A stretch of 64,000 bases of DNA from Deltaproteobacteria bacterium. GTDB taxonomy: Bacteria > Desulfobacterota > WTBG01 > JAGOGO01. Below, one piece after another: positions 1 through 64,000 of the stretch. The stretch spans positions 3,403-67,402 of the forward strand of contig JAFGRE010000129.1 in NCBI GenBank assembly GCA_016935335.1, written 5' to 3'. How positions within the stretch are numbered: the first letter of the stretch is position 1; the number at the start of each line of letters is the position of its first letter. Both the position numbers and the translations under genes were made by a program. The notes beneath the pieces were generated by a model. The model saw nothing but the letters and a program-made list of their open reading frames with translations. It was not told the DNA's origin and made no database searches.

Positions 1-1349
1 ATCTGTCGATCAACATCACTTAACGTCTCTCTGCTGGCAACATATTGTTGGATCCTTATCAACGCTTCATGGAAGTTGGTACATTCATCAAACAAAGAAC
101 CAACCTCCTTGTTCTCAATCAGTTTTCGATCACGCAACAACCGCAGAATCTCACCCTTAAATCCCAAGCAAAATGGTTCGGACATTATCCCCCTGATGTC
201 CCCTTTCAAGATGCTCTCGTCCTTTCCTTCACTGGCATCCTCAAACTGGGTTATTTTTTCGTTCACGATGCGTCTGCTGGTGTCAAAATCATAGGTCCCT
301 GATCGCACGAAATCAGCAGTCATCCAATATTGCATTATCTTACGCGAATCCAAAGCACCTCTGGTCTTGTAAATAGCACTATAATGGGTCACCAACAAAT
401 AGGCGATGATTTCAGGCGTAAAGTTTTGGGCGATGACCTTGTAGGCATGGTCCCCTGGCAATGACGACAAAATGGACTCTATCCTCTGTTTAGGAAATAA
501 AAAATTATCCAACAGACTAAAAGGTACCATCCTCTCTAATTCTTCGAGACTGAGATTGGGCATTTTGTTCAGACTGCTGTAGGATAAGGGATCCCTCACA
601 AAGGTATCGATCTTTTCCATAAGATTTCCTATCATATGGATCGGACTTAATCTCGCTTCTCCCGGCCTTACAACCCAGCGCGAATGAAGATATGAGTAGA
701 GTTTTTCCGGCGTGAAGAGGTGTTCGAAGAGTTCCCAGTAGGATATTTTCCCGAAAATGATATGTTTGGAATCAGCGTGATAGTAGTAGCGAGAACAAAA
801 TTCTTGAATAAAAAGTGAAAAATCATTGAAATTGACATATTCTTTGTGGTTAGAAAATATATCCTTAGAAATTTGGTTCAGAAGGTATACGGTCAGTTCA
901 TATGCCCTCGCCTGTGCTTTTACTTGTGCCGGTGCTTTTGCATAGTATTGAGCCAAGGGCCTTGTGACATAGAGGTTGGCCATGTAGTCATGAAATATCA
1001 TAACATTGGAACGTATCGCTGTTCCGACCACAGAAACATTAGTAGCAAGTATATCCAATCTATCCGGATCGAGTTCAAACAGGTACATCCCGTAAGCAGG
1101 ATCCTCGATGCTAATTGAGATGGGCTCCATAACATCAATTATGAAAAACGACGATTCTTCAAAACCGAAATCACGCGCTGGCATTATCCTGATTCTGTTC
1201 TCTTTCCCGAAACGAATGATCCTCTGAAGTAGCGGTTGAATAAGATCCTCGGGAACATTCGGTTGCGCCGGCAATACTTTCCCGCCGGCTCGCAGAAGTA
1301 AGTCGCTTACGGAAAGAAAATCTTCCACACGTTTATTCATAATCATCAT
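1..1349 (-). CDS. Hypothetical protein, 3'-truncated by the window edge. Manual translation of the minus strand from ATG at 1349 down to position 1 gave about 450 codons without a stop. The ORF track omits it because it has no stop inside the window.
   Basis: Manual reverse-complement translation (MMIMNKRVEDFLSVSDLLLRAGGKVLPAQPNVPEDL...). A GGAAAGG Shine-Dalgarno-like sequence precedes the ATG. No family recognised. Confidence 0.5.
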   Translation of the reverse strand, partial: MMIMNKRVEDFLSVSDLLLRAGGKVLPAQPNVPEDLIQPLLQRIIRFGKENRIRIMPARDFGFEESSFFIIDVMEPISISIEDPAYGMYLFELDPDRLDILATNVSVVGTAIRSNVMIFHDYMANLYVTRPLAQYYAKAPAQVKAQARAYELTVYLLNQISKDIFSNHKEYVNFNDFSLFIQEFCSRYYYHADSKHIIFGKISYWELFEHLFTPEKLYSYLHSRWVVRPGEARLSPIHMIGNLMEKIDTFVRDPLSYSSLNKMPNLSLEELERMVPFSLLDNFLFPKQRIESILSSLPGDHAYKVIAQNFTPEIIAYLLVTHYSAIYKTRGALDSRKIMQYWMTADFVRSGTYDFDTSRRIVNEKITQFEDASEGKDESILKGDIRGIMSEPFCLGFKGEILRLLRDRKLIENKEVGSLFDECTNFHEALIRIQQYVASRETLSDVDRQ

Positions 1350-1588
1350 CCCTTTCCTTGCATCCCGATGATAAATACTCTTCTTATCCGAACTCGGTGC
1401 GATGGAAAATTATTAATTATATCACAATCATTCCCGTCACGATAGCAGAACTTCCCCTCCACTGTCGGCAGGTAACTCCATAGAAAAGAGACCACCCGCT
1501 CATCCACAAGAATAGAAACCGGCTTTCAACTCTGCTGGAATAGCACTGTTTCCCTCCTCACCGAATAATTTCACAGGTCCCGTAGAAA

Positions 1589-2275
1589 TTATTCAGGAAG
1601 GGACCAAGGAGCCAGGCGGGTTTCGTTTTGGAGAAGGTCCCCGAGGTGTTCCAAAAACTGCCTGCGAGGAATTTCATGGGCACCAAACCGAAGAAGGTGT
1701 TCTGTGGTCATCTGACAATCGATCATTCCAAAGCCCCATGTTTGCAGGAGTTCCGCCAAATAGACCAGGGCCGCCTTGGAGGCATTTGGCACAATATGAA
1801 ACATTGATTCGCCGAAAAAGCACTTTCCCAAGGAGACACCGTACAGCCCACCCACTAAGGTGCCCTCAAGCCACGTTTCCACCGAATGGGCTAACCCGGC
1901 TTCGTGGAGACGACAATACGCCTCTATCATATCCGAGACAATCCATGTCCCATTGCCACCCTTCCTCTCTACTTTTGCACATCCCCAAATCACAGATTCA
2001 AACTGTTTATCCACCGTAAGGGTGAAACCAACTCTCTTGAGAGCCTTTCTGAGGCTGACGGGAATCTTGAGATTTTGGGGCACCAAAATAAGTCGGGGAT
2101 CAGGAGACCACCATAAAATCGGTGAGTTTTCAGCGTACCACGGAAAAATACCGAGACGGTAGGCCAAAAGTAACCGTTCCACGCTCAGGTCACCTCCGAT
2201 CGCCAAAAGACCGTCTGGTTCTGCTTCCTCCGGAGGCGGAAAAATCAAATCATCAGAAAGAAGATAAACCGGCAT
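1589..2275 (-). CDS. aat: Leucyl/phenylalanyl-tRNA--protein transferase
   Basis: 228 aa; GIFPWY and WWSPDPR motifs; lies directly downstream of clpA as in the classical clpS-clpA-aat N-end rule cluster. Confidence 0.85.
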   Translation of the reverse strand: MPVYLLSDDLIFPPPEEAEPDGLLAIGGDLSVERLLLAYRLGIFPWYAENSPILWWSPDPRLILVPQNLKIPVSLRKALKRVGFTLTVDKQFESVIWGCAKVERKGGNGTWIVSDMIEAYCRLHEAGLAHSVETWLEGTLVGGLYGVSLGKCFFGESMFHIVPNASKAALVYLAELLQTWGFGMIDCQMTTEHLLRFGAHEIPRRQFLEHLGDLLQNETRLAPWSLPE

Positions 2276-2278
2276 ACA

Positions 2279-4534
2279 TCAGCCAAAGCGGAAGGTGAGC
2301 TTATCTTCGGGGCGATCAAGATCAACGGCTACTTTTCCCCCTTTAACCAGTTTTCCAAAAAGAATCTCTTCGGCTAGGAGGTCTTTAATTTCCGTTTGGA
2401 TAAATCGAGCCAGGGGTCGAGCACCATAAACGACATGGTATCCACGGAGAGACATCCATCGGCGGGCTTCTTCGGAGAGAGTAACAATGACCTTCTTATG
2501 GCCCAACTGAACGTTCATTTCGGCTATAAACTTATCCACTATTTTTTCCATAATGGAAAGGGACAAAGAGTGGAACGTTATAATGCCATCAAGGCGATTG
2601 CGAAATTCTGGACTGAACAGTTTTTCCACGGCTTTTTCACCTTTTTTCCCAGCATCGTCCGTTTCCGCTCCGCCGAATCCAATGGTTGCCGTGCTCATCT
2701 CCCTGGCACCCGCATTGGACGTCATGAGCAGTATTGCATGATTAAAATCAGCTTTTTTGCCGTTATTATCGGTAAGTGTCGCATGGTCCATAACCTGGAG
2801 AAGTATATTAAAAATATCCAAATGAGCTTTTTCGATTTCATCAAGCAACAATACGCTGTGAGGGTTCTTCCGAATGGCATCCGTCAGTAATCCTCCTTGT
2901 TCGAACCCCACATAACCGGGGGGTGAGCCAATAAGCCTGGCAACGGCATGTTTTTCCATATATTCGCTCATATCGAATCGCAAGAAATTGATGCCGAGCA
3001 CAAAAGCAAGTTGCCGTGCTACTTCTGTCTTGCCAACACCCGTAGGCCCGATAAACAGAAAGGAACCGATTGGTTTATGGGGTATGCTCAATCCCGCACG
3101 AGACCGTTTAATAGCGGTGACTAAATCTCTAATCGCTTCGTCCTGACCGAACACCCGCTGGCGCAGATTACTCTCTAAATCCTGCAACTGCAATCTGTCG
3201 GATGCGCTGACGCTCTTCAGCGGTATCTTGGCCATCCGGGCGATAACTCTCTCAATGTCTCCGGGAGTAATTTTTTTTCGTTTCCTCGGAGCGGATCGAA
3301 GCTTCAAAGCAGCACCCGCCTCATCAATGACGTCGATGGCCTTGTCGGGCAAATACCGATCGCTAATATGTTTGGCGGATAATTCCGCTGCCGCCTTAAG
3401 GGCGCCTGGTGTATACGTAACGCCGTGATGAGCCTCATATGATGATTTCAAGCCATGGAGAATCTCGATAGTTTCTGCAATAGATGGTTCAGAGATTTCA
3501 ATTTTTTGGAAGCGTCTCGAAAGAGCACGGTCCTTTTCAAAGTAATTTCTGTATTCTTCGTAGGTAGTTGATCCTATACAGCGCAGCTTACCCGAAGCAA
3601 AAACCGGCTTTAATATATTAGACGCATCCATAGAACCACCGCTGGTCGCCCCCGCCCCTACCAGTGTATGAATCTCATCTATTGCCAGTATGGCCCGTGG
3701 CTGTTTCCTTAACTCGAAAATCACGCCTTTGAGTCGTTCCTCGAAGTCACCTCGGTATTTTGAGCCCGCCAAAAGCGCCCCCATATCGAGGGCATAAATC
3801 TCCGTGTCCCTAAGGGAGGGAGGCACATCGCCTTCGACTATTTTGAGAGCAAGTCCTTCAACAATCGCTGTCTTCCCCACTCCTGGATCTCCAAGAAAAA
3901 GGGGATTATTTTTAACCCGCCGCCCAAGAACCTGCATCGTCCGCTCTAATTCCGTCGTGCGCCCGATGAGCGGGTCTATTTGCCCACTTCGCGCCTTTTC
4001 GATAAGGTTGACGGTAAAACGCTCCAAGGGGTTAAAAGGCTTTGGTCTTGACAAAGATCCCCTGCTTTGCACCTCAGAAGCCGCCGCTTCCCTATCCCCG
4101 GCTCTCCCTGATACACCATGAGAAATGTGATCCAGAATAGTCAGCCTGTTGATTCCCTGAAGCTTCAAGTAATAGACAGCAAAGGAATTTTCATCTTCAA
4201 ACATAGCCGCGAGTATATCACCAGCATCCACTTCCTTTTTCCCGGAGGTTTGAACATGAAATATGGCGCGTTGCAACACCCGCTGGAACCCAACCGTCTG
4301 GACGACTTCCTTACTGCTGGTTTCGCCAAGCGCTTCTACGTGAGTTAAAAAGAACTCCTCAAGCATTTTCTTGAGCTCGTCGATATCGGCACCACAATCA
4401 CAAAGAATCCGGCTCGTCTCTTCGTCATCTAAAATAGCATACAGAACATGTTCAACGGTAAGCATTTCATGTCTGCGGGTTTTGACTTCACGCACCGCTG
4501 ATGCAAAAATCTTTTCCAACTCTTTGCTGATCAC
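2279..4534 (-). CDS. clpA: ATP-dependent Clp protease ATP-binding subunit ClpA
   Basis: 751 aa; two AAA+ modules (GDPGVGKT... and GPTGVGKTE Walker A motifs); ClpA-type N-domain. Confidence 0.9.
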
Positions 4535-4852
4535 TTAAACCCCTTCCATACTACATTTTAACGGAAAACCACTTTGTTTAGCCAAGGTACTTACCATATT
4601 GACTTTGGTTTCGGCGATTTCAGCTGTGTAGACGCCGCAAACGCCAATACCTTCTTTATGAATAGTCAACATTATCTGAAGCGCCTCAGCCGGGGGCTTA
4701 TTGAATACGTTCTCGAGTACCTGAACCACAAAATCCATTGCCGTATAATGATCATTATGCATGAGAACCCTAAGCCGCGGAGGTTCTTGGAACGTGTCCT
4801 CAATCCCTGATTCAACTTGTTCCTCTAACTTGGAACGCTCACTACCCATCAT
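4535..4852 (-). CDS. clpS: ATP-dependent Clp protease adaptor ClpS
   Basis: 105 aa; conserved ClpS core (LRVLMHNDHYTAMDFVVQVL); abuts clpA. Confidence 0.85.
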   Translation of the reverse strand: MMGSERSKLEEQVESGIEDTFQEPPRLRVLMHNDHYTAMDFVVQVLENVFNKPPAEALQIMLTIHKEGIGVCGVYTAEIAETKVNMVSTLAKQSGFPLKCSMEGV

Positions 4853-5132
4853 CGTCTCTCAATTCTTACACCGTTATCTCTTGGTCCTGGATAAAGACTA
4901 TCACCAATAATTTTATTACTATTATTATCGCAGTCAAGAGTCCAGATTGATAAAAGTTTTCTTTTCGATTCATCACCTCCTTTGCCCATCGTTCGGGAAG
5001 GGCTCGTGCCCCCATCAATACGCCTTCGGAAAAAACAGGCTTTTGTATGAATAGACGATTTTGACATTTAATATTATTATATGCTGCAAATCAAATAAAA
5101 CTGCAAACCGATACCCCCATAAGGAGAATAGG

Positions 5133-5450
5133 ATGGGACTATACCTGAAATTCCTGGGAATTTTCATCATGCTTTCAGGCCTACTATTGGGAGGACTGAC
5201 TGTATATCCGCTCCCGGGACATTCCGGCTTTGAACAAAAACTGGCTCCGTTAAACGAAAAATATGAGAAGATCGGGAAAGATTTAGATGCCATAATGAGC
5301 AACCAACTGGAAGAGCTCCTTATTTTTCGTGACGATAAATTTCAAAAAATAAAGGGCATAGCCCTGGTTATGAGCGGTATCATTGTTGGTTCACTTTTCC
5401 TGGGTTTGGGTGAGGTTATCAGACTCCTTAAAAAAATCTCCCGGCAGTAG
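5133..5450 (+). CDS. Small membrane protein of about 105 aa with two predicted transmembrane helices, hypothetical
   Basis: ORF 5061..5450; internal ATG at 5133 is preceded by AAGGAGA; hydrophobic N- and C-terminal segments. Confidence 0.45.
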   Translation: MGLYLKFLGIFIMLSGLLLGGLTVYPLPGHSGFEQKLAPLNEKYEKIGKDLDAIMSNQLEELLIFRDDKFQKIKGIALVMSGIIVGSLFLGLGEVIRLLKKISRQ

Positions 5451-6390
5451 TTCTTTTTCTGGCGGAGACCGGGCACTTCCCCTGCTCTTTGCAGCAAAGA
5501 AAGAAAATAGTGGTTACCGAATCGGCGTTAGAAACCATTGGAGGAGCTGCCGGTGCAATGCCATTTGAGGTGTGTCTCATCCGTGGTGAGGTGCCGGTGA
5601 GGAACGGTAAGGTGATCCGAAAGCCGATTTTCTCGGCGTATCCATACCGGTCCAATACTACTTGGTGAAAGGCATCCTCGATGCCCACCGGAAACGGAGA
5701 CTTCGTCCCTGAAGGTGGGACTCAAAATGTTCTAGATATTTTTAATCCCAAACGAGGTGCGAAAATGGTCTTTGGGGCTGGTGAAGCGTTTGCACTCCGG
5801 AATTCCCTTGCATCAGATGGCCACCAGTGGCTTTGACAACGGTGCTCCTTCGCGCATCGTGCCTGTGCCTTTCTTCTTCTACCACGATTTCGCTCCTCTC
5901 CGCATAAGGACCATCCTTTCCCGCCGCATCACCTATTTTCGTCTCCCGAGCATTTGCCCGTCCCCGGACAGCGGCAAAGCGCCCTCACACGCCGCAAGCA
6001 ATAATGTTGTGGTACTTAGCAAGTTATTTATTATACTGCCGCTGTCATCAAATACCGCAGGAATAGTCGACAATCAAGGAACGCGAGAAGCAATGCCGGC
6101 ATTTTTCCTAACGCTTACGAGCAACGCTGCTGAGAAAAAATGAAGGAGGAACTTGAGCGCTCGCACTTGCTCGGCCCTTTTAGAAATATATTTGTAATTA
6201 TTATAAAAGCTGTGTTAGAAAATTCCCTGACCCATTTTCCAGAATCAGACTCACCGTGTCAGCCATCGAGGCCGCTTGTTTGGATATATTTTCTCCGGAC
6301 TCTCGATCAAATTTGTTATATTGGAATGGTATCGCTCCCTTTCGACTTCTGGGTATTTTTGGATTTCTCAATAACGGTTAGGCGAGACTA

Positions 6391-7959
6391 ATGGGCATTC
6401 CGATCTTCCTTTCTATCGTCTCCGGTATCCTTCTTACGCTTGCATTTCCTATTTGCGACCTCTCCATCCTTGCCTGGGTCGGCCTCATCCCTCTCTTCAT
6501 CGCCGTTCAAGAAAAATCGGCTCCTGTTGCCTTTTTCCTCGGCTGGACGGCAGGTATCGTCCACTTCACGACCTTACTCCACTGGGTGACGGTCTCAATG
6601 ACACGGTACGGAAACGTCTCGGGACTAACGAGTTTTCTTCTGCTTATGCTCCTTGCGCTTTATCTGGGCGGCTACGTTGGCGCATTTGCCGGAATTTTGC
6701 GTTTTCTCCAAACCCGGTACCTTCGCGAGCCGATGATAATGGCTCCTATGATCTGGATCCTTTTGGAATATCTCCGCACCCACCTTTTCTCCGGATTTCC
6801 CTGGGGGCTTCTCGGATATTCCCAGTACAAAAACCTTACGATTATTCAAATCAGTGATATTACGGGGGTCTACGGCGTTAGCTTTATTATCCTCTTGGTG
6901 AATAGCGCCACCTACTTGATGATTAAATGGATGAAAAAGCGCTCAAACTCACTCCCTCTCACGTATGCGCTGGTAACGGTGTTTGTCATCTCAGCAGTAG
7001 GAGTATACGGAACAGCGCGTCAGAACATAGTCAAGAATGCGATGAGAAACAATCTCCGTCACACAGTCCATATAATACAAGGGAACATTGAGCAGGATCA
7101 AAAGTGGGATTATTCTTATCTCGGCGAAACGCTCCGCATTTATCGGGAGTTAACGGTACCTGCTGTTAAAGATCCAGCAGATCTTATTGTGTGGCCGGAG
7201 ACAGCACTTCCCTGCTATTTTATGCCTGATTTAGTCTACCGTCCCTTGGTCCAAAATATAGCTGACCTTGTTGAGACGCCCATCATTTTTGGAAGTTTAC
7301 GATATGAAAAACAAGGAACCGATGTAAATCATTGTGCTTATTTCAACAGTGCATATTTGGTCTCTCCTGACCTAGAAACCATTTCCTATTACGACAAAGT
7401 GCACTTGGTGCCGTTCGGAGAGTATATCCCCTGTAAGGCTTTAATGCCTTTTGTAAATAAGCTCACAGAAGGAATCGGAGATTTTTCCCCTGGCCAACGG
7501 CATACGGTGTTCCGGATTCCTCAGGCAACGTTTGGAGTGCTCATTTGTTATGAAGTTGTTTTCCCTGACCTCTCCCGCACCTATAGTCGATCTGGACTTG
7601 ATTTTCTTGTGAGTCTGACGAATGATGCCTGGTTTGGGCAAACCGGGGCTCCGGTTCAACATTTTTCGATGGGTGTATTGAGAGCCGTTGAAAATCGGAT
7701 CTCACTTGTTCGTGCGGCAAATACCGGTATATCGGGAATCATTGAGCCAACGGGACACATTCAAGCCAGGACACCTCTTTTTGTTCGTACGATTTTAAAG
7801 GGTATGGTCCCCCTTTATGGGCGAACAACATTTTATGCCCGATACGGAGATGTGCTTGTCGGCTTTTGTGGAATAGTCTTATTAATGGTAATAGGTTTCC
7901 CGTTCCTGGGAACAAAAATGAGCCACCCCACCATCCACCGTATTCGCTTGTGCCTGTGA
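6391..7959 (+). CDS. lnt: Apolipoprotein N-acyltransferase
   Basis: 522 aa; N-terminal polytopic membrane region followed by a CN-hydrolase domain (WPETALP, CYEVVFP catalytic Cys context). Confidence 0.85.
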   Translation: MGIPIFLSIVSGILLTLAFPICDLSILAWVGLIPLFIAVQEKSAPVAFFLGWTAGIVHFTTLLHWVTVSMTRYGNVSGLTSFLLLMLLALYLGGYVGAFAGILRFLQTRYLREPMIMAPMIWILLEYLRTHLFSGFPWGLLGYSQYKNLTIIQISDITGVYGVSFIILLVNSATYLMIKWMKKRSNSLPLTYALVTVFVISAVGVYGTARQNIVKNAMRNNLRHTVHIIQGNIEQDQKWDYSYLGETLRIYRELTVPAVKDPADLIVWPETALPCYFMPDLVYRPLVQNIADLVETPIIFGSLRYEKQGTDVNHCAYFNSAYLVSPDLETISYYDKVHLVPFGEYIPCKALMPFVNKLTEGIGDFSPGQRHTVFRIPQATFGVLICYEVVFPDLSRTYSRSGLDFLVSLTNDAWFGQTGAPVQHFSMGVLRAVENRISLVRAANTGISGIIEPTGHIQARTPLFVRTILKGMVPLYGRTTFYARYGDVLVGFCGIVLLMVIGFPFLGTKMSHPTIHRIRLCL

Positions 7960-7996
7960 AAAATACAAAAAAAGTCAACAATATTAAAAAAAAAGC

Positions 7997-8023
7997 TTGA
8001 CAAATTAAAAATAACTTTATATT
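7997..8023 (+). promoter_or_regulatory. Putative sigma70-type promoter upstream of pilM (TTGACA ... TATATT) in an AT-rich leader
   Basis: TTGACA at 7997-8002 and TATATT at 8018-8023 inside a 170 bp AT-rich intergenic region before pilM. The spacer is slightly short, so this is tentative. Confidence 0.3.
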
Positions 8024-8129
8024 TTTTGTACAACCTTATGTTTTTATTTGTCTATTCTATTGTTTTTTTTGCTTGTCGATTCGTAGAAAAGGGGCTAAAG
8101 AATAATCACTTTCGGGGAATAAACACCTC

Positions 8130-9188
8130 ATGTTATTCGGAAAACCAAAGGGAATTCTCGGGCTCGACATTGGCACCAGTACGATAAAAATGGTGGAATT
8201 GGAGGAATCCAAAAAGAAGGGCTATCAGCTCAAGAATTTTGGAATGTCTGTTCTTCCGAAAGAAACCATTGTAAACGGCGTTTTAAAGAACGCTTCTGCG
8301 CTGGTCAGCGCGATAACCAACCTTACCGACAACTTAAAAACAAAGACAAAGTCTGTGGCCACCGCGGTATCAGGCCATCCGGTTATTATTAAGAAAATTA
8401 ACATTCCCACCATGAGTGCAAAAGAGCTTTCCGAGTCTATTCAGTGGGAGGCGGAGCAATATATCCCCTTTGATCTGGAGGAGGTAAATATAGATTTTCA
8501 AATTCTCGGGGCCAATGAAGCAAATCCTGAACAGATGGATGTTCTTTTGGTAGCCGCAAAAAAATCACTCATAAATGAATATGCCGACGTAATAAGCGAA
8601 GCCGGTTTGGAGACGGCTATTGTCGACATTGATTCATTCGCCCTTGAAAATGCTTATGAAATCAACTATCCGGATGAGGAATCTCCGGTGGTAGCTCTTG
8701 TGGATTTGGGAGGAAGCGTAATCAACATAAATGTGCTAAAAGAGGGAAAAAGCACCTTTACTCGAGATGTTTTTATGGGGGGAAACAAACTTAGTGAAGA
8801 AATCCAAAAACAGATGGCCGTCAGCGAGGAAGAGGCGGAGATGCTCAAGCTCGGGGGAGAGCTTGAAAATATAGACTATGGGCGGCTCGACGGTATCATC
8901 CATGATATCTGCCTTCAACTTGCCGTTGAGGTCCAAAGGTCTTTAGACCTTCATGCCGCGTCCACCACTGAGGAGGAAGTCGGGAAAATTTATATCAGCG
9001 GAGGAACTTCACGAATCCGGGGCATAAGAGATCTGATCGCCGAACGGGTCGGCGTGCCGGTTGAGTATCTCGATGTTTTTAGGACTGTAAAATATGATGA
9101 AGCCCTTTTCGATTCGGAATATATCAAGGAAATCAATCCGGTTGCTGCCGTGGGCTTAGGGTTGGCCCTTCGAAAACTGGGGGATTAA
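8130..9188 (+). CDS. pilM: Type IV pilus assembly ATPase-like protein PilM
   Basis: 352 aa; actin-like fold motif LGLDIGTSTIKMVEL; first gene of the pilMNOPQ order. Confidence 0.9.
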   Translation: MLFGKPKGILGLDIGTSTIKMVELEESKKKGYQLKNFGMSVLPKETIVNGVLKNASALVSAITNLTDNLKTKTKSVATAVSGHPVIIKKINIPTMSAKELSESIQWEAEQYIPFDLEEVNIDFQILGANEANPEQMDVLLVAAKKSLINEYADVISEAGLETAIVDIDSFALENAYEINYPDEESPVVALVDLGGSVININVLKEGKSTFTRDVFMGGNKLSEEIQKQMAVSEEEAEMLKLGGELENIDYGRLDGIIHDICLQLAVEVQRSLDLHAASTTEEEVGKIYISGGTSRIRGIRDLIAERVGVPVEYLDVFRTVKYDEALFDSEYIKEINPVAAVGLGLALRKLGD

Positions 9189-9824
9189 ATGATAGAAATT
9201 AACCTTCTTCCGAGAAAAGAACTCCTTGAACAAAAGAAAAGAAGGACCCTTATTGGAGAAGGAGTGATAGCCCTCATTTCCGTAGTCGTGGTCTTAATGA
9301 TTTTATTTTCTTGGGCAGCGCACGTTAAGGGGAAAGTGGAAAATCGCAATAAAGAAATTGTAAAACTGCAAGCTGAACTTGATAAATTAAAAGAAAATGA
9401 GAAAAAAATCGAGCAATTAAGAGAAGGCGAAGCGATTGTCCAAAGGAAGATCGATGTAATCAAGAAATTAGAGCAAAAAAAGATCGGCCCGGTGAGGGTG
9501 TTAGATGAAATTGCCTTGAGGATCCCCCAGAAAATGTGGTTGACAGCCCTCAAAAACCAACAGGCTTTGCTTTCGCTTGAAGGAGTAGCCATCGACAACG
9601 AGACCATCGCGCTGTTTATGACGAACTTAGAGAATTCCGACCAATTTGAAAATGTTGAACTTAAGGTTGCACAGGAGACAAAAGTAGAGGATTTTGCACT
9701 CAAGAAATTTTCTCTTTCATGCACCGCCAGGGTCATGAAAGAAGTGAAAGAAGAAAAGGAAAAGCCGCCCGAAAAACCTGCGGCCGCAGAAAAAAGCAAG
9801 CGAAAAGCGAAGAAAAAAAATTAA
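9189..9824 (+). CDS. pilN: Type IV pilus inner-membrane component PilN
   Basis: 211 aa; single N-terminal transmembrane helix, coiled-coil region, Lys-rich tail; position in operon. Confidence 0.8.
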   Translation: MIEINLLPRKELLEQKKRRTLIGEGVIALISVVVVLMILFSWAAHVKGKVENRNKEIVKLQAELDKLKENEKKIEQLREGEAIVQRKIDVIKKLEQKKIGPVRVLDEIALRIPQKMWLTALKNQQALLSLEGVAIDNETIALFMTNLENSDQFENVELKVAQETKVEDFALKKFSLSCTARVMKEVKEEKEKPPEKPAAAEKSKRKAKKKN

Positions 9825-9838
9825 GGTGAGAGGCAATT

Positions 9839-10477
9839 GTGACACTCAATCTTGATAGCATATTGAACCTTTCGACCCCTAAGAAGCTGGCAATTTTGGG
9901 CCTTTTTCTTGTGCTCGTCTGTGGACTTGTTCTATGGAAGGCAATACTCCCAGGATATGAAGATCTGGAGGAAAAATATGCCGAATATAATAAATTAAAA
10001 GTCGAATATGATGAAAAAAAGCAAGTCGCGCAAGATCCGGCTACCTTTGAAGCCAAACTCAAAAAGGTTCAGCACGAACTCGAATTGATGAAGTCTCAGC
10101 TTCCTGACAAGAAGGAAATACCCAATCTATTAAAGACTATCTCCTCACTGGGAAAAGAGTCAGGGCTTCAATTCCAGATGTTTCGCCCCATCGCGGAGGT
10201 CTCAAAAGACTTTTACGCTGAGATCCCGGTGGAGATACGAGTCGAAGGGGGTTACCACGAGGTCGCCGACTTTTTTTATAAAGTCGGCATGCTTGATCGA
10301 ATTGTAAATATTGGCAAGGTGGATATGGGAAAGGCCACAGAAGAAAACGAAAAGATTAAACTGACAACTTCGTGTCTGGCTACCACCTTCAGGTTTATCG
10401 AAGCGCCCCCTCCTGAAACGGCAACGGCCAAGCAAGGCAAAGAAGACGCAAAAACCAAGAAGCGAAGAAAAAAATAA
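9839..10477 (+). CDS. pilO: Type IV pilus inner-membrane component PilO
   Basis: 212 aa; one transmembrane helix, coiled coil, PilO-like C-terminal domain; position in operon. Confidence 0.75.
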   Translation: MTLNLDSILNLSTPKKLAILGLFLVLVCGLVLWKAILPGYEDLEEKYAEYNKLKVEYDEKKQVAQDPATFEAKLKKVQHELELMKSQLPDKKEIPNLLKTISSLGKESGLQFQMFRPIAEVSKDFYAEIPVEIRVEGGYHEVADFFYKVGMLDRIVNIGKVDMGKATEENEKIKLTTSCLATTFRFIEAPPPETATAKQGKEDAKTKKRRKK

Positions 10478-10500
10478 CTGCCAAGAAAGACTAGTCGCTG

Positions 10501-11556
10501 ATGAAAAAATTGTTTCCTCATATGCTTAGGCGGTCGATTCCGGGGCTCTTAATTGGAATAGTCTGTTTTGCTTCGGTGGGGTGTTTGGAAACTCAACAAG
10601 AGCTGGTTCTTAATCCTGATGGCTCAGGAAAACTGACTGCCCAATACATTCTTGGGGAAAAGCTCACCGGAACAATGGAGGAGTCGGAAGCTTCTCCGAA
10701 ACCAGCGACTGCACAGACACCCAGTGAAAGAGATTTGCCGTTGACGGCGGAAGCGCTGGGGAAACAGTTCCAGGGAGAGAGCATCGAAATTGAGAGTTCT
10801 CTTTTTGAAAAAAAGGACGGCCGTTATCATATCTCTTATACCATTGCCTTCAAAAGTCTTGTAGAGTTTCTCAGCACTAAGGCTCTCAAGCCCATCGAGG
10901 TAAGTTTCTATAAGGATGTAACTACCAATAGTTTAGCTTTTCATATGGGTATCAAACCCTTTCTGAAAAGAGTCGTATCCGACCCCGACTTGTTGGAGGG
11001 TTTAAAGGCGAATGTAACGGTAACATTCCCCACCAAAGTACTAGAGACCAACGCAGATAGTCGCGAAGCAGAGAGACTCACGTGGAATTACACGCGAGAA
11101 AAATTGGAACCCGAAGAGATGGATGCGCGGTGTGAGGGATCAGGGCTGACTTTTTTGGCGACGCTCCCCGCGTTTGCCAAAAAGGTAGTCACCGCTGAAT
11201 ATGTTTATGATCCCACGGGAAAGCCCGACCCCTTCAGGCCCTTTATCCTGGAAATTAGTCGCCCTAAAGAGACGTTTACAAAACCCCTTCATCCCTTGCA
11301 GCAATACGATATCAGTCAATTGAAGCTTGTGGCAATCGTGTGGAAGTCTTCGAATCCTCGAGCTCTCTTGGAAGATGCGGCTGGGAAGGGATTCATTGTT
11401 ACCGAAGGAACTTATGTGGGGAAGAACGATGGTACAATAACTGATATTACAACCAAAGAGGTCATTATCACCGAAAAAGCCATGAACATTTTTGGCGAGA
11501 CAAAAATCACGAAAATCAGATTAAGCCTCCAGGAAGAGGAGAGGGGAAAGAAATGA
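10501..11556 (+). CDS. pilP: PilP-like lipoprotein with a long N-terminal extension
   Basis: 351 aa; lipobox (LIGIVCFASVGC); C-terminal about 90 aa resemble the PilP domain (LKLVAIVWKSSNPRALLEDAAGKGFIVTEGTYVG); 4 nt overlap with pilQ. Confidence 0.65.
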   Translation: MKKLFPHMLRRSIPGLLIGIVCFASVGCLETQQELVLNPDGSGKLTAQYILGEKLTGTMEESEASPKPATAQTPSERDLPLTAEALGKQFQGESIEIESSLFEKKDGRYHISYTIAFKSLVEFLSTKALKPIEVSFYKDVTTNSLAFHMGIKPFLKRVVSDPDLLEGLKANVTVTFPTKVLETNADSREAERLTWNYTREKLEPEEMDARCEGSGLTFLATLPAFAKKVVTAEYVYDPTGKPDPFRPFILEISRPKETFTKPLHPLQQYDISQLKLVAIVWKSSNPRALLEDAAGKGFIVTEGTYVGKNDGTITDITTKEVIITEKAMNIFGETKITKIRLSLQEEERGKK

Positions 11557-14111
11557 GCCCAACAACGTATCGAAACTTGGTGAGTAAGTCGATATTGTTA
11601 CCGATATTCATATTGTTGTTAATCGGCGGATGTGCAAGCCAGTCGCCTTACCAGTCGCAGTCCCAGGCGCCGGCACCTTCCCCGGCAACCCCGGTTTCAG
11701 AGCCGCAGGTTGTTCAGTCGGCATCGATTGCAGGCATCGCCGTCGAGGAACAAGAAGATTCCCTTCGAGTGATCATCAAAGGTTCAGAACCGCTTACCTA
11801 TACGGTTACCCAGATGGAGTTTCCGGTTCGCCTCGTTGTCGATGTGACTGGCGCCAGACTTGAAGTTCCCACTGAAACTGTCTCCGTAAATAAGATGGGT
11901 ATCACCGAGGTGTGGCCTTCCGAAATGGAATTATCGGGAGAGCCGGCAACGAGAATAGAGATAGGATTAAGTACGTACGCTGCCAATTACGAAGTCGTTC
12001 CCTCAGGAAATGACCTGGTTATCAACTTTGCTCCCTCCTCGGCAGGAGAATCTCCTGCTCAGATAGCCCAAAACATTGTTGATGTGTTGATTGACCATAC
12101 TGGAAATTCTACCACGATCGACATCGTTGCTGATGGAACGATTGAGGATTATAACCATTTTGTCCTTGGGCAACCGACTCGTTTGGTTGTGGATTTTCCC
12201 GGTCTTGCTGCTCTGCTACCTTTCGCAGAAAAGGAATCAGAAAGCCCCTTCATTGAGAAGGTCCGCTACGGTAACCATCCCGACTTTTTGCGAATGGTCT
12301 TTGACGCTCCCTTTACTGATCAACTTCCGTACCAAATTGCTGCCCGGAGCAGGGGAATTACGATAATGATCGGGGCCGAGCTTGACGCAAACGATACCGA
12401 GCCGATAACCATGGCTTCAGTCTCTCCAGATCAGGAGCAGGCACCTGCCCAGCCGGCTGAATCACTACAACAAAAAATCGATCTGCCTGAGGCCGTGCCT
12501 CCTGAAGACAAGGAACTACAGGAACCGGAACCGCCACAATCAGAAGCTGGAGCACCAATTTCTCTCCTTGCAGAAGAAGCAAGCGATACTACTGTCGCTG
12601 ATTCCGATCAAGAAACCGATGAGGCGTCAATGTCGGAGAAGTCCATGGAGGAGCCATCAGCAGATCCTCTACCCACCGCCGAATCCACACCGGCTGTCGA
12701 TGAGAGCAACCCGCCAGAAGATATCGCGCCACCAACCGAGGAATCCCCAACGATTGCGGAAAAAGACCACCCGGCGAAAGACTCTGCCGCTCTCGACCTG
12801 GCAACAATGGATGAATCGGGAACCCCTCGGTACACTGGTGAAAAGATCTCTTTAGACTTCAAAGACGCGGATATCAGGAACATCCTTAGATTAATTGCGG
12901 AGGTGAGCAATCTGAATGTTGTGGCCGGCGACGATGTTCAGGGAACGGTTACTATTCGATTAACCGATGTGCCGTGGGATCAGGCGCTGGATGTCATCCT
13001 TTTAAGTAACAATCTCGGGAAAACCCTTGAAGGGAATATTCTGCGGGTGGTGCCCATGGAACGACTTAGCCGGGAGCGGGCAGCCGAAATCGCCGAGCAA
13101 GAGACCGCTGTTAAGCTCGAACCATTGAAGAAGGGTTTAATCCCGGTGAGTTATGCTGATGTTGATGAACTGAAAAATGTGATTCAAAACGCCAAAGTCT
13201 TATCTTCTCGTGGAAACTTGGAGACCGATCAGCGGACTAACACGATCATTGTTATCGATATTGCCGAAAACATACGCGAGGCCGAGCGCATAATTAATCA
13301 GCTCGATACCCCTACCCCCCAAGTCCTTATTGAGGCGAAAGTCGTCCAAATCAACCCCACCTATACCAAGGAACTGGGAGTTACGTGGGAGAGCGGCTAT
13401 ACCACGAAACGGAATGACGCTCTGATCGGGATCGGTGGCAATCAGGGAGTTGATATCGACCTTGATGCCGGATCCGTTACAACAAAAGGGACGATCGTCG
13501 ACCTTGCGCCGGCAGTTGGCGCCGGCAGCGGCGGTGCTATTAGTTTTGGGTTTCTGAATCCGAACTTCGGTCTCTTTCAGAAAATCGCCGCCCTGGAGAA
13601 AGATGAGAAGCTGGAAATTATCTCCAGCCCTCGGATCATGACTTTGGATAACCAGGAAGCTTTGATCGAGCAGGGAGTCGATCTGCCCTACCTGAAGCTC
13701 TCGGAAGAGGGAGTAACCTCCACCGAGTTTAAGAAAGCCACGCTTGCCTTGAAAGTCACGCCTCACGTGACGGCGGCGAACAGCATTCAGATGGAAATCG
13801 AGGTCAAGAAAGATCAAAAATCAGCGCAGACCGGTGCGAGCGGTGAACCGGGGATTGACACCCGCCGCGCTGAAACAAATGTTTTAGTTCCCAACGGCGA
13901 TACGGTGGTGATCGGAGGAATTTATGAAGAAATCAGCACTGACATTCATAACAGCGTTCCCTTCTTCGGCCGCCTCCCCATAATCAGTTTCATGTTTAAA
14001 AACACCAGCACTAAGAAGGAAAAGACTGAACTTATCGTCTTTATCACGCCCACCATTGTCCAAATTGAGAAAGCCCCGACGGTTGCCGTCACCTCTGACA
14101 TCATCGAATAG
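11553..14111 (+). CDS. pilQ: Type IV pilus secretin PilQ with two AMIN domains and a long acidic Pro/Glu/Ala-rich linker
   Basis: 852 aa; lipobox LLIGGCAS; two AMIN-like repeats; secretin C-domain (VPFFGRLPIISFMF...TELIVFITPTIV). Confidence 0.9.
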   Translation: MSPTTYRNLVSKSILLPIFILLLIGGCASQSPYQSQSQAPAPSPATPVSEPQVVQSASIAGIAVEEQEDSLRVIIKGSEPLTYTVTQMEFPVRLVVDVTGARLEVPTETVSVNKMGITEVWPSEMELSGEPATRIEIGLSTYAANYEVVPSGNDLVINFAPSSAGESPAQIAQNIVDVLIDHTGNSTTIDIVADGTIEDYNHFVLGQPTRLVVDFPGLAALLPFAEKESESPFIEKVRYGNHPDFLRMVFDAPFTDQLPYQIAARSRGITIMIGAELDANDTEPITMASVSPDQEQAPAQPAESLQQKIDLPEAVPPEDKELQEPEPPQSEAGAPISLLAEEASDTTVADSDQETDEASMSEKSMEEPSADPLPTAESTPAVDESNPPEDIAPPTEESPTIAEKDHPAKDSAALDLATMDESGTPRYTGEKISLDFKDADIRNILRLIAEVSNLNVVAGDDVQGTVTIRLTDVPWDQALDVILLSNNLGKTLEGNILRVVPMERLSRERAAEIAEQETAVKLEPLKKGLIPVSYADVDELKNVIQNAKVLSSRGNLETDQRTNTIIVIDIAENIREAERIINQLDTPTPQVLIEAKVVQINPTYTKELGVTWESGYTTKRNDALIGIGGNQGVDIDLDAGSVTTKGTIVDLAPAVGAGSGGAISFGFLNPNFGLFQKIAALEKDEKLEIISSPRIMTLDNQEALIEQGVDLPYLKLSEEGVTSTEFKKATLALKVTPHVTAANSIQMEIEVKKDQKSAQTGASGEPGIDTRRAETNVLVPNGDTVVIGGIYEEISTDIHNSVPFFGRLPIISFMFKNTSTKKEKTELIVFITPTIVQIEKAPTVAVTSDIIE

Positions 14112-14138
14112 TCTTTTTTTAGGGCGAGGTCTTTCTAA

Positions 14139-14176
14139 AATGCACCTTCCCGTCAAAGGGGGTGCATTTTTTACCT
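14139..14176 (+). terminator. Rho-independent terminator after pilQ
   Basis: Inverted repeat AAATGCACC ... GGTGCATTT followed by TTTTT immediately after the pilQ stop. Confidence 0.6.
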
Positions 14177-14228
14177 GTCGCAAAGAATAACCATAACCCA
14201 GCACTCTTCAACAAGCGGAAACGAACAT

Positions 14229-15410
14229 ATGATACGATTTCTCACAGCCGGTGAATCTCATGGAAAGTGCCTGACTGTTATCATCGAAGGGTTTCCTGCC
14301 GATATTGCGTTGGAACCTGAAGATATTGATCGCGATTTGGCCCGGCGCCAAATCAGCTACGGCCGGGGAAAGCGAATGGAAATTGAAACGGATCATGTTG
14401 AAATCACCTCCGGGGTCCGGTGGGGAAAGACCTTAGGGTCACCCATAACTCTTATAATAGAAAACAAGGATTGGATTAACTGGAAGGCGGCGATGTCCGT
14501 AAGCGCAGAAGACAGTGATACAATCGCACCGGTTTCTCGCCCCCGTCCAGGACACGCGGATTTGCCGGGAGCGTTAAAATATAATCAAAGGGACATTCGC
14601 GCGATCTTGGAAAGAGCGAGTGCTCGGGAGACTGCTGCTCGCGTGGCGGTGGGAGCGGCGTGCAAAGCTTTGCTCAAGGAATTTGACATCCGATTCGTCT
14701 CCTACACAAAGGCTATCGGCGGCATCACTGCCGACCTTTCCGGCATCTCCCTCTCAGAAATCGTTTCCCGCGTTGAAACTTCCGACCTACGGTGTGCTGA
14801 TGAAGACGCCGCGCGCAGAATGAAGACGCGCATTGATGAAGCCAGAGCACAAGGCGATACCATCGGGGGGGTTGTGGAAATTATCGCTGCCGGAATTCCT
14901 CCGGGGCTGGGAAGCCATGTTCATTGGGATCGAAAACTGGATGGAAGGATAGCGCAATCGCTTATGAGTATTCAGGCAGTGAAAGGCGTGGAAATTGGGT
15001 TGGGTTTTGAAAGCGCCGAGCGGTCTGGTTCGCAGGTTCACGACGAACTTTTTTATCAACCTTCCGGAGAAAAGGAAGGCCCCCGGCGAGGGTTCTATCG
15101 TAAGACTAATAATGCCGGCGGTATTGAGGGAGGTATGAGCAATGGCGAGCCGATGGTTGTTCGGTGCGCCATGAAGCCTATCGCCACCCTCATGAAGCCT
15201 TTAAGATCCGTGGATATTCTTAGCAAACAGGCAGTGGAAGCAGCCGTGGAGCGATCCGACGTCTGTCGCGTTCCTTCTTTGGCGGTGATCGCTGAAGCAG
15301 TGGTTGCCTATGAAGTAGCCCGGGCGTTCGTGGAAAAATTTGGTGGGGACTCTCTCGGACAAATCCAATCACAGTACAGACAGTATTGGAACGCCTTGGA
15401 AGCGTTTTAA
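14229..15410 (+). CDS. aroC: Chorismate synthase
   Basis: 393 aa; N-terminal [24 protein letters not shown] signature. Confidence 0.9.
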
Positions 15411-15420
15411 AGGAGACACG

Positions 15421-15858
15421 ATGAACAAAATCCTTGTCCTTCACGGGCCGAACCTTAACTTGCTGGGACAACGGGAAGTGGGGGTGTATGGTACCCTTAC
15501 CTTAGAACAAATAAACGACGCATTAGAAGCGTTTGCCGGCGAGCATGATATTCTTGTTGAGACCTATCAGTCTAATTCCGAAGGAGATTTGGTAACCAAG
15601 ATACAAAATGCGAAAGGCTCTTGGGATGCTCTCGTCATCAACCCTGCGGCATACACTCATACCAGTATCGCCATCAGGGATGCATTGGCAGCGATAGACA
15701 TTCCCGTCGTGGAAGTCCACCTTTCCAACATTTACCAGCGAGAAGAATTCAGGCACCGCTCTCTTACCGCACCCGTTGCGATCGGCATCATATCAGGATT
15801 CGGTGTCGACAGCTATCTTCTAGGCCTCAGGGCAGCCTTTAATTACCTTTCGAGGTAA
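15421..15858 (+). CDS. aroQ: 3-dehydroquinate dehydratase, type II
   Basis: Start placed at the internal ATG at 15421 ([19 protein letters not shown]), the canonical AroQ N-terminus. The ORF-track start at 15340 overlaps aroC and is rejected. Confidence 0.9.
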
Positions 15859-15869
15859 AGGCCGATCAT

Positions 15870-16259
15870 CTATTTCCATAAGATACTGGTTAGTGCGCCG
15901 GCCATACAGAGCGCTATTCCCACTAATGTTCCCTTGCTGGGAATCTCACTGTACCATGCCCAGGTTATCAGGGCCACCATCATTAAGCCCGCACCGTAAG
16001 CGGTTACTTGAATAATCCAGAGCTTTTTGAACCAAAAGTGATAGGCATAATAATAAACTGCCCAAAAAAGTACATTGGTAAAAATCAAAGCGGGAGTGGC
16101 CAGTATGGCGAACATCCCCCAGAAACTCCACGCCGGCTTGCATCGATATCCCAATATCACTCTCGCCCCCACATGATCGATCTGCCAGTAATTCAGGATG
16201 GTGAAAACGGCGAATCCAAAACTGATAAGGCTAAACATCAGAATCCATCGAATAATCAT
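15870..16259 (-). CDS. Hypothetical integral membrane protein (4 predicted transmembrane helices)
   Basis: 129 aa, very hydrophobic; no family recognised. Confidence 0.5.
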   Translation of the reverse strand: MIIRWILMFSLISFGFAVFTILNYWQIDHVGARVILGYRCKPAWSFWGMFAILATPALIFTNVLFWAVYYYAYHFWFKKLWIIQVTAYGAGLMMVALITWAWYSEIPSKGTLVGIALCMAGALTSILWK

Positions 16260-16429
16260 AAATTCCCTCCACCAGTGGTGTCAGCTTTCGAAAATTTTCC
16301 CAATAATCCTTTAATTCTCCCTTTCTGTAAAGAAAAATTTTGTTGGAGAAGAAACATTTTGTTTTCCGAGCAAGGAATGTGTATCTTAAGAAATACATGG
16401 TTATTTGAGTATAAATCAATACGCTGAGG

Positions 16430-17095
16430 ATGATGATGAAATTAAACAAGTGGATCTACTTTTACCGAGAAAACGGCATGCTGGATTGCAATACCTACCT
16501 CATAAAAAATGAAAAGACCATGATTGTTGATGTAGGTTTGGACAAAAATCTGCCGTTGCTCCTGGCGGCACTCAAGGAAGATGGTATCGATCTCCATGAG
16601 ATCGACCTTGTTGTCAACACCCATCTCCACGTTGACCACGCCTGGGCAAATACACCATTCAAAGAGAAATCAGGCGCTCTGATTGAGCTTGCCCCGGTTC
16701 AAAAAGAACATTACCCGATAAGTGTGCGCCAGACCTCTCGGTTCTTCGGCCTTGAGCCGATTGAATTTGATGAGGACGGCCTTCTCAATACTTCCATAAA
16801 TTTGGGCACAGAAGAAGTGGATATCATCCATACGCCAGGGCACTCTCCTGACAGTGTTTGCTTTTATTGCAAAGAGAGCAAAGCTCTCATCTGTGGCGAT
16901 CTTATCTTTGATTGCAACACTGGCCGGTCTGACCTCCCGGGCGGTAATGGAGAGCAATTGAGACAATCCATAAATAAAATAGCTGAATTGGATATTGAAC
17001 TCCTTCTCCCCGGCCACATGGATATTATCACCGATAAGACCCGAATCAAACAAAACTTCGAATACGTGAGAGCCAATGTCTTTCCCTGGCTGTAA
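16430..17095 (+). CDS. MBL-fold metallo-hydrolase
   Basis: 221 aa; HLHVDH metal-binding motif; beta-lactamase-fold architecture. Confidence 0.8.
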   Translation: MMMKLNKWIYFYRENGMLDCNTYLIKNEKTMIVDVGLDKNLPLLLAALKEDGIDLHEIDLVVNTHLHVDHAWANTPFKEKSGALIELAPVQKEHYPISVRQTSRFFGLEPIEFDEDGLLNTSINLGTEEVDIIHTPGHSPDSVCFYCKESKALICGDLIFDCNTGRSDLPGGNGEQLRQSINKIAELDIELLLPGHMDIITDKTRIKQNFEYVRANVFPWL

Positions 17096-18251
17096 TACCA
17101 CCAACCTATCCTTTGAGCAAGGTCCGATTCGCCCTCCCAACGAAGCGCGGAGCCTTCTCATTCGGGTAACCCGCAACTGCCCCTGGAACAAGTGTGGATT
17201 TTGCCGAACCTATCGCGGCCAACGCTTCAGCATCCGCACGGTCGAAGAGGTGAAGCAGGATATTACTACTATTAAAACCATCCACGACGAAATAAAAACC
17301 ACCTCGTGGCGCTTGGGCTTCCGAGGCGATATTAACCAGCCGGCGCTGGAATACTTTTTTCGCAGCCCCCAGGGATACTCAAGCAGCTTTATGAACGTGG
17401 CGCTGTGGCTCTATTACGGAGAGGGATCGGTCTTCTTGCAGGATGGAAATAATCTGGCGATGAAGACGAATGACCTTATAGAGATCCTGAATTTCCTCAC
17501 AAAAACCTTTCCGGAAATAACAAGAGTCACGACCTATGCCCGGGCCAAAACAATCGCCACCCGGAGAAGCGGAGACGAATTGAAAGCGCTTCATCAAGCC
17601 GGACTCAGCCGCATCCATATCGGGCTGGAAAGCGGCTGCAACGAAGTCCTCGAGTTGGTCAAAAAAGGAGTTACTGCCGACGAACATATCCTGGCCGGGC
17701 AAAAAGTCAAAAAGTCCGGCCTATCACTTTCGGAATACGTTATACCCGGTTTGGGAGGCAGAATGCTCTGGCAAAAACATGCCGTGGAGACGGCTCGTGT
17801 GCTCAACGCAATCAATCCAGATTATATCCGTCTTCGAACCCTTCGGGTAGTTGACGGAGCAGGTCTTGATGAAAAAGTAGCGTCAGGCGAATTCGTGCCT
17901 TCAAGCGATGAAGAAATTGTAGAGGAAATTCGACTTATGATAGAACACCTCGACGGTATTCAAAGTTACGTGGTAAGCGATCATATTCTCAATCTTCTTG
18001 AAGAAGTCGGGGGGAAACTGCCTGAACAAAAAGCAGCGATACTTGCTGTCATTGATCGCTTCTTGCAGTTATCCCAAAGTGAGAAAAATAATTTTCGGCT
18101 TGGCCGGCGGGCCGGTGTCTACCGTGGCCTTGATGATATGGAAAATCCGGTCCTTTATCACCAAATCGATGAGGCGCTACAACGAATCTTAAACTCAAAT
18201 GACGATGGTCTTGAAGAGGTCATCGCTGAACTGGCACGGCAATATATTTAA
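17076..18251 (+). CDS. Radical SAM protein with non-canonical CX4CX2C cluster motif
   Basis: 391 aa; CPWNKCGFC near the N-terminus; HIGLESG motif typical of the radical SAM core; overlaps the MBL hydrolase gene by 20 nt. Confidence 0.7.
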   Translation: MSFPGCNTTNLSFEQGPIRPPNEARSLLIRVTRNCPWNKCGFCRTYRGQRFSIRTVEEVKQDITTIKTIHDEIKTTSWRLGFRGDINQPALEYFFRSPQGYSSSFMNVALWLYYGEGSVFLQDGNNLAMKTNDLIEILNFLTKTFPEITRVTTYARAKTIATRRSGDELKALHQAGLSRIHIGLESGCNEVLELVKKGVTADEHILAGQKVKKSGLSLSEYVIPGLGGRMLWQKHAVETARVLNAINPDYIRLRTLRVVDGAGLDEKVASGEFVPSSDEEIVEEIRLMIEHLDGIQSYVVSDHILNLLEEVGGKLPEQKAAILAVIDRFLQLSQSEKNNFRLGRRAGVYRGLDDMENPVLYHQIDEALQRILNSNDDGLEEVIAELARQYI

Positions 18252-18445
18252 TCATCCAAAATCGTATCGGCACCGCGTCACCGGAATCATCGAACAGATC
18301 CTCGCACTAACGAAAAATGATAGTAAGACTCTGACGCTAGCCACTGTTCATAAATTTCACCAGCTCTCAACTTTCGTGTCAAAGTCGTCCGGAGTCTCTA
18401 TTCTAGAATCGTAATCAATGCGGTGAAGGGAGTTGAAAGGTCTTC

Positions 18446-20116
18446 TCAGTCATTGTAAATGATTGTCATGGGACTGTCTTCTTGCAACCCTAATTCTTCT
18501 AGGGCGCTACGTCGCAACTCGTTGCGGTCAATAGCCCCTTCCTCCTCGCCGGGGAACCTTTCCACGATCTTAATCCACCGGGGAGTCTGGTGACGGGATA
18601 TTTGAGTTCGGCAGTATTCCCGAATCGACTGCGCATCAACGTCAGAGTTCTTGTTCATCTTCACAAATGCATAGACTTCTTCGCTAAGGCGCCTGCTGGG
18701 AACCCCGACAACCCGGGCATCAACAGCTCCGGGATAGGTGCAGAGAAACTTCTCGATTTCCAGAGGGTAAATGTTTTCCCCTCCTCGGATGACCATATTG
18801 CGCCTTCGACCGCTTATGAGGTAATATCCTTCTTCATCTCTTGTCCCCAGATCACCGGTATGAAACCACCCCTCTGAGTCTACGAGTTCAGCTGTCTCGC
18901 TGTCCATGTTATAATAGCCCTTCATCATCATCGACGTACGGACGCAGATCTCTCCTTGTTCTCCCGACGGCAAAAGCTCCCCCGTATCAGGATTGATGAC
19001 CTTCATTTCCATCCCCTCCAAAGGTTGCCCAATGGTTTCGATTGCTTTGGGGATGGATTCCTCACATCCTGTCTGGGTTAACAGTCCAATTTCCGTAATA
19101 CCATAGGCGGTAGTCAACTCCGGAATCGCCATCGTGGTGATAATTCTCTCTATCAGCTTTGGGGGACAGAAATCGCCTGAAATCATGCCGGTCCGTAGGC
19201 TTCGGAGGTCAAACGTGGAAAAATCCGGATGGTTAAGAAGATCCGTAAACATCGTCGGCACCCCATAAAGTGCCGTACATCCATGCTGCGCTATGGCTTT
19301 GAGCACGTCAGCGGCGCTGTATTTGGGCATAATCACCATTGAACTCAACGAGCTGAAGGCAACCATAAGCCCCATCCAGAATCCAAAAATATAATGGAAT
19401 GGAAGCGGGAGACAGAGAGTGTCAGACGATCCAAATTTGAGTTTTTCTACGATGGGTAAAGCGTTATTGATAAGACCGAAATGGGTGAGTTCGGCGCCGC
19501 GGGGATAACCCGTCAATCCACAGGTGAATTTGATGATAACGGTATCGAAAGACAAAACCTGTTCCTTGACGGATCGAAAATCATCGTCGGACACCTTGTC
19601 AGCGCGACTCATGACATCCGAAAACGAGGCGAATTTCGATGAGGAGCGATCTCCGATAACGAAAACCTGCTTTAAATTCGGTAGTCTCTTTGATTGAACA
19701 CATCCTCGAGAAAGAATCTCAAGGTCAGGAACAGCTTGATGCAAAACGTTAACGTAGTCAGCCCCATTGCAGCTTTCTATTAGGAACAAAAACTTCACGT
19801 CAGCTTGCAACAAGTCATAATGCAGGTCCCGTACTCGAATATTGGGATTTAAGGGGACCATTGTCGCACCGATCTTACTGAGAGCTAAAAGAAGGAAAAT
19901 CCATTCAGGAATATTGTTTGTCCAAACAGCGACCTTGTCATTCTTTTTTACCCCCAGGTCGATCATTCCGCGGGCTAAGCGGTCAGATATGTGCTTCACC
20001 TCACCGAAGGTAATCCCCTCACCGTTAGGAAGGTTGATGACCGCCGTCTTTTCAGGCATTTTATCGGCCTGATTGTCGAAAAAATTCCCTACGCTGGTGT
20101 TTTCTATCCATTTCAT
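18446..20116 (-). CDS. AMP-dependent synthetase/ligase (acyl-CoA synthetase family)
   Basis: 556 aa; adenylate-forming enzyme motifs (TGDLG, YGxTE-like, C-terminal Lys region). Confidence 0.85.
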   Translation of the reverse strand: MKWIENTSVGNFFDNQADKMPEKTAVINLPNGEGITFGEVKHISDRLARGMIDLGVKKNDKVAVWTNNIPEWIFLLLALSKIGATMVPLNPNIRVRDLHYDLLQADVKFLFLIESCNGADYVNVLHQAVPDLEILSRGCVQSKRLPNLKQVFVIGDRSSSKFASFSDVMSRADKVSDDDFRSVKEQVLSFDTVIIKFTCGLTGYPRGAELTHFGLINNALPIVEKLKFGSSDTLCLPLPFHYIFGFWMGLMVAFSSLSSMVIMPKYSAADVLKAIAQHGCTALYGVPTMFTDLLNHPDFSTFDLRSLRTGMISGDFCPPKLIERIITTMAIPELTTAYGITEIGLLTQTGCEESIPKAIETIGQPLEGMEMKVINPDTGELLPSGEQGEICVRTSMMMKGYYNMDSETAELVDSEGWFHTGDLGTRDEEGYYLISGRRRNMVIRGGENIYPLEIEKFLCTYPGAVDARVVGVPSRRLSEEVYAFVKMNKNSDVDAQSIREYCRTQISRHQTPRWIKIVERFPGEEEGAIDRNELRRSALEELGLQEDSPMTIIYND

Positions 20117-20176
20117 GAGGTACTCTTCCTACGCTGTCTCAATAATCCGGTACAGGTCAAATTTGGTTCATGGTAA

Positions 20177-20668
20177 TTACGTGGTCCGTGATAGCCCCTC
20201 GCCCATTTTTTTCAACAACATCGAAAGTTGCTTCAATTCTTCCTGCGAAAGACAGTTCATTAGGGGGACAAATTCTTCTTCATATGCTGAAACTATCTCT
20301 TCGAAAAGCTCTCTCCCTTTGACCGTAAGCCGAACCCACATCTTGCGGCGATCTTCTCGGTCACGATCCCTTATGACCAGCCCGTCCCTTTCGAGGTGAT
20401 CAACAATAGGAGTGATATTTCCCTTGGAGACCAACAGTTCCTGACCTATTTTCCCGAGGGGCATATCTCCCTGCAATCCCAAGGTTGTTAAAACATACAG
20501 TTGGGGGAGGGTTAAACCTTTCCTTCCCACCTTTCTTCGAATTTCCGTGGAGATAACAGTGTATACCCGTAAAATCCTTACCCAAACACTGGTGGAAAGT
20601 TCTTTTAAAAAAGTCCTTTTGGATCGAGATGTTGAGGGTCCTATGGCGTTTCCTCCTCTCCCCATCAC
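20177..20668 (-). CDS. MarR family transcriptional regulator
   Basis: 163 aa; winged-helix MarR signature (LTLPQLYVLTTLG...DRRKMWVRLTVKGREL). Confidence 0.8.
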   Translation of the reverse strand: MMGRGGNAIGPSTSRSKRTFLKELSTSVWVRILRVYTVISTEIRRKVGRKGLTLPQLYVLTTLGLQGDMPLGKIGQELLVSKGNITPIVDHLERDGLVIRDRDREDRRKMWVRLTVKGRELFEEIVSAYEEEFVPLMNCLSQEELKQLSMLLKKMGEGLSRTT

Positions 20669-20946
20669 CCCAAAGAATTGGAAATGCAGTTAACCAAATT
20701 TTTTTATCATACATTAGAATTTAAGTCAATTTTTTTCCCTCCAGGTGTTTTACACTCCCGCAAGAAGTTCCGAAGAATTAACACTGCTGGGCCGCCGCGC
20801 ACAAGAGACATCACATCCATCTAAGCTTCGTTTCAGCTGTTCTCCCCGATCTAGGCAAATTTATTGACAAAATCGGCTCTTTTTTGTTATCAAGGTATAC
20901 AGCGCACCCATGTTATAAACATTTTCCACACATCGCATCCTTTATC

Positions 20947-21474
20947 ATGGAACGTAAAATCCTCACAATTCTCTATACGAAGAAGACTATTCAAGAGCGA
21001 GTATCAGCTCTGGCCGAGGAGATTTATCATGATTATCATCCTCGAGAATTGCTGTTGGTGGGTGTATTGAAAGGGGCATTTATTTTTCTTGCCGATCTTG
21101 CGCGGGCCTTAACATTGCCGGTTAGCGTTGATTTCGTCAGGGTATCCAGCTATGGGTCGCTAACCGTCTCTTCGGGAATGGTGAATATCCTTAAGGACGT
21201 AGAAACGCCCTTGACCGGTAAAGACGTCATTATTGTAGAGGATATCATTGATACCGGATTCACCACCGCATTTCTAAAGAATGAATTTTCTAAACGAAAG
21301 CCCCGATCTTTGAAAATTTGTACCCTGTTAGATAAGCGCTTACGAAGAAGGGTCGACCTTGACGCAGATTACGTCGGGATCACCATGGATGAGGACCACT
21401 TTGTCGTGGGGTATGGCCTTGACTGTGCGGAAAAGTACCGCTCACTTTCTGATATCTACTTCATTGAGTCTTAA
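20947..21474 (+). CDS. hpt: Hypoxanthine phosphoribosyltransferase
   Basis: PRPP-binding motif VIIVEDIIDTGFT; start placed at the internal ATG at 20947 (MERKIL) rather than the ORF-track start at 20884. Confidence 0.85.
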   Translation: MERKILTILYTKKTIQERVSALAEEIYHDYHPRELLLVGVLKGAFIFLADLARALTLPVSVDFVRVSSYGSLTVSSGMVNILKDVETPLTGKDVIIVEDIIDTGFTTAFLKNEFSKRKPRSLKICTLLDKRLRRRVDLDADYVGITMDEDHFVVGYGLDCAEKYRSLSDIYFIES

Positions 21475-21594
21475 GACATCTCGGAATCGTTCCCGCCCAG
21501 TGATGAGCTTAGGAAATGAATTCTCCCCTTGGATTACCTGATAGCGACTTCAAAAAGGAAAAAATGAAAAATTTCATCAAAATGCTCAGACCTT

Positions 21595-22653
21595 ATGGTG
21601 GGAAGCCTCGGTTTCAACCTGCCGCACCTCTTGCTTAGATTAACCATGCTGGACCTGAAGCGAATCAAATGGACCATCGTGTTTCTGTGTACAGTTTTCA
21701 TTACTGGAATCGGCGGCTACATGCTTATCGAGAGCTGGCCGTTTATCGACGCCCTTTACATGGTGGTTATTACCCTCGCAACCGTGGGATACGGCGAGAC
21801 CCATAACTTGTCGTTCGAGGGTCGCATCTTTACAATACTTCTTATCGTGGTATGGGCGGCTATCGGCGTTTACGCGGTGGGAAACATAATCCAACCCATT
21901 ATCGAAGGTGGGATCAGAAAGGCGTTGGGGAGAAGAAAATTGGAAAAAGAAATAAAGGCATTAAAGAATCATTACATTGTTTGCGGATTCGGCAGAATGG
22001 GCAGTTATGTCACGCGCGAGTTGCAGGATCGGGGGGTTCCCTGCGTGGCTATCGAAAAAGATGAAGCACTCCTTGATAAGCTGGAAAGGGAAGCTCATCT
22101 TTATATTTGCGGAGATGCCACTGAGGATGAAATAATTCTTAAGGCAGGCGTTCAACAGGCACGCGGACTAATCGGCCTCTTGAGTTCCGATGCTGATAAT
22201 GTCTACCTTATCCTAACCGCACGAGAACTGAACCCGAATCTCTTCATTATCGCTCGAAGCACCGGGGATGCTTCGGAATCCAGGTTGCAACGGGCCGGAG
22301 CAAATAAAGTCATTTGTCCCTACCAGATGGGGGCCATCAGAATGGTGCAGGCAATTCTTCGTCCTGCGGTGGTTGATTTTATGGAAATCGCGATCCACGG
22401 AAAAAGCAAGGAGCTGCAACTGGAAGAACTTACCGTTCACCATGATTCCAGCCTGATCGGGGCCAGCCTGAAGGAAGCGGACGTGCGTAAGAACTGGGAT
22501 GTAATCATTGTCGCAATAAAAGATGCCTCAGGCAGGATGGTGTTTAAACCTTCGTCAGAAACTTGTATCACCGCAGGAGAAACGCTGATTACTCTGGGAG
22601 AAACAAAAGACCTCATGAGATTCGCGAGGGTCCTGCACCCTTCGTCACACTAA
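21595..22653 (+). CDS. Potassium channel with RCK (TrkA-N/TrkA-C) regulatory domains
   Basis: 352 aa; pore selectivity filter TVGYGE; Rossmann-type TrkA-N (IVCGFGRMG) and TrkA-C domains. An alternative start at 21646 is possible. Confidence 0.8.
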   Translation: MVGSLGFNLPHLLLRLTMLDLKRIKWTIVFLCTVFITGIGGYMLIESWPFIDALYMVVITLATVGYGETHNLSFEGRIFTILLIVVWAAIGVYAVGNIIQPIIEGGIRKALGRRKLEKEIKALKNHYIVCGFGRMGSYVTRELQDRGVPCVAIEKDEALLDKLEREAHLYICGDATEDEIILKAGVQQARGLIGLLSSDADNVYLILTARELNPNLFIIARSTGDASESRLQRAGANKVICPYQMGAIRMVQAILRPAVVDFMEIAIHGKSKELQLEELTVHHDSSLIGASLKEADVRKNWDVIIVAIKDASGRMVFKPSSETCITAGETLITLGETKDLMRFARVLHPSSH

Positions 22654-22686
22654 GATCAAACAAAAACGATCCACCCCAAAATTAGT

Positions 22687-23343
22687 CTATTTTTTTGATT
22701 TTTCTCGTATTTTCCCCGGGTGGACAAGCAATCCTTGGATGAAGATGTCGCTTATATGCTTAGCTGAATCTTCGGGAGGGTACTTCTTGCTGGTAGAGAA
22801 TATCCAGTAACGAGCCATCTCGTCCAGGGCCCCAAAAAAGGACCTCTTAATAATTCCCGGGGGAACATCTTGTCTAAATATTCCCATATTTTGACCATCC
22901 CTGACGATGGTCTTTACCAAGTTAAGATACTCCTTAAAAATTGTATTCACGTACTGTCTCATAAATTTCGTGCTCTGCCGCAGCTCTACCTGAATAACCT
23001 CGGCAAGATTACGGTTTCTGAGGATCATATTGAGGTGGTTATGGGCGAAGATCCTCATTCGGGCAACGGGATCCTCGGTCTTATTGAGTTCTTCCTGCAT
23101 CGCTTTGCATACATTTCCAATCTTTTCCTCAAACAGAGATATGAGAATGTCATCCTTGTTTTTGAAGTATAAATAAATAGTTCCGTCAGCTACGTTCGCT
23201 TCTTTGGCGATTTCGGAGATCCGGGTGTTATAGAACCCCTTCTCTGCGAAGACTTTGAGAGCAGCATTGATAATTCGCGTGTGCTTATCCGGGCTCCGAG
23301 GTACTTTTTTTCTGTCTTTAGACAGGCTCTCTTTTTGAAGCAT
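22687..23343 (-). CDS. TetR/AcrR family transcriptional regulator
   Basis: 218 aa; N-terminal TetR helix-turn-helix (RIINAALKVFAEKGFYNTRISEIAKEANVADGTIYLYF). Confidence 0.85.
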   Translation of the reverse strand: MLQKESLSKDRKKVPRSPDKHTRIINAALKVFAEKGFYNTRISEIAKEANVADGTIYLYFKNKDDILISLFEEKIGNVCKAMQEELNKTEDPVARMRIFAHNHLNMILRNRNLAEVIQVELRQSTKFMRQYVNTIFKEYLNLVKTIVRDGQNMGIFRQDVPPGIIKRSFFGALDEMARYWIFSTSKKYPPEDSAKHISDIFIQGLLVHPGKIREKSKK

Positions 23344-23503
23344 TCTCCTTTATCCCCTGCGCTGAAATATGAATGAAGATTCATTCACAAATTGCCACTG
23401 ATAATCTATTCTGTCAAGAACTTTTAACTGCTTTAGAAACCAGTCAATCGGAGCTACACAAACACGAACTGGGGATTGGGGTTTCCCTGAGGAGGGGAGA
23501 GGT

Positions 23504-24409
23504 TCAGTAGTGATCTTCGATGAAATGAATCAAGCGTGTTAGGGTGCGGTTAATGGGCGTAAGCCCCTTCTCTTCTTTAGCAATAAATCCATTGATAAAA
23601 TCGACTTCGGTTTTTTTCCCTTTCGTAAGATCCTGAAGCATAGAGGAAATATTGTCTGCTGTTGCCACACAGACGGAATCAACCTTGTTACGGTAGTCTG
23701 CGTACACGAGACTAATTCCCTTCCCGGCAGCAATTTCCATGCCCTCATCTACGGTGCGGTGCATTATATTCCGAGTTTCCTCAAAATCAAGCAACTGCCC
23801 GTTTCGTAGGCCGGTGATCGCGGTCAAAGGGTTAATGCCCGCGTTGACGAGCAATTTGCTCCAAAGGATGCCGGTGACATCGTTAGTAGTTTGAACGATG
23901 ATGCCGGCTGATTCAAAAAGTCGTCGTATCGTATCCAGACGGACAGTTCTTCGGCCGTCCAACTCTCCGATGAGCGTCTCTCCCTCGCCAGCGTGCCGGA
24001 TATGACCTAACCCGAGACTCGTGGCGCCGTGAGCGGTTGTCCCGGCAATCACCTGTTTCTTGGCTACTACTTCTGTAATTCTTTCGACATTCCCGATGCC
24101 GTTTTGAAGCGTCAGAAGCACCGATTCGCGACCGACCAAAGATTTTACGTCATGAATAGCCTGGGATGTGCTATATGATTTCACAAAAATGATAATCAAG
24201 TCTGCCCACTCGATTTCGCTGCAATCATTTGTTGCCGAAATGGGAACACGATGGGTGCCGCTCGCTCCCTCTACTCGGATTCCCTTTCTCTGGATATGGG
24301 CGATCAACTCTTTGTCGGTATCGAAAAGCCAGACGTCCTTTCCAACCCGACGGAGAAAAAAGCCGAAGAGGCAACCCATTGCCCCGGCTCCCACAATAAC
24401 GGTCCGCAT
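23504..24409 (-). CDS. panE: 2-dehydropantoate 2-reductase (ketopantoate reductase)
   Basis: Rossmann motif MRTVIVGAGAMG at the chosen start (ATG at 24409); ApbA/PanE C-terminal domain. The longer ORF-track start would overlap the next gene by 60 nt and is rejected. Confidence 0.75.
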   Translation of the reverse strand: MRTVIVGAGAMGCLFGFFLRRVGKDVWLFDTDKELIAHIQRKGIRVEGASGTHRVPISATNDCSEIEWADLIIIFVKSYSTSQAIHDVKSLVGRESVLLTLQNGIGNVERITEVVAKKQVIAGTTAHGATSLGLGHIRHAGEGETLIGELDGRRTVRLDTIRRLFESAGIIVQTTNDVTGILWSKLLVNAGINPLTAITGLRNGQLLDFEETRNIMHRTVDEGMEIAAGKGISLVYADYRNKVDSVCVATADNISSMLQDLTKGKKTEVDFINGFIAKEEKGLTPINRTLTRLIHFIEDHY

Positions 24410-24438
24410 GCTCCCCACCGTCTTCTTTGGAAATTTTA

Positions 24439-25200
24439 TCATCGTATGCGTTCTTTGATTATTTTGACCGCTGCATAAACATCTTTGCAGTGTTCCCAAA
24501 GACAGTATTTTCGTTGGTCCGCCTCGATGACTTTTTCATTGTAAGCTAAAAATCCGAGGATATCAAAATCAGGAAGATGTTCCCTGATAAACTCCTCTTC
24601 TTCAGCGTTTCTTATCCTGTTGCCGACCACATACGTCCTTGGAATTCCGATGCCTTCAGCAAGAAACCGAATCCGCCGAGCAGTCTCAATACTCCGCCTT
24701 CCCGGCTCCACAAGAATAATAAATGCGTCCACCGCCTGCGCGGTCGCTCTTCCCAAGTGTTCTATTCCCGCCTCCATATCGATTACGATGACTTCCATCC
24801 GATGGAGAATGAGGTGTTGAATAAGGGTACGTAAAAAAACACTTTCGGGACAAACGCATCCCCCCCCACCTTTATTGACTCCTCCCATGACCATTAGCCG
24901 AATACCGTTGTGTTCAACCCACAGTTTTTCGGGAAGATCATCCACCGTCGGATTAAGCTTGAAGATGGAACCATATGCTCCTGGTTGGACGCCGGTTCTC
25001 TCTCCGATCAGTTTGACCATATGGGAAATAGGCGTGATTGGCTCAGAATCAGGAAATCGCAGGGTTGCCGCAAGATTCGCATCCGGGTCGGCATCAACAG
25101 CCAGAACCGTATAGCCTGAATCGTGATATGCTTTTGCGAGGAGAGCAGAAAATGTGGTTTTACCGACCCCCCCTTTTCCGGTTACAGCGATCTTCACCAA
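24439..25200 (-). CDS. cooC: CooC-type Ni-insertion ATPase (CO dehydrogenase maturation factor, MinD/ParA superfamily)
   Basis: 253 aa; deviant Walker A GKGGVGKTT; CxC motif (GGGCVCPE) typical of CooC/AcsF. Confidence 0.75.
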   Translation of the reverse strand: MVKIAVTGKGGVGKTTFSALLAKAYHDSGYTVLAVDADPDANLAATLRFPDSEPITPISHMVKLIGERTGVQPGAYGSIFKLNPTVDDLPEKLWVEHNGIRLMVMGGVNKGGGGCVCPESVFLRTLIQHLILHRMEVIVIDMEAGIEHLGRATAQAVDAFIILVEPGRRSIETARRIRFLAEGIGIPRTYVVGNRIRNAEEEEFIREHLPDFDILGFLAYNEKVIEADQRKYCLWEHCKDVYAAVKIIKERIR

Positions 25201-25307
25201 AGGTCCTTTTCAGTCTTTCCTTCCGAAAAGTAGTCACTTTCTATTAAAACGGTCGCCCCCGCCTTTCCAATCACTGATTTCCATCATCCGTTTTTCCCCA
25301 CGAAAGG

Positions 25308-26453
25308 CTATCTCCTACTTATCCTTCCCACCGCCTCAATCAGTGCCCGCATTTCTTCGGGGGTGTTAAAATATCCGGGACTTACCCGCACGGTTCCCTC
25401 AGGAAATGTCCCGATGGCCTTGTGGGCTCCGGGAGCACAATGAAGCCCGGTCCGCACCTGGATATCAAAGGCATCATCCAAAATTGACCCCGCCTCATCA
25501 CAGTGAAGCCCCTCAATATTAAAAGAAACTACACTTGTTCTCTGCACCGAGGACGACGGCGGTCCGTAGAGACTTACCCCTGCGATCCCTTCCAATCCGT
25601 CCCAGAGTTCCTGGATAAGGTTATTTTCTTTGTGGGCGATCTGGTCAACTCCCTCGCGGAGAACAAATTCAACCCCCGCCCCTAGTCCCGCTATACCTAG
25701 CCCATTCAGGGTCCCGCTTTCAAACCGATCCGGCAGAATATCCGGCTGTTTCATTGAGTCAGACTGCCATCCGGTCCCTCCCTCGCGAACGGTTTCCATT
25801 TCTAATCCCTCGCGAATATAGAGGAAACCCGTTCCTTGGGGGCCAAGAAGTCCTTTATGCCCAGGACAAGCCAGCAAGTCGATATTCATGGCTTCCACAT
25901 CAACATCGAGCTTCCCGAGGGTCTGAGCTCCATCTACCATCAGAACGATCCCGTGTTCTCTCGCCAAGACACCAACCTTTTCAACGGGTAGCACATCTCC
26001 GGTAACATTAGAACCGTGAATGAGAACGATCATCCGCGTCTCCTTTCGGATCTCATCGGACAATGCATCCAGGTCGAGACCGCGAAGCGGATCGTAGCCT
26101 ATTTCGGTTACTGAGATGCCGGATTGACTGAGTTTGAAAAGAGGGCGGTTTATGGAATTATGTTCTATTGATGTAGTGATGACATGGTCACCCGGTTTCA
26201 AAATTCCCTTTAAGCCCAGATTGAGAGCCTCCGTACCATTGGAGGTGAAGACGATACGTGAAGGGATTCTAACATGACAGAGTTTGGCGATCGCCTGTCT
26301 TGCTTGATATACTGTTTCAAAAGCTCTTTGGGACCGTTGGTGAGCCGAGCGGCTCGGGTTTCCCCCGATGTTTCTCATGAAGCAATCGACCGCCGCATAA
26401 ACCGATTCCGGCTTAGGGTACGAGGTGGCAGCATTATCAAGATAGATGGTCAT
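25308..26453 (-). CDS. Aminotransferase class V (cysteine desulfurase-like PLP enzyme)
   Basis: 381 aa; N-terminal YLDNAATS; PLP lysine region HKGLLGPQGTGFLY; HCAPGAHKA near the C-terminus. Confidence 0.75.
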   Translation of the reverse strand: MTIYLDNAATSYPKPESVYAAVDCFMRNIGGNPSRSAHQRSQRAFETVYQARQAIAKLCHVRIPSRIVFTSNGTEALNLGLKGILKPGDHVITTSIEHNSINRPLFKLSQSGISVTEIGYDPLRGLDLDALSDEIRKETRMIVLIHGSNVTGDVLPVEKVGVLAREHGIVLMVDGAQTLGKLDVDVEAMNIDLLACPGHKGLLGPQGTGFLYIREGLEMETVREGGTGWQSDSMKQPDILPDRFESGTLNGLGIAGLGAGVEFVLREGVDQIAHKENNLIQELWDGLEGIAGVSLYGPPSSSVQRTSVVSFNIEGLHCDEAGSILDDAFDIQVRTGLHCAPGAHKAIGTFPEGTVRVSPGYFNTPEEMRALIEAVGRISRR

Positions 26454-26575
26454 AGCAGTCTTGTTCTGCCTTACGTTTACCCCACAAGCTTACGTGGGAG
26501 TGGCCCTTTTAACATCGTCTTTCACTGGCCTTGGAAGGCTGTAGATCTGATTATGCCATAAAAGCGGCCGGAGTT

Positions 26576-27439
26576 TTAGCCCTTAATCCGTTCCGGGTGG
26601 GTGTAGACTACGAATTTATTGCCGCGGACGTCACCAATCACCGTAATGCCGATATCGTGAGCAAGAGTCAAGGCATGCTGCGTGGCAACGTTTCGGGAAA
26701 CAAGAATAGGGACTCTCATTTTCCCCGCTTTCAAAAGAACTTCGGAGGTAACCCTTCCGGTGGTGAGGAGGATTTTATCCTCGAGAGGAATAAGCTCCAA
26801 TACACAGGTGCCGTAGATCATATCCACCGCGTTGTGACGGCCGATATCGGATTCAAAGAGAATAACTTCTTCGAGAGTGGCCAACGCCGTGTTGTGGACT
26901 CCTCTACTTTTCTTATAAAGAACGGATTGCGCATTGATGCGAGACATCAAAAGAAAAATCTGGTCGGAAGCAACAGAAAGAGGAGATTCAATTCGATGGG
27001 TAAGCAATGAATCTATGGCGTGGTAAAAGATCGTCCCCTTTCCACATCCTGAGGTGATAATCCTTTTAAACAGGAGACTCTTCTCCATCGCCGGATCACT
27101 GGTAACGGTTACCTTAACAAGCCCTTTTTGATCGTCAACAACAATATCTTCAATATCCTCCCGTTTAGCAATTAACCCCTCAAACGCCAGGAATCCCACT
27201 GCCAGGGCCTTCAGATGAGTTCCCGTGCAAAGAAGCGTGACTATCTCCTTATTATTGAGAAAAATCGTAACCGGCATTTCCCGAACAACCGAAAGGGTTT
27301 GATCAGACCACTTTCCGCCGGATATCTTCCTTACCCTTATTTTGTTCAAAAGATCTGTAGTTGGCTCGTCCGTCGGTTTATTTATCGTCATGACTGGTCT
27401 ATTATCAGCTGTTTTGCTGTTTATTCCCACAATACGCAA
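26576..27439 (-). CDS. fdhD: Formate dehydrogenase accessory sulfurtransferase FdhD
   Basis: 287 aa; FdhD/NarQ fold with conserved SGCGKG loop. Confidence 0.85.
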   Translation of the reverse strand: MRIVGINSKTADNRPVMTINKPTDEPTTDLLNKIRVRKISGGKWSDQTLSVVREMPVTIFLNNKEIVTLLCTGTHLKALAVGFLAFEGLIAKREDIEDIVVDDQKGLVKVTVTSDPAMEKSLLFKRIITSGCGKGTIFYHAIDSLLTHRIESPLSVASDQIFLLMSRINAQSVLYKKSRGVHNTALATLEEVILFESDIGRHNAVDMIYGTCVLELIPLEDKILLTTGRVTSEVLLKAGKMRVPILVSRNVATQHALTLAHDIGITVIGDVRGNKFVVYTHPERIKG

Positions 27440-27865
27440 GGAGCGTTCCCATCGCCGATGGTTTCACACAAGAGTCTCGGCTGACTGTTAAGAATTATTC
27501 GCCTACCGGGAAATGTTCCCGTGCCCCGGAATCCAAAAAGGAAACCTCCCTCCAGAAGCCAAAAATGCAATAGTCCATATCAAATTTGGTGCATGAAAGC
27601 AAGGCAAACCGTACCGAGCATTGATGGATAAGGAGTTATCAGCCCGCCTGGTGCCGCCTTCTAATAGAAATGGAATCCGCCAAGACCTCTGGATCCGGAT
27701 CAAAAAATATCCTGTGAGGTTACAAGATGATTGGAGCCCTCACATTTACCATGCCGGGCTACTATCCCGTCCTTTGCCTTCGCCGCACAGCGAAAGCGGC
27801 GGGAGTTTCCTCCCCCGGTTTTTCTTTGCCCGAAATTATGACGCCGCTACGGTATAATACCGGAA

Positions 27866-28303
27866 CTAGTTATTGTTCCTTGCCCCTCCGCAGCATACGA
27901 TAAGAGCAAAAATATTGTCCTTCTGGAAAAAACGTTGTTCTATACTGTAACTCTCCTTGGGAACTAAATCCACTACAACCCTTATTTTCGGGACGGGGGA
28001 CGCATGTTTGCCAATCCGGATACGCTGGATTAGTTCTCCCCCGATTTCTATCACCTCACCAACAGTATCACCGAGCTGGGCATTGATGAGGTCACAGACA
28101 ACACGAGGTTTATCTCTCTGGAGAGCAAAAATCTCGGGCGGCTGAAAGGCATTTAAAAAAAGAAATACCTGCTCTTTGTTTTCTGAAGTTTTTCCAAAAT
28201 GAACGGCCTTCAATACCAGATCGGCGCCGGCTGATGCAGAGGGATAGAAAGCTGACAGAAAAAATAAATACGATATCACCACTGTGCGAAGGAAGATTTT
28301 CAC
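27866..28303 (-). CDS. Secreted AMIN-domain protein
   Basis: 145 aa; signal peptide; AMIN-like beta domain (RVVCDL ... IRVVVDL pattern). Confidence 0.5.
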   Translation of the reverse strand: MKIFLRTVVISYLFFLSAFYPSASAGADLVLKAVHFGKTSENKEQVFLFLNAFQPPEIFALQRDKPRVVCDLINAQLGDTVGEVIEIGGELIQRIRIGKHASPVPKIRVVVDLVPKESYSIEQRFFQKDNIFALIVCCGGARNNN

Positions 28304-28485
28304 TCGTGGCGCTCCGTTATGGTGTCCGCTGATTTATCATACCTTCATTCATACCCGTTTTCACCTGACGCTCGTGAAATTTCCTCTGTCAGGAGAAAAG
28401 GGTAATGGTGCGATACCTATTCGGATAATCCTCTTAGTAGACCCCTCCCCTAAACAAGAACCAGCCTATCTTACAAGGAATCCTC

Positions 28486-29202
28486 CTAGATTCCAATGAG
28501 TCTTCTGATGTTTTCGGAAAGAACCAGCTCCTTTTTGTCATCTCCTATCGGCAAGGAGAGGATCTTTTCCTTTTCCCATTTCATGGTTCCGAACGGTATA
28601 TCGGAGCCGAACAGAATTCTTTTCGGTCCTATAGTATCGATAAACCGTTTTATCGTATGTGAACTTGCCAGAGACGTGTCAAAATAAACATTTTGAACAT
28701 CTCTAAACGTATCGAGAAATTCTAGGGGGTTCCCGCCCAACATTCCCATATGGGGAACAATCACTTTAAGATTTCTTGTCATCTCCATAAAGGTCTTAGT
28801 AAATATCAGTTCTTCTTCAAAAACAATGGGCAGATCGATCTCTTCTGATTCTTCGATAAATATTTTTAAGGAGGGATCTTCCAAGACATCATAGCAAGAA
28901 GAGCAGTCTTGAATCCCTCGTACCCAGTGCCACTTCCCGCCGAAAAACCCTTTACCCTTGGGGATGGGGCGCAGATCTTCGGGAATATAATAGTAAGGAA
29001 TGAACTGTTCGATGCAGCTCGCTTCTCCCAGAAGCACCTCGTTTATTCCCCTGTCCGCTATCGCCGCGGATGGAAAAGGGAAAACCACGATCTTTGTCAC
29101 TCCGCTTTGGTTCGCCTGTTCCAGAAGTTCTCTTGTGGTTGCGTTGACACCGAGAAGTGACAAAGAGTGGCCCCAATGAGTGTGAGAATCAATAATTTCC
29201 AT
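28486..29202 (-). CDS. Amidohydrolase-family TIM-barrel metal-dependent hydrolase
   Basis: 238 aa; N-terminal IDSHTHWGHS metal-binding motif. Confidence 0.7.
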   Translation of the reverse strand: MEIIDSHTHWGHSLSLLGVNATTRELLEQANQSGVTKIVVFPFPSAAIADRGINEVLLGEASCIEQFIPYYYIPEDLRPIPKGKGFFGGKWHWVRGIQDCSSCYDVLEDPSLKIFIEESEEIDLPIVFEEELIFTKTFMEMTRNLKVIVPHMGMLGGNPLEFLDTFRDVQNVYFDTSLASSHTIKRFIDTIGPKRILFGSDIPFGTMKWEKEKILSLPIGDDKKELVLSENIRRLIGI

Positions 29203-29457
29203 TATTACCTTTCGGAGTTTCCAAAAAAGTAAGCTTTCTTCCTTCTTCCTCGCAGACTATTTTATTATAATAAGACGGTAAAAAAACCGCAATGATAATG
29301 CCACGTTTCGAACCAAAGCCGTAAGGAGGAAAAAGACACTAAATAAATGGTTGCAACCTTTGAAAGCATGACTATATAGTAGACGAAAAATATCTGAATT
29401 TCCCCCTAGACAGCTCTATACGCGAGGTCGCTTATCACATTCTTTCAAGCCATATTT

Positions 29458-30258
29458 TTGGGACTACTGCAGGGTATTACTGAGTTTCTGCCGATCAGCA
29501 GTTCAGGGCATCTGGTATTAATGAAAAATCTCCTTGGCATGCATGAACCGGACCTTTTCTTTGACGTCATGGTTCATGTCGGTACCCTCATCCCAATAGT
29601 AACGGTCTTCCGGGAAGACCTCGGGAACATTTTCCGATCCCTTCTTCATCTCCCAAAAACCGTGGTCCAAGGGAATCTTGGTACCATACTCGCCACCAAT
29701 GCATGGGTAAGACTTATTGTGCTTATTGCTGTTGCTGTCGTGCCTGCTGCTCTTGTCGGATTTTTTTATAAAGACTTCTTTGAGCACCTCTTCTCCTCGG
29801 TATTTGCTGTTGGTATCAACCTCATTCTGACCGGAACATTGCTTTTACTAACCAAAGATATCGGCAGGCCGCGAAAGCAGATTGACAGGGTGACGTTTCT
29901 AGACGCCGTCATAATCGGCTTTTCCCAGGCGGCCGCAATCGCCCCGGGAATTTCTCGCTCCGGTGCCACTATTTCTACCGCTTTGTTTCTGGGGGTGAAC
30001 AGGGAGTTGGCAGGACGGTTTTCCTTTCTCATTTTCATCCCGGCAATCGTGGGAGCGGTGATACTCAACTTTAACCCGCCGGAAATGTATACAAGGCCCT
30101 ACCTCTACAATGTTGCGGGGGCTACGATAACTGCGGCCCTAACCGGCTATTGCGCGCTCAAGCTCTTGCTTCGGTTTGTTCAGCGGGGCAGACTTTTCGT
30201 ATTTTCTCCCTATTGTTTTCTCCTCGGGTTGGGTGCGATTGCCAGTACGTTTATCTGA
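29458..30258 (+). CDS. uppP: Undecaprenyl-diphosphatase (BacA/UppP)
   Basis: 266 aa; GITEFLPISSSGHL signature. The true start may lie a few codons upstream at a non-ATG codon. Confidence 0.85.
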   Translation: MGLLQGITEFLPISSSGHLVLMKNLLGMHEPDLFFDVMVHVGTLIPIVTVFREDLGNIFRSLLHLPKTVVQGNLGTILATNAWVRLIVLIAVAVVPAALVGFFYKDFFEHLFSSVFAVGINLILTGTLLLLTKDIGRPRKQIDRVTFLDAVIIGFSQAAAIAPGISRSGATISTALFLGVNRELAGRFSFLIFIPAIVGAVILNFNPPEMYTRPYLYNVAGATITAALTGYCALKLLLRFVQRGRLFVFSPYCFLLGLGAIASTFI

Positions 30259-30275
30259 CAGCCTTTCGATTCCGG

Positions 30276-30656
30276 CTAATTTTCCATTCTACCTCTTATC
30301 CACCCATGCAGAACACCAACGCTAATACCGACTGCAACGCCCAAAAAATTTGCTATTCCATCATAAAGAGAGGCGGTCCGCCCCGGTACGGCTGTCTGCA
30401 ATAGCTCCATAAAAAATCCGTATAGTGTCCCGACGCCTAAGCGAAGAGTTAATGCGAGAGACAGAGACGAGGAAGTCTTTGGCGGTCGCAAAAGAATCCC
30501 CAAGGGAACATAAAAAAGAAAGTGGATCACCTTGTCACCACCGGCCACCACGTCTGACGAAAAGCGACATGGCACCAGTGATCCGACCGCAAGAAGCACC
30601 AAATAAACGACTATAAGAATAGATGAGGTTCCCTTATTCATGAACGTCAGGCACAC
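30276..30656 (-). CDS. VanZ-like family membrane protein
   Basis: 126 aa; 4 transmembrane helices; VanZ-like pattern; convergent with uppP. Confidence 0.55.
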   Translation of the reverse strand: MCLTFMNKGTSSILIVVYLVLLAVGSLVPCRFSSDVVAGGDKVIHFLFYVPLGILLRPPKTSSSLSLALTLRLGVGTLYGFFMELLQTAVPGRTASLYDGIANFLGVAVGISVGVLHGWIRGRMEN

Positions 30657-30776
30657 TAACCGTGAATACTACTTCCCTCTCAGTCCATCCTTTCATGCAT
30701 AAAGAATAACTCAGAAGACATCGGGAAATAACCGCCACGGCTCCGCTTGCAGAAACCGAACAACTTTCTTTCGTGA

Positions 30777-31229
30777 TTACGGGGATGGCTGGTAGTGAAG
30801 GACCGTCAGATCTGACTCCTTGAGCATCCGCTCTGCTAAATAATCAGGATATCCTTCTTTGTAAATGACTTTGGTAATTCCGGCACTTATAATCATCTTC
30901 ATACAAATACTGCAAGGCATATTAGTGCAATAAAGGACCGATCCGTTAATACTCACCCCATGATAAGCAGCCTGAATAATCGTATTTTGTTCGGCATGAA
31001 GTCCTCGGCAAAGTTCATGCCGTTCACCGGACGGCACATTGGCTTGCTCCCGGAGACAGCCGGTTTCAAGACAATGGGTAAGTCCGGGTGGAGCCCCGTT
31101 ATAACCCGTGGCTAGAATTCGCTTGTTTTTTACCAGGATTGCCCCCACCTGTCGACGCTTGCACGTTGACCGTCGAGCCACCAGTTCCGTGATTCCCATA
31201 AAATACTCATCCCAGCTCGGTCGCGCCAT
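30777..31229 (-). CDS. dCMP deaminase (ComEB/CMP-dCMP deaminase family)
   Basis: 150 aa; zinc-binding HAEQNTI and PCSICMKMI motifs. Confidence 0.85.
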
Positions 31230-31691
31230 ACCCCTTCCCCTCGAAAAGCAAATTCGAATTGCCCCGAATTCTGGCCACGAACGGCGGCTTTCGACTCTGC
31301 GTTGCCAACGTTATCACCCCGGCTATAACCTTCACCCTCGAAACGCTACGAGTAACCGCATGACCACATCCTGGGCCGCTTATTATCGATATCAGCCAAC
31401 CACCACGCGTCACTGGGTATTTCCGGCTCATCATTGCCCCGGGATCTCCTGCTGCCGTGAAATCTAGTGAAGGCGAAACCATCACCACTCCTAACCCGCT
31501 CGGGAAAATCTTTTTATCACCGGAGTACCGTGACCGCCAGCAAAAACGTCAGCAGCCGCATCGTCCATGAGCTCCCTGCATACCGCCATTACCAGGGATT
31601 TCGATCGCTATCCCATCAAGGTTCTTTTGGGGATGGATCTCCCAACCGACAGGCGATACCTTCGATAACCAGCCGCCAAAATTACGGAGCC

Positions 31692-32927
31692 TTACTCGAA
31701 TTTTTTGAAAACTAGAGAAGCATTTGTCCCGCCGAAACCGAAAGAGTTTGAGAGGGCATACGTTATGTTCGCGGATCGAGCTTCGTTGGGCACATAATCA
31801 AGGTCACACTCCGGATCTGGCGTCTCGTAGTTAATTGTTGGAGGAACAACACCGGTCTTTATTGTAAGCGCTGTAAAGATGGCTTCTACGGCCCCCGAAG
31901 CCCCCAAGAGGTGGCCGGTCATGGACTTTGTAGAACTCACCATCAGTCGCTTGCCCTTATCTCTAAAGACTTTTTTGATGGCCCGGGTTTCACACAGATC
32001 GTTAAAATGGGTTGAGGTTCCATGGGCGTTAATATAGTCAATCTTTTCCGGATCAATTTTTGCGTTGTCCAACGCCACCTTCATACACTGTTCCCCGCCT
32101 GCACCTTCGGGTGAAGGAGCAGTTATATGGTAAGCATCACCGCTAAGACCGTATCCCACAAGTTCGCAATAGATCTTCGCCCCTCTTTTTTTTGCCTCCT
32201 CCATCTCCTCCAAAAGGATTATCCCGGCACCTTCGGCAATAACAAATCCGTCCCTGTCCATATCAAAGGGACGGCTTGCCTTCGTGGGTTCTTCGTTGCG
32301 GGTACTAAGAGCTTTCATATTACTGAAACCAGCGATAGCAAGCGGTGTGATAGTCGATTCCGCCCCTCCCGTAATCATGGCGTCGGCATAGCCTTGCTGA
32401 ATCATCTGAAAAGCTTCACCAATTGCATGCGTTCCGGAAGCACAGGCAGTGACCACGCAGGCATTCGGGCCCTTTGCTCCAGCGGCTATGGCTACTTGTC
32501 CGGGCGCCATATTGGCTATCATCATGGGAATAAGAAAGGGGGAGACCTTTGCCGGCCCTTTTTCGAGAAGAAGCCTGTGATTTTTTTCCAGCGTTTCCAG
32601 ACCGCCAAGGCCCACTCCGAGAATAACCCCAACTCGATGAGCGTTGCCGTTTTGTGCTGAAAATCCGGCATCATGACAGGCCATCTTAGTAGCCGCCAAG
32701 GCATATTGCACAAAAGGATCGCTCCGTTTAGCATCCTTGGGATCCATGAAGTCGGTGGGGTCAAAATTTTTTACCTCACCGGCTATCCGGGAACGATAGT
32801 CGCTGGCGTCGAATCTGGTAATATAGCCGATACCGGAAATTCCCTTCGTTATTCCTGCCCAGGTTTTCTCCGTATCAATAGCGACAGGATTTACGGTACC
32901 CAGTCCTGTTACAACAACTCGTCGCAT
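31692..32927 (-). CDS. fabF: 3-oxoacyl-[ACP] synthase II
   Basis: 411 aa; KAS II thiolase fold; active-site Cys region [10 protein letters not shown]; His/His motifs. Confidence 0.9.
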
Positions 32928-32983
32928 TTTGTCACCAATTCCACGAAAAGGTTTATTTCCCCCTAAGAGGGTAGAAAATAATC

Positions 32984-33253
<270 letters not shown>

Positions 33254-33262
33254 TTATCACGC

Positions 33263-34003
33263 TTACATATATATCCCACCGTTAACGTTTATCACCTGTC
33301 CCGTAATATACCGAGAAGCGTCGGATGCCAGAAAAAGCACTGCTTCTGCCACCTCCTCAGGTGTTCCAACGCGACCCAATGGGATATTCTTGAGAAACTC
33401 TTCCCGCGCTCTCTCCGGCAGAGAGCGGGTCATTTCCGTATCGATGAAACCCGGAGCCACTGCATTAACGGTGATTCCCCGTGCCCCGAACTCCCGGGCC
33501 ATGGATTTCGTGAATCCAATAATACCGGCTTTCGACGCTGAATAATTCGCCTGGCCAGCATTGCCGATCTGCCCGACCACGGAAGAGATGTTGATAATTC
33601 TGCCTGACCGCCTTTTGCTCATGTGCCGAATGACGGCCTTGGTACAGTTAAAAACACTCTTCAGGTTTACGCCAATAACCGTATCCCACTCCTCCTCTTT
33701 CATCCTAAGGAAGAGATTATCCCGCGTTATTCCGGCATTATTCACCAAAACATCGATCTGCCCAAAGAAGTCCAAAACGGATTTCCCCACGTTTTCCGCT
33801 TCGGATAACTGAGCAAGGTCTGCCTGAATAGCCAGTGATTTTCTTCCCAATTCTTCGATTTCGCGAGCCGTTTGCTGAGCCTGGACGATGCTGATATCAG
33901 GAATGACAATATAAGCCCCGTTTCGGGCCAAAACACGGGCTATCTCTTTGCCAATCCCCTGTGCTCCGCCGGTCACGATCGCGACTTTTCCGTCTAATGC
34001 CAT
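33263..34003 (-). CDS. fabG: 3-oxoacyl-[ACP] reductase
   Basis: 246 aa; SDR family with TGGAQGIG and YSASKAG motifs. Confidence 0.9.
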   Translation of the reverse strand: MALDGKVAIVTGGAQGIGKEIARVLARNGAYIVIPDISIVQAQQTAREIEELGRKSLAIQADLAQLSEAENVGKSVLDFFGQIDVLVNNAGITRDNLFLRMKEEEWDTVIGVNLKSVFNCTKAVIRHMSKRRSGRIINISSVVGQIGNAGQANYSASKAGIIGFTKSMAREFGARGITVNAVAPGFIDTEMTRSLPERAREEFLKNIPLGRVGTPEEVAEAVLFLASDASRYITGQVINVNGGIYM

Positions 34004-34007
34004 GCTA

Positions 34008-34985
34008 TCAGTAGACTTCCTTCCATTGTTTTTCTAACGCATCCAACGTGCGGATATCCTCAAGGTTTAAGACGGTGGCTGATTTGCTAATCCTCTTAAC
34101 AAGTCCGCTTAGGACTTTTCCCGGGCCTATTTCAACAAAGGTATCAACACCTCGTTCAATCATGCAGTGTACCGAATCCTCCCACAGCACCGTATGCGTT
34201 ACCTGTTCGACCAAGAGGTCTTTCACGCGGCTCACCTCTTGATTCTCCTTCGCTTCCACATTGGTAACGATGGGGTACGCAAGAGGCTTCACCGGTACGG
34301 AGCCCAGATAGTGCCGAAGTCTTTCCCCCGCCGGAATCATCAATGGGCAATGAAAGGGAGCGCTCACCGGCAACATGATCGCCTTGCGTGCCCCCATCTC
34401 CTGGGCGAGAGTAATAGCCCGCTTAAGCGCCGGAATCTGACCGGAAATAACGAGTTGACCAGGACAGTTGAAGTTTGCAGGGCTGGCGATTTCTCCATCA
34501 GAAGTTGCTTTTTGGCAGATTTCTTCCACCTTGTCTCGTTCCAAGCCTAAAACGGCTACCATTCCCCCCTGACCTTCCGGCACCGCTTCCTGCATATACT
34601 GTCCGCGTTTTTGAACCGCCTTTACTGCGTCGACTAAATCAAAAGCTCCCACCGCCACCAAGGCTGAATACTCTCCCAAGCTATGCCCTGCAAGAACAGC
34701 CGGTTCAATGTTGATCGCGGCCGATAACACCCGATATGCAGCAACGCTCACCATGAGGATTGCCGGCTGGGTATTGGCGGTAAGATTCAATTCCGCTTCC
34801 GGACCTTCAAAACAAAGGGACGACAATTTGTACCCCAGTGCTTCATCCGCTTCTGCGAAGACCTCCCGTACCTGGGAAAAATGATCGTACAGGCTCTTCC
34901 CCATCCCTACATACTGCGATCCTTGTCCCGGAAAAATAAAAGCGACCTTCTTCACCGTAAGCTCTCGTGCAAGTTCAATTGTCAC
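34008..34985 (-). CDS. fabD: Malonyl CoA-ACP transacylase
   Basis: 325 aa; FIFPGQGSQYVGMG N-terminus and GHSLGEYSAL active-site serine motif. Confidence 0.9.
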   Translation of the reverse strand: MTIELARELTVKKVAFIFPGQGSQYVGMGKSLYDHFSQVREVFAEADEALGYKLSSLCFEGPEAELNLTANTQPAILMVSVAAYRVLSAAINIEPAVLAGHSLGEYSALVAVGAFDLVDAVKAVQKRGQYMQEAVPEGQGGMVAVLGLERDKVEEICQKATSDGEIASPANFNCPGQLVISGQIPALKRAITLAQEMGARKAIMLPVSAPFHCPLMIPAGERLRHYLGSVPVKPLAYPIVTNVEAKENQEVSRVKDLLVEQVTHTVLWEDSVHCMIERGVDTFVEIGPGKVLSGLVKRISKSATVLNLEDIRTLDALEKQWKEVY

Positions 34986-36139
34986 TGTTTGCGAGCGTAT
35001 TCCTTATTCAAGGCGAGACCGATGACATTCCTCTGGATCTGATTGGTTCCCTCGTAGATCTGAAGAATTTTCGCGTCCCGCATCATTTTTTCCACCGGAT
35101 ACTCCCGCATATACCCGTAACCTCCAAAAATCTGAACCGCATCGGTAGCCACTTTCATGGCAACATCAGTAGGAAAAACCTTCGCCATAGAGGATATTTT
35201 TGAGATATCCTTAGGATTGGTGTCCATGTAACGTGCCACTGCATAGATCAGCGCTCGCGCGGCCTCTGTCTGCGTTGCCATATCAGCCAACATATGCTGA
35301 ATGGCCTGAAAGGAAATAATGGGTTTGCCGAATTGATGCCGCTCCCGGGCATATTTTATCGATTCTTCCAGCGCTCCCTGGGCCAAACCGACTGCTTGGC
35401 TCCCGATGGCGGGGCGAGATTTATCCAGATTCTTCATGGCAATCATGAAGCCTTGCCCCTCTTTCCCCAAAAGATTCTCTTTTTGCAGCTCGCAATCTTC
35501 AAAAAAGAGCGACGTCGTTGAGGAAGCCCTGATCCCCATCTTCTTCTCTTTTTTCCCAAACGTGAATCCTTCCATCCCCTTTTCAAGAATGAACGCACTT
35601 GCCCCTCGTGGTCCTCGATCCTTATTAGTGAGTGCAATAACCACGTAGATGTCTGCCTCTCCGCCATTTGTTATCCACTGTTTTGTCCCATTAAGGATAT
35701 ACCGGTTGCCATTTCTTTTTGCAGTTGTTTGAATCCCTCCGGCGTCACTACCGGCATTTGGTTCTGTAAGGCCAAACGCAGCTATTTTTTTCCCTTTCGC
35801 GACCATTGGCAAGTATTTTTGCTTTTGTTCCTCAGTGCCGAACAGAATGATTGGATACAACCCCAATCCATTGCAGGCGAAACTGACCGCCACTGCTATA
35901 CAAATTCTGCTAAGCTCCTCAATGACCAAGCATAATTCAAATATGCCTCCACCAAAACCACCATACTTCTCCTCGATGTAAACCCCGGAGAGCCCGGTTT
36001 CTCCCAGGATTTCCAAAATTTCCCGTGGGAACTCCTCTTTCTCATCAAGTTCAGCCCGCACCGGTAATGCTTTTTCTTCGGCGATCCTTCGTGCCAGCGC
36101 CTTGATTTCTTTTTGTTCCTCAGTTAAGAAATAATCCAT
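34982..36139 (-). CDS. Acyl-CoA dehydrogenase (short/medium-chain, butyryl-CoA dehydrogenase-like)
   Basis: 385 aa; ACAD N/M/C domains; catalytic-base motif YEGTNQIQ; 4 nt overlap with fabD. Confidence 0.85.
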   Translation of the reverse strand: MDYFLTEEQKEIKALARRIAEEKALPVRAELDEKEEFPREILEILGETGLSGVYIEEKYGGFGGGIFELCLVIEELSRICIAVAVSFACNGLGLYPIILFGTEEQKQKYLPMVAKGKKIAAFGLTEPNAGSDAGGIQTTAKRNGNRYILNGTKQWITNGGEADIYVVIALTNKDRGPRGASAFILEKGMEGFTFGKKEKKMGIRASSTTSLFFEDCELQKENLLGKEGQGFMIAMKNLDKSRPAIGSQAVGLAQGALEESIKYARERHQFGKPIISFQAIQHMLADMATQTEAARALIYAVARYMDTNPKDISKISSMAKVFPTDVAMKVATDAVQIFGGYGYMREYPVEKMMRDAKILQIYEGTNQIQRNVIGLALNKEYARKQ

Positions 36140-36265
36140 TTCCCCATCTCTCGAATAATTCTAAAAATAATTATACACTCTATAGGCTCTCAACTTCCCA
36201 CCCTCTTTTCGTCACCGAAAAAAGTCCGACCCTATTAACATGAAAAATCAGAGAATAGTCAAGAA

Positions 36266-36448
36266 TCAGCTTTCTTCAACTGCCACTATTTCTCGCTCTC
36301 TATAATAACCACAATGAGGACAAACGCGGTGGGGCCGCTTTTTTTCTCCACAATGAGAACATGCGATCAGCGTGCAGACGACGATACCATCATGGGCTCG
36401 ACGTTTCCGTGTTCTCGATTTCGAATGTTTTTTAGGGGGTAGTGCCAT
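36266..36448 (-). CDS. rpmF: 50S ribosomal protein L32
   Basis: 60 aa; Cys4 zinc ribbon (CSHCGEKKRPHRVCPHCGYY). Confidence 0.9.
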   Translation of the reverse strand: MALPPKKHSKSRTRKRRAHDGIVVCTLIACSHCGEKKRPHRVCPHCGYYREREIVAVEES

Positions 36449-36466
36449 ATAAAACCTCCGCTCTAT

Positions 36467-37063
36467 TTACTGGTTCTTTAATAATGTCTTAAGCCCTGCC
36501 AGCCTGGAATCAACAACAGGGGTTGGAGGACAACTGCACATTTCCAGGTTTTTATTTCTTCCACACCTCGGGCAGAGTCCCTTACATTCCTCGCGGCAAA
36601 GCGGACTATAGGGCATGGCAAGGCTGATCTGCTCTTGAATGATTTCCTCGATATCAACGCCATCCACGGAATAAAAATCCTGCTCAAGATCCTCTTTGAG
36701 AAGCTCCTTTTCCGCCGACAATTCTTGGGACTGGGCGGGCAAAAAGGAGTATTTGAAATCAGGGTTGATATGAGAAACAAACTTTTCGAGACACCGACTA
36801 CAGGCCAGATCAACCGTGAGATCTATCCTCCCCGAAACGCAAACAGTATTCTCGGAACGGCTCAGATGCATCTCATAAAAAAGAGGCGAAGGGCATGCAA
36901 TTTCCAACATCCCTTTGCCCTGAAACAAGCCTTCTAGCCATTCCCTGGTAAACTCTCCAGTGGTGGTTACTCCTTCCGGAGTTATATCCTCGATTCGATA
37001 TTTCAAACTTAAACCTTTTTGATAAGTGGTTTTATTTCTACAAGCGAACGCGGTTTTTGTCAA
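36467..37063 (-). CDS. yceD: YceD/DUF177 family protein (23S rRNA accumulation protein)
   Basis: 198 aa; C-terminal CxxC...CxxC pairs; conserved position directly upstream of rpmF. Confidence 0.7.
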   Translation of the reverse strand: MTKTAFACRNKTTYQKGLSLKYRIEDITPEGVTTTGEFTREWLEGLFQGKGMLEIACPSPLFYEMHLSRSENTVCVSGRIDLTVDLACSRCLEKFVSHINPDFKYSFLPAQSQELSAEKELLKEDLEQDFYSVDGVDIEEIIQEQISLAMPYSPLCREECKGLCPRCGRNKNLEMCSCPPTPVVDSRLAGLKTLLKNQ

Positions 37064-37326
37064 GACAAATTTTCAATTTTCACTTTGCCAGCGATTTCCG
37101 CGAAAATTCACCGGTTTTTCAGCCAACCCAAATCGCCAGACTCCCATAACCGCCGGAAGTGCCCCGTTAAAGAAACTGGTTGACCCCCTGAGGAGCTTCT
37201 GCTAAGGTATGATCAATTTTTGCGTTGTGCAACTACCCCCAGTCGATTGATAGGCACATGCGGTGCACGCCAGGCAACGTGTTTCGTGCGTCATCGTATC
37301 GTAGTCTCCTCCCAAGAAGGATTTCT

Positions 37327-38601
37327 ATGAACGTATTTCAAGGTGTAAGCGTTTTTTCTGGCTTGGTTTTTCTTTTCTTCACCTGTTCCGGGTGTACCCA
37401 TTATCCCTCTGCTGGTAGTGAGGTAAATAAATCCTCTCTGACCGTATCTTCATCTTCCTCTCCGGAATCGCCGACTACTATTGCCGAATATACTTCTCAG
37501 GAGGAGTCACTTCATTCGGGGCGAAGTGGTGACCCTGATCTGGGATACCTGAAATCCTTGATAAGCAGAGCCTCTATCCACGATTGTGTGGAGTTTGCTC
37601 ACTCTCTCCACACTGTGCGCGGGAAAGGAATGCTGCGTACCGACTTCCCGGTTGTGACCAATGATGCGGTAAGGGACTATATCAAATACTTTCAAACTGA
37701 TATCGACTTCATGACAAAAGCCTTGGAAAGGGCGACAACTTATTCTCCCATGATGCAGGGCATCCTAAAAGAAGAGCACCTCCCTGAAGATCTGGTTTTT
37801 CTTGCCTTGATAGAAAGCGGATTTAACCCCTGTGCATATTCGCGAGCCGGAGCCTGCGGTCCGTGGCAGTTTATGCCGGAAACAGCCAGGCGCTACGGTT
37901 TAAAAATCAATCTATGGGTGGACGAGAGAAGAGATCCCGAAAAGTCAACCCGGGCGGCAGCCCGGTACCTAAAGGACCTTTATGCGATGTTTGGTGACTG
38001 GCATCTGGCAGTAGCCGCCTACAATGCGGGAGAACAAAGAGTAGCCACCGCCATTAAAAAAAACAAGATCGCCGACTTCTGGGCTCTCCGAAAAGGACGC
38101 GATCTTGCGCCGGAAACTCGGGACTTTGTTCCCAAGCTCGTTGCCGCCATCTTGATCGGAAAGCACCCGGAGGAATATGGCTTTTCTCCTCCATTGGTGC
38201 AAAAACGGGTTGCCTTAACATCCTTCACCATTCCTCAGCCCACGGAATTGAAGTTTATCGCTGAAATGGCTGGCATTCCCCTTGAATCATTAAAACAGTC
38301 CAATCCCGAGCTGCGAAAATGGTGCACACCACCCAACAAAAAAGGATATGAAGTCAAAATCCCGGCTTCAAATCGGGATCTGTTCGCACAAAATTTATCT
38401 CGCAACAGAGAGAAGTTTTTATCCTATCGGACGTTTCATGAACATCGCATAAAGCCGGGGGAAACATTGTACAACATCGCTCGTCGATACAACACAAAAG
38501 TCGCCCATATTCAGGAAATTAACCGGATCAGAAATCCTCGTCTCATCCATCCCGGAAAAATCATCATTATTCCTATCCCGCCGATTGTCTCCTCATCATA
38601 A
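37327..38601 (+). CDS. Lytic transglycosylase (MltD-like) lipoprotein with C-terminal LysM domain
   Basis: SLT domain motif (ALIESGFNP ... GPWQFMPETARRYGL) and a LysM repeat (IKPGETLYNIARRYNT...IIIIP). Start placed at the internal ATG at 37327, preceded by AAGAAGGA and followed by a lipoprotein signal ending in CSGC. Confidence 0.8.
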   Translation: MNVFQGVSVFSGLVFLFFTCSGCTHYPSAGSEVNKSSLTVSSSSSPESPTTIAEYTSQEESLHSGRSGDPDLGYLKSLISRASIHDCVEFAHSLHTVRGKGMLRTDFPVVTNDAVRDYIKYFQTDIDFMTKALERATTYSPMMQGILKEEHLPEDLVFLALIESGFNPCAYSRAGACGPWQFMPETARRYGLKINLWVDERRDPEKSTRAAARYLKDLYAMFGDWHLAVAAYNAGEQRVATAIKKNKIADFWALRKGRDLAPETRDFVPKLVAAILIGKHPEEYGFSPPLVQKRVALTSFTIPQPTELKFIAEMAGIPLESLKQSNPELRKWCTPPNKKGYEVKIPASNRDLFAQNLSRNREKFLSYRTFHEHRIKPGETLYNIARRYNTKVAHIQEINRIRNPRLIHPGKIIIIPIPPIVSSS

Positions 38602-38714
38602 ACGGTTGATGGCTTATCCGCTCACCAGGCGTGTGGTAAAAGCTGTTCAGCGCTTCAGGCGTTCTTCAGAAGCGTAATGCCGTCTCATTGCCTAATCAGT
38701 CCTGCTATTCTCTC

Positions 38715-40226
38715 TCAAAAGCGTAACGACGGAGGGACCTTTATGAGGGTTCCCGGTGGTGGCACTTGAGAAACCTCGAACCCATTATATTCAGCCAGTT
38801 TTGCTTTCTCCTCCGTTACGCCGAAATATTTTTGCGTGAGGCTCCCCCACGACTCGCCTTTTTCTACCGTATGGATTTGGAGGCGAGGAGGTTGCAGTTG
38901 ATTCGCTTCCTGTTGTGAGATGAATCGAAGATTTGCAACCATACTCTCCAGCAAGGGGCGAAATTCATCGAAGTCCTCCCTTTTGCTTGAGCCGATGAGA
39001 GAATATCCGTTAGCCCCCGAAACAAAGACCGCCCCCTCAACCATGATGGCCCCCCTGCTTCCGTCATATCCCGAATAAACCGTCGTCTTAGCCCCGTGCG
39101 GTAAAAGCTCATTTGTAGCATAGGTCTTCTCTTGACGGAGGCCGGCACGCCTGAGCTTCTGCTCGAAATCTTTTGAATATTCTTCCACCGTTTTTCGGGT
39201 TTGTAAGGGCTCTATGTCAAAATAAGCACTATAGTCTTTCTTGGCATCAGCAAAAAGCGCGGCATAGTCTTTGCTATTTATGCGGGCCTGCCACCCCTGG
39301 GGTATCTCCAGTTGAAGCAGGTATTCCTTGTTGTAATAATTGTCACCCCGGATCAGCTCATTTCCATTCCACTCTCCTACCACTAATCCGTCTAATAGTC
39401 TTATGAATCTGTTCCTTTGATAAGACCGAAGCAAAGTCTCCGGCTGCTTAGCGCTAAGTTTTTCAATCTCATGATTAAGGTTCACCAATCTTTCCGACGT
39501 GGGTGGATGGGTCATAAACCAGACTTCCACCGTGGACGGCTCACGGGTCTCAAGTCGCTGAATGTGCTTCATCACCTCGATAGAGGCGCGCGGATTGTAC
39601 CCGGCAAGCGTTAGGTATTGTGTTCCAAAGTAATCGGCTTCGCGTTCATCGTCCCGGGAGAACTTATTAAAGGCGAGTGCGGCTCCCATATTGATGAGCT
39701 GGCCATAATCCTGCACTGCTCCCTTGGTGGCGACAGCAACTCCCAACAGGCCGATATTCATGAGTTGAGCTTTTGAAATCTGGGCGGCAGAATGTCGGGC
39801 GGCAACATGGGCAATCTCGTGTCCCAGAACCGAGGCGAGTTCATCAACTGAATTCATACGCTCCAACAGGCCGCGATGCACATAAACGAAACCGCCGGGT
39901 ACGGCGAAAGCATTAAAGTCAGGGGTGTCGACGATTTCCACCCGGTAAATGAGATGAGGTCGATCGCTGTTTCGTCCCAGATTTTCCACAACTTCCTTGA
40001 CCAGAGCCCGAAGGTCGGGCAGTTCCAAATAAACGCCCATCTCCTCCCGAAGCTGTTTATCAACCCCCTGTCCGATTCTGAATTCCTGGTCTTCCGACAC
40101 AATCATGAGTTCCCGTTCCTTGGTGGCCGGATTTACGGCGCAGCCGATCACCAGGAGAAGGATAAAACCAACCCCGACCAGACGAGCCCCCAACGGACAA
40201 CGACACAATAAACGGTGCGAAACCAT
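38715..40226 (-). CDS. M48 family zinc metallopeptidase with C-terminal LysM domain
   Basis: 503 aa; HEIAHVAARH zincin motif; C-terminal LysM (HTVEKGESWGSLTQKYFG...TLIKVP); N-terminal signal/anchor. Confidence 0.8.
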   Translation of the reverse strand: MVSHRLLCRCPLGARLVGVGFILLLVIGCAVNPATKERELMIVSEDQEFRIGQGVDKQLREEMGVYLELPDLRALVKEVVENLGRNSDRPHLIYRVEIVDTPDFNAFAVPGGFVYVHRGLLERMNSVDELASVLGHEIAHVAARHSAAQISKAQLMNIGLLGVAVATKGAVQDYGQLINMGAALAFNKFSRDDEREADYFGTQYLTLAGYNPRASIEVMKHIQRLETREPSTVEVWFMTHPPTSERLVNLNHEIEKLSAKQPETLLRSYQRNRFIRLLDGLVVGEWNGNELIRGDNYYNKEYLLQLEIPQGWQARINSKDYAALFADAKKDYSAYFDIEPLQTRKTVEEYSKDFEQKLRRAGLRQEKTYATNELLPHGAKTTVYSGYDGSRGAIMVEGAVFVSGANGYSLIGSSKREDFDEFRPLLESMVANLRFISQQEANQLQPPRLQIHTVEKGESWGSLTQKYFGVTEEKAKLAEYNGFEVSQVPPPGTLIKVPPSLRF

Positions 40227-40860
40227 AACGATTCTTCTTGTATAAAAAGGGCTTAGAGCAAATAAGCTTTCAAATACACTGTTTAAAAATAACCATCCCC
40301 CCCGAAAGGTACTCGTTAAACCGATCCTTACCCCCCTTCCACAATGCTTTCCCCATTCCCCTTTTGTTATTTTTTAGTATACCACTTTTCCTTCTTTAGG
40401 AGAATCCGCGGCCTTTACATCTTGGCCACCACTGGAGAAAAAGCCAGATATAGCGCTTTACTCCAGCCCCGTCTTCAGCGATCCGTGCCCACAGAGCTCC
40501 TTCACCCGTTTTCAACCTTCCTCCAAAAAATAGGGGCTGACTAAGAGCCATGGACTTGACGAACTTACTGTAGAATTAGCCTGCTTGTTAATTTTTCTTT
40601 CAACCTCCCACGATCCGATACCTGGAAAAGATTCAGCGAAAATTTTTATGGATCTCCGAGTCGGAAACGTAAAGAATATTCGCAGCGGGTGACGCTTTCT
40701 CCCGGCCAAACGACAGGACCGAAACCAGTCGGACTGGTGGCGAAAAGAAAAAAGAGAATGTTTTTTGGTAATTAGATTTTTGAACTTGATTATGAGGCCG
40801 TATTTTGATATGTATTTTTATTTTTGTAACTATCACATTTTTCAATGATAGGAGGAAGGT

Positions 40861-41232
40861 ATGGCAAAAATATTAATCGTTGATGACGATCAAGATTTTG
40901 TTGAGGCAATTTCGATCGTCTTAAAATCCAATGGATATGAAGTGGCTTCGGCAAATTCAAGGGCAGCGGGAATGGAGGCTGTTAAAAAAGAATCCCCTGA
41001 TCTTATTGTGCTTGATGTCATGTTGGAACAGCCGGACGACGGATTTACCATGGCCCAGGACCTCAGGAGGCAGGGTACCGGCACCCCCATCCTCATGTTA
41101 ACAAGCGTGGGTAAAATATCAGGCATGGTTTACGACAAGGATCCGGAAATGGTTCCCGTTGATGCCTTTGAAGAAAAGCCCATCCAACCTGACAAACTGC
41201 TTGCCAAAGTGAAAGAACTTCTTAGTGAATAA
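40861..41232 (+). CDS. Stand-alone response regulator receiver (CheY-like) protein
   Basis: 123 aa; REC domain with acidic pocket (DDD), phospho-acceptor Asp in LIVLDVML, and a conserved Lys region; no output domain. Confidence 0.85.
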   Translation: MAKILIVDDDQDFVEAISIVLKSNGYEVASANSRAAGMEAVKKESPDLIVLDVMLEQPDDGFTMAQDLRRQGTGTPILMLTSVGKISGMVYDKDPEMVPVDAFEEKPIQPDKLLAKVKELLSE

Positions 41233-41246
41233 AAAGGGGGTTAACT

Positions 41247-42950
41247 ATGCAAATTATCGAACGAGAAAAGCTTAATCAGGAGATAGAAGACCTGAAGAGC
41301 CAGTATGGGAGCAGCCGTGCCGCCCTTATTGAGATCCTTCAGAATTTACAGGCAAAATATGGCTTTCTCTCCGGCCTTGTCATGCAGGAAACAGCGCATG
41401 CTTTGGATATCCATCCCGCAGAAGTAGAGGGTGTGGCATCATTCTATAGTTTCTTTCGGACAGAAGAAAAACAGGGGAAGTACGTCATCCGTCTCTGCCA
41501 GACCATTTCGTGCGATATGGCAGGAAAGGATCGAGTCGCCCAGCAACTGGAAAATGAATTGGGAATCGAATTTGGCGAGACTACCAAAGACGGTATGTTT
41601 ACCCTTGAATACACCAACTGCCTTGGCATGTGTGATCAGGGACCGGCTTTGATGATAAACGACCGCTTGTTTGCAAAAGTAACTCCTGAAAAAGTTCCCC
41701 AGATCATTGCGGACTGCAAACGAGACTTTGTGAAGACCGATTTTCCTCAGATTGTCCCCTCCGTGGTACAAAAGAAAGGGCCGATAACGGAAAACGAGGC
41801 GGCGGTAGGAGAAGGGTTAAAGGCTGCTTTGGCCAAGAGCCGAGTAGATCTGATTGCCGTGATTCGGGAATCCAATATGCGCGGCAGAGGCGGCGCTGGC
41901 TTCCCCACAGCGGTCAAATGGCAACTTGCGGGTGCCGCTAAGAGTGACGAGAAGTATGTGGTCTGCAACGCGGATGAAGGCGAACCCGGAACCTTCAAAG
42001 ACCGCTATCTCCTCTATGAACAAACCGGCCTTTTGGTCGATGGAATGACAATCGCCGCCTATGCTATCGGAGCCCGCAAGGGATACATCTATCTTCGTGG
42101 CGAATACCTGTACCTGAAGCAATATCTTGAGGACTTTCTGAAAAAGCGAAACAACGAGGGACTGCTGGGGTCCAATATACTGGGGAAGGACGGATTTAGT
42201 TTTGATATTGAACTTCGCATGGGCATCGGCGCCTATGTTTGCGGTGAAGAAACGGGGCTCATAGAATCCCTGGAAGGAAAACGAGGAGAACCTCGTAACC
42301 GTCCTCCATTTCCGGTTGATACCGGATTCGGAGGCAAGCCAACGATCGTTAATAATGTAGAAACCTTTGTCGCTGCCGCACTTATTTGTGCCAAGGGGGC
42401 CAACTGGTTTAACCAAAACGGAACGCAAAATTCAAGCGGAACTAAGCTTTTCAGCGTTTCCGGGGACTGTGAGAAACCGGGAATTTACGAAATGCCGTTT
42501 GGAATATCAATTGCCCAGCTTCTGAAAGAAGTGGGAGGCGAGGATGCAAAAGCCGTTCAAGTCGGCGGAGCCTCTGGGTGGTGCATCCCCCGCAAAGACT
42601 TCGAACGCAAGATCGCTTTTGAAGACGTTTCTACGGGCGGATCGATTATGGTGTTCGGACCGGATCGTGATATGCTTCAGGTGGCAAAGAATTTTATGGA
42701 GTTCTTCGTGGAAGAATCATGTGGCCAGTGTACTCCATGCCGTGAAGGCAATGTTCAGTTGCTGGAAGGCCTGGAAATGCTGGAGGAAGGGTGCTGCTCC
42801 ATGTCCTATTTAAATGAGCTGCTGAAACTCGGTGAAACGATGCAGATTGCTTCCAAATGTGGACTGGGACAAGCAAGCCCCAACGCTTTCATAACGATAA
42901 TTGAAAACTTTAAAGATGAAATCCTCGGCCGTGTGCCGACAACCGTTTAA
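41247..42950 (+). CDS. [FeFe]-hydrogenase-associated flavoprotein, a fused NuoE-like (2Fe-2S) plus NuoF-like (FMN/NADH/4Fe-4S) subunit (HydB/HndAC-like)
   Basis: 567 aa. N-terminal thioredoxin-like 2Fe-2S domain (CQTISC ... CLGMC). NuoF-like core with GRGGAGFPT (FMN), ADEGEPGTFKDR (NADH) and ESCGQCTPCREG (4Fe-4S). No C-terminal 2x[4Fe-4S] ferredoxin extension. Confidence 0.85.
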   Translation: MQIIEREKLNQEIEDLKSQYGSSRAALIEILQNLQAKYGFLSGLVMQETAHALDIHPAEVEGVASFYSFFRTEEKQGKYVIRLCQTISCDMAGKDRVAQQLENELGIEFGETTKDGMFTLEYTNCLGMCDQGPALMINDRLFAKVTPEKVPQIIADCKRDFVKTDFPQIVPSVVQKKGPITENEAAVGEGLKAALAKSRVDLIAVIRESNMRGRGGAGFPTAVKWQLAGAAKSDEKYVVCNADEGEPGTFKDRYLLYEQTGLLVDGMTIAAYAIGARKGYIYLRGEYLYLKQYLEDFLKKRNNEGLLGSNILGKDGFSFDIELRMGIGAYVCGEETGLIESLEGKRGEPRNRPPFPVDTGFGGKPTIVNNVETFVAAALICAKGANWFNQNGTQNSSGTKLFSVSGDCEKPGIYEMPFGISIAQLLKEVGGEDAKAVQVGGASGWCIPRKDFERKIAFEDVSTGGSIMVFGPDRDMLQVAKNFMEFFVEESCGQCTPCREGNVQLLEGLEMLEEGCCSMSYLNELLKLGETMQIASKCGLGQASPNAFITIIENFKDEILGRVPTTV

Positions 42951-42962
42951 GGAGGTCCGACA

Positions 42963-44900
42963 ATGCAAGACAAAACGCCTCATGAAGCCTGCAAAGAGTC
43001 GTGTGAACGCGCTCCCAAAAGCGAAACTGCCGCCGTGATCAGCACCCCTCAGGATACGAGCGCAATCGGCGCGATGATAAAAGTAACCATAGATGGCCAG
43101 GATGTTGAAGTTCCCATGGGAACCACCATATTGGAGGCTGCACGTAAAATCGGCATAAAAATCCCCACGCTCTGTCATCATGACGACCTTTGTGTGGCCG
43201 GTGTTTGCCGTGTCTGTGTGGTGGAGGTTGAGAAAATGAGAACCCTCCAGGCTGCCTGCGCGTACCCCATTACTCAGCCCCTTGTAATTCATACCCACAC
43301 CCCCAAGGTCCGACAGGCGCGTCGCCATATTCTCGATCTTTTGCTCTCCAATCATTACGGCGAGTGTTACAGCTGTGTCCGGAATAATAACTGTGAACTT
43401 CAGACCCTTGCTCACGAATATGGAGTTCATTCGTATCGATTCGGCCATGTGGAAGAACCGTTCTTCGAACGAGACGACTCCAGTTATTCCATTGTCCGGG
43501 ATATGGATAAGTGCATTCTCTGCCGCCGTTGCGTACGCACCTGTGTCGATCTTCAGGAGGTCGGCGTGTACGAAGCCATGAATCGGGGTGCGGACACCTA
43601 TATCGGTACCTTTATGGACAAACCTATGGCCGAGGTGGTGTGCATTAACTGTGGTCAGTGTATCAATCGCTGCCCCACCGGTGCGTTGCATGCCAAGGAT
43701 CCCCGCGAGGAAATCTGGGGGGCCATCGATGATCCGAAAAAGCACGTGGTGATTCAGACTGCGCCCGCACCACGCTCCGGTATCGGGGAATGCTTTGGAC
43801 TCGAACCCGGCACTCCGATGACCTTCGAGATGAATACGGCTTTGCGGTATTGCGGGTTCGACAAAGTCTTTGATACCAACTTTACCGCCGACCTGACCAT
43901 CATGGAGGAAGGAACGGAACTGATCCTGCGACTGTACAATGCCCTGGTCAAAAAGGAGCCGGTCTCTTTACCGCAGTTCACGTCCTGTTCACCCGGCTGG
44001 GTTAAGTATATCGAGCATTTTTATCCTGAAATGCTCGGGCATGTTTCCAGCGCCAAGAGTCCCCAACAGATGTTTGGGGCGGTCATTAAAACCTATTACG
44101 CAAAAATCAATAATATCGATCCTGCTGACATTGTCTCGGTTTCTCTTATGCCCTGCTCAGCAAAAAAATTCGAGTGCAATCGTCCTGAAATGCGGGACTC
44201 CGGCTATCAGGATGTCGATTATGGCCTGACCACCCGAGAGCTGGCCCAGATGATCAAGGAAGCGGGCATTGATTTACCGAATATGCCGAAGTCCGACTTC
44301 GATAATCCCTTTGGGACCATGACCGGCTCCGGCGTGATCTTTGGTGCCACCGGGGGGGTGATGGAGTCGGCAATCCGAACCGTGTACGAACTTGTCACCG
44401 GTGATAGGATCGACAGCTTGTTTGAAAAAGCCCGGGTTATGCCCGTCCGGGGTTTTGAAGGCATCAGGTATGCTGAACTATTGATTGATAAAGTCGGACC
44501 GGTTCCGGATATCCTGAAACACCTTCTGCCCGATTGGGAGTGGCTGAAGGGGGCGACTCTGAAGGTTGCGGTTGCCCATGGCACGGCCAATGCCAAGAAG
44601 GTGCTGGAAGACATCAAAGCCGGCGGTAAACTCAGTGAATGTCACTTTATCGAGTATATGGCCTGTCCGGGAGGATGTCTCGGTGGAGGTGGAATGCCGA
44701 TCCCAACGTCCGAGGAAATCAGAGCTGCCCGGGCGAAAGCGATTTACGCCGAAGATGAAGCAAGTGAAGTCCGAAAGTCCTATGAAAACCCTGCGGTTTT
44801 ACATCTATACAAAGAGTTTTTTACCGAGGGACCGTGCGCTCACTTGAGTCACAAACTTCTGCACACCCACTATACCCCGAGAGGGAAAAAGATGGTGTGA
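42963..44900 (+). CDS. hydA: [FeFe] hydrogenase catalytic subunit HydA (M3-type: 2Fe-2S plus 3 accessory FeS domains plus H-domain). The L1 motif is the variant TSCSPGW.
   Basis: 645 aa. N-terminal NuoG-like 2Fe-2S domain, His-ligated cluster region (CHHDD...C), two 4Fe-4S ferredoxin motifs (CILCRRCVRTC, CINCGQCINRCP). H-cluster motifs L2 MPCSAKKFE and L3 EYMACPGGCLGGGGMP are canonical. L1 reads FTSCSPGW (Ser codon TCA at 43989-43991) where TSCCPxW is expected. Confidence 0.9.
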   Translation: MQDKTPHEACKESCERAPKSETAAVISTPQDTSAIGAMIKVTIDGQDVEVPMGTTILEAARKIGIKIPTLCHHDDLCVAGVCRVCVVEVEKMRTLQAACAYPITQPLVIHTHTPKVRQARRHILDLLLSNHYGECYSCVRNNNCELQTLAHEYGVHSYRFGHVEEPFFERDDSSYSIVRDMDKCILCRRCVRTCVDLQEVGVYEAMNRGADTYIGTFMDKPMAEVVCINCGQCINRCPTGALHAKDPREEIWGAIDDPKKHVVIQTAPAPRSGIGECFGLEPGTPMTFEMNTALRYCGFDKVFDTNFTADLTIMEEGTELILRLYNALVKKEPVSLPQFTSCSPGWVKYIEHFYPEMLGHVSSAKSPQQMFGAVIKTYYAKINNIDPADIVSVSLMPCSAKKFECNRPEMRDSGYQDVDYGLTTRELAQMIKEAGIDLPNMPKSDFDNPFGTMTGSGVIFGATGGVMESAIRTVYELVTGDRIDSLFEKARVMPVRGFEGIRYAELLIDKVGPVPDILKHLLPDWEWLKGATLKVAVAHGTANAKKVLEDIKAGGKLSECHFIEYMACPGGCLGGGGMPIPTSEEIRAARAKAIYAEDEASEVRKSYENPAVLHLYKEFFTEGPCAHLSHKLLHTHYTPRGKKMV

Positions 44901-44976
44901 TATTCTTACCAGCGAAAACAGCCAAGACGGCAGGGTAATCAGTTTCAGTGAAAAAAATTGCAGCGTAAATTCTAGC

Positions 44977-45019
44977 GTAAGGGCAATTCCTGGGAATAAG
45001 GATTTGCCCTTACCTTTTT
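44977..45019 (+). terminator. Rho-independent terminator after hydA
   Basis: Perfect 10 bp inverted repeat GTAAGGGCAA ... TTGCCCTTAC (44977-44986 / 45004-45013) followed by CTTTTTC. A TATAAT box at about 45025-45030 precedes hydG. Confidence 0.6.
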
Positions 45020-45114
45020 CAACGACTATAATAAAATAAAAGTGCGTTTCCGATCTGATATAACAATGCGTCGCGTCGTGCGTCCGAATCGAACTGTAAT
45101 GGCGAGAAACCCGA

Positions 45115-46527
45115 ATGCCTACTGAAATGAACTATGTAAAAACCGGTAAAGGAATAGTAGACGACGAAGCCGTCTTCGAGTTGTTGCAAAACAGAACCGC
45201 CGATACCGCGGCAGTGCGGGAGGTTTTATCAAAGGCGATGGAATTAAAAGGCCTTGACCTCCATGACGTTCCGGTTCTGGCCCGCATCAGCGACCCTGAT
45301 CTGTTGGGTGAGCTTTTTTCCACCGCGAAAAAAGTGAAGGAGATGATTTATGGCAAGAGGCTGGTCATCTTCGCCCCTTTGTATATTTCAAATCTCTGTT
45401 CCAATGAATGTCTGTATTGTGCCTTTCGCGCCCGCAACAAGGCGGTAAAGCGGCGTGCCCTTACCCAGGAAGAAATTGCTCGCGAAGTGATCAATCTGGT
45501 TGAACAGGGCCATAAGCGGATCTTGCTGGTAGCGGGAGAAGCCTACCCCAAGGAAGGCTTCTCGTATATTCTGAAATCGATTGAGACTATCTACCGAACG
45601 AAAAGCGGCCCCGGGGAAATTCGTCGACTCAATGCAAATATTGCTCCCTTGGCGATCGAGGAATTTAAACAGTTGAAAGCAGCTCATATTGGAACCTATC
45701 AGCTCTTCCAGGAAACCTACCACCGGGAAACTTACCGGAAAGTACACACCGGCGGAAAGAAGGCTGATTATGATTGGCGTATTACCGCGATGGATAGAGC
45801 CATGGAGGCAACGATTGATGATGTGGGGATCGGAGTGCTCTTCGGATTATTTGATTGGCGTTTTGAGATATTAGCTCTTATGCAACACATCCGTCACCTG
45901 GAGAAACGTTTCGGCGTGGGGTGTCACACCATCAGCGTCCCTCGGCTGGAGCCGGCTTCCGGTTCCTATGTTGCCGAACACCCTCCCTATCCGGTTTCCG
46001 ATGTTGATTTTCGTAAGATTGTGGCCATATTACGTCTGGCTGTTCCTTATACCGGCATCATCATGTCAACGAGGGAAACGCCGGAAATGCGTCGCGAAAC
46101 CTTTGCGCTGGGGGTTTCCCAGATTTCCGCCGGTAGCCGTACCAATCCGGGCGGATACAGCAAAGATGAAGACGCCTTTGAAAGCAGCCAATTTTCACTC
46201 GGAGACCACCGTCCCCTTGATGAAGTCCTGCGGGATGTGGCGGAACTGGGGTATATACCCTCGTTTTGTACGGCCTGCTATCGCCTCGGCCGCACCGGCC
46301 GGGATTTCATGGATCTTGCCAAGCCTGGAGAGATTAAGAATCATTGTGATCCTAATGCGCTTTCGACATTTGAGGAATTTCTCTTAGACTATGCAACCCC
46401 TGAAACGCGAAGGCTTGGAGAAGAAACGATCGAGAAGACGCTTGCAGCCATGGATGACGTACAGGCCAAGCGTTCACGCACGCTTCTTACTAAGATCAAA
46501 TCCGGCAAGCGGGATGTTTTCTGCTAA
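45115..46527 (+). CDS. hydG: [FeFe] hydrogenase H-cluster radical SAM maturase HydG
   Basis: 470 aa; CX3CX2C (CSNECLYC) radical SAM motif; ThiH-like core; C-terminal CTACYRL...HCD auxiliary cluster motif. Confidence 0.85.
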   Translation: MPTEMNYVKTGKGIVDDEAVFELLQNRTADTAAVREVLSKAMELKGLDLHDVPVLARISDPDLLGELFSTAKKVKEMIYGKRLVIFAPLYISNLCSNECLYCAFRARNKAVKRRALTQEEIAREVINLVEQGHKRILLVAGEAYPKEGFSYILKSIETIYRTKSGPGEIRRLNANIAPLAIEEFKQLKAAHIGTYQLFQETYHRETYRKVHTGGKKADYDWRITAMDRAMEATIDDVGIGVLFGLFDWRFEILALMQHIRHLEKRFGVGCHTISVPRLEPASGSYVAEHPPYPVSDVDFRKIVAILRLAVPYTGIIMSTRETPEMRRETFALGVSQISAGSRTNPGGYSKDEDAFESSQFSLGDHRPLDEVLRDVAELGYIPSFCTACYRLGRTGRDFMDLAKPGEIKNHCDPNALSTFEEFLLDYATPETRRLGEETIEKTLAAMDDVQAKRSRTLLTKIKSGKRDVFC

Positions 46528-46614
46528 GCTGAAACCACCATCACCCTTTCCTTTACCCTGACTGATCGACACACCACCTGAAGGCGATTGCGCGTTAGAC
46601 AGGAAGGACGGATC

Positions 46615-48060
46615 ATGGAAAAGGATTATCGCAAAGAAAAAGATCTGCTCGGAGAGCGTGAGGTTCCCGCCGAAAGTCTCTGGGGTATTCATACGCTCCG
46701 AGCTCTGGAGAATTTTCCCTTAAGCCGCCGTCCCGTTCATCCGGAACTGATCAAAGCCTTTGGAACGGTGAAACTCGCTTGCGCCCAGACGAATGGCACG
46801 CTGGGAGCGTGGAATGACAACCCTGCCAAAGGCCGGGCGATTGAGCAGGCCTGCACTGAAATGGCTGCCGGTCATCTTAACGACCAGATCGTTGTCGATA
46901 GCCTGCAGGGCGGAGCCGGTACTTCAACCAACATGAATGTTAATGAAGTGCTCGCAAATCGAGCACTCGAATTATTAGGAGTGTCAAAGGGCAGTTACGG
47001 CATTCTATCACCGCTGGATGATATTAATTTGCATCAATCCACCAACGACACGTATCCTACTGCGCTGAAATTGGCTGCTGTTCGCCTTCTTCATTCTCTC
47101 GAAGAGCAGGTTGTGGCCCTCCAGGAAGCGTTTCAAGCAAAGGAAAAGGAATTTGCTCATGTGGTCAAGGTCAGCCGCACTCAGCTTCAGGATGCGGTAT
47201 TAACCACGTTGGGAAGAGAAATGTCGGCCTATGCCGATGCCCTGGCGCGGGACCGGTGGCGAATCTATAAATGCGAAGAACGCCTGCGGGTGGTTAATCT
47301 CGGAGGCACGGCCATCGGCACGGGGTTGGGAGCGCCACGAAAGTTCATCTTTCGAGTTGTGGATGCGCTACGAGGATTAACGGGAATAGGATTTGCGCGA
47401 GCAGAAAACCTCATCGATAATACGCAAAACGCCGATGTATTCGTTGAAGTTTCCGGAATTCTCAAGGCTCTCGCCGTTACCCTGCTGAAATCGGCAACCG
47501 ATATTCGGCTCATGTCCTCCGGTCCCCAGGCCGGGCTCGGGGAAATTCGTATCCCCGAATTACAGGCCGGATCATCGATCATGCCCGGAAAAGTCAACCC
47601 CGTTATCCCGGAAGCTGTTTCCCAAATTGCAATCCTCGTTATGGCATATGACCAGTCGATCGCTATGGCGGCATCGCTCGGCAATCTCGACCTTAATCAG
47701 TTCTTACCGCTTATCGCCTTCGCCCTCTTGGACAGCCTCACCCTGCTTACCAACGGATGCACCGTCTATCGACAGCTGTGCGTTGAAGGCATAGAAGCCA
47801 ATGAAGCTGCCTGCATCCGGTATGTAGAGGGTTCCACAGCCACCGCCACTGCCTTGGCGACAGTTATCGGTTATGAGAAAACCTCCGAGGTCGTCAAATT
47901 CTCGAAGAAAAACAATATCTCCATAAAAGAAGCAGTCATCTCTCAAGGGATCCTAGACGAAGCGGGCTTTAATGAACTCATCAGCCCGGAGGCGGTAACC
48001 CGCTTGGGTTCATCTACCATCATGCGAGAAAAGGACGATGCAGCAACAATCAACTCGTAA
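46615..48060 (+). CDS. Aspartate ammonia-lyase/fumarase class II family protein embedded in the hyd maturase cluster
   Basis: About 481 aa from the internal ATG at 46615 (ORF-track start 46588); fumarate-lyase signature GSSIMPGKVNPVIPE; 23 nt overlap with the hydF start. Confidence 0.8.
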   Translation: MEKDYRKEKDLLGEREVPAESLWGIHTLRALENFPLSRRPVHPELIKAFGTVKLACAQTNGTLGAWNDNPAKGRAIEQACTEMAAGHLNDQIVVDSLQGGAGTSTNMNVNEVLANRALELLGVSKGSYGILSPLDDINLHQSTNDTYPTALKLAAVRLLHSLEEQVVALQEAFQAKEKEFAHVVKVSRTQLQDAVLTTLGREMSAYADALARDRWRIYKCEERLRVVNLGGTAIGTGLGAPRKFIFRVVDALRGLTGIGFARAENLIDNTQNADVFVEVSGILKALAVTLLKSATDIRLMSSGPQAGLGEIRIPELQAGSSIMPGKVNPVIPEAVSQIAILVMAYDQSIAMAASLGNLDLNQFLPLIAFALLDSLTLLTNGCTVYRQLCVEGIEANEAACIRYVEGSTATATALATVIGYEKTSEVVKFSKKNNISIKEAVISQGILDEAGFNELISPEAVTRLGSSTIMREKDDAATINS

Positions 48061-49285
48061 AGGGCTGAGGCTCCATATTGGTCTTTTCGGACGGAGAAAT
48101 GTCGGAAAATCCAGTCTGCTGAACGCCGTCACCCGGCAGGATGTCTCCATTGTTTCCGATCATGCCGGTACAACGACCGACCCCGTTGAGAAACCCATGG
48201 AGCTGCTGCCCCTCGGCCCGGTACTTTTTATCGACACCGCCGGTATTGATGATGTCGGTGCATTAGGAGAAATGCGAATTGCCAAAACCCGAGGGGTAAT
48301 CGACCGAACCGATCTGGGAGTTATAATCAGTGACGCCGGGATCTGGGGCGATTTCGAAGAACAGATATGGGGAGAATTGAAAAAACGGAATATCCCCATG
48401 ATCGCTGTTTTCAACAAAACCGATCTGGAGGAGCCGGATAGCACTATCCTAACCCGGCTGGAACAGGAAAAGATCGCCATCGTAAAAACCGTAGCTGTTT
48501 CAGGCAAAGGAGTTCTGGACTTTCGCCAGGCGCTTCTCGACACGGTTCCTCCCGAATTCTTAACAAACCCCGATCTCCTGGGAGATATTGTGGGACCCGG
48601 GGAACTGGCGGTTCTGGTTGTTCCCATAGACAAGGAAGCGCCCAAGGGAAGGCTCATCGTGCCGCAGGTTCAGGCTATTCGGAACCTTCTGGACAATGAT
48701 GCGTACTGTATGGTTGTCAAAGAGCGAGAACTCAAATATGCGCTGGAGCGACTGACGGAACCTCCCACACTGGTGGTGACCGATTCACAGGCATTTTTAA
48801 AAGTGGCGGCAGATACGCCGCCGGGTATCAAGATGACCTCTTTTTCAATTCTTTTTGCCCGCATGCAAGGTGACCTGAACGAGATGGTGAGAGGCGCCTT
48901 GGCAATTGAGACGCTCAAGACAGGAGATCATGTATTAGTGGCTGAAGCCTGTTCACACCATCCAATTGCCGACGATATTGGTCGAGTCAAAATCCCTCGA
49001 TGGCTAACGCAGTATGTGGGAGGAAAAGTCCATTTTTATCAAATCCAAGGACACGATTTCCCTGAAGACCTCTCGCCGTATAAGCTCGTTATTCACTGCG
49101 GCGCCTGCATGTGGAACCGCCGAGAAATGCTGTCGCGTATTTTATATTGTCGGAATGCTAAGATTCCCATCACCAACTACGGTTTGACGATCGCTTATGC
49201 CCTTGGTATCTTCGAACGCGCACTTCAACCGTTTCCCGCAGCTTTAGAGGTGTATCATCAGACCCAAAATGATGTCCTTGCCTAA
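48038..49285 (+). CDS. hydF: [FeFe] hydrogenase H-cluster maturation GTPase HydF
   Basis: 415 aa; GTPase G1 GRRNVGKSS and G2/G3 motifs; C-terminal FeS-binding CxH ... HCxxC (CSHHP ... HCGAC). Confidence 0.85.
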   Translation: MQQQSTRKGLRLHIGLFGRRNVGKSSLLNAVTRQDVSIVSDHAGTTTDPVEKPMELLPLGPVLFIDTAGIDDVGALGEMRIAKTRGVIDRTDLGVIISDAGIWGDFEEQIWGELKKRNIPMIAVFNKTDLEEPDSTILTRLEQEKIAIVKTVAVSGKGVLDFRQALLDTVPPEFLTNPDLLGDIVGPGELAVLVVPIDKEAPKGRLIVPQVQAIRNLLDNDAYCMVVKERELKYALERLTEPPTLVVTDSQAFLKVAADTPPGIKMTSFSILFARMQGDLNEMVRGALAIETLKTGDHVLVAEACSHHPIADDIGRVKIPRWLTQYVGGKVHFYQIQGHDFPEDLSPYKLVIHCGACMWNRREMLSRILYCRNAKIPITNYGLTIAYALGIFERALQPFPAALEVYHQTQNDVLA

Positions 49286-50402
49286 TGCGCTTACCCGAGA
49301 AGAAATCATCCGCTGGCTTCATGAGAAAAATGAAGAAAAGCTCCATCAGCTTTGGCAGTGGGCTGATGAGATTAGAACAAGCGTTGTGGGTGATGAAGTT
49401 CATCTCAGAGGCCTCATCGAAATCTCGAATCACTGTTCACGTCGTTGCAGCTACTGTGGAATTAACGCGGGTAACACCTCCCTTGTCCGCTATCGAATGG
49501 AGAAGCAGGAAATCATGGACTGTGTCGACATGGCACAAAAGTTCGGGTATGGCACCGTGGTGATACAAGGCGGCGAAGATTACGGAATAAAAAAAGAGTG
49601 GATGGACGATATCATTCGTGATATTAAATCTCGAACGGACTTGGCAGTTACTCTCAGCCTTGGTGAGCGTCCCATCGACGATCTCGAGATGTGGAGGGCG
49701 GCTGGTGCCAATCGCTACCTGCTCCGCTTTGAAACCTCAGATCGAACGCTCTATGAAAAAATTCACCCTTCCATGAAATCTACAATTTTCGACAGGGTTG
49801 AGATGTTGCGCACCTTGAGAAACATCGGGTATGAAATTGGTGGCGGAATCATGGTGGGAATCCCTGGGCAAACATATGTCTCCGTCTATAATGATTTATG
49901 CACCTTTCAGGAAATGGATCTTGACATGATCGGCGTGGGGCCATATCTCCCCCATCCTCATACGCCCCTTGGAACAGAGGGGGAAGAAATCCGGAAACAA
50001 ACCCCGGACCAAATAGCCAATACCGAGCTTATGACATGTAAGGTCGTGGCCTTGACACGGATTCTCTGTCCGGAAGCCAATATCCCCAGTACTACGGCTC
50101 TCGGAACCATCGACAGACAACTCGGTCGTGTTCATGGCCTCCAAAGAGGCGCTAATGTTCTTATGCCCAATATAACCCCGTTGCACTATCGAAAGTTATA
50201 TGAGATTTATCCGGAAAAGGCTGGAAACGATAGCACTCCCGCGGAGACCGACCAACTGCTCAAGGAGTTGATTGCAGGCCTTGGCAGAAGACGGGGGAAA
50301 GGCCCCGGGGGAAGGTTGCATACTCCCCATCGATCGGAAGAAGACTCCCGGGGATTGCCCGGAATCCATAAACGTATGAGGGGGAGGACCTTGATCACCT
50401 GA
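49269..50402 (+). CDS. hydE: [FeFe] hydrogenase H-cluster radical SAM maturase HydE
   Basis: 377 aa; BioB-like; CX3CX2C (CSRRCSYC); overlaps hydF by 17 nt; unusual basic Gly/Arg-rich C-terminal tail of about 35 aa. Confidence 0.8.
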   Translation: MMSLPNALTREEIIRWLHEKNEEKLHQLWQWADEIRTSVVGDEVHLRGLIEISNHCSRRCSYCGINAGNTSLVRYRMEKQEIMDCVDMAQKFGYGTVVIQGGEDYGIKKEWMDDIIRDIKSRTDLAVTLSLGERPIDDLEMWRAAGANRYLLRFETSDRTLYEKIHPSMKSTIFDRVEMLRTLRNIGYEIGGGIMVGIPGQTYVSVYNDLCTFQEMDLDMIGVGPYLPHPHTPLGTEGEEIRKQTPDQIANTELMTCKVVALTRILCPEANIPSTTALGTIDRQLGRVHGLQRGANVLMPNITPLHYRKLYEIYPEKAGNDSTPAETDQLLKELIAGLGRRRGKGPGGRLHTPHRSEEDSRGLPGIHKRMRGRTLIT

Positions 50403-50449
50403 TCCGGTATTCCTGCGCAGGGCGTACGAGGTCCCGGCACACAATACCA

Positions 50450-52321
50450 TTGAGAAAAAAGGATAGTGTTTTTATGGACCAAACTGACTCCACTCTTCTT
50501 CCGGTGGAAGAAGAACTAAGAAACCGATTATCCCGTCTCATTAAGCTGCGATGGGTAGCGCTGGAGTGCATCGTCATTGCCATTCTGTTCACCGAGTACT
50601 CCCTCCGTATTCCTCTCCCCACAAAAGAACTCTACAGCATTACTTTAGGAATCTTCTTATACAATACCTTTTTTTTCTTATTTCTTCATACTATCGAAGA
50701 AAAGGGGTCCCCGGTATTAATTCCGCGATTTGCTTTAGTCCAGATCCTTGTCGATTGGTTGGCACTTACTCTCTTCATTCATTACACTGGCGGCATAGAA
50801 AGCCCGGTTATTCTTTTCTTTTTTTTCCATGCGATTCTCTCTATTATTTTACTTCCCACCCAACTCTTTTACTTTCTCTCCACCGTGGGTATCGCTCTGA
50901 TGACGGCCTTGGCGATTTTAGAATACCAGGGAACAATCAGCCATATTACCATTTCCGCATTCGTTTCCGGTCCACGCCATCAGAATCCGATGTTTGTTGT
51001 CGGCATGCTCTTCTTTTTTGCGACCGCTCTCTATGTGTCGACCTATCTTTCAACGGCGATTATTAAAAGATTACGCCTGCGGGACAAAGATCTTATCGAT
51101 CTATTGGAAGACAAAAGACGGGCTTTTGAACGGATTCAAACTCTATACGATTTGAGTTACAAAATGTCCTCAACCTTGGATATAACGGAGATATTAGATC
51201 TGGCGGCACGAGGAACCGTCGAAGTTCTCAATGTCAAAGGCTGTTCTATCAGTGTATTGGATCCTACGCGAAAAAAATATAAGGTAAGCGGAGCCTATGG
51301 TTTGAGCGATACCTATCTCCAGAAAGGTCAACTTGACGTAACAAAGAGTCTTCCTGATGTGCTGAAGGGGAAAGTGGTGTTTGTCCCCGACGTCACTAAC
51401 GATCCCAGACTTCAGTATCCCGAAGAGACCAAGCGGGAGGGGATAGCTTCAATCCTCGGAATTCCCTTGATATTCAAGGGGGAAGTGATCGGGTCCTTGA
51501 GAATACACTCCGCCGAACCGAAGAATTATACCAAGGAAGAACTCGAGTTTATCAATGCCATTGCTAACACGATGAGCCTAGCGATCGCCAACGCCATGGC
51601 TTATAACAAATTGATAGAGTTCGACAAAGCACGATCACGCTTTATGAATATGGTGGCCCATGAGATGAGGGCTCCGGTCGGAGCCATTCAGAATATGCTG
51701 CAAGTTATTCTCAATGGGTACGTGGGGGAAATCACCCCTAAACAACAAGAACTCCTTGGTCGTGCTGAGGCTCGAACCTATTCTTTCCTGGCTATGATAA
51801 ACGATCTTCTCGATCTGGGAAGTCACGAAGCCGAACTCGAAGTCTACACCTTCAGTGATGTATGCCTCCAAGATATCCTGAGCAAGGTTCTGGATTTCCT
51901 GGAAGTACAGATAAGGAATAAGAACCTCACAGTGAAGGTCGAAAAACCTGATGGCCCTCTCGTCGTGAGCGAGGTTGGCGACGATATGGAAAAACTGTTT
52001 ACCAATCTCATCGGAAACGCCATCAAATACTCTCCGTCGAACGGAACCGTTTCGGTCGGTATATCCGTTGACAACGGGATAATAAAAATCGTGATCGCTG
52101 ATACCGGCATCGGCATTATTCTGGAAGACATCCCGCATATTTTCGATGAGTTCTTTCGAGCGAAAAACGCTCGCTTGCTTGAAAAAGAGGGGACAGGCTT
52201 AGGACTCACCATCGTAAAGCGAATCGTAGACCGCTATGACGGCAAAATCTACGTGGACAGCGAACCTGAGAAGGGAACAACCTTCACAGTAATAATCCCC
52301 CAGAATAAATCTCAGCGTTGA
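50450..52321 (+). CDS. Membrane-bound sensor histidine kinase with GAF domain
   Basis: 623 aa. N-terminal polytopic membrane region (about 6 transmembrane helices), then a GAF domain. HisKA H-box MVAHEMRAP and HATPase_c N/G boxes (GNAIKYS, DTGIGI, GTGLGL) complete the kinase. Confidence 0.85.
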   Translation: MRKKDSVFMDQTDSTLLPVEEELRNRLSRLIKLRWVALECIVIAILFTEYSLRIPLPTKELYSITLGIFLYNTFFFLFLHTIEEKGSPVLIPRFALVQILVDWLALTLFIHYTGGIESPVILFFFFHAILSIILLPTQLFYFLSTVGIALMTALAILEYQGTISHITISAFVSGPRHQNPMFVVGMLFFFATALYVSTYLSTAIIKRLRLRDKDLIDLLEDKRRAFERIQTLYDLSYKMSSTLDITEILDLAARGTVEVLNVKGCSISVLDPTRKKYKVSGAYGLSDTYLQKGQLDVTKSLPDVLKGKVVFVPDVTNDPRLQYPEETKREGIASILGIPLIFKGEVIGSLRIHSAEPKNYTKEELEFINAIANTMSLAIANAMAYNKLIEFDKARSRFMNMVAHEMRAPVGAIQNMLQVILNGYVGEITPKQQELLGRAEARTYSFLAMINDLLDLGSHEAELEVYTFSDVCLQDILSKVLDFLEVQIRNKNLTVKVEKPDGPLVVSEVGDDMEKLFTNLIGNAIKYSPSNGTVSVGISVDNGIIKIVIADTGIGIILEDIPHIFDEFFRAKNARLLEKEGTGLGLTIVKRIVDRYDGKIYVDSEPEKGTTFTVIIPQNKSQR

Positions 52322-52391
52322 AGCGACATTCCCCTTCCCCTGCTTCCCAAGGCGCCAGAACTTTTTGACAAAATATTACGGTGGTATAAAC

Positions 52392-52997
52392 CTATTCTGG
52401 CGAAGCTTCCGCTGTCCGGGGAACAACCGCATCTTCTCCTGAAAGAAGCTCAACCAAGCAGTCAATGCTTCTTTTCACCCGCCGGGAAAAACCCTGCACA
52501 AAACCGACCCGCTCAGGTTGAATCGCCACCACCACGGTTTTGCTTCCGCTTTGTTCCCATAAGGTGAGAAGGCTCTTGAGAGGCAGCCGATGGGTAGAAC
52601 ATAAGAGGGATTTCGGAAGGTCTTGGACGCTCAGCACGGCGATGCTGCCCGGCTCAGCCTGAAGATCAACAGCGTCCACCGCAATAATCACCTTCGGTTT
52701 GAGATCCAGAATCCGTACGAACCAGTCTTCCGGCGATTCGCCCGCATCCACAAAGATCCGTTCCCCTTCCACAGGGAACTGCCCCACCTGCTTTTGCCAT
52801 CGTTCATTCAGTTGCCCGGCGACTTCGGGTCCGACCCCGTCATCCTCACGGAGCCGGTTGCCGATGCCGAGAACGACCACCCGTCCCGGATATCCTGGAT
52901 GAACGAGAGCGGCAAGCGATTCCAAGGTCAGCAGAGCGTCTTCCTTCCTGGTCATATTGGTCCAAATTTGGGAATTATACCTGACTCGAGCGAACAA
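52392..52997 (-). CDS. [NiFe] hydrogenase maturation endopeptidase (HycI/HyaD family)
   Basis: VVVLGIGNRLREDDGVGPEVA and IIAVDAVD motifs of the HycI/HybD protease family. The true start is probably the internal ATG at about 52955. Confidence 0.75.
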   Translation of the reverse strand: MFARVRYNSQIWTNMTRKEDALLTLESLAALVHPGYPGRVVVLGIGNRLREDDGVGPEVAGQLNERWQKQVGQFPVEGERIFVDAGESPEDWFVRILDLKPKVIIAVDAVDLQAEPGSIAVLSVQDLPKSLLCSTHRLPLKSLLTLWEQSGSKTVVVAIQPERVGFVQGFSRRVKRSIDCLVELLSGEDAVVPRTAEASPE

Positions 52998-53924
52998 CTA
53001 CCGGGGTACGCCCGACTCATGAGAAGCATCGAAAGGCGCAGAAAAAAGTCCGTATGACACCAGGAGGTCTTCAAATTCACGATAGTCATCCGCTGAGGCA
53101 GGAGCAAAGCCGGAAATTCTCAAACGTTCAAGGATAAAACGATGCGAAGCGTTCCCAAGGTCGAGTTGAAGTAAAGCGGTTTTCACGTTTCTCACCAGAT
53201 CCGAATCAGCATCCGGGAAGCTGACAAAGCACGGATTGGGATAATACTGCGTGATCGCAAGCACCGTAACGTTTGGCACCGCTCCCTTTGCTTTCGTAAG
53301 GGCCTGGAGAACGTCTTCTCGGACGAAGCCGACCTCCGCTTGACCCAACGCTATTTTCTCAAAGATCTCCTCTTGGGTATCTCCGAATATGAATTTCACA
53401 TCCCGTTCCGGTTCCAGACCGCATTCCTTAAGATGCATCCATTGAGCAAGAAATCCGCACACATTTGAACGAGAGGAAGCAAGAACCGACTTCCCTCGCA
53501 GGTCGTTAATTGATCCTATCGGACTTTTAGGATGGATGATGATCAAACCCCGGTATTCGGTTCGGCCATCAAGCGAGACTGCTTTAACCAGGGGGACCGC
53601 TCCGTACTGCATTTTGAGAATAAGGTAATAATACGGGTTCACCAGGGAAAGAGCAAACCGTTCCGTTTCCACAAGAGAAGTCAATGATTCCATTTCAGGC
53701 GGAGCACAGACCATATCCATTTCCCAGCTGGTTTCTTTCGTCAAATAATCCATCAGAAAAATAAACCGCGCCTCCATCATGAGGAAGGAAAACGGCCCCG
53801 GATGCACAAGGATTTTTGCTTTTCCGCGAACGGGTGAGATTGGCTCACAGCCGACTGACCCGAAAATCACCGCGGCAATGAGAATGCATAGAAGCAACTG
53901 GCAGGCAAATAAACACCTTCTCAT
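52998..53924 (-). CDS. Periplasmic substrate-binding lipoprotein (PhnD/SsuA-like PBP fold) encoded inside the hydrogenase operon
   Basis: 308 aa; signal peptide with lipobox (VIFGSVGC); PBP type 2-like pattern. Start overlaps the NuoB-like stop by 4 nt and the stop abuts the hycI start. Confidence 0.5.
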   Translation of the reverse strand: MRRCLFACQLLLCILIAAVIFGSVGCEPISPVRGKAKILVHPGPFSFLMMEARFIFLMDYLTKETSWEMDMVCAPPEMESLTSLVETERFALSLVNPYYYLILKMQYGAVPLVKAVSLDGRTEYRGLIIIHPKSPIGSINDLRGKSVLASSRSNVCGFLAQWMHLKECGLEPERDVKFIFGDTQEEIFEKIALGQAEVGFVREDVLQALTKAKGAVPNVTVLAITQYYPNPCFVSFPDADSDLVRNVKTALLQLDLGNASHRFILERLRISGFAPASADDYREFEDLLVSYGLFSAPFDASHESGVPR

Positions 53925-54430
53925 TTATATTCCCTTTGGGCTTGCTCGAATTTTTTCAGTATTTCTTCAGGATGGCTTTGGGTCATGGTTATGGGAGCAA
54001 CCTTTTTGGAAGCAAGACCCAACGCCACCGCAACGCCATAAAGAATTGCCTCCGGCCGGGGTGGGCAACCTGGGATGAAATAATCTACCGGAAGCACTGT
54101 ATCCAACCCACCCAGCGTGGCGTAACTGTCAAAAAATACGTTACCCCCGGTCGGGCAACTGCCGATTGCAAACACCAGCTTTGGATTGGGGACAGCTTCG
54201 TAAACCCGCCGAAGGGCCGGGGCTATCTGCCGGGTCACCGGTCCGGAGACCAAGAGCACGTCGGCATGGCGGGGAGAGCCAACCAACTTGATTCCGAATC
54301 GCTCAGCGTCATAATAAGGCGTAAGAACATTGATGACCTCAATGTCACAGCCGTTACAGGCGCCCGCATTGACATGGTATACCCACAGAGATTTAGGAAA
54401 TGCCTTTGCACACAGTTTCTTGAGCATCAT
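53921..54430 (-). CDS. Group 4 [NiFe] hydrogenase small subunit (NuoB/HycG/HyfI-like)
   Basis: 169 aa; proximal 4Fe-4S ligands CNGCD, GSCPTGG, PGCPP. Confidence 0.85.
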   Translation of the reverse strand: MMLKKLCAKAFPKSLWVYHVNAGACNGCDIEVINVLTPYYDAERFGIKLVGSPRHADVLLVSGPVTRQIAPALRRVYEAVPNPKLVFAIGSCPTGGNVFFDSYATLGGLDTVLPVDYFIPGCPPRPEAILYGVAVALGLASKKVAPITMTQSHPEEILKKFEQAQREYK

Positions 54431-54436
54431 TCCTCC

Positions 54437-55927
54437 CTACGGCATCGCTACCATAGAAAAAATCGCTTTGGTAGCTTCGTATAACAAGGGATACAATATT
54501 TGTGGAAACACGCCGATGACAACACACAATAACGACAGAATCACCATCCCTCCCCACATTGCCGGCGGCACCTCCGTTATCTTTTTTTTGCTTAGGTTCT
54601 GAGGCAACGCGCCCATAAAAACGTTATACGAGGCATGAATAAAGGCTGCCAAGGTCAGTATGGCAACGAGGACGGCAATCACCGTCGCCCAGGCATGGCC
54701 GGCTTTTACCCCGGCCAAGAACAGCGTAAATTCACTCATGAACCCGTTAAACAAGGGGATACCGCCCAAAGCCAACGCTGCCACAAAAAACGTCAATCCG
54801 GTAAGAGGCATTACCTTCCCCAACCCTCCCAGTTCGGAGATGCGACGACTCCCAGTTGCATAAATGACACCGCCGAAGCTAAAAAAGGCCAAGGCCTTCA
54901 TCAAGGAATGGTTGACAAGGTGAAAGAGGGCCCCGTAAATTCCCAGGTAGTTCCCGAGGCCAAGACCCATGATAATAAAACCGATGCTCACGACCGAACA
55001 GAATGCCAGAAGCCTTTTCATATCTTCCTGAAAAAACATCATCAGCACACCCACAATCATAGTAATAACACCTAAGATAAGAACGAGAGGGCTGATGACG
55101 GGATAAAAGGGATACAGTATCAAAACGGTGCGGATTATGGCATAGACCCCTACCTTGATCATCACGCCCGAGAGAAGAGCGCTTACAGGAGTAGGGGCTT
55201 CGGCATGAGCATCCGGCAGCCAGGTGTGGAAAGGAACAATCCCCGCCTTGGTTCCAAAGCCGGCCAGCAAAAGAACAACCGATAACAGAGCAATGCTCTT
55301 GGGAATTTTACCGGCCACCTTGGCAATCTCGGTGATCTTGAGAGGATCAAGGCCGCTGGGGATATGCGGCGAGGAGCCAGCATACAGGAGGACGCACCCA
55401 AAAAGTGCAAACGTAATTCCCACCGTGAGCAGCATTGCATATTTATATCCCGCTTCCAACGCATCCCGGTTCCAGTAGAAGGCAACCAGGATTACCGAAG
55501 CCAGGGTGGTCGCCTCAATAATCACCCACAGCAAGATAATATTGTTGGTAGTAGAGGCCCAGAGCATGGAAGCCAAAAACAGCATGATCCAGCCGTAGTA
55601 GGAATGAAACCGTTCGCGAGGGATAACACCTCGTTCCGTCTCTTTCCGTATGTAGGGCAGAGAATAAACGACCGCGATCACTCCGAGAAAGGCGACCATT
55701 CCGGCAATCAATCCTCCCAAGGCATCCACTCGGAATTCCTCGCGAAAGAGAGACAAAATTTCCCCTTGGGTCGTCTGAATCAGGATCTTGCAGGAGACGA
55801 CAAATGTCAGAGCGGATCCGATGACAGCGCTTCGTTCAGCAAAAAGCCGGGATCGTTTTCCGACGAGGAAAATCAAGACCCCGGTGAGAGCTGGTATTAA
55901 AAAAAGGTACAGTATCTCAAGATTCAT
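54437..55927 (-). CDS. Membrane antiporter-like subunit (NuoN/NuoM / HyfF-HyfD family)
   Basis: 496 aa, about 14 transmembrane helices; complex I ND2/4/5 family pattern. Confidence 0.8.
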   Translation of the reverse strand: MNLEILYLFLIPALTGVLIFLVGKRSRLFAERSAVIGSALTFVVSCKILIQTTQGEILSLFREEFRVDALGGLIAGMVAFLGVIAVVYSLPYIRKETERGVIPRERFHSYYGWIMLFLASMLWASTTNNIILLWVIIEATTLASVILVAFYWNRDALEAGYKYAMLLTVGITFALFGCVLLYAGSSPHIPSGLDPLKITEIAKVAGKIPKSIALLSVVLLLAGFGTKAGIVPFHTWLPDAHAEAPTPVSALLSGVMIKVGVYAIIRTVLILYPFYPVISPLVLILGVITMIVGVLMMFFQEDMKRLLAFCSVVSIGFIIMGLGLGNYLGIYGALFHLVNHSLMKALAFFSFGGVIYATGSRRISELGGLGKVMPLTGLTFFVAALALGGIPLFNGFMSEFTLFLAGVKAGHAWATVIAVLVAILTLAAFIHASYNVFMGALPQNLSKKKITEVPPAMWGGMVILSLLCVVIGVFPQILYPLLYEATKAIFSMVAMP

Positions 55928-55951
55928 TTTGAGAACTCCTTAGTGTCACCA

Positions 55952-56617
55952 TCACCACCGTAAGCCCTTAAGCTGAAAGGTGTCGGTGGAGCCGAATTTT
56001 TGGTATACGCCAAAAATCACGTAAAGAAGAAGGTAGACCGCAATCACTACATCAGTAACAATGCCGATGATAGCCGTCTCCTTTAAGAGTGGAGACAAGC
56101 TGACGAGCGAGAGATGAACACCGTTTTCCAGTATAAGAAGGCCGTGAACGGTTTTAATGGCATCCCGCCTCACGAGGATGCAGTAAAGACCCATGACAAA
56201 GATGGTGAGACTCACGGCCAAGTTTGTTCGAAACGGTTCTTCGCTGGCGGCGGGGGTGGGAGCAATGAACTCCCCATACTGATGCGTCAGTCGGTAGAAT
56301 ATAATGACAATGACACTGATCAACAAAATCGACCCCAGGTATCCAATCAGGGGAGGGAACTCTCGATTCGTCGTCCGACGGATGTACCGCAAGAGAAGGT
56401 AAGGAATTACAACTACCTTGGTAATAAAGGCGGTAATCGCCCAGTAGTAGAGACCGGGATTTTGGTTCGCAAAGGCCACGAAAAGACTGCACATCAAGAC
56501 GGCCTGAAGCATGTAAGCATAAGCGGAATAGCGGAGGTTCCTGAGTTCAATAACCAAATATGAAGTAATGATAAGGGAAAGGCTTATTGTGGGAATATAC
56601 ATTGTCAATTGTTCCAT
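55952..56617 (-). CDS. Hydrogenase-4 component E-like membrane subunit (HyfE family)
   Basis: 221 aa polytopic membrane protein in the conserved position of Hyf-type operons. Confidence 0.6.
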   Translation of the reverse strand: MEQLTMYIPTISLSLIITSYLVIELRNLRYSAYAYMLQAVLMCSLFVAFANQNPGLYYWAITAFITKVVVIPYLLLRYIRRTTNREFPPLIGYLGSILLISVIVIIFYRLTHQYGEFIAPTPAASEEPFRTNLAVSLTIFVMGLYCILVRRDAIKTVHGLLILENGVHLSLVSLSPLLKETAIIGIVTDVVIAVYLLLYVIFGVYQKFGSTDTFQLKGLRW

Positions 56618-56671
56618 ACCACTGTGCCCTTCTTTGTTGGAGCATCGAACAGCTTATGAGGTCAAGCCATT

Positions 56672-57121
56672 CTATTTCCCTTCGCTTTGATTTCTGAATC
56701 CGGTCACCATCATCTTATCCAAGGGGCTTGCGGGCTTAAAACAACGACCGCAGCGACCGCACGGACCCATATAGAGTTCGGTCCGAATGTAGAGATCATC
56801 ATTGAGATTGGTGGCAAGTTGGTATTCGCGCGTCATGGCAATCGCATCCTCGGGACACACCTCGGCACATCGACCACAATAAGTGCAGCGTTTAAGGAAA
56901 TACTCAATAATTCGCTGAGGACCATCGTCAGTAATTTCAATCAAGCGGGCCGGGCAGACATTGGCACAGCCGCCACAGCCGATGCACTTCTCCACATCAA
57001 CCGCTATCTTACCCCGATACCAATCGCCGGGGGGATGCGGCTCCGGACCCAAGGGAAAAGCGGCCGTGACTCTCCCTGCCTTCAGACAAATCAATGCTTC
57101 CTTCAGTTTGCTCATAAACAT
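56672..57121 (-). CDS. 2x[4Fe-4S] ferredoxin subunit (NuoI/HycF/HyfH-like)
   Basis: 149 aa; two CxxCxxCxxxCP motifs (CIGCGGCANVCP, CTYCGRCAEVCP). Confidence 0.85.
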   Translation of the reverse strand: MFMSKLKEALICLKAGRVTAAFPLGPEPHPPGDWYRGKIAVDVEKCIGCGGCANVCPARLIEITDDGPQRIIEYFLKRCTYCGRCAEVCPEDAIAMTREYQLATNLNDDLYIRTELYMGPCGRCGRCFKPASPLDKMMVTGFRNQSEGK

Positions 57122-57138
57122 GATGGTTCACCCTTTCT

Positions 57139-58044
57139 TTAAACCCCGATCAGGGCAAAGGCGATTGCGAAAACAAGCACAACCCAGATCCCGATAAAGT
57201 ACCGAACCGCTTGGTCAATACGTATTCGAGGATTAACAGCATCAATCACACCGACCAATGCAATCACCACTAAAACCTTGACAAGATTAATGAGGATGTC
57301 AACAGGGATGACGCCGGTTTTGGGCCAGGGAATAAATACTTCGAGAAAAAGTGACGCCAAGATGATCTGCTTGGCAAAGTAGCTCCATTTGTATAAAGCC
57401 AACGAAGGCCCCCCCGCCTCTATGAAAGGCCCTCCCATGATTTCCTGATCGGCGTCGGGTATGTCAAAGGGAAGTTTGCCAAGCTGAACCTGGAGAACCA
57501 AGAAGAAGGGGATTGCGGCAATCACCATGGAAAGAACGGGACCGCTTTCTCGATACCAGGAAGAGATATGCATGAGGTCAAAAGAGTGGCTGTGAATAAC
57601 AGCGACGATAAGGCTGCCGACGACAATAATCTCCACAACCATGGCGAGCATCATTTCTCGTGCCGTTCCTAAAGCGCCGTAAGGATTCCCGGTGGAGGTG
57701 CCGCCCAGCATGATCCCTACCGAGGCCAGCGCAAGGAAATAGACAAGGACGATCAGATCGCCGGCAAAGCCCAGGGGGGGGCTTGCTCCCATAGGGGTAA
57801 GGAGAGCGGCAACCAAGACGCTTCCGAAGGTGAGAACCGGCGCGAAAGAGAAAAGGGGATTACCTCCTACCTCAAGCCGCTCCTTGCCGAGCAGCTTGAG
57901 GAGGTCAAGATAAGGTTGCCGAAGCGGGGGCCCCTTGCGGGAATGTACGACTGCTTTAAGTTTTCGAATTACTCCTTCATAGAACGGCGCGACAATAATC
58001 ACGAGAAGGAGATTGACTATTGCGAGGGAAATAGTGGTCGTCAT
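57139..58044 (-). CDS. Membrane subunit NuoH/HycD/HyfC-like
   Basis: 301 aa; complex I subunit 1 family; 8 transmembrane helices; 4 nt overlap with the large subunit. Confidence 0.85.
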   Translation of the reverse strand: MTTTISLAIVNLLLVIIVAPFYEGVIRKLKAVVHSRKGPPLRQPYLDLLKLLGKERLEVGGNPLFSFAPVLTFGSVLVAALLTPMGASPPLGFAGDLIVLVYFLALASVGIMLGGTSTGNPYGALGTAREMMLAMVVEIIVVGSLIVAVIHSHSFDLMHISSWYRESGPVLSMVIAAIPFFLVLQVQLGKLPFDIPDADQEIMGGPFIEAGGPSLALYKWSYFAKQIILASLFLEVFIPWPKTGVIPVDILINLVKVLVVIALVGVIDAVNPRIRIDQAVRYFIGIWVVLVFAIAFALIGV

Positions 58045-59732
58045 TTTCTGTTTATCGTTTTCTCCCGGCTCAGTTCCGTTAATTCTTCATTGGTATAAAT
58101 CCGGATTGCGCCTCTTTTCCGATCCACCACCTCCAGCCGTTCGGTACAGGAGAAGCAGGGATCGTAACTCGCTATCGATATGGGCACGTCAGCCAGTTCC
58201 TGCCCCATGATCATGGCCGGCACCGAAGCCAGATTCATGTAACTGGGCGCTCGGACCTTCCATCGATAGGGGCGGTTGTTTTCTCCCGTAAGAACATAGT
58301 GGACCGATTCTCCCCGAGGGGCCTCTACAACCCGTACGCCCTCCTTTCCCGGGGGAATCTCTTCGGGGATGTTTGCCATAATCGATCCGTCGGGGAGTTC
58401 TTGAACCCCCTGACGGACTAGACGAATCGATTCCAGTGTCTCCTCCAGGCGAACAAGAGTCCGGGCCAGGTTATCGCACCCCTTCTGGACTTTCTTTTCC
58501 GGAACCAGATAATCATACGCACAGTAAGGATGATCAACCCGCGAATCAATCGCCACGCCGGAACCTCGGGCGGTCGGCCCGGTGACACAATAGTCCACAG
58601 CATCAGCATGGGAGAGCACTCCGACGCCCTCAAGGCGCATCATGAGGGGAGTATCTCCTTGAATTGCGTCGATGACCTTGAGCCACTCTTTTTCAATCCG
58701 ATCAACCACCTCCAGGATCTTTGGTTTCTGCGCAGCAGTAATATCCCGGCGCACACCGCCGATCAAGTTCATGCCGTAAGTTTTCCGATTCCCGGTAATT
58801 TCCTCACAAAGCCACATAACCGGCTCTCGAATGCGCCAGGTCTGCATCAACACGGTATCGAATCCCAGGACATGACCGCCTATTCCCAACCAAAGGAGAT
58901 GAGAGTGAATCCGCTCCAGTTCGAGCAGAACGCTTCGAATATATCTCGCTCGGATGGGAACCTCAATTTCAGCAGCTTCTTCTATGGCCTCACAGTAACA
59001 CGTACTGTGTATATATCCTCATATGCCTCATATGCGCTCGGCCAGAAATGAGGTTTGATTGTAGGTGAGGGCTGAATCCCCTATTTTTTCAATACCCCGA
59101 TGGCTGTAGAAGCCACGATAATCACAACCGACGACGGTCTCCCCTTCTACAAATACACGAAAGACCGCCGGTTCCTCCAGGACCGGGAAGAACGGCCCAA
59201 TGGGAATCACCGTGGCGTTCTCCGGCGGGGCAAGCGGTTTCGGCGCAAGCCCTTCCACGGGCTCAGGACGACGGTCATAGGAGAAATCCTTCCGCAAAGG
59301 ATAGACATTGTCCGGCCAATCATCCGGAAGAATCAAACGGCGCGGATCAATGTGACCATTAAAGGTGATACCAACCAGATCCCGAACTTCCCGCTCGATC
59401 CAATTAGCTCCGGGGATTATCGGGGTCAGGGAGTCAATCTCGGGAGTATCCTTATCCAACGATGCTTGAAGCAACAGAAAAATCCTCTCCGCATCGAAGG
59501 AAAAGATATACGTCGTCTGAAAGTCCCGATGCGTAGGCCGTCGATCAACCCCGACGATGGTATTAAATCGAGCCCCCATCCCCCGGAACAGATATTCCGC
59601 CAATGTTCGAATGCGTTCGCGACGGATGTCCGCATAAATAGTCCGGGGCACCGGCTCCCGGGCGGAGATAATATCCGTCGGGAACTTGGCCTTCAGATCA
59701 TCGATCAAACTCCTGCCGATCTCAAAAACCAT
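58041..59732 (-). CDS. Fused NuoC/NuoD-like [NiFe] hydrogenase large subunit (HycE/HyfG-like) with two in-frame TGA codons, putative selenocysteines, at both Cys positions of the N-terminal RxCGxC Ni-binding motif
   Basis: ORF-track ORFs 59028..59732 and 58041..58889 are in the same frame; only two TGA codons lie between them. Minus-strand codons 59030-59028 and 59021-59019 read AERI-TGA-GI-TGA-GYIHSTCYCEAIEEAAEIEVP, which aligns with the HycE-type AERICGICGxxHSTAYC motif. C-terminal Ni ligands DPCFSC are intact. NuoC-like domain sits at the N-terminus. AAGGAGAG ribosome-binding site before the ATG at 59732. Confidence 0.6.
58991..59009 (-). other. Candidate bacterial SECIS-like hairpin downstream of the two UGA codons
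   Basis: mRNA CACAGUA-CGUGU-UACUGUG: 7 bp perfect stem, 5 nt loop containing GU. It begins 9 nt after the second UGA and 18 nt after the first, a spacing compatible with SelB-dependent decoding. Confidence 0.4.
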
Positions 59733-59818
59733 TGTGTACTCTCCTTTTTTTTAGGGGCCTCTCTAAGTACCAAGCCATTGGTTACCTTTTACTCCTTCCA
59801 TGGGTGTTGAACATTTGT

Positions 59819-61870
59819 TTACATGAGCGTTAACCAGACAATAACCGCCACTACCAGGATAAACCCGATCACCTGAAAAAGCATATACACTTGAGGAATT
59901 CCTACATGAGTTCTCCGGAACATCTCGGAAAACCGAAGCATGGCAGTAACGAGGGGATAAAATAGTACCTTGTCAAAGTCTATTCCCCTGTAAATCCGCT
60001 CCGGTTTCTTCAGATGAATCGGGGGGGCCTCCCAGGAAACCAAGCGTTCGAAATGAGACGCCAACGGGAGGTAGAAGCTTTGAGCGCGGTATCGCACTTC
60101 GTCGGTATCGTACACCTCCCCGCAATTCCATATCGGAACCGACCGACTTTCCGGTGATCCCACCCGGGAGATGATAACCGCAACCATGAGACACCCACCA
60201 AAGACCAGGAGCCCCATAAGCGGAAACCAGACACCCGCTTGGACTCCTCCCATCATGGGAATCAAGCCAATTTCCGACATGCCGAAGACGGATGAAAGGT
60301 GGGGAAGGGAATTTCCGTAAAGTGAACCGGTAAGGCCGGCGTGAATCATCTGTAAAGGGATCCACGGAAAGAGACCAAGGAGCACGCAAAGAAGTGCAAA
60401 TATATTCTGAGGAATCCGCATGGTGTATGGAACATCAAGACCGGGCCGTAAGCTGGTTTCCAATTCGCTGCCCATCTCCCCCCCAAAGCATGTGCCGAAA
60501 AACTTGATGAAGTATGCAATCGTTACAGTACTGATAAAAATTGCCACTACCCCGAAAAGAATAAACACCGGAACGCTGATTCCTCCAATTATGGTTGTTT
60601 GATAGATCAGCCACTTGCTCACAAACCCGTTAAACGGCGGCATTCCCGCGATTGACAACGCAGCTATGAGCGTAACCCAGGCAGTCAGCGGCATAACGGA
60701 ATAAAGGCCGCTCAGTCGGTTCAAATCTCGAGTACCCGTCTTATAAAGAATCGCCCCGGCATTTAGAAAAAGGAGCCCTTTAAAAACAGCATGGTTCACC
60801 AGGTGATACATGCCGGCCATGGTAGCCACCACCGAAAGGAGCGGGTTGATTTCATAAAATGCCAATCCGGTACCGATACCCAAAAGGATGTATCCCATCT
60901 GGCCGATTGACGAAAACGCCAGCAAGCGCTTGAAGTCATGCTGCAAAAGGGCGGAAACAGTGCCCATAAACAAGGATACTGCCCCACATGCAGCGATCAC
61001 AATGCCCCACGCAAACGTGTGCGTTGAAACCGGCAAGAGGAAGAAGAAAAACCGGACGAATCCATAGACACCCATCTTGATCATAACTCCGGAGAGCATT
61101 GCCGAAACTCCCGAAGGCGCGGCCGGATGAGCATCTGGAAGCCATCCTCCCACCGGATACATACCGGCCTTGGTGCCGAAGCCGAGGACGAACAGTCCCA
61201 GGACAAATGAGAGTTGAACCGGATGGGCCTCGACCATTCCCGAGAGAGCCTCCCGCAAAGCGGCAAAGGCAAAGGAACCAACCCGTGTTTGGAGAAGGAT
61301 CGCTCCGATGAACATGGCGGCCGTTCCCACATGGGTCATGATGAAGTACTTGAGGCCGGCCCTGAGGACGACCTGATCCTCTTTTTCATAAATTACCAGG
61401 AAGTAAGACGTAAGAGTCATAAACTCCCAGAAAACAAAAAAGAAGAACATGTCGGAAACCGAAACCACCCCAACCATCCCGGCGATGAACAGTATAAGGC
61501 AATGATAGAACCGGGCGATGCCCTGTGACGGATAGAGGTCCATATATCGAAAGGAGTAGAGCGTGCCCGCAAAGGAGACCAAACCAATAATAACCAAAAA
61601 AAGGGCGCTGAGATAATCCACCGATACCGTCAACTCCGCTCCCAGAGACGGGATCACCATAAGCGGCTTCGAAAGATTGCGGGGGCCTCCCGTAAAGACC
61701 CGATAGGCAACACAGAAAAGGATCCCTGACATAATGGTAACCGTACCAACCCCAATGGTACCGCACAGTCGCCGGGAGCGCCTGGTCAGCGCCGTAAGAA
61801 TCAACCCAAGGATAATCGTGGCAGCAAAAAGGGTTATCATAAACACCGTCGTTCCCCCTTTAAAAATCAA
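59819..61870 (-). CDS. Large antiporter-like membrane subunit (NuoL/MrpA/HyfB family)
   Basis: 683 aa, about 16-18 transmembrane helices; ND5/NuoL-type pattern. Confidence 0.8.
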   Translation of the reverse strand: MIFKGGTTVFMITLFAATIILGLILTALTRRSRRLCGTIGVGTVTIMSGILFCVAYRVFTGGPRNLSKPLMVIPSLGAELTVSVDYLSALFLVIIGLVSFAGTLYSFRYMDLYPSQGIARFYHCLILFIAGMVGVVSVSDMFFFFVFWEFMTLTSYFLVIYEKEDQVVLRAGLKYFIMTHVGTAAMFIGAILLQTRVGSFAFAALREALSGMVEAHPVQLSFVLGLFVLGFGTKAGMYPVGGWLPDAHPAAPSGVSAMLSGVMIKMGVYGFVRFFFFLLPVSTHTFAWGIVIAACGAVSLFMGTVSALLQHDFKRLLAFSSIGQMGYILLGIGTGLAFYEINPLLSVVATMAGMYHLVNHAVFKGLLFLNAGAILYKTGTRDLNRLSGLYSVMPLTAWVTLIAALSIAGMPPFNGFVSKWLIYQTTIIGGISVPVFILFGVVAIFISTVTIAYFIKFFGTCFGGEMGSELETSLRPGLDVPYTMRIPQNIFALLCVLLGLFPWIPLQMIHAGLTGSLYGNSLPHLSSVFGMSEIGLIPMMGGVQAGVWFPLMGLLVFGGCLMVAVIISRVGSPESRSVPIWNCGEVYDTDEVRYRAQSFYLPLASHFERLVSWEAPPIHLKKPERIYRGIDFDKVLFYPLVTAMLRFSEMFRRTHVGIPQVYMLFQVIGFILVVAVIVWLTLM

Positions 61871-61912
61871 AACAAACTTCGCACCTCATCGTCCGCTTCC
61901 CTCCTGGCTTTT

Positions 61913-63427
61913 TTACCTGACCCCTTCCAAGAAAGGGATCCCCAATAAAGGAGCTGCCAAGGTCAGGATCACCAAAGCCCCCAGTACCAGCTTGATAGCA
62001 AAGGGAAATGCAAACGTTTCACCGGCTTCACGCGGTTCACCGAAAAAGACCCGCTGGGTCACAACAATAAACCAAATGAAAGCGCCGACGGATTCTCCCA
62101 AAACCAGGATGCCCAAAATAACCCCGAAGGTTGACCGAAGCTCAAAGGCTCCCACCACAATGAAAAACTTGCTCCAGAAACACGAGAAGGGCGGGATGCC
62201 GGTTACCGATAAAACGCCGGTTATAAACGCTCCTGCCAAAAGCGGAGAGCTTCCGGCAAGGCCGGATAATCGGGAGATGAGGCGTGTGCCGGCGGCATAG
62301 GAGATCGCGCCGACCGACAAAAAGAGAAGCGTCTTGGCGAACGCGTGACAGAGCAGATGCAGCAAACCGCCCCGGAGCCCTACCAGTGACCCGGCCGCCC
62401 CGAGGCCCAATCCCAAGAAGATATACCCCACGTTGGAGATGGTGGAGTAGGCCAAAAGCCGCTTCAAGTCATCTTGCACGAAGTAAAAAACAAGCCCCAT
62501 AAACATTGTTATAATGGCAACAGTGGCGGTCAGGAGTCCGATTCCGCTCCCCACTTCAAAACCTGCCGTAAATACCCGGGCGATCAGAAAAGCCCCGGCC
62601 TTCACCATTGCCGCCGCGTGAAGATATGCTGAAATGGGAGTGGGCGCCACCATGGCGTCAGGTATCCAGGTATAAAAGGGTCCCTGCGCTGACTTAGCCC
62701 AGCCCGCCAGAAGCAGGCAGATCAGAACCATGACTTTTATGGTACCCGGGAGTCTGCCGATACTGGCAAACTCGAAACTGCTGGTATACACAAAAATAAA
62801 CGCCAGCCCAACGATAAAAAAGAGGCCCGGAATGTGGGTCATCAGAAGCGCCTTAAAACCGGAACGAAACGATGTTTCATCTTCATAAAAGGCAATGAGG
62901 GCGGCAGAACAAATGGTGGTGAGTTCCCAGAAAATCAAAAACTGGAGGAGATTGGGCGAAAGCGCGAGTCCGATCATCGAAAAGATGAAGAACAGCAGCC
63001 ATGCATAGTATCGAACGAATCCCGATGTCACCGGATGTTCACGGTTTTTGCTGCTCAGGTACCCATTGGAAAAGAAAACCACCAGAAAACCGATAACCAC
63101 GGTGACGACCAACATCAACACGGAGAGGGGATCGAGGACCGCTCCGAAGAGCTTCGACTCGGTCCTGATCCACGGCATCCGGCCGAAGAGGAAGAACGCG
63201 GGAGGTTTTCCCAGGCTTTGTACAATAACTCCTCCTGCAGCCACCAGCGTGGCGAGCGCCGATAACGATGCCAGCCGGCTTGCCCGTTCACCCTGAAAGC
63301 ACGAGGGAAATCCTGTCAGGAGAAGAAGAACGCCTGCCAGCGGAAGAAGAAACACCAACGCAAGCCAAACTGTCATACTGTTGCTCCCGTTCCGTGTTGC
63401 CGATTCCCAATGCGGACAGACCGTCAC
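61913..63427 (-). CDS. Second antiporter-like membrane subunit (NuoL/NuoM / HyfB-HyfD family)
   Basis: 504 aa polytopic membrane protein. The true start is probably the ATG at about 63377 (MTVWLALVFLL). Confidence 0.75.
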   Translation of the reverse strand: MTVCPHWESATRNGSNSMTVWLALVFLLPLAGVLLLLTGFPSCFQGERASRLASLSALATLVAAGGVIVQSLGKPPAFFLFGRMPWIRTESKLFGAVLDPLSVLMLVVTVVIGFLVVFFSNGYLSSKNREHPVTSGFVRYYAWLLFFIFSMIGLALSPNLLQFLIFWELTTICSAALIAFYEDETSFRSGFKALLMTHIPGLFFIVGLAFIFVYTSSFEFASIGRLPGTIKVMVLICLLLAGWAKSAQGPFYTWIPDAMVAPTPISAYLHAAAMVKAGAFLIARVFTAGFEVGSGIGLLTATVAIITMFMGLVFYFVQDDLKRLLAYSTISNVGYIFLGLGLGAAGSLVGLRGGLLHLLCHAFAKTLLFLSVGAISYAAGTRLISRLSGLAGSSPLLAGAFITGVLSVTGIPPFSCFWSKFFIVVGAFELRSTFGVILGILVLGESVGAFIWFIVVTQRVFFGEPREAGETFAFPFAIKLVLGALVILTLAAPLLGIPFLEGVR

Positions 63428-63448
63428 GATGCTGCCGTTACTGCGAGG

Positions 63449-64000
63449 TCAGACCACCCGCTCCGGCAACTTCATCATTTCCCGATAGGAAAAAACCGGT
63501 CCGTCCAGACATACATACTTGTGCCCGATAGCACAGTGCCCGCACTTTCCGACACCGCACTTCATGTATCGCTCCAAGGTGGAGATAATGTTCGCGGGGG
63601 CGAAGCCGAGACGCAGCAGTTCCATGATGGCAAACCGTATCATGATGGGCGGCCCGCAAACAAAGGCTACGGTGTTGTCGACAATGATGTCAGCTTTCGG
63701 GAAAATGGTCGTCACCACCCCCACATTCCCGGACCAACCTGAATCACCCACGTCAACCGTCATCATGAACCGAACGTCCTGCATCGTTTCCCATTCTTTG
63801 AGACGGTTTTTATACACGAGATCGGCCGGACTCCGGGCACCATAAAGAATCTGAACGTCTCCGAATTCCGACCGGGCATCGAGCATCGGTTCAATCAGCG
63901 AGCGGAGGGGAGGAAGGCCGATGCCCCCGGCCACGAAAAGAACGTTCTTCCCCTTGATCTCGTCAAAGGGAAAACCGTTTCCGAAGGGACCGCGCACACC
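63449..64000 (-). CDS. FAD/NAD(P)-binding oxidoreductase subunit with C-terminal 2Fe-2S cluster (PyrK / sulfide dehydrogenase SudB / hydrogenase gamma-subunit-like). The 5' end lies outside the window.
   Basis: C-terminal 182 aa visible; NAD-binding GGIGLPP motif; 2Fe-2S Cys cluster CGVGKCGHC...C typical of the PyrK family. Only 21 nt separate it from the next gene. Confidence 0.75.
   Translation of the reverse strand, partial: GVRGPFGNGFPFDEIKGKNVLFVAGGIGLPPLRSLIEPMLDARSEFGDVQILYGARSPADLVYKNRLKEWETMQDVRFMMTVDVGDSGWSGNVGVVTTIFPKADIIVDNTVAFVCGPPIMIRFAIMELLRLGFAPANIISTLERYMKCGVGKCGHCAIGHKYVCLDGPVFSYREMMKLPERVV

Follow-up and report, generated by a model that had tools for sequence, protein, structure and literature searches.

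What exchanges electrons with the membrane-bound hydrogenase encoded at the end of the window, that is, the 64,000-nucleotide stretch of Deltaproteobacteria contig JAFGRE010000129.1 analyzed here? The initial annotation described a Hyf-like complex headed by a PyrK-like NAD(P)H flavoprotein, and its gene content and order agreed with Pfam and NCBIfam, which established the identity and order of all the genes, every one on the minus strand. Judged from its sequence, the locus is best read as an operon for a membrane-bound, ion-translocating Hyf/FHL-like Group-4 [NiFe]-hydrogenase that includes a flavoprotein of the NAD(P)H type. The hydrogenase module is complete at the sequence level, and consists of a large subunit of HycE/HyfG type in which NuoC and NuoD are fused and all four metal-ligand positions are present (563 codons, 58041..59732; Complex1_30kDa, Complex1_49kDa, and NiFeSe_Hases), a NuoB/HycG-like small subunit (53921..54430; Oxidored_q6, 3.8e-31) whose motifs CNGC...GSCP...GCPP provide four cysteines for one [4Fe-4S] cluster, and a NuoI/HycF/HyfH-like 2x[4Fe-4S] subunit (56672..57121; Fer4 families; NCBIfam hydrogenase 4 subunit H at 4.7e-29, below the cutoff). 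The membrane arm comprises a NuoH/HycD/HyfC-like subunit (57139..58044; NADHdh, 4.4e-53), whose gene overlaps the end of the large-subunit gene by 4 nt, a HyfE-like subunit (55952..56617; Oxidored_q2; NCBIfam hydrogenase 4 membrane subunit, 1.1e-38), and three antiporter-like subunits. Of the latter, the NuoL/HyfB-like subunit A (487 aa, 61913..63376; Proton_antipo_N and Proton_antipo_M, 4.9e-57) starts at ATG 63376 according to the gene call on an independent Logan contig and homology to a related locus (L005), while its maximal ORF starts at GTG 63427; the long NuoL/HyfB-like subunit B (673 aa by the Logan gene call, 59819..61840; the same two domains, 7.2e-61) has a maximal ORF beginning at TTG 61870, and subunit C is NuoN/HyfF-like (54437..55927; Proton_antipo_M, 1.2e-66). 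All three retain their charged transmembrane residues, a glutamate in TM5 and lysines in TM7 and TM12. The Hyf-like complex with three antiporter-like subunits that was first proposed is supported. The operon ends with a HycI-type C-terminal endopeptidase (187 aa, 52392..52955; PF01750; TIGR00142 hycI, 1.9e-26; maximal ORF from TTG 52997), the presence of which matches a 31-aa extension after TER in the large subunit.

The most unusual feature of the locus is the U-x-x-U active-site motif of this large subunit, which had been correctly identified as NuoCD-like but was taken for a plain open reading frame. It is one continuous frame interrupted by two in-frame TGA codons, which on reading the DNA were placed at the terminal Ni-ligand cysteine position (C1, 59028..59030) and the Ni-Fe bridging cysteine position (C2, 59019..59021). 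The N-terminal motif is ERI-U-GI-U-GYIH, and the C-terminal one is DPCFSC. The closest solved structure is E. coli HycE (7z0s_E, 4e-126), in which both U positions align to RVCGICGFAHS, and full-length Cys-type homologues reach an identity of at most 64%. Because of the two TGAs, gene callers split the gene into pieces of 234 and 268 aa, a break that would also suit a pseudogene or a sequencing error, with the large subunit inactivated by two stops and the flavoprotein an unrelated neighbor. That explanation is effectively refuted and deserves next to no weight, since the identical TGAs occur in an independent Logan assembly, about 60 loci of several phyla, including 46 metagenome UXXU loci, have these codons at the two corresponding positions and keep the frame intact on either side, a downstream hairpin is conserved, and the synteny of the flavoprotein extends to all relatives examined. 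The first-position TGA was found in 12 other GTDB-species loci, one of which is UXXC, as well as in 46 metagenome contigs; 46 of the 50 metagenome pattern matches proved to be true UXXU large subunits, and the motif states CC, UU, UC, and CU were all present among 80 loci from GTDB species genomes. Dozens of truncated homologues 231–237 aa in length appeared among the 120 database clusters listed, and all 28 that were aligned (47–77% identity) end exactly at ...AERI or ...AERICGI. Many database fragments stop at ...ERICGI, which indicates a stop at the second position only. TGA is the ordinary stop for 20 of the 57 ORFs in the window, which argues against genome-wide recoding.

RNA folding identified a SECIS-type hairpin, CACAGUA-CGUGU-UACUGUG, on the minus strand at 58991..59009, which spans the codons HSTCYC(E) and begins 9 nt past the second UGA and 18 nt past the first. 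A hairpin with at least 6 of 7 pairs was present in 14/14 UGA-type loci versus 4/65 Cys-type loci (Fisher, 2.5e-12), and across all the UGA-type loci its synonymous sites are frozen, whereas they are free in Cys-type loci. A re-registered variant, GCAGU-AGUU-ACUGC, was observed among the metagenome UXXU loci. Only one compensatory pair was detected within the UGA-type hairpins (in L065), and 42 of 500 shuffles gave as many or more; with such minimal covariation, the SECIS argument depends on the difference between UGA-type and Cys-type loci. The G of the loop falls at the third base of the Thr codon ACG, as reported for Group 4b by Takano, Inoue, Aono, Ochi, and Mihara in an in silico study of UXXU-type [NiFeSe] hydrogenases (Front Microbiol 2026;17:1925269, September 2026; PMC13582414). 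Both UGAs would be decoded as selenocysteine by SelB and tRNA-Sec through this single downstream SECIS, so that the Ni site would carry one terminal and one bridging selenolate. A search of the window for selA, selB, selD, tRNA-Sec, and any other tRNA found none. A less probable alternative is that the UGAs are read as cysteine by a SelB-dependent tRNA-ReC (SelC*), giving an ordinary [NiFe] enzyme or one with a single Sec. This tRNA reads UGA as Cys, and genes resembling it were reported in approximately 56% of UXXU genomes versus approximately 2.3% of other Sec-type genomes, including 2 of 6 Desulfobacterota UXXU genomes (PMC13582414); one SECIS serving two UGAs just 6 nt apart is also unusual. 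However, canonical SelC is present alongside tRNA-ReC in those UXXU genomes, and tRNA-ReC is rare in genomes of the single-UGA forms CXXU and UXXC (PMC13582414), forms that exist in lineages and carry the same hairpin.

The flavoprotein gene runs past the end of the window, leaving only the C-terminal 183 aa (63449..64000, minus strand; stop TGA 63451-63449; NAD_binding_1, 5.7e-16; DHODB_Fe-S_bind, 1.9e-11). Its description as an NAD(P)H module resembling hydrogenase gamma holds, but it is not PyrK proper: the best PDB match is the gamma subunit of P. furiosus sulfhydrogenase 1 (9nez_C, 1e-39) versus 2e-16 for PyrK, and it is of the SHI-gamma/AsrB type with FAD, NAD(P)H, and [2Fe-2S] sites. 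It scored under the equivalog cutoffs of the NCBIfam hydrogenase-gamma and AsrB families and thus represents a distinct subfamily. Full-length homologues of 275–282 aa in L005-L009, L011, and L057 are 77–81% identical to it, and synteny of the gene with the hydrogenase genes holds across all the relatives examined. The gap to the antiporter gene had been given as 21 nt, which relies on the most upstream GTG; from ATG 63376 it is 72 nt, still consistent with a single operon, and a terminator-like site sought within these 72 nt was not found.

The question of electron input was then found to depend on where the window ends. A formate dehydrogenase or HycB is indeed missing from the visible part, but only since the window stops inside the flavoprotein gene, and the claim that this flavoprotein takes the place of formate-dehydrogenase or ferredoxin modules is an artefact of that edge. 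In 12/12 loci of the window's clade with enough upstream DNA, the flavoprotein gene is immediately preceded by an SHI-beta-like Fe-S gene and an Fdh-like molybdopterin-family gene, in the order Fdh-like, SHI-beta, SHI-gamma, antiporters, and large subunit onward. Just beyond position 64000, one would hence expect genes for a polyferredoxin of SHI-beta type and for a NuoG-like, Fdh-like Fe-S subunit with a degenerate catalytic site, as in all near relatives. Among the 7 nearest genome relatives, this Fdh-like protein carries Gly or Ser where the Mo-ligand Cys/Sec would be and Gly or Ala in place of the catalytic His. It is shorter than FdhF by approximately 135 aa and gives a NuoG match as well (1.3e-38), though the Cys motif for the N-terminal [4Fe-4S] cluster and much of a molybdopterin fold are retained. 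In complex I, NuoG acts as a connector without catalytic function, and the Fdh-like protein looks like an Fe-S connector of this type rather than a formate dehydrogenase. Genes fdhF and hycB directly upstream had been named as the sign of a conventional formate hydrogenlyase; an Fdh-family gene is there in the relatives, but in the 7 nearest its product has neither the Mo ligand nor the catalytic His.

The degenerate Fdh-like protein of the 7 nearest relatives and the homology of the flavoprotein to SHI-gamma together favor an NAD(P)H-linked, ion-translocating hydrogenase, which is the best reading of these genes. We consider it fairly probable, as the best explanation of the locus as a whole, that it encodes a UXXU-type Group 4b hydrogenase in which both UGAs are Sec, the degenerate Fdh-like and SHI-beta genes lie upstream, and NAD(P)H-linked turnover is coupled to ion translocation. 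Electrons would pass from NAD(P)H to FAD and the [2Fe-2S] cluster of gamma, to the [4Fe-4S] clusters of beta and the Fdh-like N-terminus, and then through the NuoI-like and NuoB-like subunits to the Ni-Fe(Se) site. H2 may be evolved from, or oxidized to, NAD(P)(H), coupled to H+ or Na+ movement through the antiporter arm; under standard conditions, producing H2 from NAD(P)H is uphill. To our knowledge, this clade has no biochemically characterized member.

As initially supposed, a conventional formate hydrogenlyase is improbable here. It would require a catalytically competent FdhF past the window end to supply electrons from formate to the hydrogenase, with the flavoprotein in an accessory role, which is very unlikely: an Fdh-family gene does lie upstream in all relatives, fdhD occurs elsewhere in the window (26576-27439), and a true FdhF with CARL-C/U-H is encoded in some more distant loci, L018, L031, L036, L038, L039, L050, L055, and L075, but loci with a true FdhF have no SHI-beta/gamma genes except L014, where an SHI-gamma-like gene occupies another position, upstream of the Fdh gene. 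Moreover, the Fdh-like protein is degenerate in 7/7 nearest genome relatives with SHI-gamma adjoining the antiporter genes, and HycB/HyfA was found neither in the operon nor in the relatives. A more plausible but still less probable alternative, proposed by Takano et al. from AlphaFold models (PMC13582414), is a three-way confurcating/bifurcating complex, whose Fe-S network couples H+/H2, NADP+/NADPH, and a third substrate bound by the Fdh-like subunit. Strict conservation of the Fdh-like gene beside SHI-beta and SHI-gamma fits this proposal, as do the retained [4Fe-4S] motif and molybdopterin fold, whereas the substituted Mo-ligand and His positions, the reduced length, and the NuoG match speak against it, and a site for flavin-based bifurcation is not evident.

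The locus belongs to the recently described Group 4b UXXU-type [NiFeSe] kind, of which the window carries the distal 11.6 kb of the operon. It is interesting biology, but of a kind already described (PMC13582414) and not new. The clusters in that report, based on 16 UXXU sequences, share the U-x-x-U N-terminal and Cys-only C-terminal motifs, the placement of the loop G, Desulfobacterota/JAPLJL01 relatives, and the large, small, HyfE-like, HyfC-like, antiporter, ferredoxin-type, and SHI-gamma subunits; they also hold SHI-beta and the Fdh-like subunit. Nothing substantive differs from the present MAG locus (MBN2467872.1). E. coli hydrogenase-4/formate hydrogenlyase-2 (HyfABCDEFGHI) and FHL-1 (HycBCDEFG with FdhF; PDB 7Z0S/7Z0T) have the same NuoCD-fused large subunit, NuoB-, NuoI-, and NuoH-like subunits, HyfE, and HycI processing, with three antiporter-like subunits in Hyf. 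In contrast to these, the window operon has no HycB/HyfA, the Mo ligand is missing from the Fdh partner in the relatives, a lipoprotein gene and an NAD(P)H module of SHI-beta/gamma type are added, and UGA codons replace the N-terminal Cys pair. In P. furiosus soluble sulfhydrogenase I (SHI; PDB 9NEZ), the gamma subunit with FAD, NADPH, and [2Fe-2S] likewise goes with a beta-type Fe-S subunit, the genes of which are adjacent in the relatives of the window, but beta and gamma there serve a soluble Group 3b enzyme, whereas here they are linked genetically to a Group 4 enzyme that is membrane-bound. In the classical [NiFeSe] hydrogenases (Groups 1 and 3, such as Desulfovibrio HysAB and Methanococcus Fru/Vhu), Sec is also a Ni ligand, and UGA and SECIS lie inside the large-subunit gene; their one Sec is a terminal ligand in the C-terminal motif DPUxxC, whereas the present C-terminus reads DPCFSC and UGA occupies both N-terminal positions, terminal and bridging. 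Inside the window cluster are hycI and a gene for a PhnD/PtxB-family substrate-binding-type lipoprotein (52998..53924, minus strand; PF12974, 6.4e-43; PtxB 5o2j, 1.4e-9; lipobox GSVGC), neither mentioned in PMC13582414. The lipoprotein gene overlaps the end of the small-subunit gene by 4 nt, and such a gene within the hydrogenase cluster was found in several phyla, at 18 of 63 GTDB loci.

The tight minus-strand array at 52392–64000 (−) reads, from the flavoprotein to HycI, as a partial flavoprotein with NAD_binding_1 (PF00175) and DHODB_Fe-S_bind (PF10418), two antiporter-like subunits each carrying Proton_antipo_N and Proton_antipo_M, a large subunit in which Complex1_30kDa is fused to Complex1_49kDa/NiFeSe_Hases, a NuoH-like subunit (NADHdh, PF00146), a 2x[4Fe-4S] NuoI-like subunit (Fer4 families), a HyfE-like subunit (Oxidored_q2; NCBIfam “hydrogenase 4 membrane subunit”, 1.1e-38), a third antiporter-like subunit (Proton_antipo_M, so that PF00361 occurs in three subunits), a NuoB-like small subunit (Oxidored_q6, PF01058), a lipoprotein with PF12974 and a lipobox (52998–53924 (−)), and a HycI endopeptidase (PF01750, TIGR00142). 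Pfam profiles matched every gene identity that the initial annotation had claimed for this array. The parts of a Group 4 hydrogenase are all present, together with a Hyf-like membrane arm: the NuoB-, NuoI-, NuoH- and NuoL/M/N-like set is complete in one cluster according to Pfam, and the large subunit holds both metal-ligand motifs, ERI-U-GI-U-GYIH (U denoting UGA) and DPCFSC, which align to RVCGICGFAHS and DPCYSC of HycE, the large subunit of formate hydrogenlyase (FHL). The large subunit matched E. coli HycE (7z0s_E) at 4e-126, and among solved structures it scored far higher against HycE (425 bits) than against Mbh (266 bits), while the subgroup label 4b was assigned by matching the cluster description of Takano et al. 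(PMC13582414). It extends 31 residues past ...SCTER at the C-terminus and is encoded in the same cluster as the HycI-type endopeptidase, the two forming a maturation pair. On reading the sequences, all three antiporter-like subunits keep the TM5 Glu (WE/IE motif), the TM7 Lys and the TM12 Lys. The genes overlap by ATGA at the large subunit/NuoH and small subunit/lipoprotein junctions, and the other gaps are 6–86 nt. The 21-nt spacing first noted after the flavoprotein relies on an upstream GTG and gives way to 72 nt when the start is placed at ATG 63376, as indicated by homology to the related locus L005 and by an independent gene call (L-numbers denote hydrogenase loci in GTDB species genomes or JGI metagenome contigs). 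A pattern scan found no terminator-like site in this 72-nt flavoprotein/antiporter gap, and all of its promoter and terminator matches lay within coding sequence.

The large subunit appeared in the ORF list as two pieces of 234 and 282 aa that share one frame, and read-through translation gave ...FLAERI*GI*GYIHSTCYC.... Both internal stops are TGA, located at 59030–59028 and 59021–59019 (−). In alignment with HycE they fall exactly on both Cys of RVCGICGFAHS, which are the N-terminal Ni ligands, and the C-terminal motif, DPCFSC, is of the usual form with Cys only. The initial annotation was thus real but incomplete in its observation, having overlooked these UGA codons. The two codons lie within an exact 9-nt tandem repeat, CATATGAGG CATATGAGG (I-U-G I-U-G; 59019–59036 (−)), a reflection of the motif's ICG-ICG peptide repeat, both halves of which use the same codons. 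The fragment from the window is deposited in NCBI nr as MBN2467872.1. A genome-wide reassignment of UGA was ruled out, because TGA terminates 20 of the 57 long ORFs in the window. The 64-kb window contains none of selA, selB, selC and selD, nor any tRNA gene detected by ARAGORN. Rfam returned no SECIS or other family when the surroundings of the UGAs were searched at a permissive threshold, nor across the whole window at the gathering threshold.

The same interruption recurs widely among relatives. When the 234-aa N-terminal piece was used as a query in a protein-cluster search, dozens of clusters of 231–237 aa were found among the 120 matches listed. All 28 short clusters that were aligned (47–77% identity) stop precisely at ...AERI or ...AERICGI, and their sources include Desulfobacterota, Armatimonadota, KSB1, Planctomycetota and further groups. 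A codon-state survey of 80 loci from GTDB species genomes, in which the closest locus is 73% identical to that of the window, revealed all four codon combinations: Cys/Cys at 65 loci, TGA/TGA at 13 (three being copies of the window locus), TGA/Cys at one and Cys/TGA at two. JGI metagenomes were searched with a degenerate DNA pattern for ERI-TGA-GI-TGA-G, which matched 50 contigs; 46 of these hold true large-subunit genes, each with a hairpin. A pseudogene or a sequencing error was ruled out, as the identical two TGAs were present in an independent Logan assembly of SRR13394437 and recur in the GTDB loci and metagenome contigs. This comparative evidence suggests that the TGAs of the large subunit are recoded rather than products of decay.

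A putative SECIS was located directly downstream. The hairpin CACAGUA-CGUGU-UACUGUG begins 9 nt past the second UGA, and its loop, CGUGU, bears a G at position 2 that is supplied by an ACG codon. All UGA-type loci, namely those with at least one in-frame UGA in the N-terminal motif, keep the codons CAC AGT ACG TGT TAC TGT or a paired variant, whereas the same synonymous sites vary freely in Cys-type loci. At least 6 of the 7 stem pairs were formed in 14/14 UGA-type loci versus 4/65 Cys-type loci (Fisher 2.5e-12, for loci that are not phylogenetically independent). Only one compensatory pair was found among the 14 UGA-type hairpins (L065, AGU>AGC with UAC>UGC), and 42 of 500 shuffles yielded at least as many. 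This covariation test is weak because the UGA-type hairpin is nearly invariant, and the structural argument was therefore built on the contrast between UGA-type and Cys-type loci. Five metagenome contigs with UGA at both positions (UXXU) carry a re-registered stem, GCAGU-AGUU-ACUGC. These contigs (L093, L100, L110, L118 and L120) represent a sub-lineage in which HSSSYCQ replaces HSTCYC and the loop-position-2 G is kept, and their hairpin may help in building a SECIS covariance model. A single SECIS would have to serve both UGAs, the first lying 18 nt and the second 9 nt upstream of the stem, as was also tentatively concluded in PMC13582414.

The flavoprotein is far closer to the gamma subunit of P. 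furiosus sulfhydrogenase I (SHI-gamma; 9nez_C, 1e-39) than to PyrK (2e-16), and PyrK proper was rejected on these values. The window ends inside this gene, leaving an FNR-type NAD(P)-binding domain and a C-terminal four-Cys [2Fe-2S] motif, CGVGKCGHC...C; the FAD-binding domain (PF00970), N-terminal in homologues of 275–282 aa, lies off-window. The last stretch of the window, queried as an exact 51-mer, gave no match in JGI metagenomes, and the one contig recovered by exact-protein look-ups, a 16.4-kb Logan contig, stops before the window does. The upstream genes were read from relatives. In the ~70% clade of the window locus, the order is Fdh-like, SHI-beta-like, SHI-gamma-like, (antiporter A), antiporter B, large subunit, NuoH, NuoI, HyfE, antiporter C, small subunit, (lipoprotein) and HycI. 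This order was shared by 12/12 clade loci having enough upstream DNA (L005–L009, L011, L057, L101, L107, L112, L124 and L130), and the Fdh-like/SHI-beta/SHI-gamma triad was also observed in most Cys-type relatives. SHI-gamma is present in the window, and the positions of SHI-beta and the Fdh-like protein, occupied in those 12 loci, lie off-window. No FdhF is visible in the window, and a HycB/HyfA-type multi-[4Fe-4S] subunit is absent from 52392–64000 and from the clusters of relatives, in which an SHI-beta/AsrA-like protein occurs instead. The proposal that a flavoprotein replaces the formate-dehydrogenase and ferredoxin modules proved to be an artefact of the window edge, in view of the Fdh-like and SHI-beta-like genes upstream in all 12 clade loci.

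The Fdh-like protein is degenerate at its active site. In L005 it comprises 580 aa with the N-terminal [4Fe-4S] Cys motif kept, and reads ...NVDGTYRFGGA... versus ...NVDHCARL(C/U)HA... in T. kivui FdhF and F420-dependent FDH. Mapping of tblastn columns showed Gly/Ser at the Mo-ligand position and Gly/Ala at the catalytic His position in 7/7 nearest genome relatives, and the protein also matches NuoG. SHI-beta/gamma are generally missing from loci whose FdhF has CARL(C/U)H intact. In some related loci the upstream FdhF is a genuine selenoprotein with an in-frame TGA at the Mo-ligand (HCARL*H or HCARV*H), as at L036:3036–3608, L055:7379–7957 and L075:16994–17587; L036 combines such an FdhF with a UXXU hydrogenase, and L050 combines a Cys-FdhF with one.

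An NAD(P)H-linked, ion-translocating hydrogenase, not a classical FHL, as was initially suggested, is the best-supported reading of the operon, given the SHI-gamma flavoprotein and the degenerate Fdh-like protein in relatives. NAD(P)H would be oxidized at the gamma subunit, and electrons would pass through the beta subunit and the Fe-S clusters of the Fdh-like protein to the NuoI-like subunit, the NuoB-like subunit and finally the Ni-Fe(Se) site, with transfer presumably coupled to H+ or Na+ movement. The reduction of protons to H2 by NAD(P)H is uphill by ~94 mV (~18 kJ/mol) at standard potentials. The membrane arm may therefore use an ion gradient to drive H2 evolution, or serve in energy conservation when H2 is oxidized.

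If both UGAs encode selenocysteine, the Ni-Fe site would have one terminal and one bridging selenolate, a chemistry that is not known in any characterized hydrogenase and that would bear on O2 tolerance and H2-production bias. A membrane-bound, ion-coupled and NAD(P)H-wired hydrogenase would likewise constitute a new link between pyridine-nucleotide pools, H2 and membrane potential in anaerobes, which is relevant here to a probable Desulfobacterota MAG with an adjoining HydABC-like [FeFe] hydrogenase. Both ideas have been proposed in silico, and the UXXU system is already known, its most striking feature included, from the same description (Takano et al., Front Microbiol 2026;17:1925269; PMC13582414). 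Mining NCBI nr, those authors reported 47 Group 4 large subunits that contain Sec, which occurs in the N-terminal motif only (CXXU in 27, UXXC in 4 and UXXU in 16), the UXXU types belonging to Group 4b and coming from Armatimonadota, Desulfobacterota, JAPLJL01 and Acidobacteriota. Their clusters hold Fdh-like proteins without the Mo ligand and proteins homologous to SHI-gamma and to SHI-beta, and in their SECIS a G occupies position 1 or 2 of the apical loop, supplied in 4b by the third base of the Thr codon ACG. The window locus resembles the Group 4b UXXU-type [NiFeSe] hydrogenases in that both Cys positions of the N-terminal CXXC are UGA-encoded and the C-terminal motif holds Cys only, and in having a SECIS-like stem-loop downstream whose loop G comes from Thr ACG. 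Our independent results agree with this description point by point, and the locus contributes independent confirmation of it. The same paper cautions that UGA may be read as Cys by tRNA-ReC, for which UXXU genomes are enriched. The census obtained here, of dozens of short protein clusters and 46 metagenome contigs versus 47 sequences, is much larger, and the window locus offers a clean, complete operon tail that can be cloned for biochemistry.

The first 4 nt of the lipoprotein gene overlap the end of the small-subunit gene. Such PF12974 (PhnD/PtxB-family) substrate-binding-type genes were found inside the hydrogenase cluster in 18/63 GTDB loci from several phyla, past the small-subunit gene or just ahead of the large-subunit gene, and nearly all copies have a lipobox. 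Besides the window, the bearing loci are L005, L006, L008–L011, L013, L014, L022, L028, L033, L034, L050, L053, L057, L062, L067, L068 and L112. No ABC permease or ATPase was found near the gene. A selenium-specific role was rejected, since the top NCBIfam match, “putative selenate ABC transporter substrate-binding protein”, reached only 48 bits where the cutoff is 250, and the gene occurs in Cys-type and UGA-type clusters alike. A PhnD-family lipoprotein gene within such a cluster is the single part of the system that was not found in the literature, and it is without mention in PMC13582414. With low probability, this protein may be a genuine, unreported periplasm-facing component, such as a sensor or subunit that binds oxyanions and docks on the membrane arm, and not a passenger gene.

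An [FeFe]-hydrogenase cluster adjoins the operon at 40861–50402 (+). It encodes a response regulator, a NuoE-NuoF fusion (HydB/C-like) and a HydA with a NuoG-like N-terminus, followed by the maturases, namely a radical-SAM/BATS protein (HydG-like), HydF and a radical-SAM protein (HydE-like), amid which lies a Lyase_1/FumaraseC_C (aspartase/fumarase-like) gene. The organism therefore has two distinct hydrogenase systems, both NAD(P)H-related, next to each other. A GAF-HisKA-HATPase histidine kinase whose N-terminus is polytopic (50450–52321 (+)) is convergent to hycI with ~70 nt from stop to stop, and could regulate either hydrogenase cluster. At 25308–27439 (−), fdhD (FdhD/NarQ sulfurtransferase) lies beside a class-V aminotransferase (cysteine desulfurase-like), a pair that hints at a catalytically active formate dehydrogenase elsewhere in the genome. 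The block for type IV pilus assembly at 8130–14111 (+), pilM-pilN-pilO-pilP-pilQ (the secretin with AMIN domains), is complete and is unrelated to the hydrogenase.

Follow-up and report, generated by a model that had tools for sequence, protein, structure and literature searches.

Conserved in-frame UGA codons at both N-terminal nickel-ligand positions of a group 4 [NiFe]-hydrogenase large subunit and a candidate SECIS hairpin

We analyzed a 64-kb stretch of DNA (hereafter the window) from a "Deltaproteobacteria" MAG and identified a gene for the large subunit of a group 4 [NiFe]-hydrogenase in which both cysteines of the N-terminal nickel-binding motif (L1) are replaced by UGA codons. As judged by alignment with related proteins, the UGAs fall at metal-ligand positions and are conserved across deep divergence. 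From this conservation and from a hairpin located just downstream, we consider it probable that both UGAs are translated via the SelB/SECIS selenocysteine pathway in a functional group 4 catalytic subunit, and we infer that translation depends on SelB, that one SECIS serves two codons, and that the residue is Sec and not Cys.

The gene is located at 58041..59732 on the minus strand, and its frame (59732..58041) comprises 563 sense codons with two internal stops, both TGA, at codon 235 (59028..59030) and codon 238 (59019..59021), the start-to-start spacing of which is 9 nt. Reading through them yields a fused NuoC/NuoD-type (HycE/HyfG-like) protein of 563 amino acids with U235 and U238, in which the peptide around the two codons is ...TYNQTSFLAERI-UGA-GI-UGA-GYIHSTCYCEAIEEAAEIEVPIRARYIRSVLLELERIHSHLL, the same as that quoted in the initial annotation of this DNA. 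Pfam analysis assigned Complex1_30kDa (PF00329), NiFeSe_Hases (PF00374), and Complex1_49kDa (PF00346) to this one polypeptide. The best solved relative of the large subunit, as determined by phmmer, is Escherichia coli HycE (7Z0S_E, E=2.5e-123), and the alignment places the two UGAs on the two cysteines of DRVCGICGFAHSTAY, with codon 235 on the first and codon 238 on the second Cys of the L1 CxxC. This bears out the claim of the initial annotation that UGAs replace both nickel-ligand cysteines of L1. The UGAs also match the two L1 cysteines of P. furiosus MBH (6CFW_L). Homology to HycE and PMC13582414 both identify the position of codon 235 as the terminal nickel ligand, and that of codon 238 would, by homology, be the ligand bridging nickel and iron. 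Both group 4 large-subunit motifs were found: L1 (RxCGxCxxxH) with UGA at both cysteines and L2 (DPCxxC) as an intact DPCFSC (amino acids 524-529; 58146..58163, minus strand), with Cys and not Sec. Beyond DPCFSC, a 32-residue C-terminal extension follows ...CTER, which fits endopeptidase processing.

The large-subunit gene is one of 11 minus-strand genes that extend from 63997 to 52392, all of which are intact and which include the group 4 set of small subunit, NuoH-like and antiporter-like membrane subunits, ferredoxin subunit, and maturation protease. On the upstream side are a FAD/NAD-binding [2Fe-2S] subunit gene of which the 3' part lies within the window (63449..64000; NAD_binding_1 and DHODB_Fe-S_bind), which is a P. 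furiosus SHI-gamma homologue by its domains and by PMC13582414, and two antiporter-like, NuoL/HyfB-like membrane subunits (59819..63427; individually 61913-63427 and 59819-61870). On the downstream side, Pfam identified a HyfC/NuoH-like membrane subunit (57139..58044), a 2x[4Fe-4S] ferredoxin subunit (HyfH/NuoI-like; 56672..57121), a HyfE/NuoK-like membrane subunit (55952..56617), an antiporter-like membrane subunit (HyfF/NuoN-like; 54437..55927), the NuoB-like hydrogenase small subunit (Oxidored_q6; 53921..54430), a periplasmic-binding-protein-like gene (Phosphonate-bd; 52998..53924), and a HycI-type maturation endopeptidase (PF01750; 52392..52997), all on the minus strand. The periplasmic-binding-protein-like gene occupies the same place in the syntenic locus L019, in which the upstream genes encode an Fdh-like protein lacking a Cys/Sec Mo ligand, a Fer4_22 (SHI-beta-like) protein, and a SHI-gamma-like protein. 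The ORF and Pfam analyses confirm that, as initially annotated, the gene is broken only by the two TGAs, and the C-terminal DPCFSC and the operon of ~11 genes are intact. The initial annotation had further called the enzyme a membrane-bound, energy-converting Hyf-type hydrogenase; the group 4 membrane operon agrees with the former part of this description, but PMC13582414 files the type under group 4b and not with E. coli-type Hyf.

A search for orthologues, as suggested in the initial annotation, recovered the pattern ERI-TGA-GI-TGA-G in one GTDB genome (L019, a Thermodesulfobacteriota MAG; 78% amino acid identity) and, by scanning metagenomes for the codon pattern, in 47 contigs representing 42 distinct versions of the 84-nt UGA/hairpin region. 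All 47 scan contigs contain the same gene in the same frame, and the two-TGA pattern is therefore not due to chance. TGA is present at both positions in 48 of 48 related UXXU loci, and pairwise protein identity among the 29 full-length UXXU sequences falls to 55% with both TGAs retained, whereas the 158 Cys-type relatives have C..C at both positions. The Sec types are interleaved with Cys types; for instance, L053 and L057 are 81-82% identical to the Cys-type P0100 and ~60% identical to the window sequence. Wherever the contig is long enough, the frame in UXXU loci is open for ~230-250 codons upstream and 325-370 codons downstream, with the exception of L093, in which only 70 upstream codons are open. 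Further, the next possible start after the second UGA is codon 282, and in the stretch between them the protein is conserved while synonymous sites vary, indicating that this stretch is translated. In three loci (L061, L066, and L078), the hydrogenase gene adjoins a formate dehydrogenase gene with a canonical Sec site (NVDHCARL-TGA-HSS), which indicates that Sec decoding operates in operons encoding UXXU hydrogenases.

Downstream of the UGAs, at 58991..59009 on the minus strand, folding and comparison revealed a SECIS-like hairpin consisting of CACAGUA (59009-59003), the loop CGUGU (59002-58998), and UACUGUG (58997-58991), which covers codons H-S-T-C-Y-C and the first base of E. The stem begins 9 nt past the second and 18 nt past the first UGA, and the loop, whose first two bases (C and G) complete the ACG codon of Thr244, has G residues 18 and 20 nt past the second UGA; the distance from the first UGA to the loop G is 27-29 nt, i.e. 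9 nt beyond the canonical spacing. The G-U of the loop, at nt 22-24 from the second UGA, presumably corresponds to G23/U24 of the fdhF SECIS. Bacterial SECIS elements have a stem of 6-8 bp and a conserved loop G ~20 nt past the UGA (PMC4605307). Distances of about 16-37 nt between the UGA and this G count as admissible. A hairpin of 5-8 bp (MFE -4.5 to -11.9 kcal/mol), in which the U of the second UGA is separated by 20-22 nt from the start of the loop and the first or second loop base is G, occurs in all 42 distinct UXXU sequences compared with 3 of 46 distinct Cys types (Fisher p=6e-22, a value that ignores phylogeny). Most Cys types with the same HSTCYC peptide encode it as CAT TCC ACC TGC TAT TGC, which is unable to pair. 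The mean normalised codon entropy is 0.82 (321 informative codon columns), and the gene-wide lowest 7-codon window (0.24) is Y-I-H-S-T-C-Y, i.e. the hairpin. We take these comparisons to show that the hairpin is, for the most part, specific to the UGA forms and is under RNA-level constraint.

In one lineage, a compensatory change from U-A to C-G keeps the stem at the cost of altering STCYC to STVCC. Covariation is confined to this kind of change at a single stem pair, most stem pairs being invariant, and RNAalifold recovered 5 inner pairs only, with a covariation term of almost nil. Because the stem is mostly invariant and the covariation statistics are weak, we relied on how UXXU sequences differ from Cys types and on entropy at synonymous sites. 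When segments of 58-131 nt around the UGAs were folded as single sequences, the z-scores were -0.2 to -1.0, no better than shuffled background, and Rfam returned no match at E<=10 around the UGAs and none at gathering thresholds in the whole window; the case for the hairpin is thus purely comparative. Hence, the SECIS-like structure that the initial annotation proposed to look for is seen in the comparison of UXXU with Cys types but not in single-sequence folding or Rfam. We also note that the Cys-type sister L101 retains an identical hairpin, and the hairpin alone is therefore no proof of recoding. Two other structures were rejected: a longer helix of CUGGCC (upstream) with GGCCA (downstream) is not kept in other sequences, and a small CAUAUG...CAUAUG hairpin spanning both UGAs is specific to the window.

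UXXU hydrogenases are already known as a class in silico since the description of UXXU-type group 4b [NiFeSe] hydrogenases by Takano, Inoue, Aono, Ochi, and Mihara (Front Microbiol, 3 Sep 2026, PMC13582414). The initial annotation, which was not aware of any described hydrogenase with N-terminal Sec, needs correcting on this point: that study contains 47 Sec variants of group 4, in each of which Sec lies in the N-terminal motif. Among them are 16 non-redundant UXXU proteins, from Desulfobacterota (six genomes), Armatimonadota, JAPLJL01, and Acidobacteriota. The study also cites N-terminal CXXU hydrogenases known previously from groups 1 and 3. The window gene does not differ essentially from these. 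It has the same R-I-U-G-I-U-G in the N-terminal site of a fused large subunit and the same SECIS, in which a Thr ACG codon supplies the loop G with its last base as in group 4b (PMC13582414), and the source phylum is alike (Desulfobacterota). The cluster also appears alike in its part within the window, which encodes antiporter-like subunits, HycI, and, at the window edge, a SHI-gamma-like subunit, the remainder lying beyond base 64000; the cluster type in PMC13582414 comprises SHI-gamma and SHI-beta homologues together with an Fdh or Fdh-like subunit. Our assignment to group 4b is based on the motif, SECIS, and cluster type that the window gene appears to share with the 4b UXXU sequences of that study.

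The window gene resembles E. coli HycE (Hyd-3/formate hydrogenlyase, PDB 7Z0S/7Z0T) and Hyf (Hyd-4) in that NuoC and NuoD are fused, both L1 and L2 are present, a C-terminal extension is accompanied by a HycI protease, and the membrane arm is NuoH/NuoL-like. However, all four ligands of HycE are Cys, whereas the window gene has UGA at two, and in place of a standard FdhF the partner is a SHI-gamma-like subunit, joined in L019 by SHI-beta-like and Fdh-like proteins. In the classical [NiFeSe] hydrogenases (group 1a Desulfomicrobium/Desulfovibrio Hys and group 3 Methanococcus Fru/Vhu), Sec likewise takes the place of a nickel-ligand Cys, but it is a single Sec that lies in the C-terminal motif (DPUxxC) and is a terminal nickel ligand; in the window gene, the C-terminal DPCFSC is all Cys, and the recoded pair is N-terminal, with one terminal and one bridging position. 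To our knowledge, no studied natural hydrogenase has a bridging selenolate. The hairpin resembles the fdhF-type SECIS of E. coli in being a short in-ORF hairpin with an apical-loop G(U) ~20 nt past the UGA (PMC4605307) and differs from it in that two UGAs spaced by 9 nt apparently depend on a single hairpin, a bulged U is not evident, and Rfam gives no match. Two UGAs two codons apart in a CxxC-type motif also occur in other predicted bacterial UxxU selenoproteins, i.e. Prx-like proteins, the FmdB family, and a putative mercuric-reductase metal-binding protein (PMC13188914, PMC2398784); these, however, are thiol-oxidoreductase or metal-binding proteins known by prediction only, and their motifs are not hydrogenase active-site ligands.

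In the mechanism we propose, the gene product would be the catalytic subunit of a membrane-bound, energy-converting group 4 [NiFe]-hydrogenase, and both cysteines of its N-terminal nickel-binding RxCGxC would be encoded by UGAs that are read rather than stopping translation. The in-CDS hairpin (58991-59009, minus strand) would act as the SECIS, recruiting SelB.GTP.Sec-tRNASec to the ribosome as it approaches. Decoding of the second UGA would take place at the canonical distance to the loop (G ~20 nt downstream), and the first, three codons upstream, would most likely use the same hairpin in an earlier, separate SelB delivery. The product would thus coordinate its metals with one terminal Ni-selenolate, one Ni-Fe-bridging selenolate, and two C-terminal cysteines.

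Genome-wide reassignment of TGA (e.g. to Trp or Gly) is refuted by the window itself: TGA is the regular stop of 19 of 60 predicted genes, indicating that the genetic code is not reassigned, and no second window gene has an in-frame TGA in a conserved frame. A search of the window for other selenoprotein candidates (in-frame TGA between long open segments) yielded none that was convincing. We also regard as refuted the view that the gene is a pseudogene or that the TGAs are TGT/TGC codons corrupted during sequencing or assembly. It could appeal to the public annotation, which splits the gene by stopping at the first 234 amino acids (MBN2467872.1, "NADH-quinone oxidoreductase subunit C"). However, both changes fall exactly on ligand codons in a gene and operon otherwise free of lesions; run SRR13394437, assembled independently in Logan, matches the window at 100% identity over 14,635 nt in which both TGAs lie; and the same TGA pair recurs in 48 further contigs, which come from many samples and are 64-76% identical at the nucleotide level, and is conserved down to the 55% protein identity described above. 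The initial annotation had argued against pseudogene decay, and the retention of both TGAs in the 48 related loci upholds that argument.

It is conceivable, but in our view highly improbable, that the second UGA alone is efficiently read as Sec, with the first subject to near-cognate suppression or acting mostly as a stop, such that a 234-aa NuoC-like fragment is the main product and the full-length protein is rare. The spacing of the first UGA from the loop G (27-29 nt versus ~20) would fit this, as would the recoding of a single UGA in E. coli at an efficiency of only 30-40% (PMC4513850). Against it, all 48 loci have TGA at the first position, which is that of an essential nickel ligand, where Trp or another near-cognate residue would kill the enzyme; UxxU motifs are predicted in other bacterial selenoprotein families; and the SECIS architecture is the same for CXXU and UXXU types (PMC13582414). 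A further alternative, which we consider unlikely, is that the UGAs are recoded by SECIS/SelB but that tRNA-ReC (selC*, charged by CysRS), which reads UGA as Cys in a SECIS-dependent manner (PMC13582414), inserts Cys at one or both, giving an ordinary or mixed Cys/Sec center, possibly in a selenium-dependent way. tRNA-ReC-like genes occur in ~56% of UXXU genomes compared with 2.3% of other Sec-type genomes, and in 2 of 6 Desulfobacterota UXXU genomes (PMC13582414), so that one or both positions could be Cys; the authors of that study allow a Cys reading of either UGA, and the close Cys-type sister with the intact hairpin, L101, implies that Cys is functionally acceptable there. Hence, of the Sec2Cys2 center conditionally proposed in the initial annotation, UGA at both ligand codons stands, whereas Sec at both is a probable reading. 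On the other hand, UGU/UGC would be cheaper for Cys, yet TGA is kept at both sites down to 55% identity, and a canonical Sec-FdhA adjoins three UXXU genes. A selC*-type tRNA would be a long tRNA with a UCA or GCA anticodon and a U73 discriminator. An ARAGORN search of the window and of 49 loci returned no tRNA, so no tRNA-Sec or selC* is encoded there and nothing in the window or the fetched loci supports tRNA-ReC in this genome. Likewise, selA, selB, selC, and selD are absent from the 64-kb window; at least 3 of the 4 selABCD genes are present in about 90% of Sec-type genomes (Takano et al., PMC13582414).

Returning to Sec insertion by a single hairpin, one elaboration, which we offer as speculative and quite doubtful, is that one 19-nt SECIS supports two SelB deliveries and that, with tRNA-ReC, Sec and Cys are split by selenium supply. 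If true, the ligand set (S4, S3Se, or S2Se2, including a bridging selenolate) would be fixed at translation. Both ingredients, i.e. a single SECIS for two UGAs and the partition between Sec and Cys, are raised as possibilities in PMC13582414.

If both codons encode Sec, the window gene would specify a proton-pumping, complex I-related hydrogenase whose natural [NiFe] center has one terminal and one bridging selenolate. Single Cys-to-Sec swaps were reportedly engineered in E. coli Hyd-1 by Evans and colleagues in 2021, and selenolate chemistry of this kind at the nickel site has so far been reached only via such engineered swaps. The gene would also provide a natural test case of one bacterial SECIS serving two UGAs at unequal spacings. 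Because public annotation splits their genes, UXXU hydrogenases are missed by surveys of predicted proteins, and the metagenome scan adds 47 contigs (42 distinct versions) to the 16 non-redundant UXXU proteins of PMC13582414.

The large-subunit reading frame (59732..58041, minus strand) contains 563 sense codons and two internal stops, TGA at codon 235 (59030-59028) and TGA at codon 238 (59021-59019), with no others, and reading through both reproduces exactly the peptide of the initial annotation. The product matches the Pfam domains Complex1_30kDa, NiFeSe_Hases, and Complex1_49kDa, and its best solved relative is Escherichia coli HycE (7Z0S_E, E=2.5e-123). As initially proposed, the UGAs replace both cysteines of the N-terminal Ni-binding (L1) motif: they align with both cysteines of DRVCGICGFAHSTAY in HycE and again fall on both L1 cysteines in the alignment with Pyrococcus furiosus MBH. 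The C-terminal motif DPCFSC is unbroken (58163-58146, minus strand), with a 32-residue extension after it. Because TGA terminates 19 of the 60 predicted genes in the window, the standard genetic code applies. Further, across 14.6 kb the window agrees at 100% identity with a Logan assembly of run SRR13394437, both TGAs included. The NCBI record MBN2467872.1 (from a "Deltaproteobacteria bacterium" MAG) covers just the first 234 residues (59028-59732, minus strand) as "NADH-quinone oxidoreductase subunit C," indicating that the first TGA was taken as a stop in public annotation.

The rest of the operon, like the C-terminal ligands, is intact as the initial annotation had stated, with eleven unbroken minus-strand genes spanning 63997 to 52392. 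These encode, in order, a SHI-gamma-like FAD/NAD/[2Fe-2S] subunit (truncated by the window end), two antiporter-like subunits, the large subunit, a HyfC-like subunit, a ferredoxin, HyfE-like and HyfF-like subunits, the small subunit, a periplasmic-binding-protein-like product (52998-53924; Pfam Phosphonate-bd, E=6e-43), and a HycI-type protease. We note that the Phosphonate-bd gene, between the small-subunit gene and hycI, has the same place (15824-16792) in the operon of L019, a Thermodesulfobacteriota MAG locus. A second hydrogenase system lies next to the group 4 operon in back-to-back orientation (40861-50402, plus strand) and is made up of a response regulator, a NuoE/NuoF-like HydB fusion, an [FeFe]-hydrogenase HydA with a NuoG-like N terminus, a radical-SAM/BATS (HydG-like) protein, a fumarase/aspartase-family lyase, HydF, and a radical-SAM (HydE-like) protein; a GAF histidine kinase gene (50450-52321) separates the two. 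At the window start, a 449-codon open frame that runs off the end (3-1349, minus strand) matches no Pfam family at E<=1e-5.

With each GTDB species represented by one genome, a scan retrieved 52 related loci, and the L1 motif reads CGIC at all readable loci but one. The exception, L019 (78% protein identity), shares ERI-TGA-GI-TGA-GYIHSTCYC with the window, in a frame that is otherwise open. Metagenomes were also scanned for GARMGNATHTGAGGNATHTGAGGNNNNNNNCAY; 47 contigs were recovered, where we had estimated that chance would give a handful. Every one of the 47 holds this gene, read in the same frame, with DNA identities to the window of 64-76%. Where the contig permits, the frame around the UGAs is open for ~230-250 codons upstream and 325-370 downstream, with the exception of L093 (Ga0172364_10013307, around 5287-5497). 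This sole locus has just 70 open codons upstream, and AT-rich sequence that contains no open frame on the strand concerned stands in place of the NuoC-like domain; a rearrangement, an unfused gene variant, and chimeric assembly are possible explanations. Both TGAs are kept in every full-length sequence of this UXXU type (n=29), though protein identity drops to 55%, which bears out the earlier view that the gene is not a decaying pseudogene. Orthologues of both kinds exist, as the UXXU sequences are interleaved with Cys-type ones; for instance, P0100, a Cys-type protein, shares 81-82% identity with the UXXU genes L053 and L057, which are only ~60% identical to the window protein. Such an alternation of Sec and Cys at a catalytic residue typically marks a genuine selenoprotein family and rules out a pseudogene or sequencing error. 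We also note a codon bias near the UGAs (alignment columns 16-33; window 59033-59016): the first UGA is preceded by AUA for Ile and followed by GGG for Gly, each in 26/29 UXXU sequences, and AUA-to-AUC changes ahead of both UGAs frequently coincide. This bias may represent a context effect on recoding or termination.

Nine nucleotides past the second UGA begins a SECIS-like hairpin with a perfect 7-bp stem (CACAGUA-CGUGU-UACUGUG; 59009-58991, minus strand), which overlaps the codons H-S-T-C-Y-C. The initial annotation would have counted the lack of a SECIS-like structure scoring above background as evidence against its reading; in the single sequence this region folds no better than shuffled sequence, and no Rfam model matches it. 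The comparative evidence for the hairpin, drawn from the aligned sequences, is strong. All 42 distinct UXXU versions fold a hairpin of 5-8 bp (MFE -4.5 to -11.9 kcal/mol), with the loop beginning 20-22 nt from the U of the second UGA and a G at loop position 1 or 2, and a comparable hairpin occurs in just 3/46 distinct Cys-type sequences (Fisher p=6e-22, uncorrected for relatedness). Cys-type genes encoding the identical peptide HSTCYC mostly use CAT TCC ACC TGC TAT TGC, which is unable to pair. In the L055, L056, and L058 lineage, the stem is preserved by a U-A to C-G double change at the cost of altering the peptide from STCYC to STVCC, and the L061 group has a shifted 5-bp stem with the loop AGUU, in which G-U is again at nt 23-24; the loop G-U position is thus constant in three hairpin variants. 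Further, a codon-entropy scan of 29 full-length genes (321 informative columns; mean normalized entropy 0.82) has its gene-wide minimum among 7-codon windows at Y-I-H-S-T-C-Y (0.24), placing the synonymous-site minimum at the hairpin. Bacterial SECIS elements have a 6-8-bp stem and a conserved loop G ~20 nt past the UGA (PMC4605307), and the window hairpin agrees with this geometry for the second UGA: the G residues of its loop are 18 and 20 nt past the second UGA and 27 and 29 nt past the first. It also carries its G exactly where reported for group 4b, at the third base of a Thr ACG codon (PMC13582414).

Two Cys-type loci retain such structures. L101 (Ga0315314_1019744; gene 1309-2991, encoding P0100) has UGU and UGC for the UGAs and has kept an identical hairpin, CACAGUACGUGUUACUGUC; apparently, Sec and Cys were switched very recently here, and the SECIS is still whole. 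L001 (Armatimonadota MAG DTZQ01000206.1) has a partial 5-bp hairpin (CACAG...CUGUG) whose loop G is gone (ACC Thr codon), and this looks like a SECIS decayed after reversion to Cys.

No selA, selB, selD, tRNA-Sec, or other candidate selenoprotein gene was found within the 64-kb window; selABCD is enriched in genomes with Sec-type group 4 enzymes (~90%; PMC13582414). An FdhD/NarQ-family sulfurtransferase gene with an adjoining class-V aminotransferase (cysteine-desulfurase-like) gene (25308-27439, minus strand) suggests that the organism matures a molybdo/tungsto formate dehydrogenase. Beside three UXXU genes, the formate dehydrogenase has the canonical Sec site NVDHCARL-TGA-HSS (L061, ~4956-4390, minus; L066, ~4024-3425, minus; L078, ~75-650, plus), indirectly supporting available Sec decoding. 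In L019, of the window's own lineage, the Fdh-like neighbor (2634-4376) reads DGTYRFGGAS at the Sec site, without the Mo-ligand Cys/Sec.

Comparison across these sequences establishes that UGAs occupy both L1 ligand positions over deep divergence, that both are translated, and that their presence is linked to a hairpin on which selection acts at the RNA level. Hairpin-bound SelB would bring in Sec-tRNASec twice, once at codon 235, when the hairpin is ~18 nt downstream, and then at codon 238, which has the canonical spacing; the enzyme would thereby gain one terminal and one bridging selenolate. A single SECIS for both UGAs has been proposed (PMC13582414). The same study finds tRNA-ReC, which inserts Cys at SECIS-dependent UGAs, in ~56% of UXXU genomes, and Cys might therefore occupy one or both positions.

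The initial annotation knew of no hydrogenase with N-terminal Sec. This is out of date: Takano et al. (PMC13582414) describe in silico the UXXU type as group 4b, in Armatimonadota, Desulfobacterota, JAPLJL01, and Acidobacteriota, and credit earlier N-terminal CXXU cases in groups 1 and 3 to Baltazar et al. 2011, and UxxU motifs are predicted in further bacterial selenoprotein families (PMC13188914, PMC2398784). Many UXXU clusters combine SHI-gamma and SHI-beta homologues with an Fdh-like protein lacking the Mo ligand (PMC13582414), an arrangement matched by L019 and, as far as visible, by the window. Overall, we conclude that the feature is genuine and the initial biological reading essentially right, selenium content and two-site decoding from one SECIS being predicted, and that the gene belongs to a class already known in silico, so that novelty is low. 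Our analysis adds to PMC13582414 the 47 metagenomic UXXU contigs (42 distinct versions of the 84-nt region with the UGAs and the hairpin), the synonymous-site minimum, the constant loop G-U, the hairpin-bearing Cys-type sister P0100, and Sec-FdhA beside three UXXU genes. Annotated only as a 234-aa N-terminal fragment, the enzyme would be overlooked or misnamed in protein-based hydrogenase surveys. If each recoding step had the low efficiency seen in E. coli (30-40%; PMC4513850), the full-length yield would be low, yet both TGAs persist, which argues for a selective advantage.

Follow-up and report, generated by a model that had tools for sequence, protein, structure and literature searches.

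On the minus strand of the 64-kb stretch of Deltaproteobacteria DNA analysed here (the window), a hydrogenase large-subunit gene carries two in-frame UGA codons followed at once by a short hairpin. This raises the question of whether the hairpin is a bacterial SECIS and, if so, whether a single element of this size could serve two UGAs placed 9 nt apart. The features of the gene are the following.

58041..59732, minus strand: gene for the large, catalytic subunit of a membrane-bound [NiFe] hydrogenase of Group 4; of its 563 codons, 235 and 238 are in-frame UGAs.
59028..59030, minus strand: UGA1, at the site of the first Ni-ligating Cys of the N-terminal RxCGxC motif.
59019..59021, minus strand: UGA2, at the site of the second (bridging) Cys of the N-terminal RxCGxC motif.
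58146..58163, minus strand: DPCFSC, the Ni-binding motif of the C-terminus, its Cys encoded by ordinary codons.

The encoded protein contains the Pfam domains Complex1_30kDa (PF00329), NiFeSe_Hases (PF00374) and Complex1_49kDa (PF00346), and is a NuoC-NuoD fusion resembling HycE of E. coli. Among solved structures its closest relative is subunit 5 of the formate hydrogenlyase of E. coli (7Z0S/7Z0T, E 2.5e-123); the two UGA positions, translated as X, align to RVCGICG, that is C-G-I-C, of E. coli HycE. The N-terminal motif occupies aa 232-239 and the C-terminal one aa 524-529, and the reading frame past the UGAs is unbroken down to DPCFSC. In 43 distinct Cys-type homologue sequences the positions of UGA1 and UGA2 are TGC or TGT; 29 distinct UXXU sequences from metagenomes (among the matches listed) have TGA at the UGA1 position, and the UGA2 position is TGA in UXXU-type and CXXU-type relatives alike. 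Since TGA normally terminates 17 of 51 ORFs in the window, the genetic code is not reassigned there. More than 100 protein clusters end at the same point as the UGA break in the large subunit, and the recurrence of the break in these clusters and in the 29 UXXU sequences among the matches listed means that it is neither a sequencing error nor the mark of a pseudogene. MBN2467872.1 is a protein fragment from the source MAG.

The gene lies within an operon recognized through Pfam scans, whose extent and first gene are as follows.

52392..63997, minus strand: hydrogenase operon.
63449-63997, minus strand: first gene of the operon, SHI-gamma-like NAD-binding/Fe-S gene, partial.

Two antiporter-like subunits, the large subunit, a HyfC-like subunit and a 2x[4Fe-4S] ferredoxin come next, and the last part of the operon holds a HyfE-like subunit, an antiporter-like subunit, the small subunit, a PhnD-like protein and the HycI protease; the gene order is identical at locus L181. 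Small subunit, HyfC- and HyfE-like subunits, antiporter-like subunits, ferredoxin and HycI make up the energy-converting cluster that characterizes Group 4 [NiFeSe] hydrogenases of the UXXU type, and the large subunit likewise shows the traits of that type: it is a NuoD-like Group 4 protein with RxCGxC and DPCxxC motifs, in which both N-terminal Cys codons are TGA. The SHI-gamma-like gene upstream agrees with the 4b cluster variant described in PMC13582414. We infer membership of subgroup 4b from this cluster composition and from the hairpin, whose loop G is the third base of the Thr codon ACG. As regards the decoding machinery, Pfam scans found none of selA, selB, selC or selD among the 54 ORFs of the 64-kb window, and a tRNA scan detected no tRNA or tmRNA in it, hence no tRNA-Sec or tRNA-ReC there; a search of the window for other UGA-interrupted genes yielded gene junctions and antisense frames only. 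The selABCD set is present in about 90% of Sec-type genomes (PMC13582414).

The hairpin and its surroundings are resolved into the following parts.

59010..59018, minus strand: A/U-rich spacer GGAUAUAUA, 9 nt, from UGA2 to the hairpin.
58991..59009, minus strand: putative SECIS hairpin, encoding His-Ser-Thr-Cys-Tyr-Cys (HSTCYC).
59003-59009, minus strand: 5' arm, CACAGUA.
58998-59002, minus strand: loop, CGUGU.
59001, minus strand: conserved G at loop position 2, with U next.
58991-58997, minus strand: 3' arm, UACUGUG.

The first-pass annotation had described a perfect 7-bp stem closed by a 5-nt, GU-containing loop, starting 9 nt past UGA2 and 18 nt past UGA1, and visible on the plus strand as a palindromic string. 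Reading of the sequence reproduces both spacings and the string, which is cacagtaacacgtactgtg at 58991-59009, and a hairpin scan also finds the stem-loop from 58991. Domination of the fold by alternative structures had been named as a possible objection; the hairpin appears in the MFE structure as well as in the centroid for all contexts folded, with pair probabilities of 0.6-0.96 in contexts of 86-301 nt. Its energy is -6.5 kcal/mol as a bare 19-mer; starting the fold at UGA2 (up to +37) gives -7.6, and starting it at UGA1 (up to +46) gives -10.3. Two further pairings seen in folds were discarded: a lower stem GGC/GCC, appearing in the window fold, is not conserved, with its 3' partner codon GCC in just 7 of 29 sequences, and a CAUAUG-AGG-CAUAUG mini-hairpin spanning both UGAs is a product of the repeated AUAUGAGG and keeps only 4 A-U pairs in most relatives.

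It was also cautioned that so short a stem might arise by chance, a reservation borne out as far as the single sequence goes. The window holds 39 perfect 7-bp hairpins with loops of 3-8 nt, against about 26 in Markov simulations, a density of about 1 per 1.6 kb, and fold z-scores from +0.46 to -2.15 are not significant for the single sequence. The chance of finding a hairpin so placed behind a given codon is roughly 1-2%. No Rfam family was hit at the gathering threshold in the whole window, or at E<=10 in 58900-59100. Taken from this sequence alone, the SECIS role of the hairpin is suggestive.

Agreement with known elements was judged by the Zhang and Gladyshev bSECIS consensus, as restated in Fig. 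2 of PMC13188914. That consensus calls for an upper stem of 4-16 bp capped by an apical loop of 3-9 nt, with G as the first or second loop base, or as both, and mostly with G or U after it; the UGA-to-loop distance is 16-37 nt and the MFE is -7.5 kcal/mol or lower (PMC13188914). The 5-nt loop and the perfect 7-bp stem fall within these ranges, and CGUGU offers G at its second position followed by U. The distance from UGA2 to the loop is 16 nt (9-nt spacer plus 7-nt arm), exactly the lower limit, and that from UGA1 is 25 nt, so that the earlier reading of the hairpin as placed like a SECIS applies to each UGA under the published consensus. The free energy of -7.6 kcal/mol from UGA2 barely passes the threshold, which the bare 19-mer at -6.5 does not reach. 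Directly 5' of the hairpin stand in-frame UGAs aligned with Cys in homologues, and the structure is kept where the UGA is present and relaxed where it is absent, as the comparison of relatives makes clear.

For this comparison, a Sec-type set of 33 distinct UXXU and CXXU sequences (among the matches listed) was contrasted with a Cys-type set of 43 distinct sequences. About three quarters of the matches from the metagenome pattern scan were chance hits, which were filtered by the context GIEK...ER.U.G.U.G..H; L081 was removed as a false positive. The scan of genome contigs gave 52 loci, of which one (L019) is Sec-type and the remainder serve as the Cys-type control set. Because the Sec-type sequences are mutually related, Fisher-type contrasts with the Cys-types overstate independence, and the counts that follow are to be read with this in mind.

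Lack of conservation in orthologues had been named as a refuting result. A hairpin with G as its second loop base is kept at this place in all 33 distinct Sec-type sequences among the matches listed, and it is lost in 23 of the 24 Cys-type homologues that encode the very same six residues, HSTCYC. Paired cells amount to 92.6% in the Sec-type set (n=33, among the matches listed) against 37.5% in the Cys-type set (n=43), at least 6 of the 7 pairs form in 31/33 (among the matches listed) against 1/43, and a G occupies loop position 1 or 2 of the common register in 32/33 (among the matches listed) against 4/43; L082 and L177 have the G2 of the loop in their own re-registered hairpins. The contrast is sharpest at the level of codons. 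Every one of the 27 HSTCYC-encoding Sec-type sequences among the matches listed uses CAC AGT ACG TGY TAC TGT, whereas 23 of the 24 Cys-type ones use other codons, for example CAT TCC ACC TGC TAT TGC, with loss of the stem, and none of the 24 has the loop G.

Synonymous constraint along the gene points the same way. Among 75 sliding windows of 6 codons, conservation is highest in the one that coincides exactly with the hairpin, where 86% of codons are identical (median of the windows, 45%). Within it, His is CAC in 29/29 cases, Thr ACG in 27/27 and Tyr TAC in 26/26 (among the matches listed), and the codon of the nearby Gly at +4 varies freely. The spacer GGAUAUAUA is under intermediate constraint, at 62% identical codons compared with 43% in the flanks; in its region TAT encodes Tyr in 19/19, and the Ile codon is ATA or ATC and never ATT (among the matches listed). 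On the 5' side the constraint reaches across the spacer and both UGAs; the triplet favoured in front of each UGA is AUA (AUA or AUC, never AUU), and G comes after it. The profile contains no second constrained element between -90 and +150 nt.

Covariation had also been suggested as a check. In three lineages the stem has been rebuilt from other bases. A U-A stem pair is replaced by C-G in L065/68/75, L082/L103 carry a re-registered hairpin, GCAGU-AGUU-ACUGC, the 7-bp stem of L177, ACUCCAC-CGGGUAU-GUGGAGU, is entirely unlike the others but likewise has G as its second loop base, and in L173/174 the stem gains a C-G closing pair. Compensatory and re-registered stems thus occur in separate lineages, but double changes affect two column pairs only, the column-wise signal being thin because the stem is nearly invariant. 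Among the sequences compared, the codon patterns show purifying selection acting on synonymous sites of the putative SECIS, and show it to be strictly tied to UGA-bearing alleles. This comparative evidence shows the candidate element to be far more than a chance structure.

We therefore consider it highly probable that the hairpin is the SECIS of the mRNA for the large subunit of a Group 4b [NiFeSe] hydrogenase of the UXXU type. By analogy with the E. coli and Moorella systems, SelB-GTP carrying Sec-tRNA(Sec) would bind the apical loop through its G-U at positions 2-3. With UGA1 in the A site the base of the hairpin would lie 18 nt downstream, and three codons later, with UGA2 in the A site, 9 nt downstream; the same hairpin would tether SelB for two successive recoding events, the loop distances of 25 and 16 nt both lying within the 16-37 range. 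The product would have Sec at both N-terminal Ni ligands and would retain Cys in the C-terminal DPCxxC.

Enzymes of this class and their SECIS are already published as an in silico prediction, namely the Group 4b UXXU-type [NiFeSe] hydrogenases of Takano, Inoue, Aono, Ochi and Mihara (Front Microbiol, September 2026, PMC13582414), a purely computational study of 47 sequences in which the conserved loop G of Group 4b is the third base of the Thr ACG codon. The case described here does not differ in kind: their 4b enzymes likewise have a NuoCD-fused large subunit, a formate-hydrogenlyase-like/Mrp-like cluster with an SHI-gamma-like gene upstream and the same loop G in Thr ACG, with Desulfobacterota among the phyla. 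Like the E. coli fdhF SECIS, the hairpin lies in the coding region just 3' of a UGA and presents a loop G-U as putative SelB contact, and the minimal 17-nt fdhF stem-loop, 11 nt past its UGA (PMC8659212), comes near the UGA2 geometry seen here (16 nt to the loop). Unlike fdhF, it has neither a bulged U nor a conserved lower stem, being a perfect 7 bp with the 5-nt loop CGUGU, and it follows two UGAs instead of one and must act at both 9 and 18 nt. In the classical [NiFeSe] enzymes of Groups 1 and 3 (for instance those of Desulfomicrobium baculatum and the Vhu/Fru of Methanococcus voltae), too, UGA-encoded Sec stands in place of a Ni-ligating Cys, but there Sec comes first in a C-terminal UxxC, whereas here the C-terminal motif is DPCFSC and the UGAs are at the N-terminal ligands, a contrast drawn in PMC13582414. 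UGAs 9 nt apart in a CxxC-derived motif are likewise predicted in a Prx-like oxidoreductase of the thiol:disulfide type, a putative mercuric-reductase-like metal-binding protein and an FmdB-family protein (PMC13188914), which are UxxU selenoproteins of unrelated families.

The first-pass annotation had remarked that one element would have to serve both UGAs, and there is indirect support for this. In CXXU relatives the hairpin is the same and sits in the same position, and a single block of constraint is found from -90 to +150 nt. Takano et al. likewise proposed a single SECIS for both UGAs of the UXXU type (PMC13582414). Of four relatives with U first, retrieved whatever their second residue, all were UXXU. 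The minimal E. coli SECIS needs a fixed spacing of 11 nt (review PMC8659212), and by this standard the 9- and 18-nt spacings cannot both be optimal. That a single minimal hairpin recodes both UGAs, or else that each has its own reading (Sec for one and, through tRNA-ReC, Cys for the other), is put forward tentatively, as something that may well turn out otherwise.

Several other accounts of the locus have to be weighed. The hairpin could be a palindrome arisen by chance where the coding sequence is conserved, and the TGAs the trace of a pseudogene or an assembly error, as the abundance of 7-bp hairpins in the window (one every 1.6 kb or so) and the non-significant z-scores would allow; this reading, to which we give practically no credence, is refuted by the recurrence of TGAs and hairpin in 29 distinct UXXU sequences (among the matches listed) from many samples with intact frames, by codon choice differing systematically from that of Cys-type genes for the same peptide, and by stems rebuilt with different bases in separate lineages. 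A more serious proposal is that the hairpin serves UGA2 only, UGA1 being passed through near-cognate read-through by tRNA-Trp or tRNA-Cys or with a second, unrecognised signal. The identical hairpin in CXXU genes implies that it evolved for UGA2, or suffices for it, the spacing to UGA2 is E. coli-like while the 18 nt of UGA1 are far from 11 nt (PMC8659212), and the 5' constraint over both UGAs and the spacer, with its AUA preference, could be an extra context signal. However, UGA1 lies 25 nt from the loop, well within 16-37 nt (PMC13188914), the constraint between -90 and +150 nt forms one block, Trp or an arbitrary residue in place of a Ni ligand would leave the enzyme inactive, and UXXU motifs are predicted in further bacterial selenoprotein families (PMC13188914), all of which makes service of UGA2 alone improbable.

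Somewhat less improbable, though still unlikely, is that the hairpin works through SelB but that one or both UGAs are read as Cys via tRNA-ReC, a selC*-type tRNA-Cys, giving an enzyme that is partly or wholly a normal [NiFe] hydrogenase, or one with mixed Se/S ligands. Some 56% of UXXU genomes have genes resembling tRNA-ReC, compared with some 2% of the remaining Sec-type genomes, and the authors of that survey state that a Cys reading is possible for either UGA (PMC13582414); nothing in the window, where no tRNA gene lies, speaks against it. Yet among Desulfobacterota only 2 of 6 UXXU genomes have tRNA-ReC (PMC13582414), the CXXU type, with the same SECIS, is common in genomes lacking it, and inserting mere Cys by means of two costly UGAs and a constrained SECIS offers no obvious gain over TGC. 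It should be noted that this alternative bears on the inserted residue, not on the nature of the hairpin.

To what was predicted in PMC13582414 the present analysis adds the contrast in codons between Sec- and Cys-type genes for an identical peptide, the profile of synonymous constraint and the stems rebuilt in separate lineages. The more than 100 clusters ending at the UGA site in metagenome data further show the UXXU type to be much commoner than 47 sequences. [NiFeSe] hydrogenases are prized for their high H2-production rates and oxygen tolerance and, to our knowledge, their only known selenium site before 2026 was the C-terminal Ni ligand in Groups 1 and 3. If both N-terminal Ni ligands of an energy-converting, membrane-bound Group 4 enzyme are Sec, its active site would be chemically different, and if the two UGAs are decoded differently, the Ni site would have a programmed mixed Se/S ligand set. 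Two UGAs followed by one short hairpin also constitute a natural test of how strict SelB decoding is about the UGA-SECIS distance: should the single hairpin indeed recode both, the SelB system would work over a 9-nt range of spacings and reload within two elongation cycles, with a yield that might gain from the conserved context of AUA or AUC before the UGAs, G after them and an A/U-rich spacer.

The hairpin lies within a hydrogenase large-subunit gene (58041-59732), whose minus-strand frame, 59732-58041, gives an unbroken translation except at codons 235 and 238. TGA is the stop codon of 17 of the 51 ordinary ORFs in the window, hence the genetic code is standard. The large subunit shows NuoC-like, N-terminal [NiFe]-hydrogenase signature and NuoD-like Pfam domains, and its nearest solved structure is the E. 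coli formate hydrogenlyase subunit HycE (7Z0S/7Z0T, E 2.5e-123), with which both UGA positions align at the two cysteines of RVCGICG. The C-terminal Ni-binding motif, DPCFSC, uses ordinary Cys codons. In GenBank the window's gene fragment, from a Deltaproteobacteria MAG, is MBN2467872.1. The minus-strand mRNA reads GAG CGC AUA UGA GGC AUA UGA GGA UAU AUA CAC AGU ACG UGU UAC UGU GAG GCC, where sequence reading places the following elements:

59030-59028, minus strand: UGA1
59021-59019, minus strand: UGA2
59018-59010, minus strand: 9-nt spacer from UGA2 to the hairpin
59009-59003, minus strand: hairpin 5' arm, CACAGUA
59002-58998, minus strand: hairpin loop, CGUGU
58997-58991, minus strand: hairpin 3' arm, UACUGUG

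The perfect 7-bp stem and 5-nt loop reported in the first-pass annotation are present as described, both by sequence reading and in a scan for perfect hairpins (start 58991). The hairpin also appears in the MFE and the centroid structure of all contexts folded, with pair probabilities of 0.6-0.96 (contexts of 86-301 nt) and single-sequence fold z-scores of +0.46 to -2.15. In all, 39 perfect 7-bp hairpins with loops of 3-8 nt occur in the window, ~1 per 1.6 kb, and the chance of finding one correctly positioned behind a given codon is roughly 1-2%. A single sequence cannot prove that the hairpin is functional.

Exactly this hydrogenase class was described by Takano et al. (Front Microbiol, 3 September 2026, PMC13582414), who report 47 Group 4 [NiFeSe] hydrogenases with Sec in the N-terminal motif only, divided into CXXU, UXXC and UXXU types according to which Ni-site Cys positions are UGA (U) or a Cys codon (C). 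Here UXXU and CXXU relatives are referred to as Sec-type, and those with Cys codons at both positions as Cys-type. Searched against protein sequences, the N-terminal fragment yielded >100 clusters of 231-237 residues ending in ...LAERI or ...LAERICGI, which are gene calls stopping at one of the two UGAs. Scanning species-representative genomes gave 52 loci, of which L019 alone carries both TGAs; the remainder are Cys-type and were used as controls. A DNA-pattern scan of metagenomes (ER[IV]-TGA-G-[IV]-TGA-G, then a hydrogenase-context filter) left at least about 30 true UXXU loci, and 11 more loci, 7 CXXU and 4 UXXU, were obtained via exact proteins; the "U-first" proteins, taken regardless of the second position, were UXXU in four cases out of four. 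This shows that the UXXU type is far commoner in metagenomes than the 47 published sequences.

Conservation of the hairpin follows the UGA codons. Stem cells are paired in 92.6% of cases in 33 distinct Sec-type sequences and in 37.5% in 43 distinct Cys-type ones; at least 6 of the 7 stem pairs are kept in 31/33 versus 1/43, and a G at loop position 1 or 2 in 32/33 versus 4/43, contingency p-values for these contrasts not being true probabilities because the Sec-type sequences are kin. The hexapeptide HSTCYC covers the hairpin in 27 Sec-type and 24 Cys-type sequences; all 27 of the former write it CAC AGT ACG TG(T/C) TAC TGT, whereas 23 of the 24 Cys-type sequences use other codons (e.g. CAT TCC ACC TGC TAT TGC) with the stem gone, and none of the 24 retains the loop G. 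A Cys-type locus from an Armatimonadota MAG (L001) carries, near its position 1905, the motif CAC AGC ACC TGT TAC TGT, with 6/7 stem pairs and a CCUGU loop that has lost the G; it resembles a remnant or a precursor of a SECIS, a topic discussed in PMC13582414.

Concerning synonymous constraint, flank entropy in 29 UXXU sequences is ~0.9 bit at two-fold and ~1.5-2 bits at four-fold codons; flanking synonymous sites thus vary freely, and the hairpin codons have had ample time to drift. Within the hairpin the same set shows His CAC in 29/29, Thr ACG in 27/27, Tyr TAC in 26/26 and Cys TGT in 27/29; the Cys codon of the loop and the Gly codon of the spacer vary freely. The most constrained of 75 sliding six-codon windows is exactly the hairpin, codons +7 to +12, where 86% of codons are identical (median over the windows 45%). 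Column-wise covariation is small, with double changes at two pairs only, because the stem is nearly invariant; cells are paired in 92.4% of cases, compared with 10-55% when the partners are slid. Several relatives have rebuilt the stem: L065, L068 and L075 replace the sixth pair U-A by C-G and accept a Tyr-to-Cys replacement in doing so, L082 and L103 have a shifted 5-bp hairpin (GCAGU-AGUU-ACUGC), L173 and L174 have one more C-G pair closing the loop, and the CXXU locus L177 has a wholly different 7-bp stem (ACUCCAC-CGGGUAU-GUGGAGU). In every one of them loop position 2 is G. The Glu codons 3' of the hairpin, +16/+17 after UGA1 (58970-58984, minus strand), form a small patch of extra synonymous conservation (GAA in 27/29 at the first and, where Glu, 15/15 at the second) with no evident pairing partner.

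By the bacterial SECIS criteria of PMC13188914, the apical loop has 5 nt (consensus 3-9 nt) with G at position 2 and U after it (a G among the first two bases, usually with G or U next), the upper stem has 7 bp (4-16 bp), the UGA-to-loop distance is 16 nt for UGA2 and 25 nt for UGA1 (16-37 nt), and the free energy is -7.6 to -10.3 kcal/mol (-7.5 or lower). CXXU relatives carry this hairpin at the corresponding site, therefore it suffices for UGA2. As to a separate element for UGA1, the gap between the UGAs is too short for a hairpin, and no second block of synonymous constraint was found within -90 to +150 nt in the 29 UXXU sequences; intermediate constraint (62%) extends 5' across the spacer and both UGAs. 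By analogy with E. coli, SelB bound to the loop would deliver Sec-tRNA with UGA1 in the A site and the hairpin base 18 nt away, and a second SelB complex would repeat the delivery three codons later at UGA2, with the base 9 nt away. The minimal stem-loop in the E. coli system lies 11 nt from the UGA (PMC8659212), and PMC4513850 gives a recoding efficiency of 30-40%; if such figures held here, extrapolation would put the yield of full-length protein at roughly 10-15%. UxxU motifs are also listed in PMC13188914 for three further selenoprotein families predicted in bacteria. A single downstream SECIS controlling both UGAs is explicitly suggested in PMC13582414, where tRNA-ReC genes (for a SelB-compatible tRNA that would place Cys at UGA) are reported as enriched in UXXU genomes, with the warning that Cys may be inserted at either UGA.

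Immediately before each UGA (59031-59033 and 59022-59024, minus strand; loci L060-L184), Ile is encoded by AUA or AUC, never by AUU. AUA precedes UGA1 in 23/27 and UGA2 in 19/27 UXXU sequences; in CXXU relatives it precedes the UGA in 6/7 and the Cys codon in 1/7, and in Cys-type relatives the second Cys in 1/43. The preference may reflect local context acting on the choice between recoding and termination. The UGAs lie within a 9-nt tandem unit, AUAUGAGGC AUAUGAGGA (59016-59033, minus strand), written Ile-Sec-Gly twice. In this sequence the unit can fold on itself across the recoding site as a small CAUAUG-AGG-CAUAUG hairpin, whose pairing weakens considerably in most relatives.

Pfam scans place the gene in a minus-strand hydrogenase operon (52392-63997) with antiporter-like, HyfC-like and HyfE-like subunits, a ferredoxin, the small subunit, a HycI protease and, at the upstream edge, a SHI-gamma-like protein. 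The gene for this last protein, which heads the operon, is partial and runs off the window (63449-63997, minus strand); it has NAD-binding and DHODB-type Fe-S domains (PyrK/SHI-gamma-like). It suggests NAD(P)H coupling of the hydrogenase complex, as in the 4b cluster variant of PMC13582414, which describes clusters with SHI-gamma/beta homologues. Between the small-subunit gene, which it overlaps by 4 nt, and hycI lies a gene for a PhnD-like periplasmic substrate-binding protein (PF12974; 52998-53924, minus strand), an odd member for a hydrogenase operon; the order is the same in locus L181. A second, unrelated hydrogenase system adjoins on the plus strand (41247-50402), comprising a NuoF-like flavoprotein, a multidomain [FeFe] hydrogenase, HydG, an aspartase/fumarase-like lyase, HydF and a HydE-like radical SAM protein. 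Between the two hydrogenase clusters lies a gene for a GAF-domain histidine kinase (50450-52321). Farther away, at 25308-27439 (minus strand), FdhD adjoins a class-V aminotransferase of the cysteine desulfurase or selenocysteine-lyase type. FdhD is a sulfur-transfer protein for formate dehydrogenase maturation, and its presence implies a formate dehydrogenase elsewhere in the genome.

The initial SECIS interpretation is thus supported by agreement with the consensus, a stem that tracks the UGA-bearing relatives, synonymous constraint that peaks on the hairpin, and rebuilt stems. PMC13582414 lists Desulfobacterota among the phyla with Group 4b UXXU members and describes an invariant SECIS loop G, supplied in Group 4b by the third base of a Thr ACG codon. 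Judged from these sequence comparisons, the hairpin is very probably a selected SECIS-type element of a UXXU Group 4b [NiFeSe] hydrogenase. The class and the single-SECIS idea are not new, being already published in PMC13582414; what is added here is a stronger comparative argument, built on the codon contrast at identical peptide, the profile of synonymous constraint and the rebuilt stems, together with the greater metagenomic abundance of the type and the AUA/AUC context before its UGAs.
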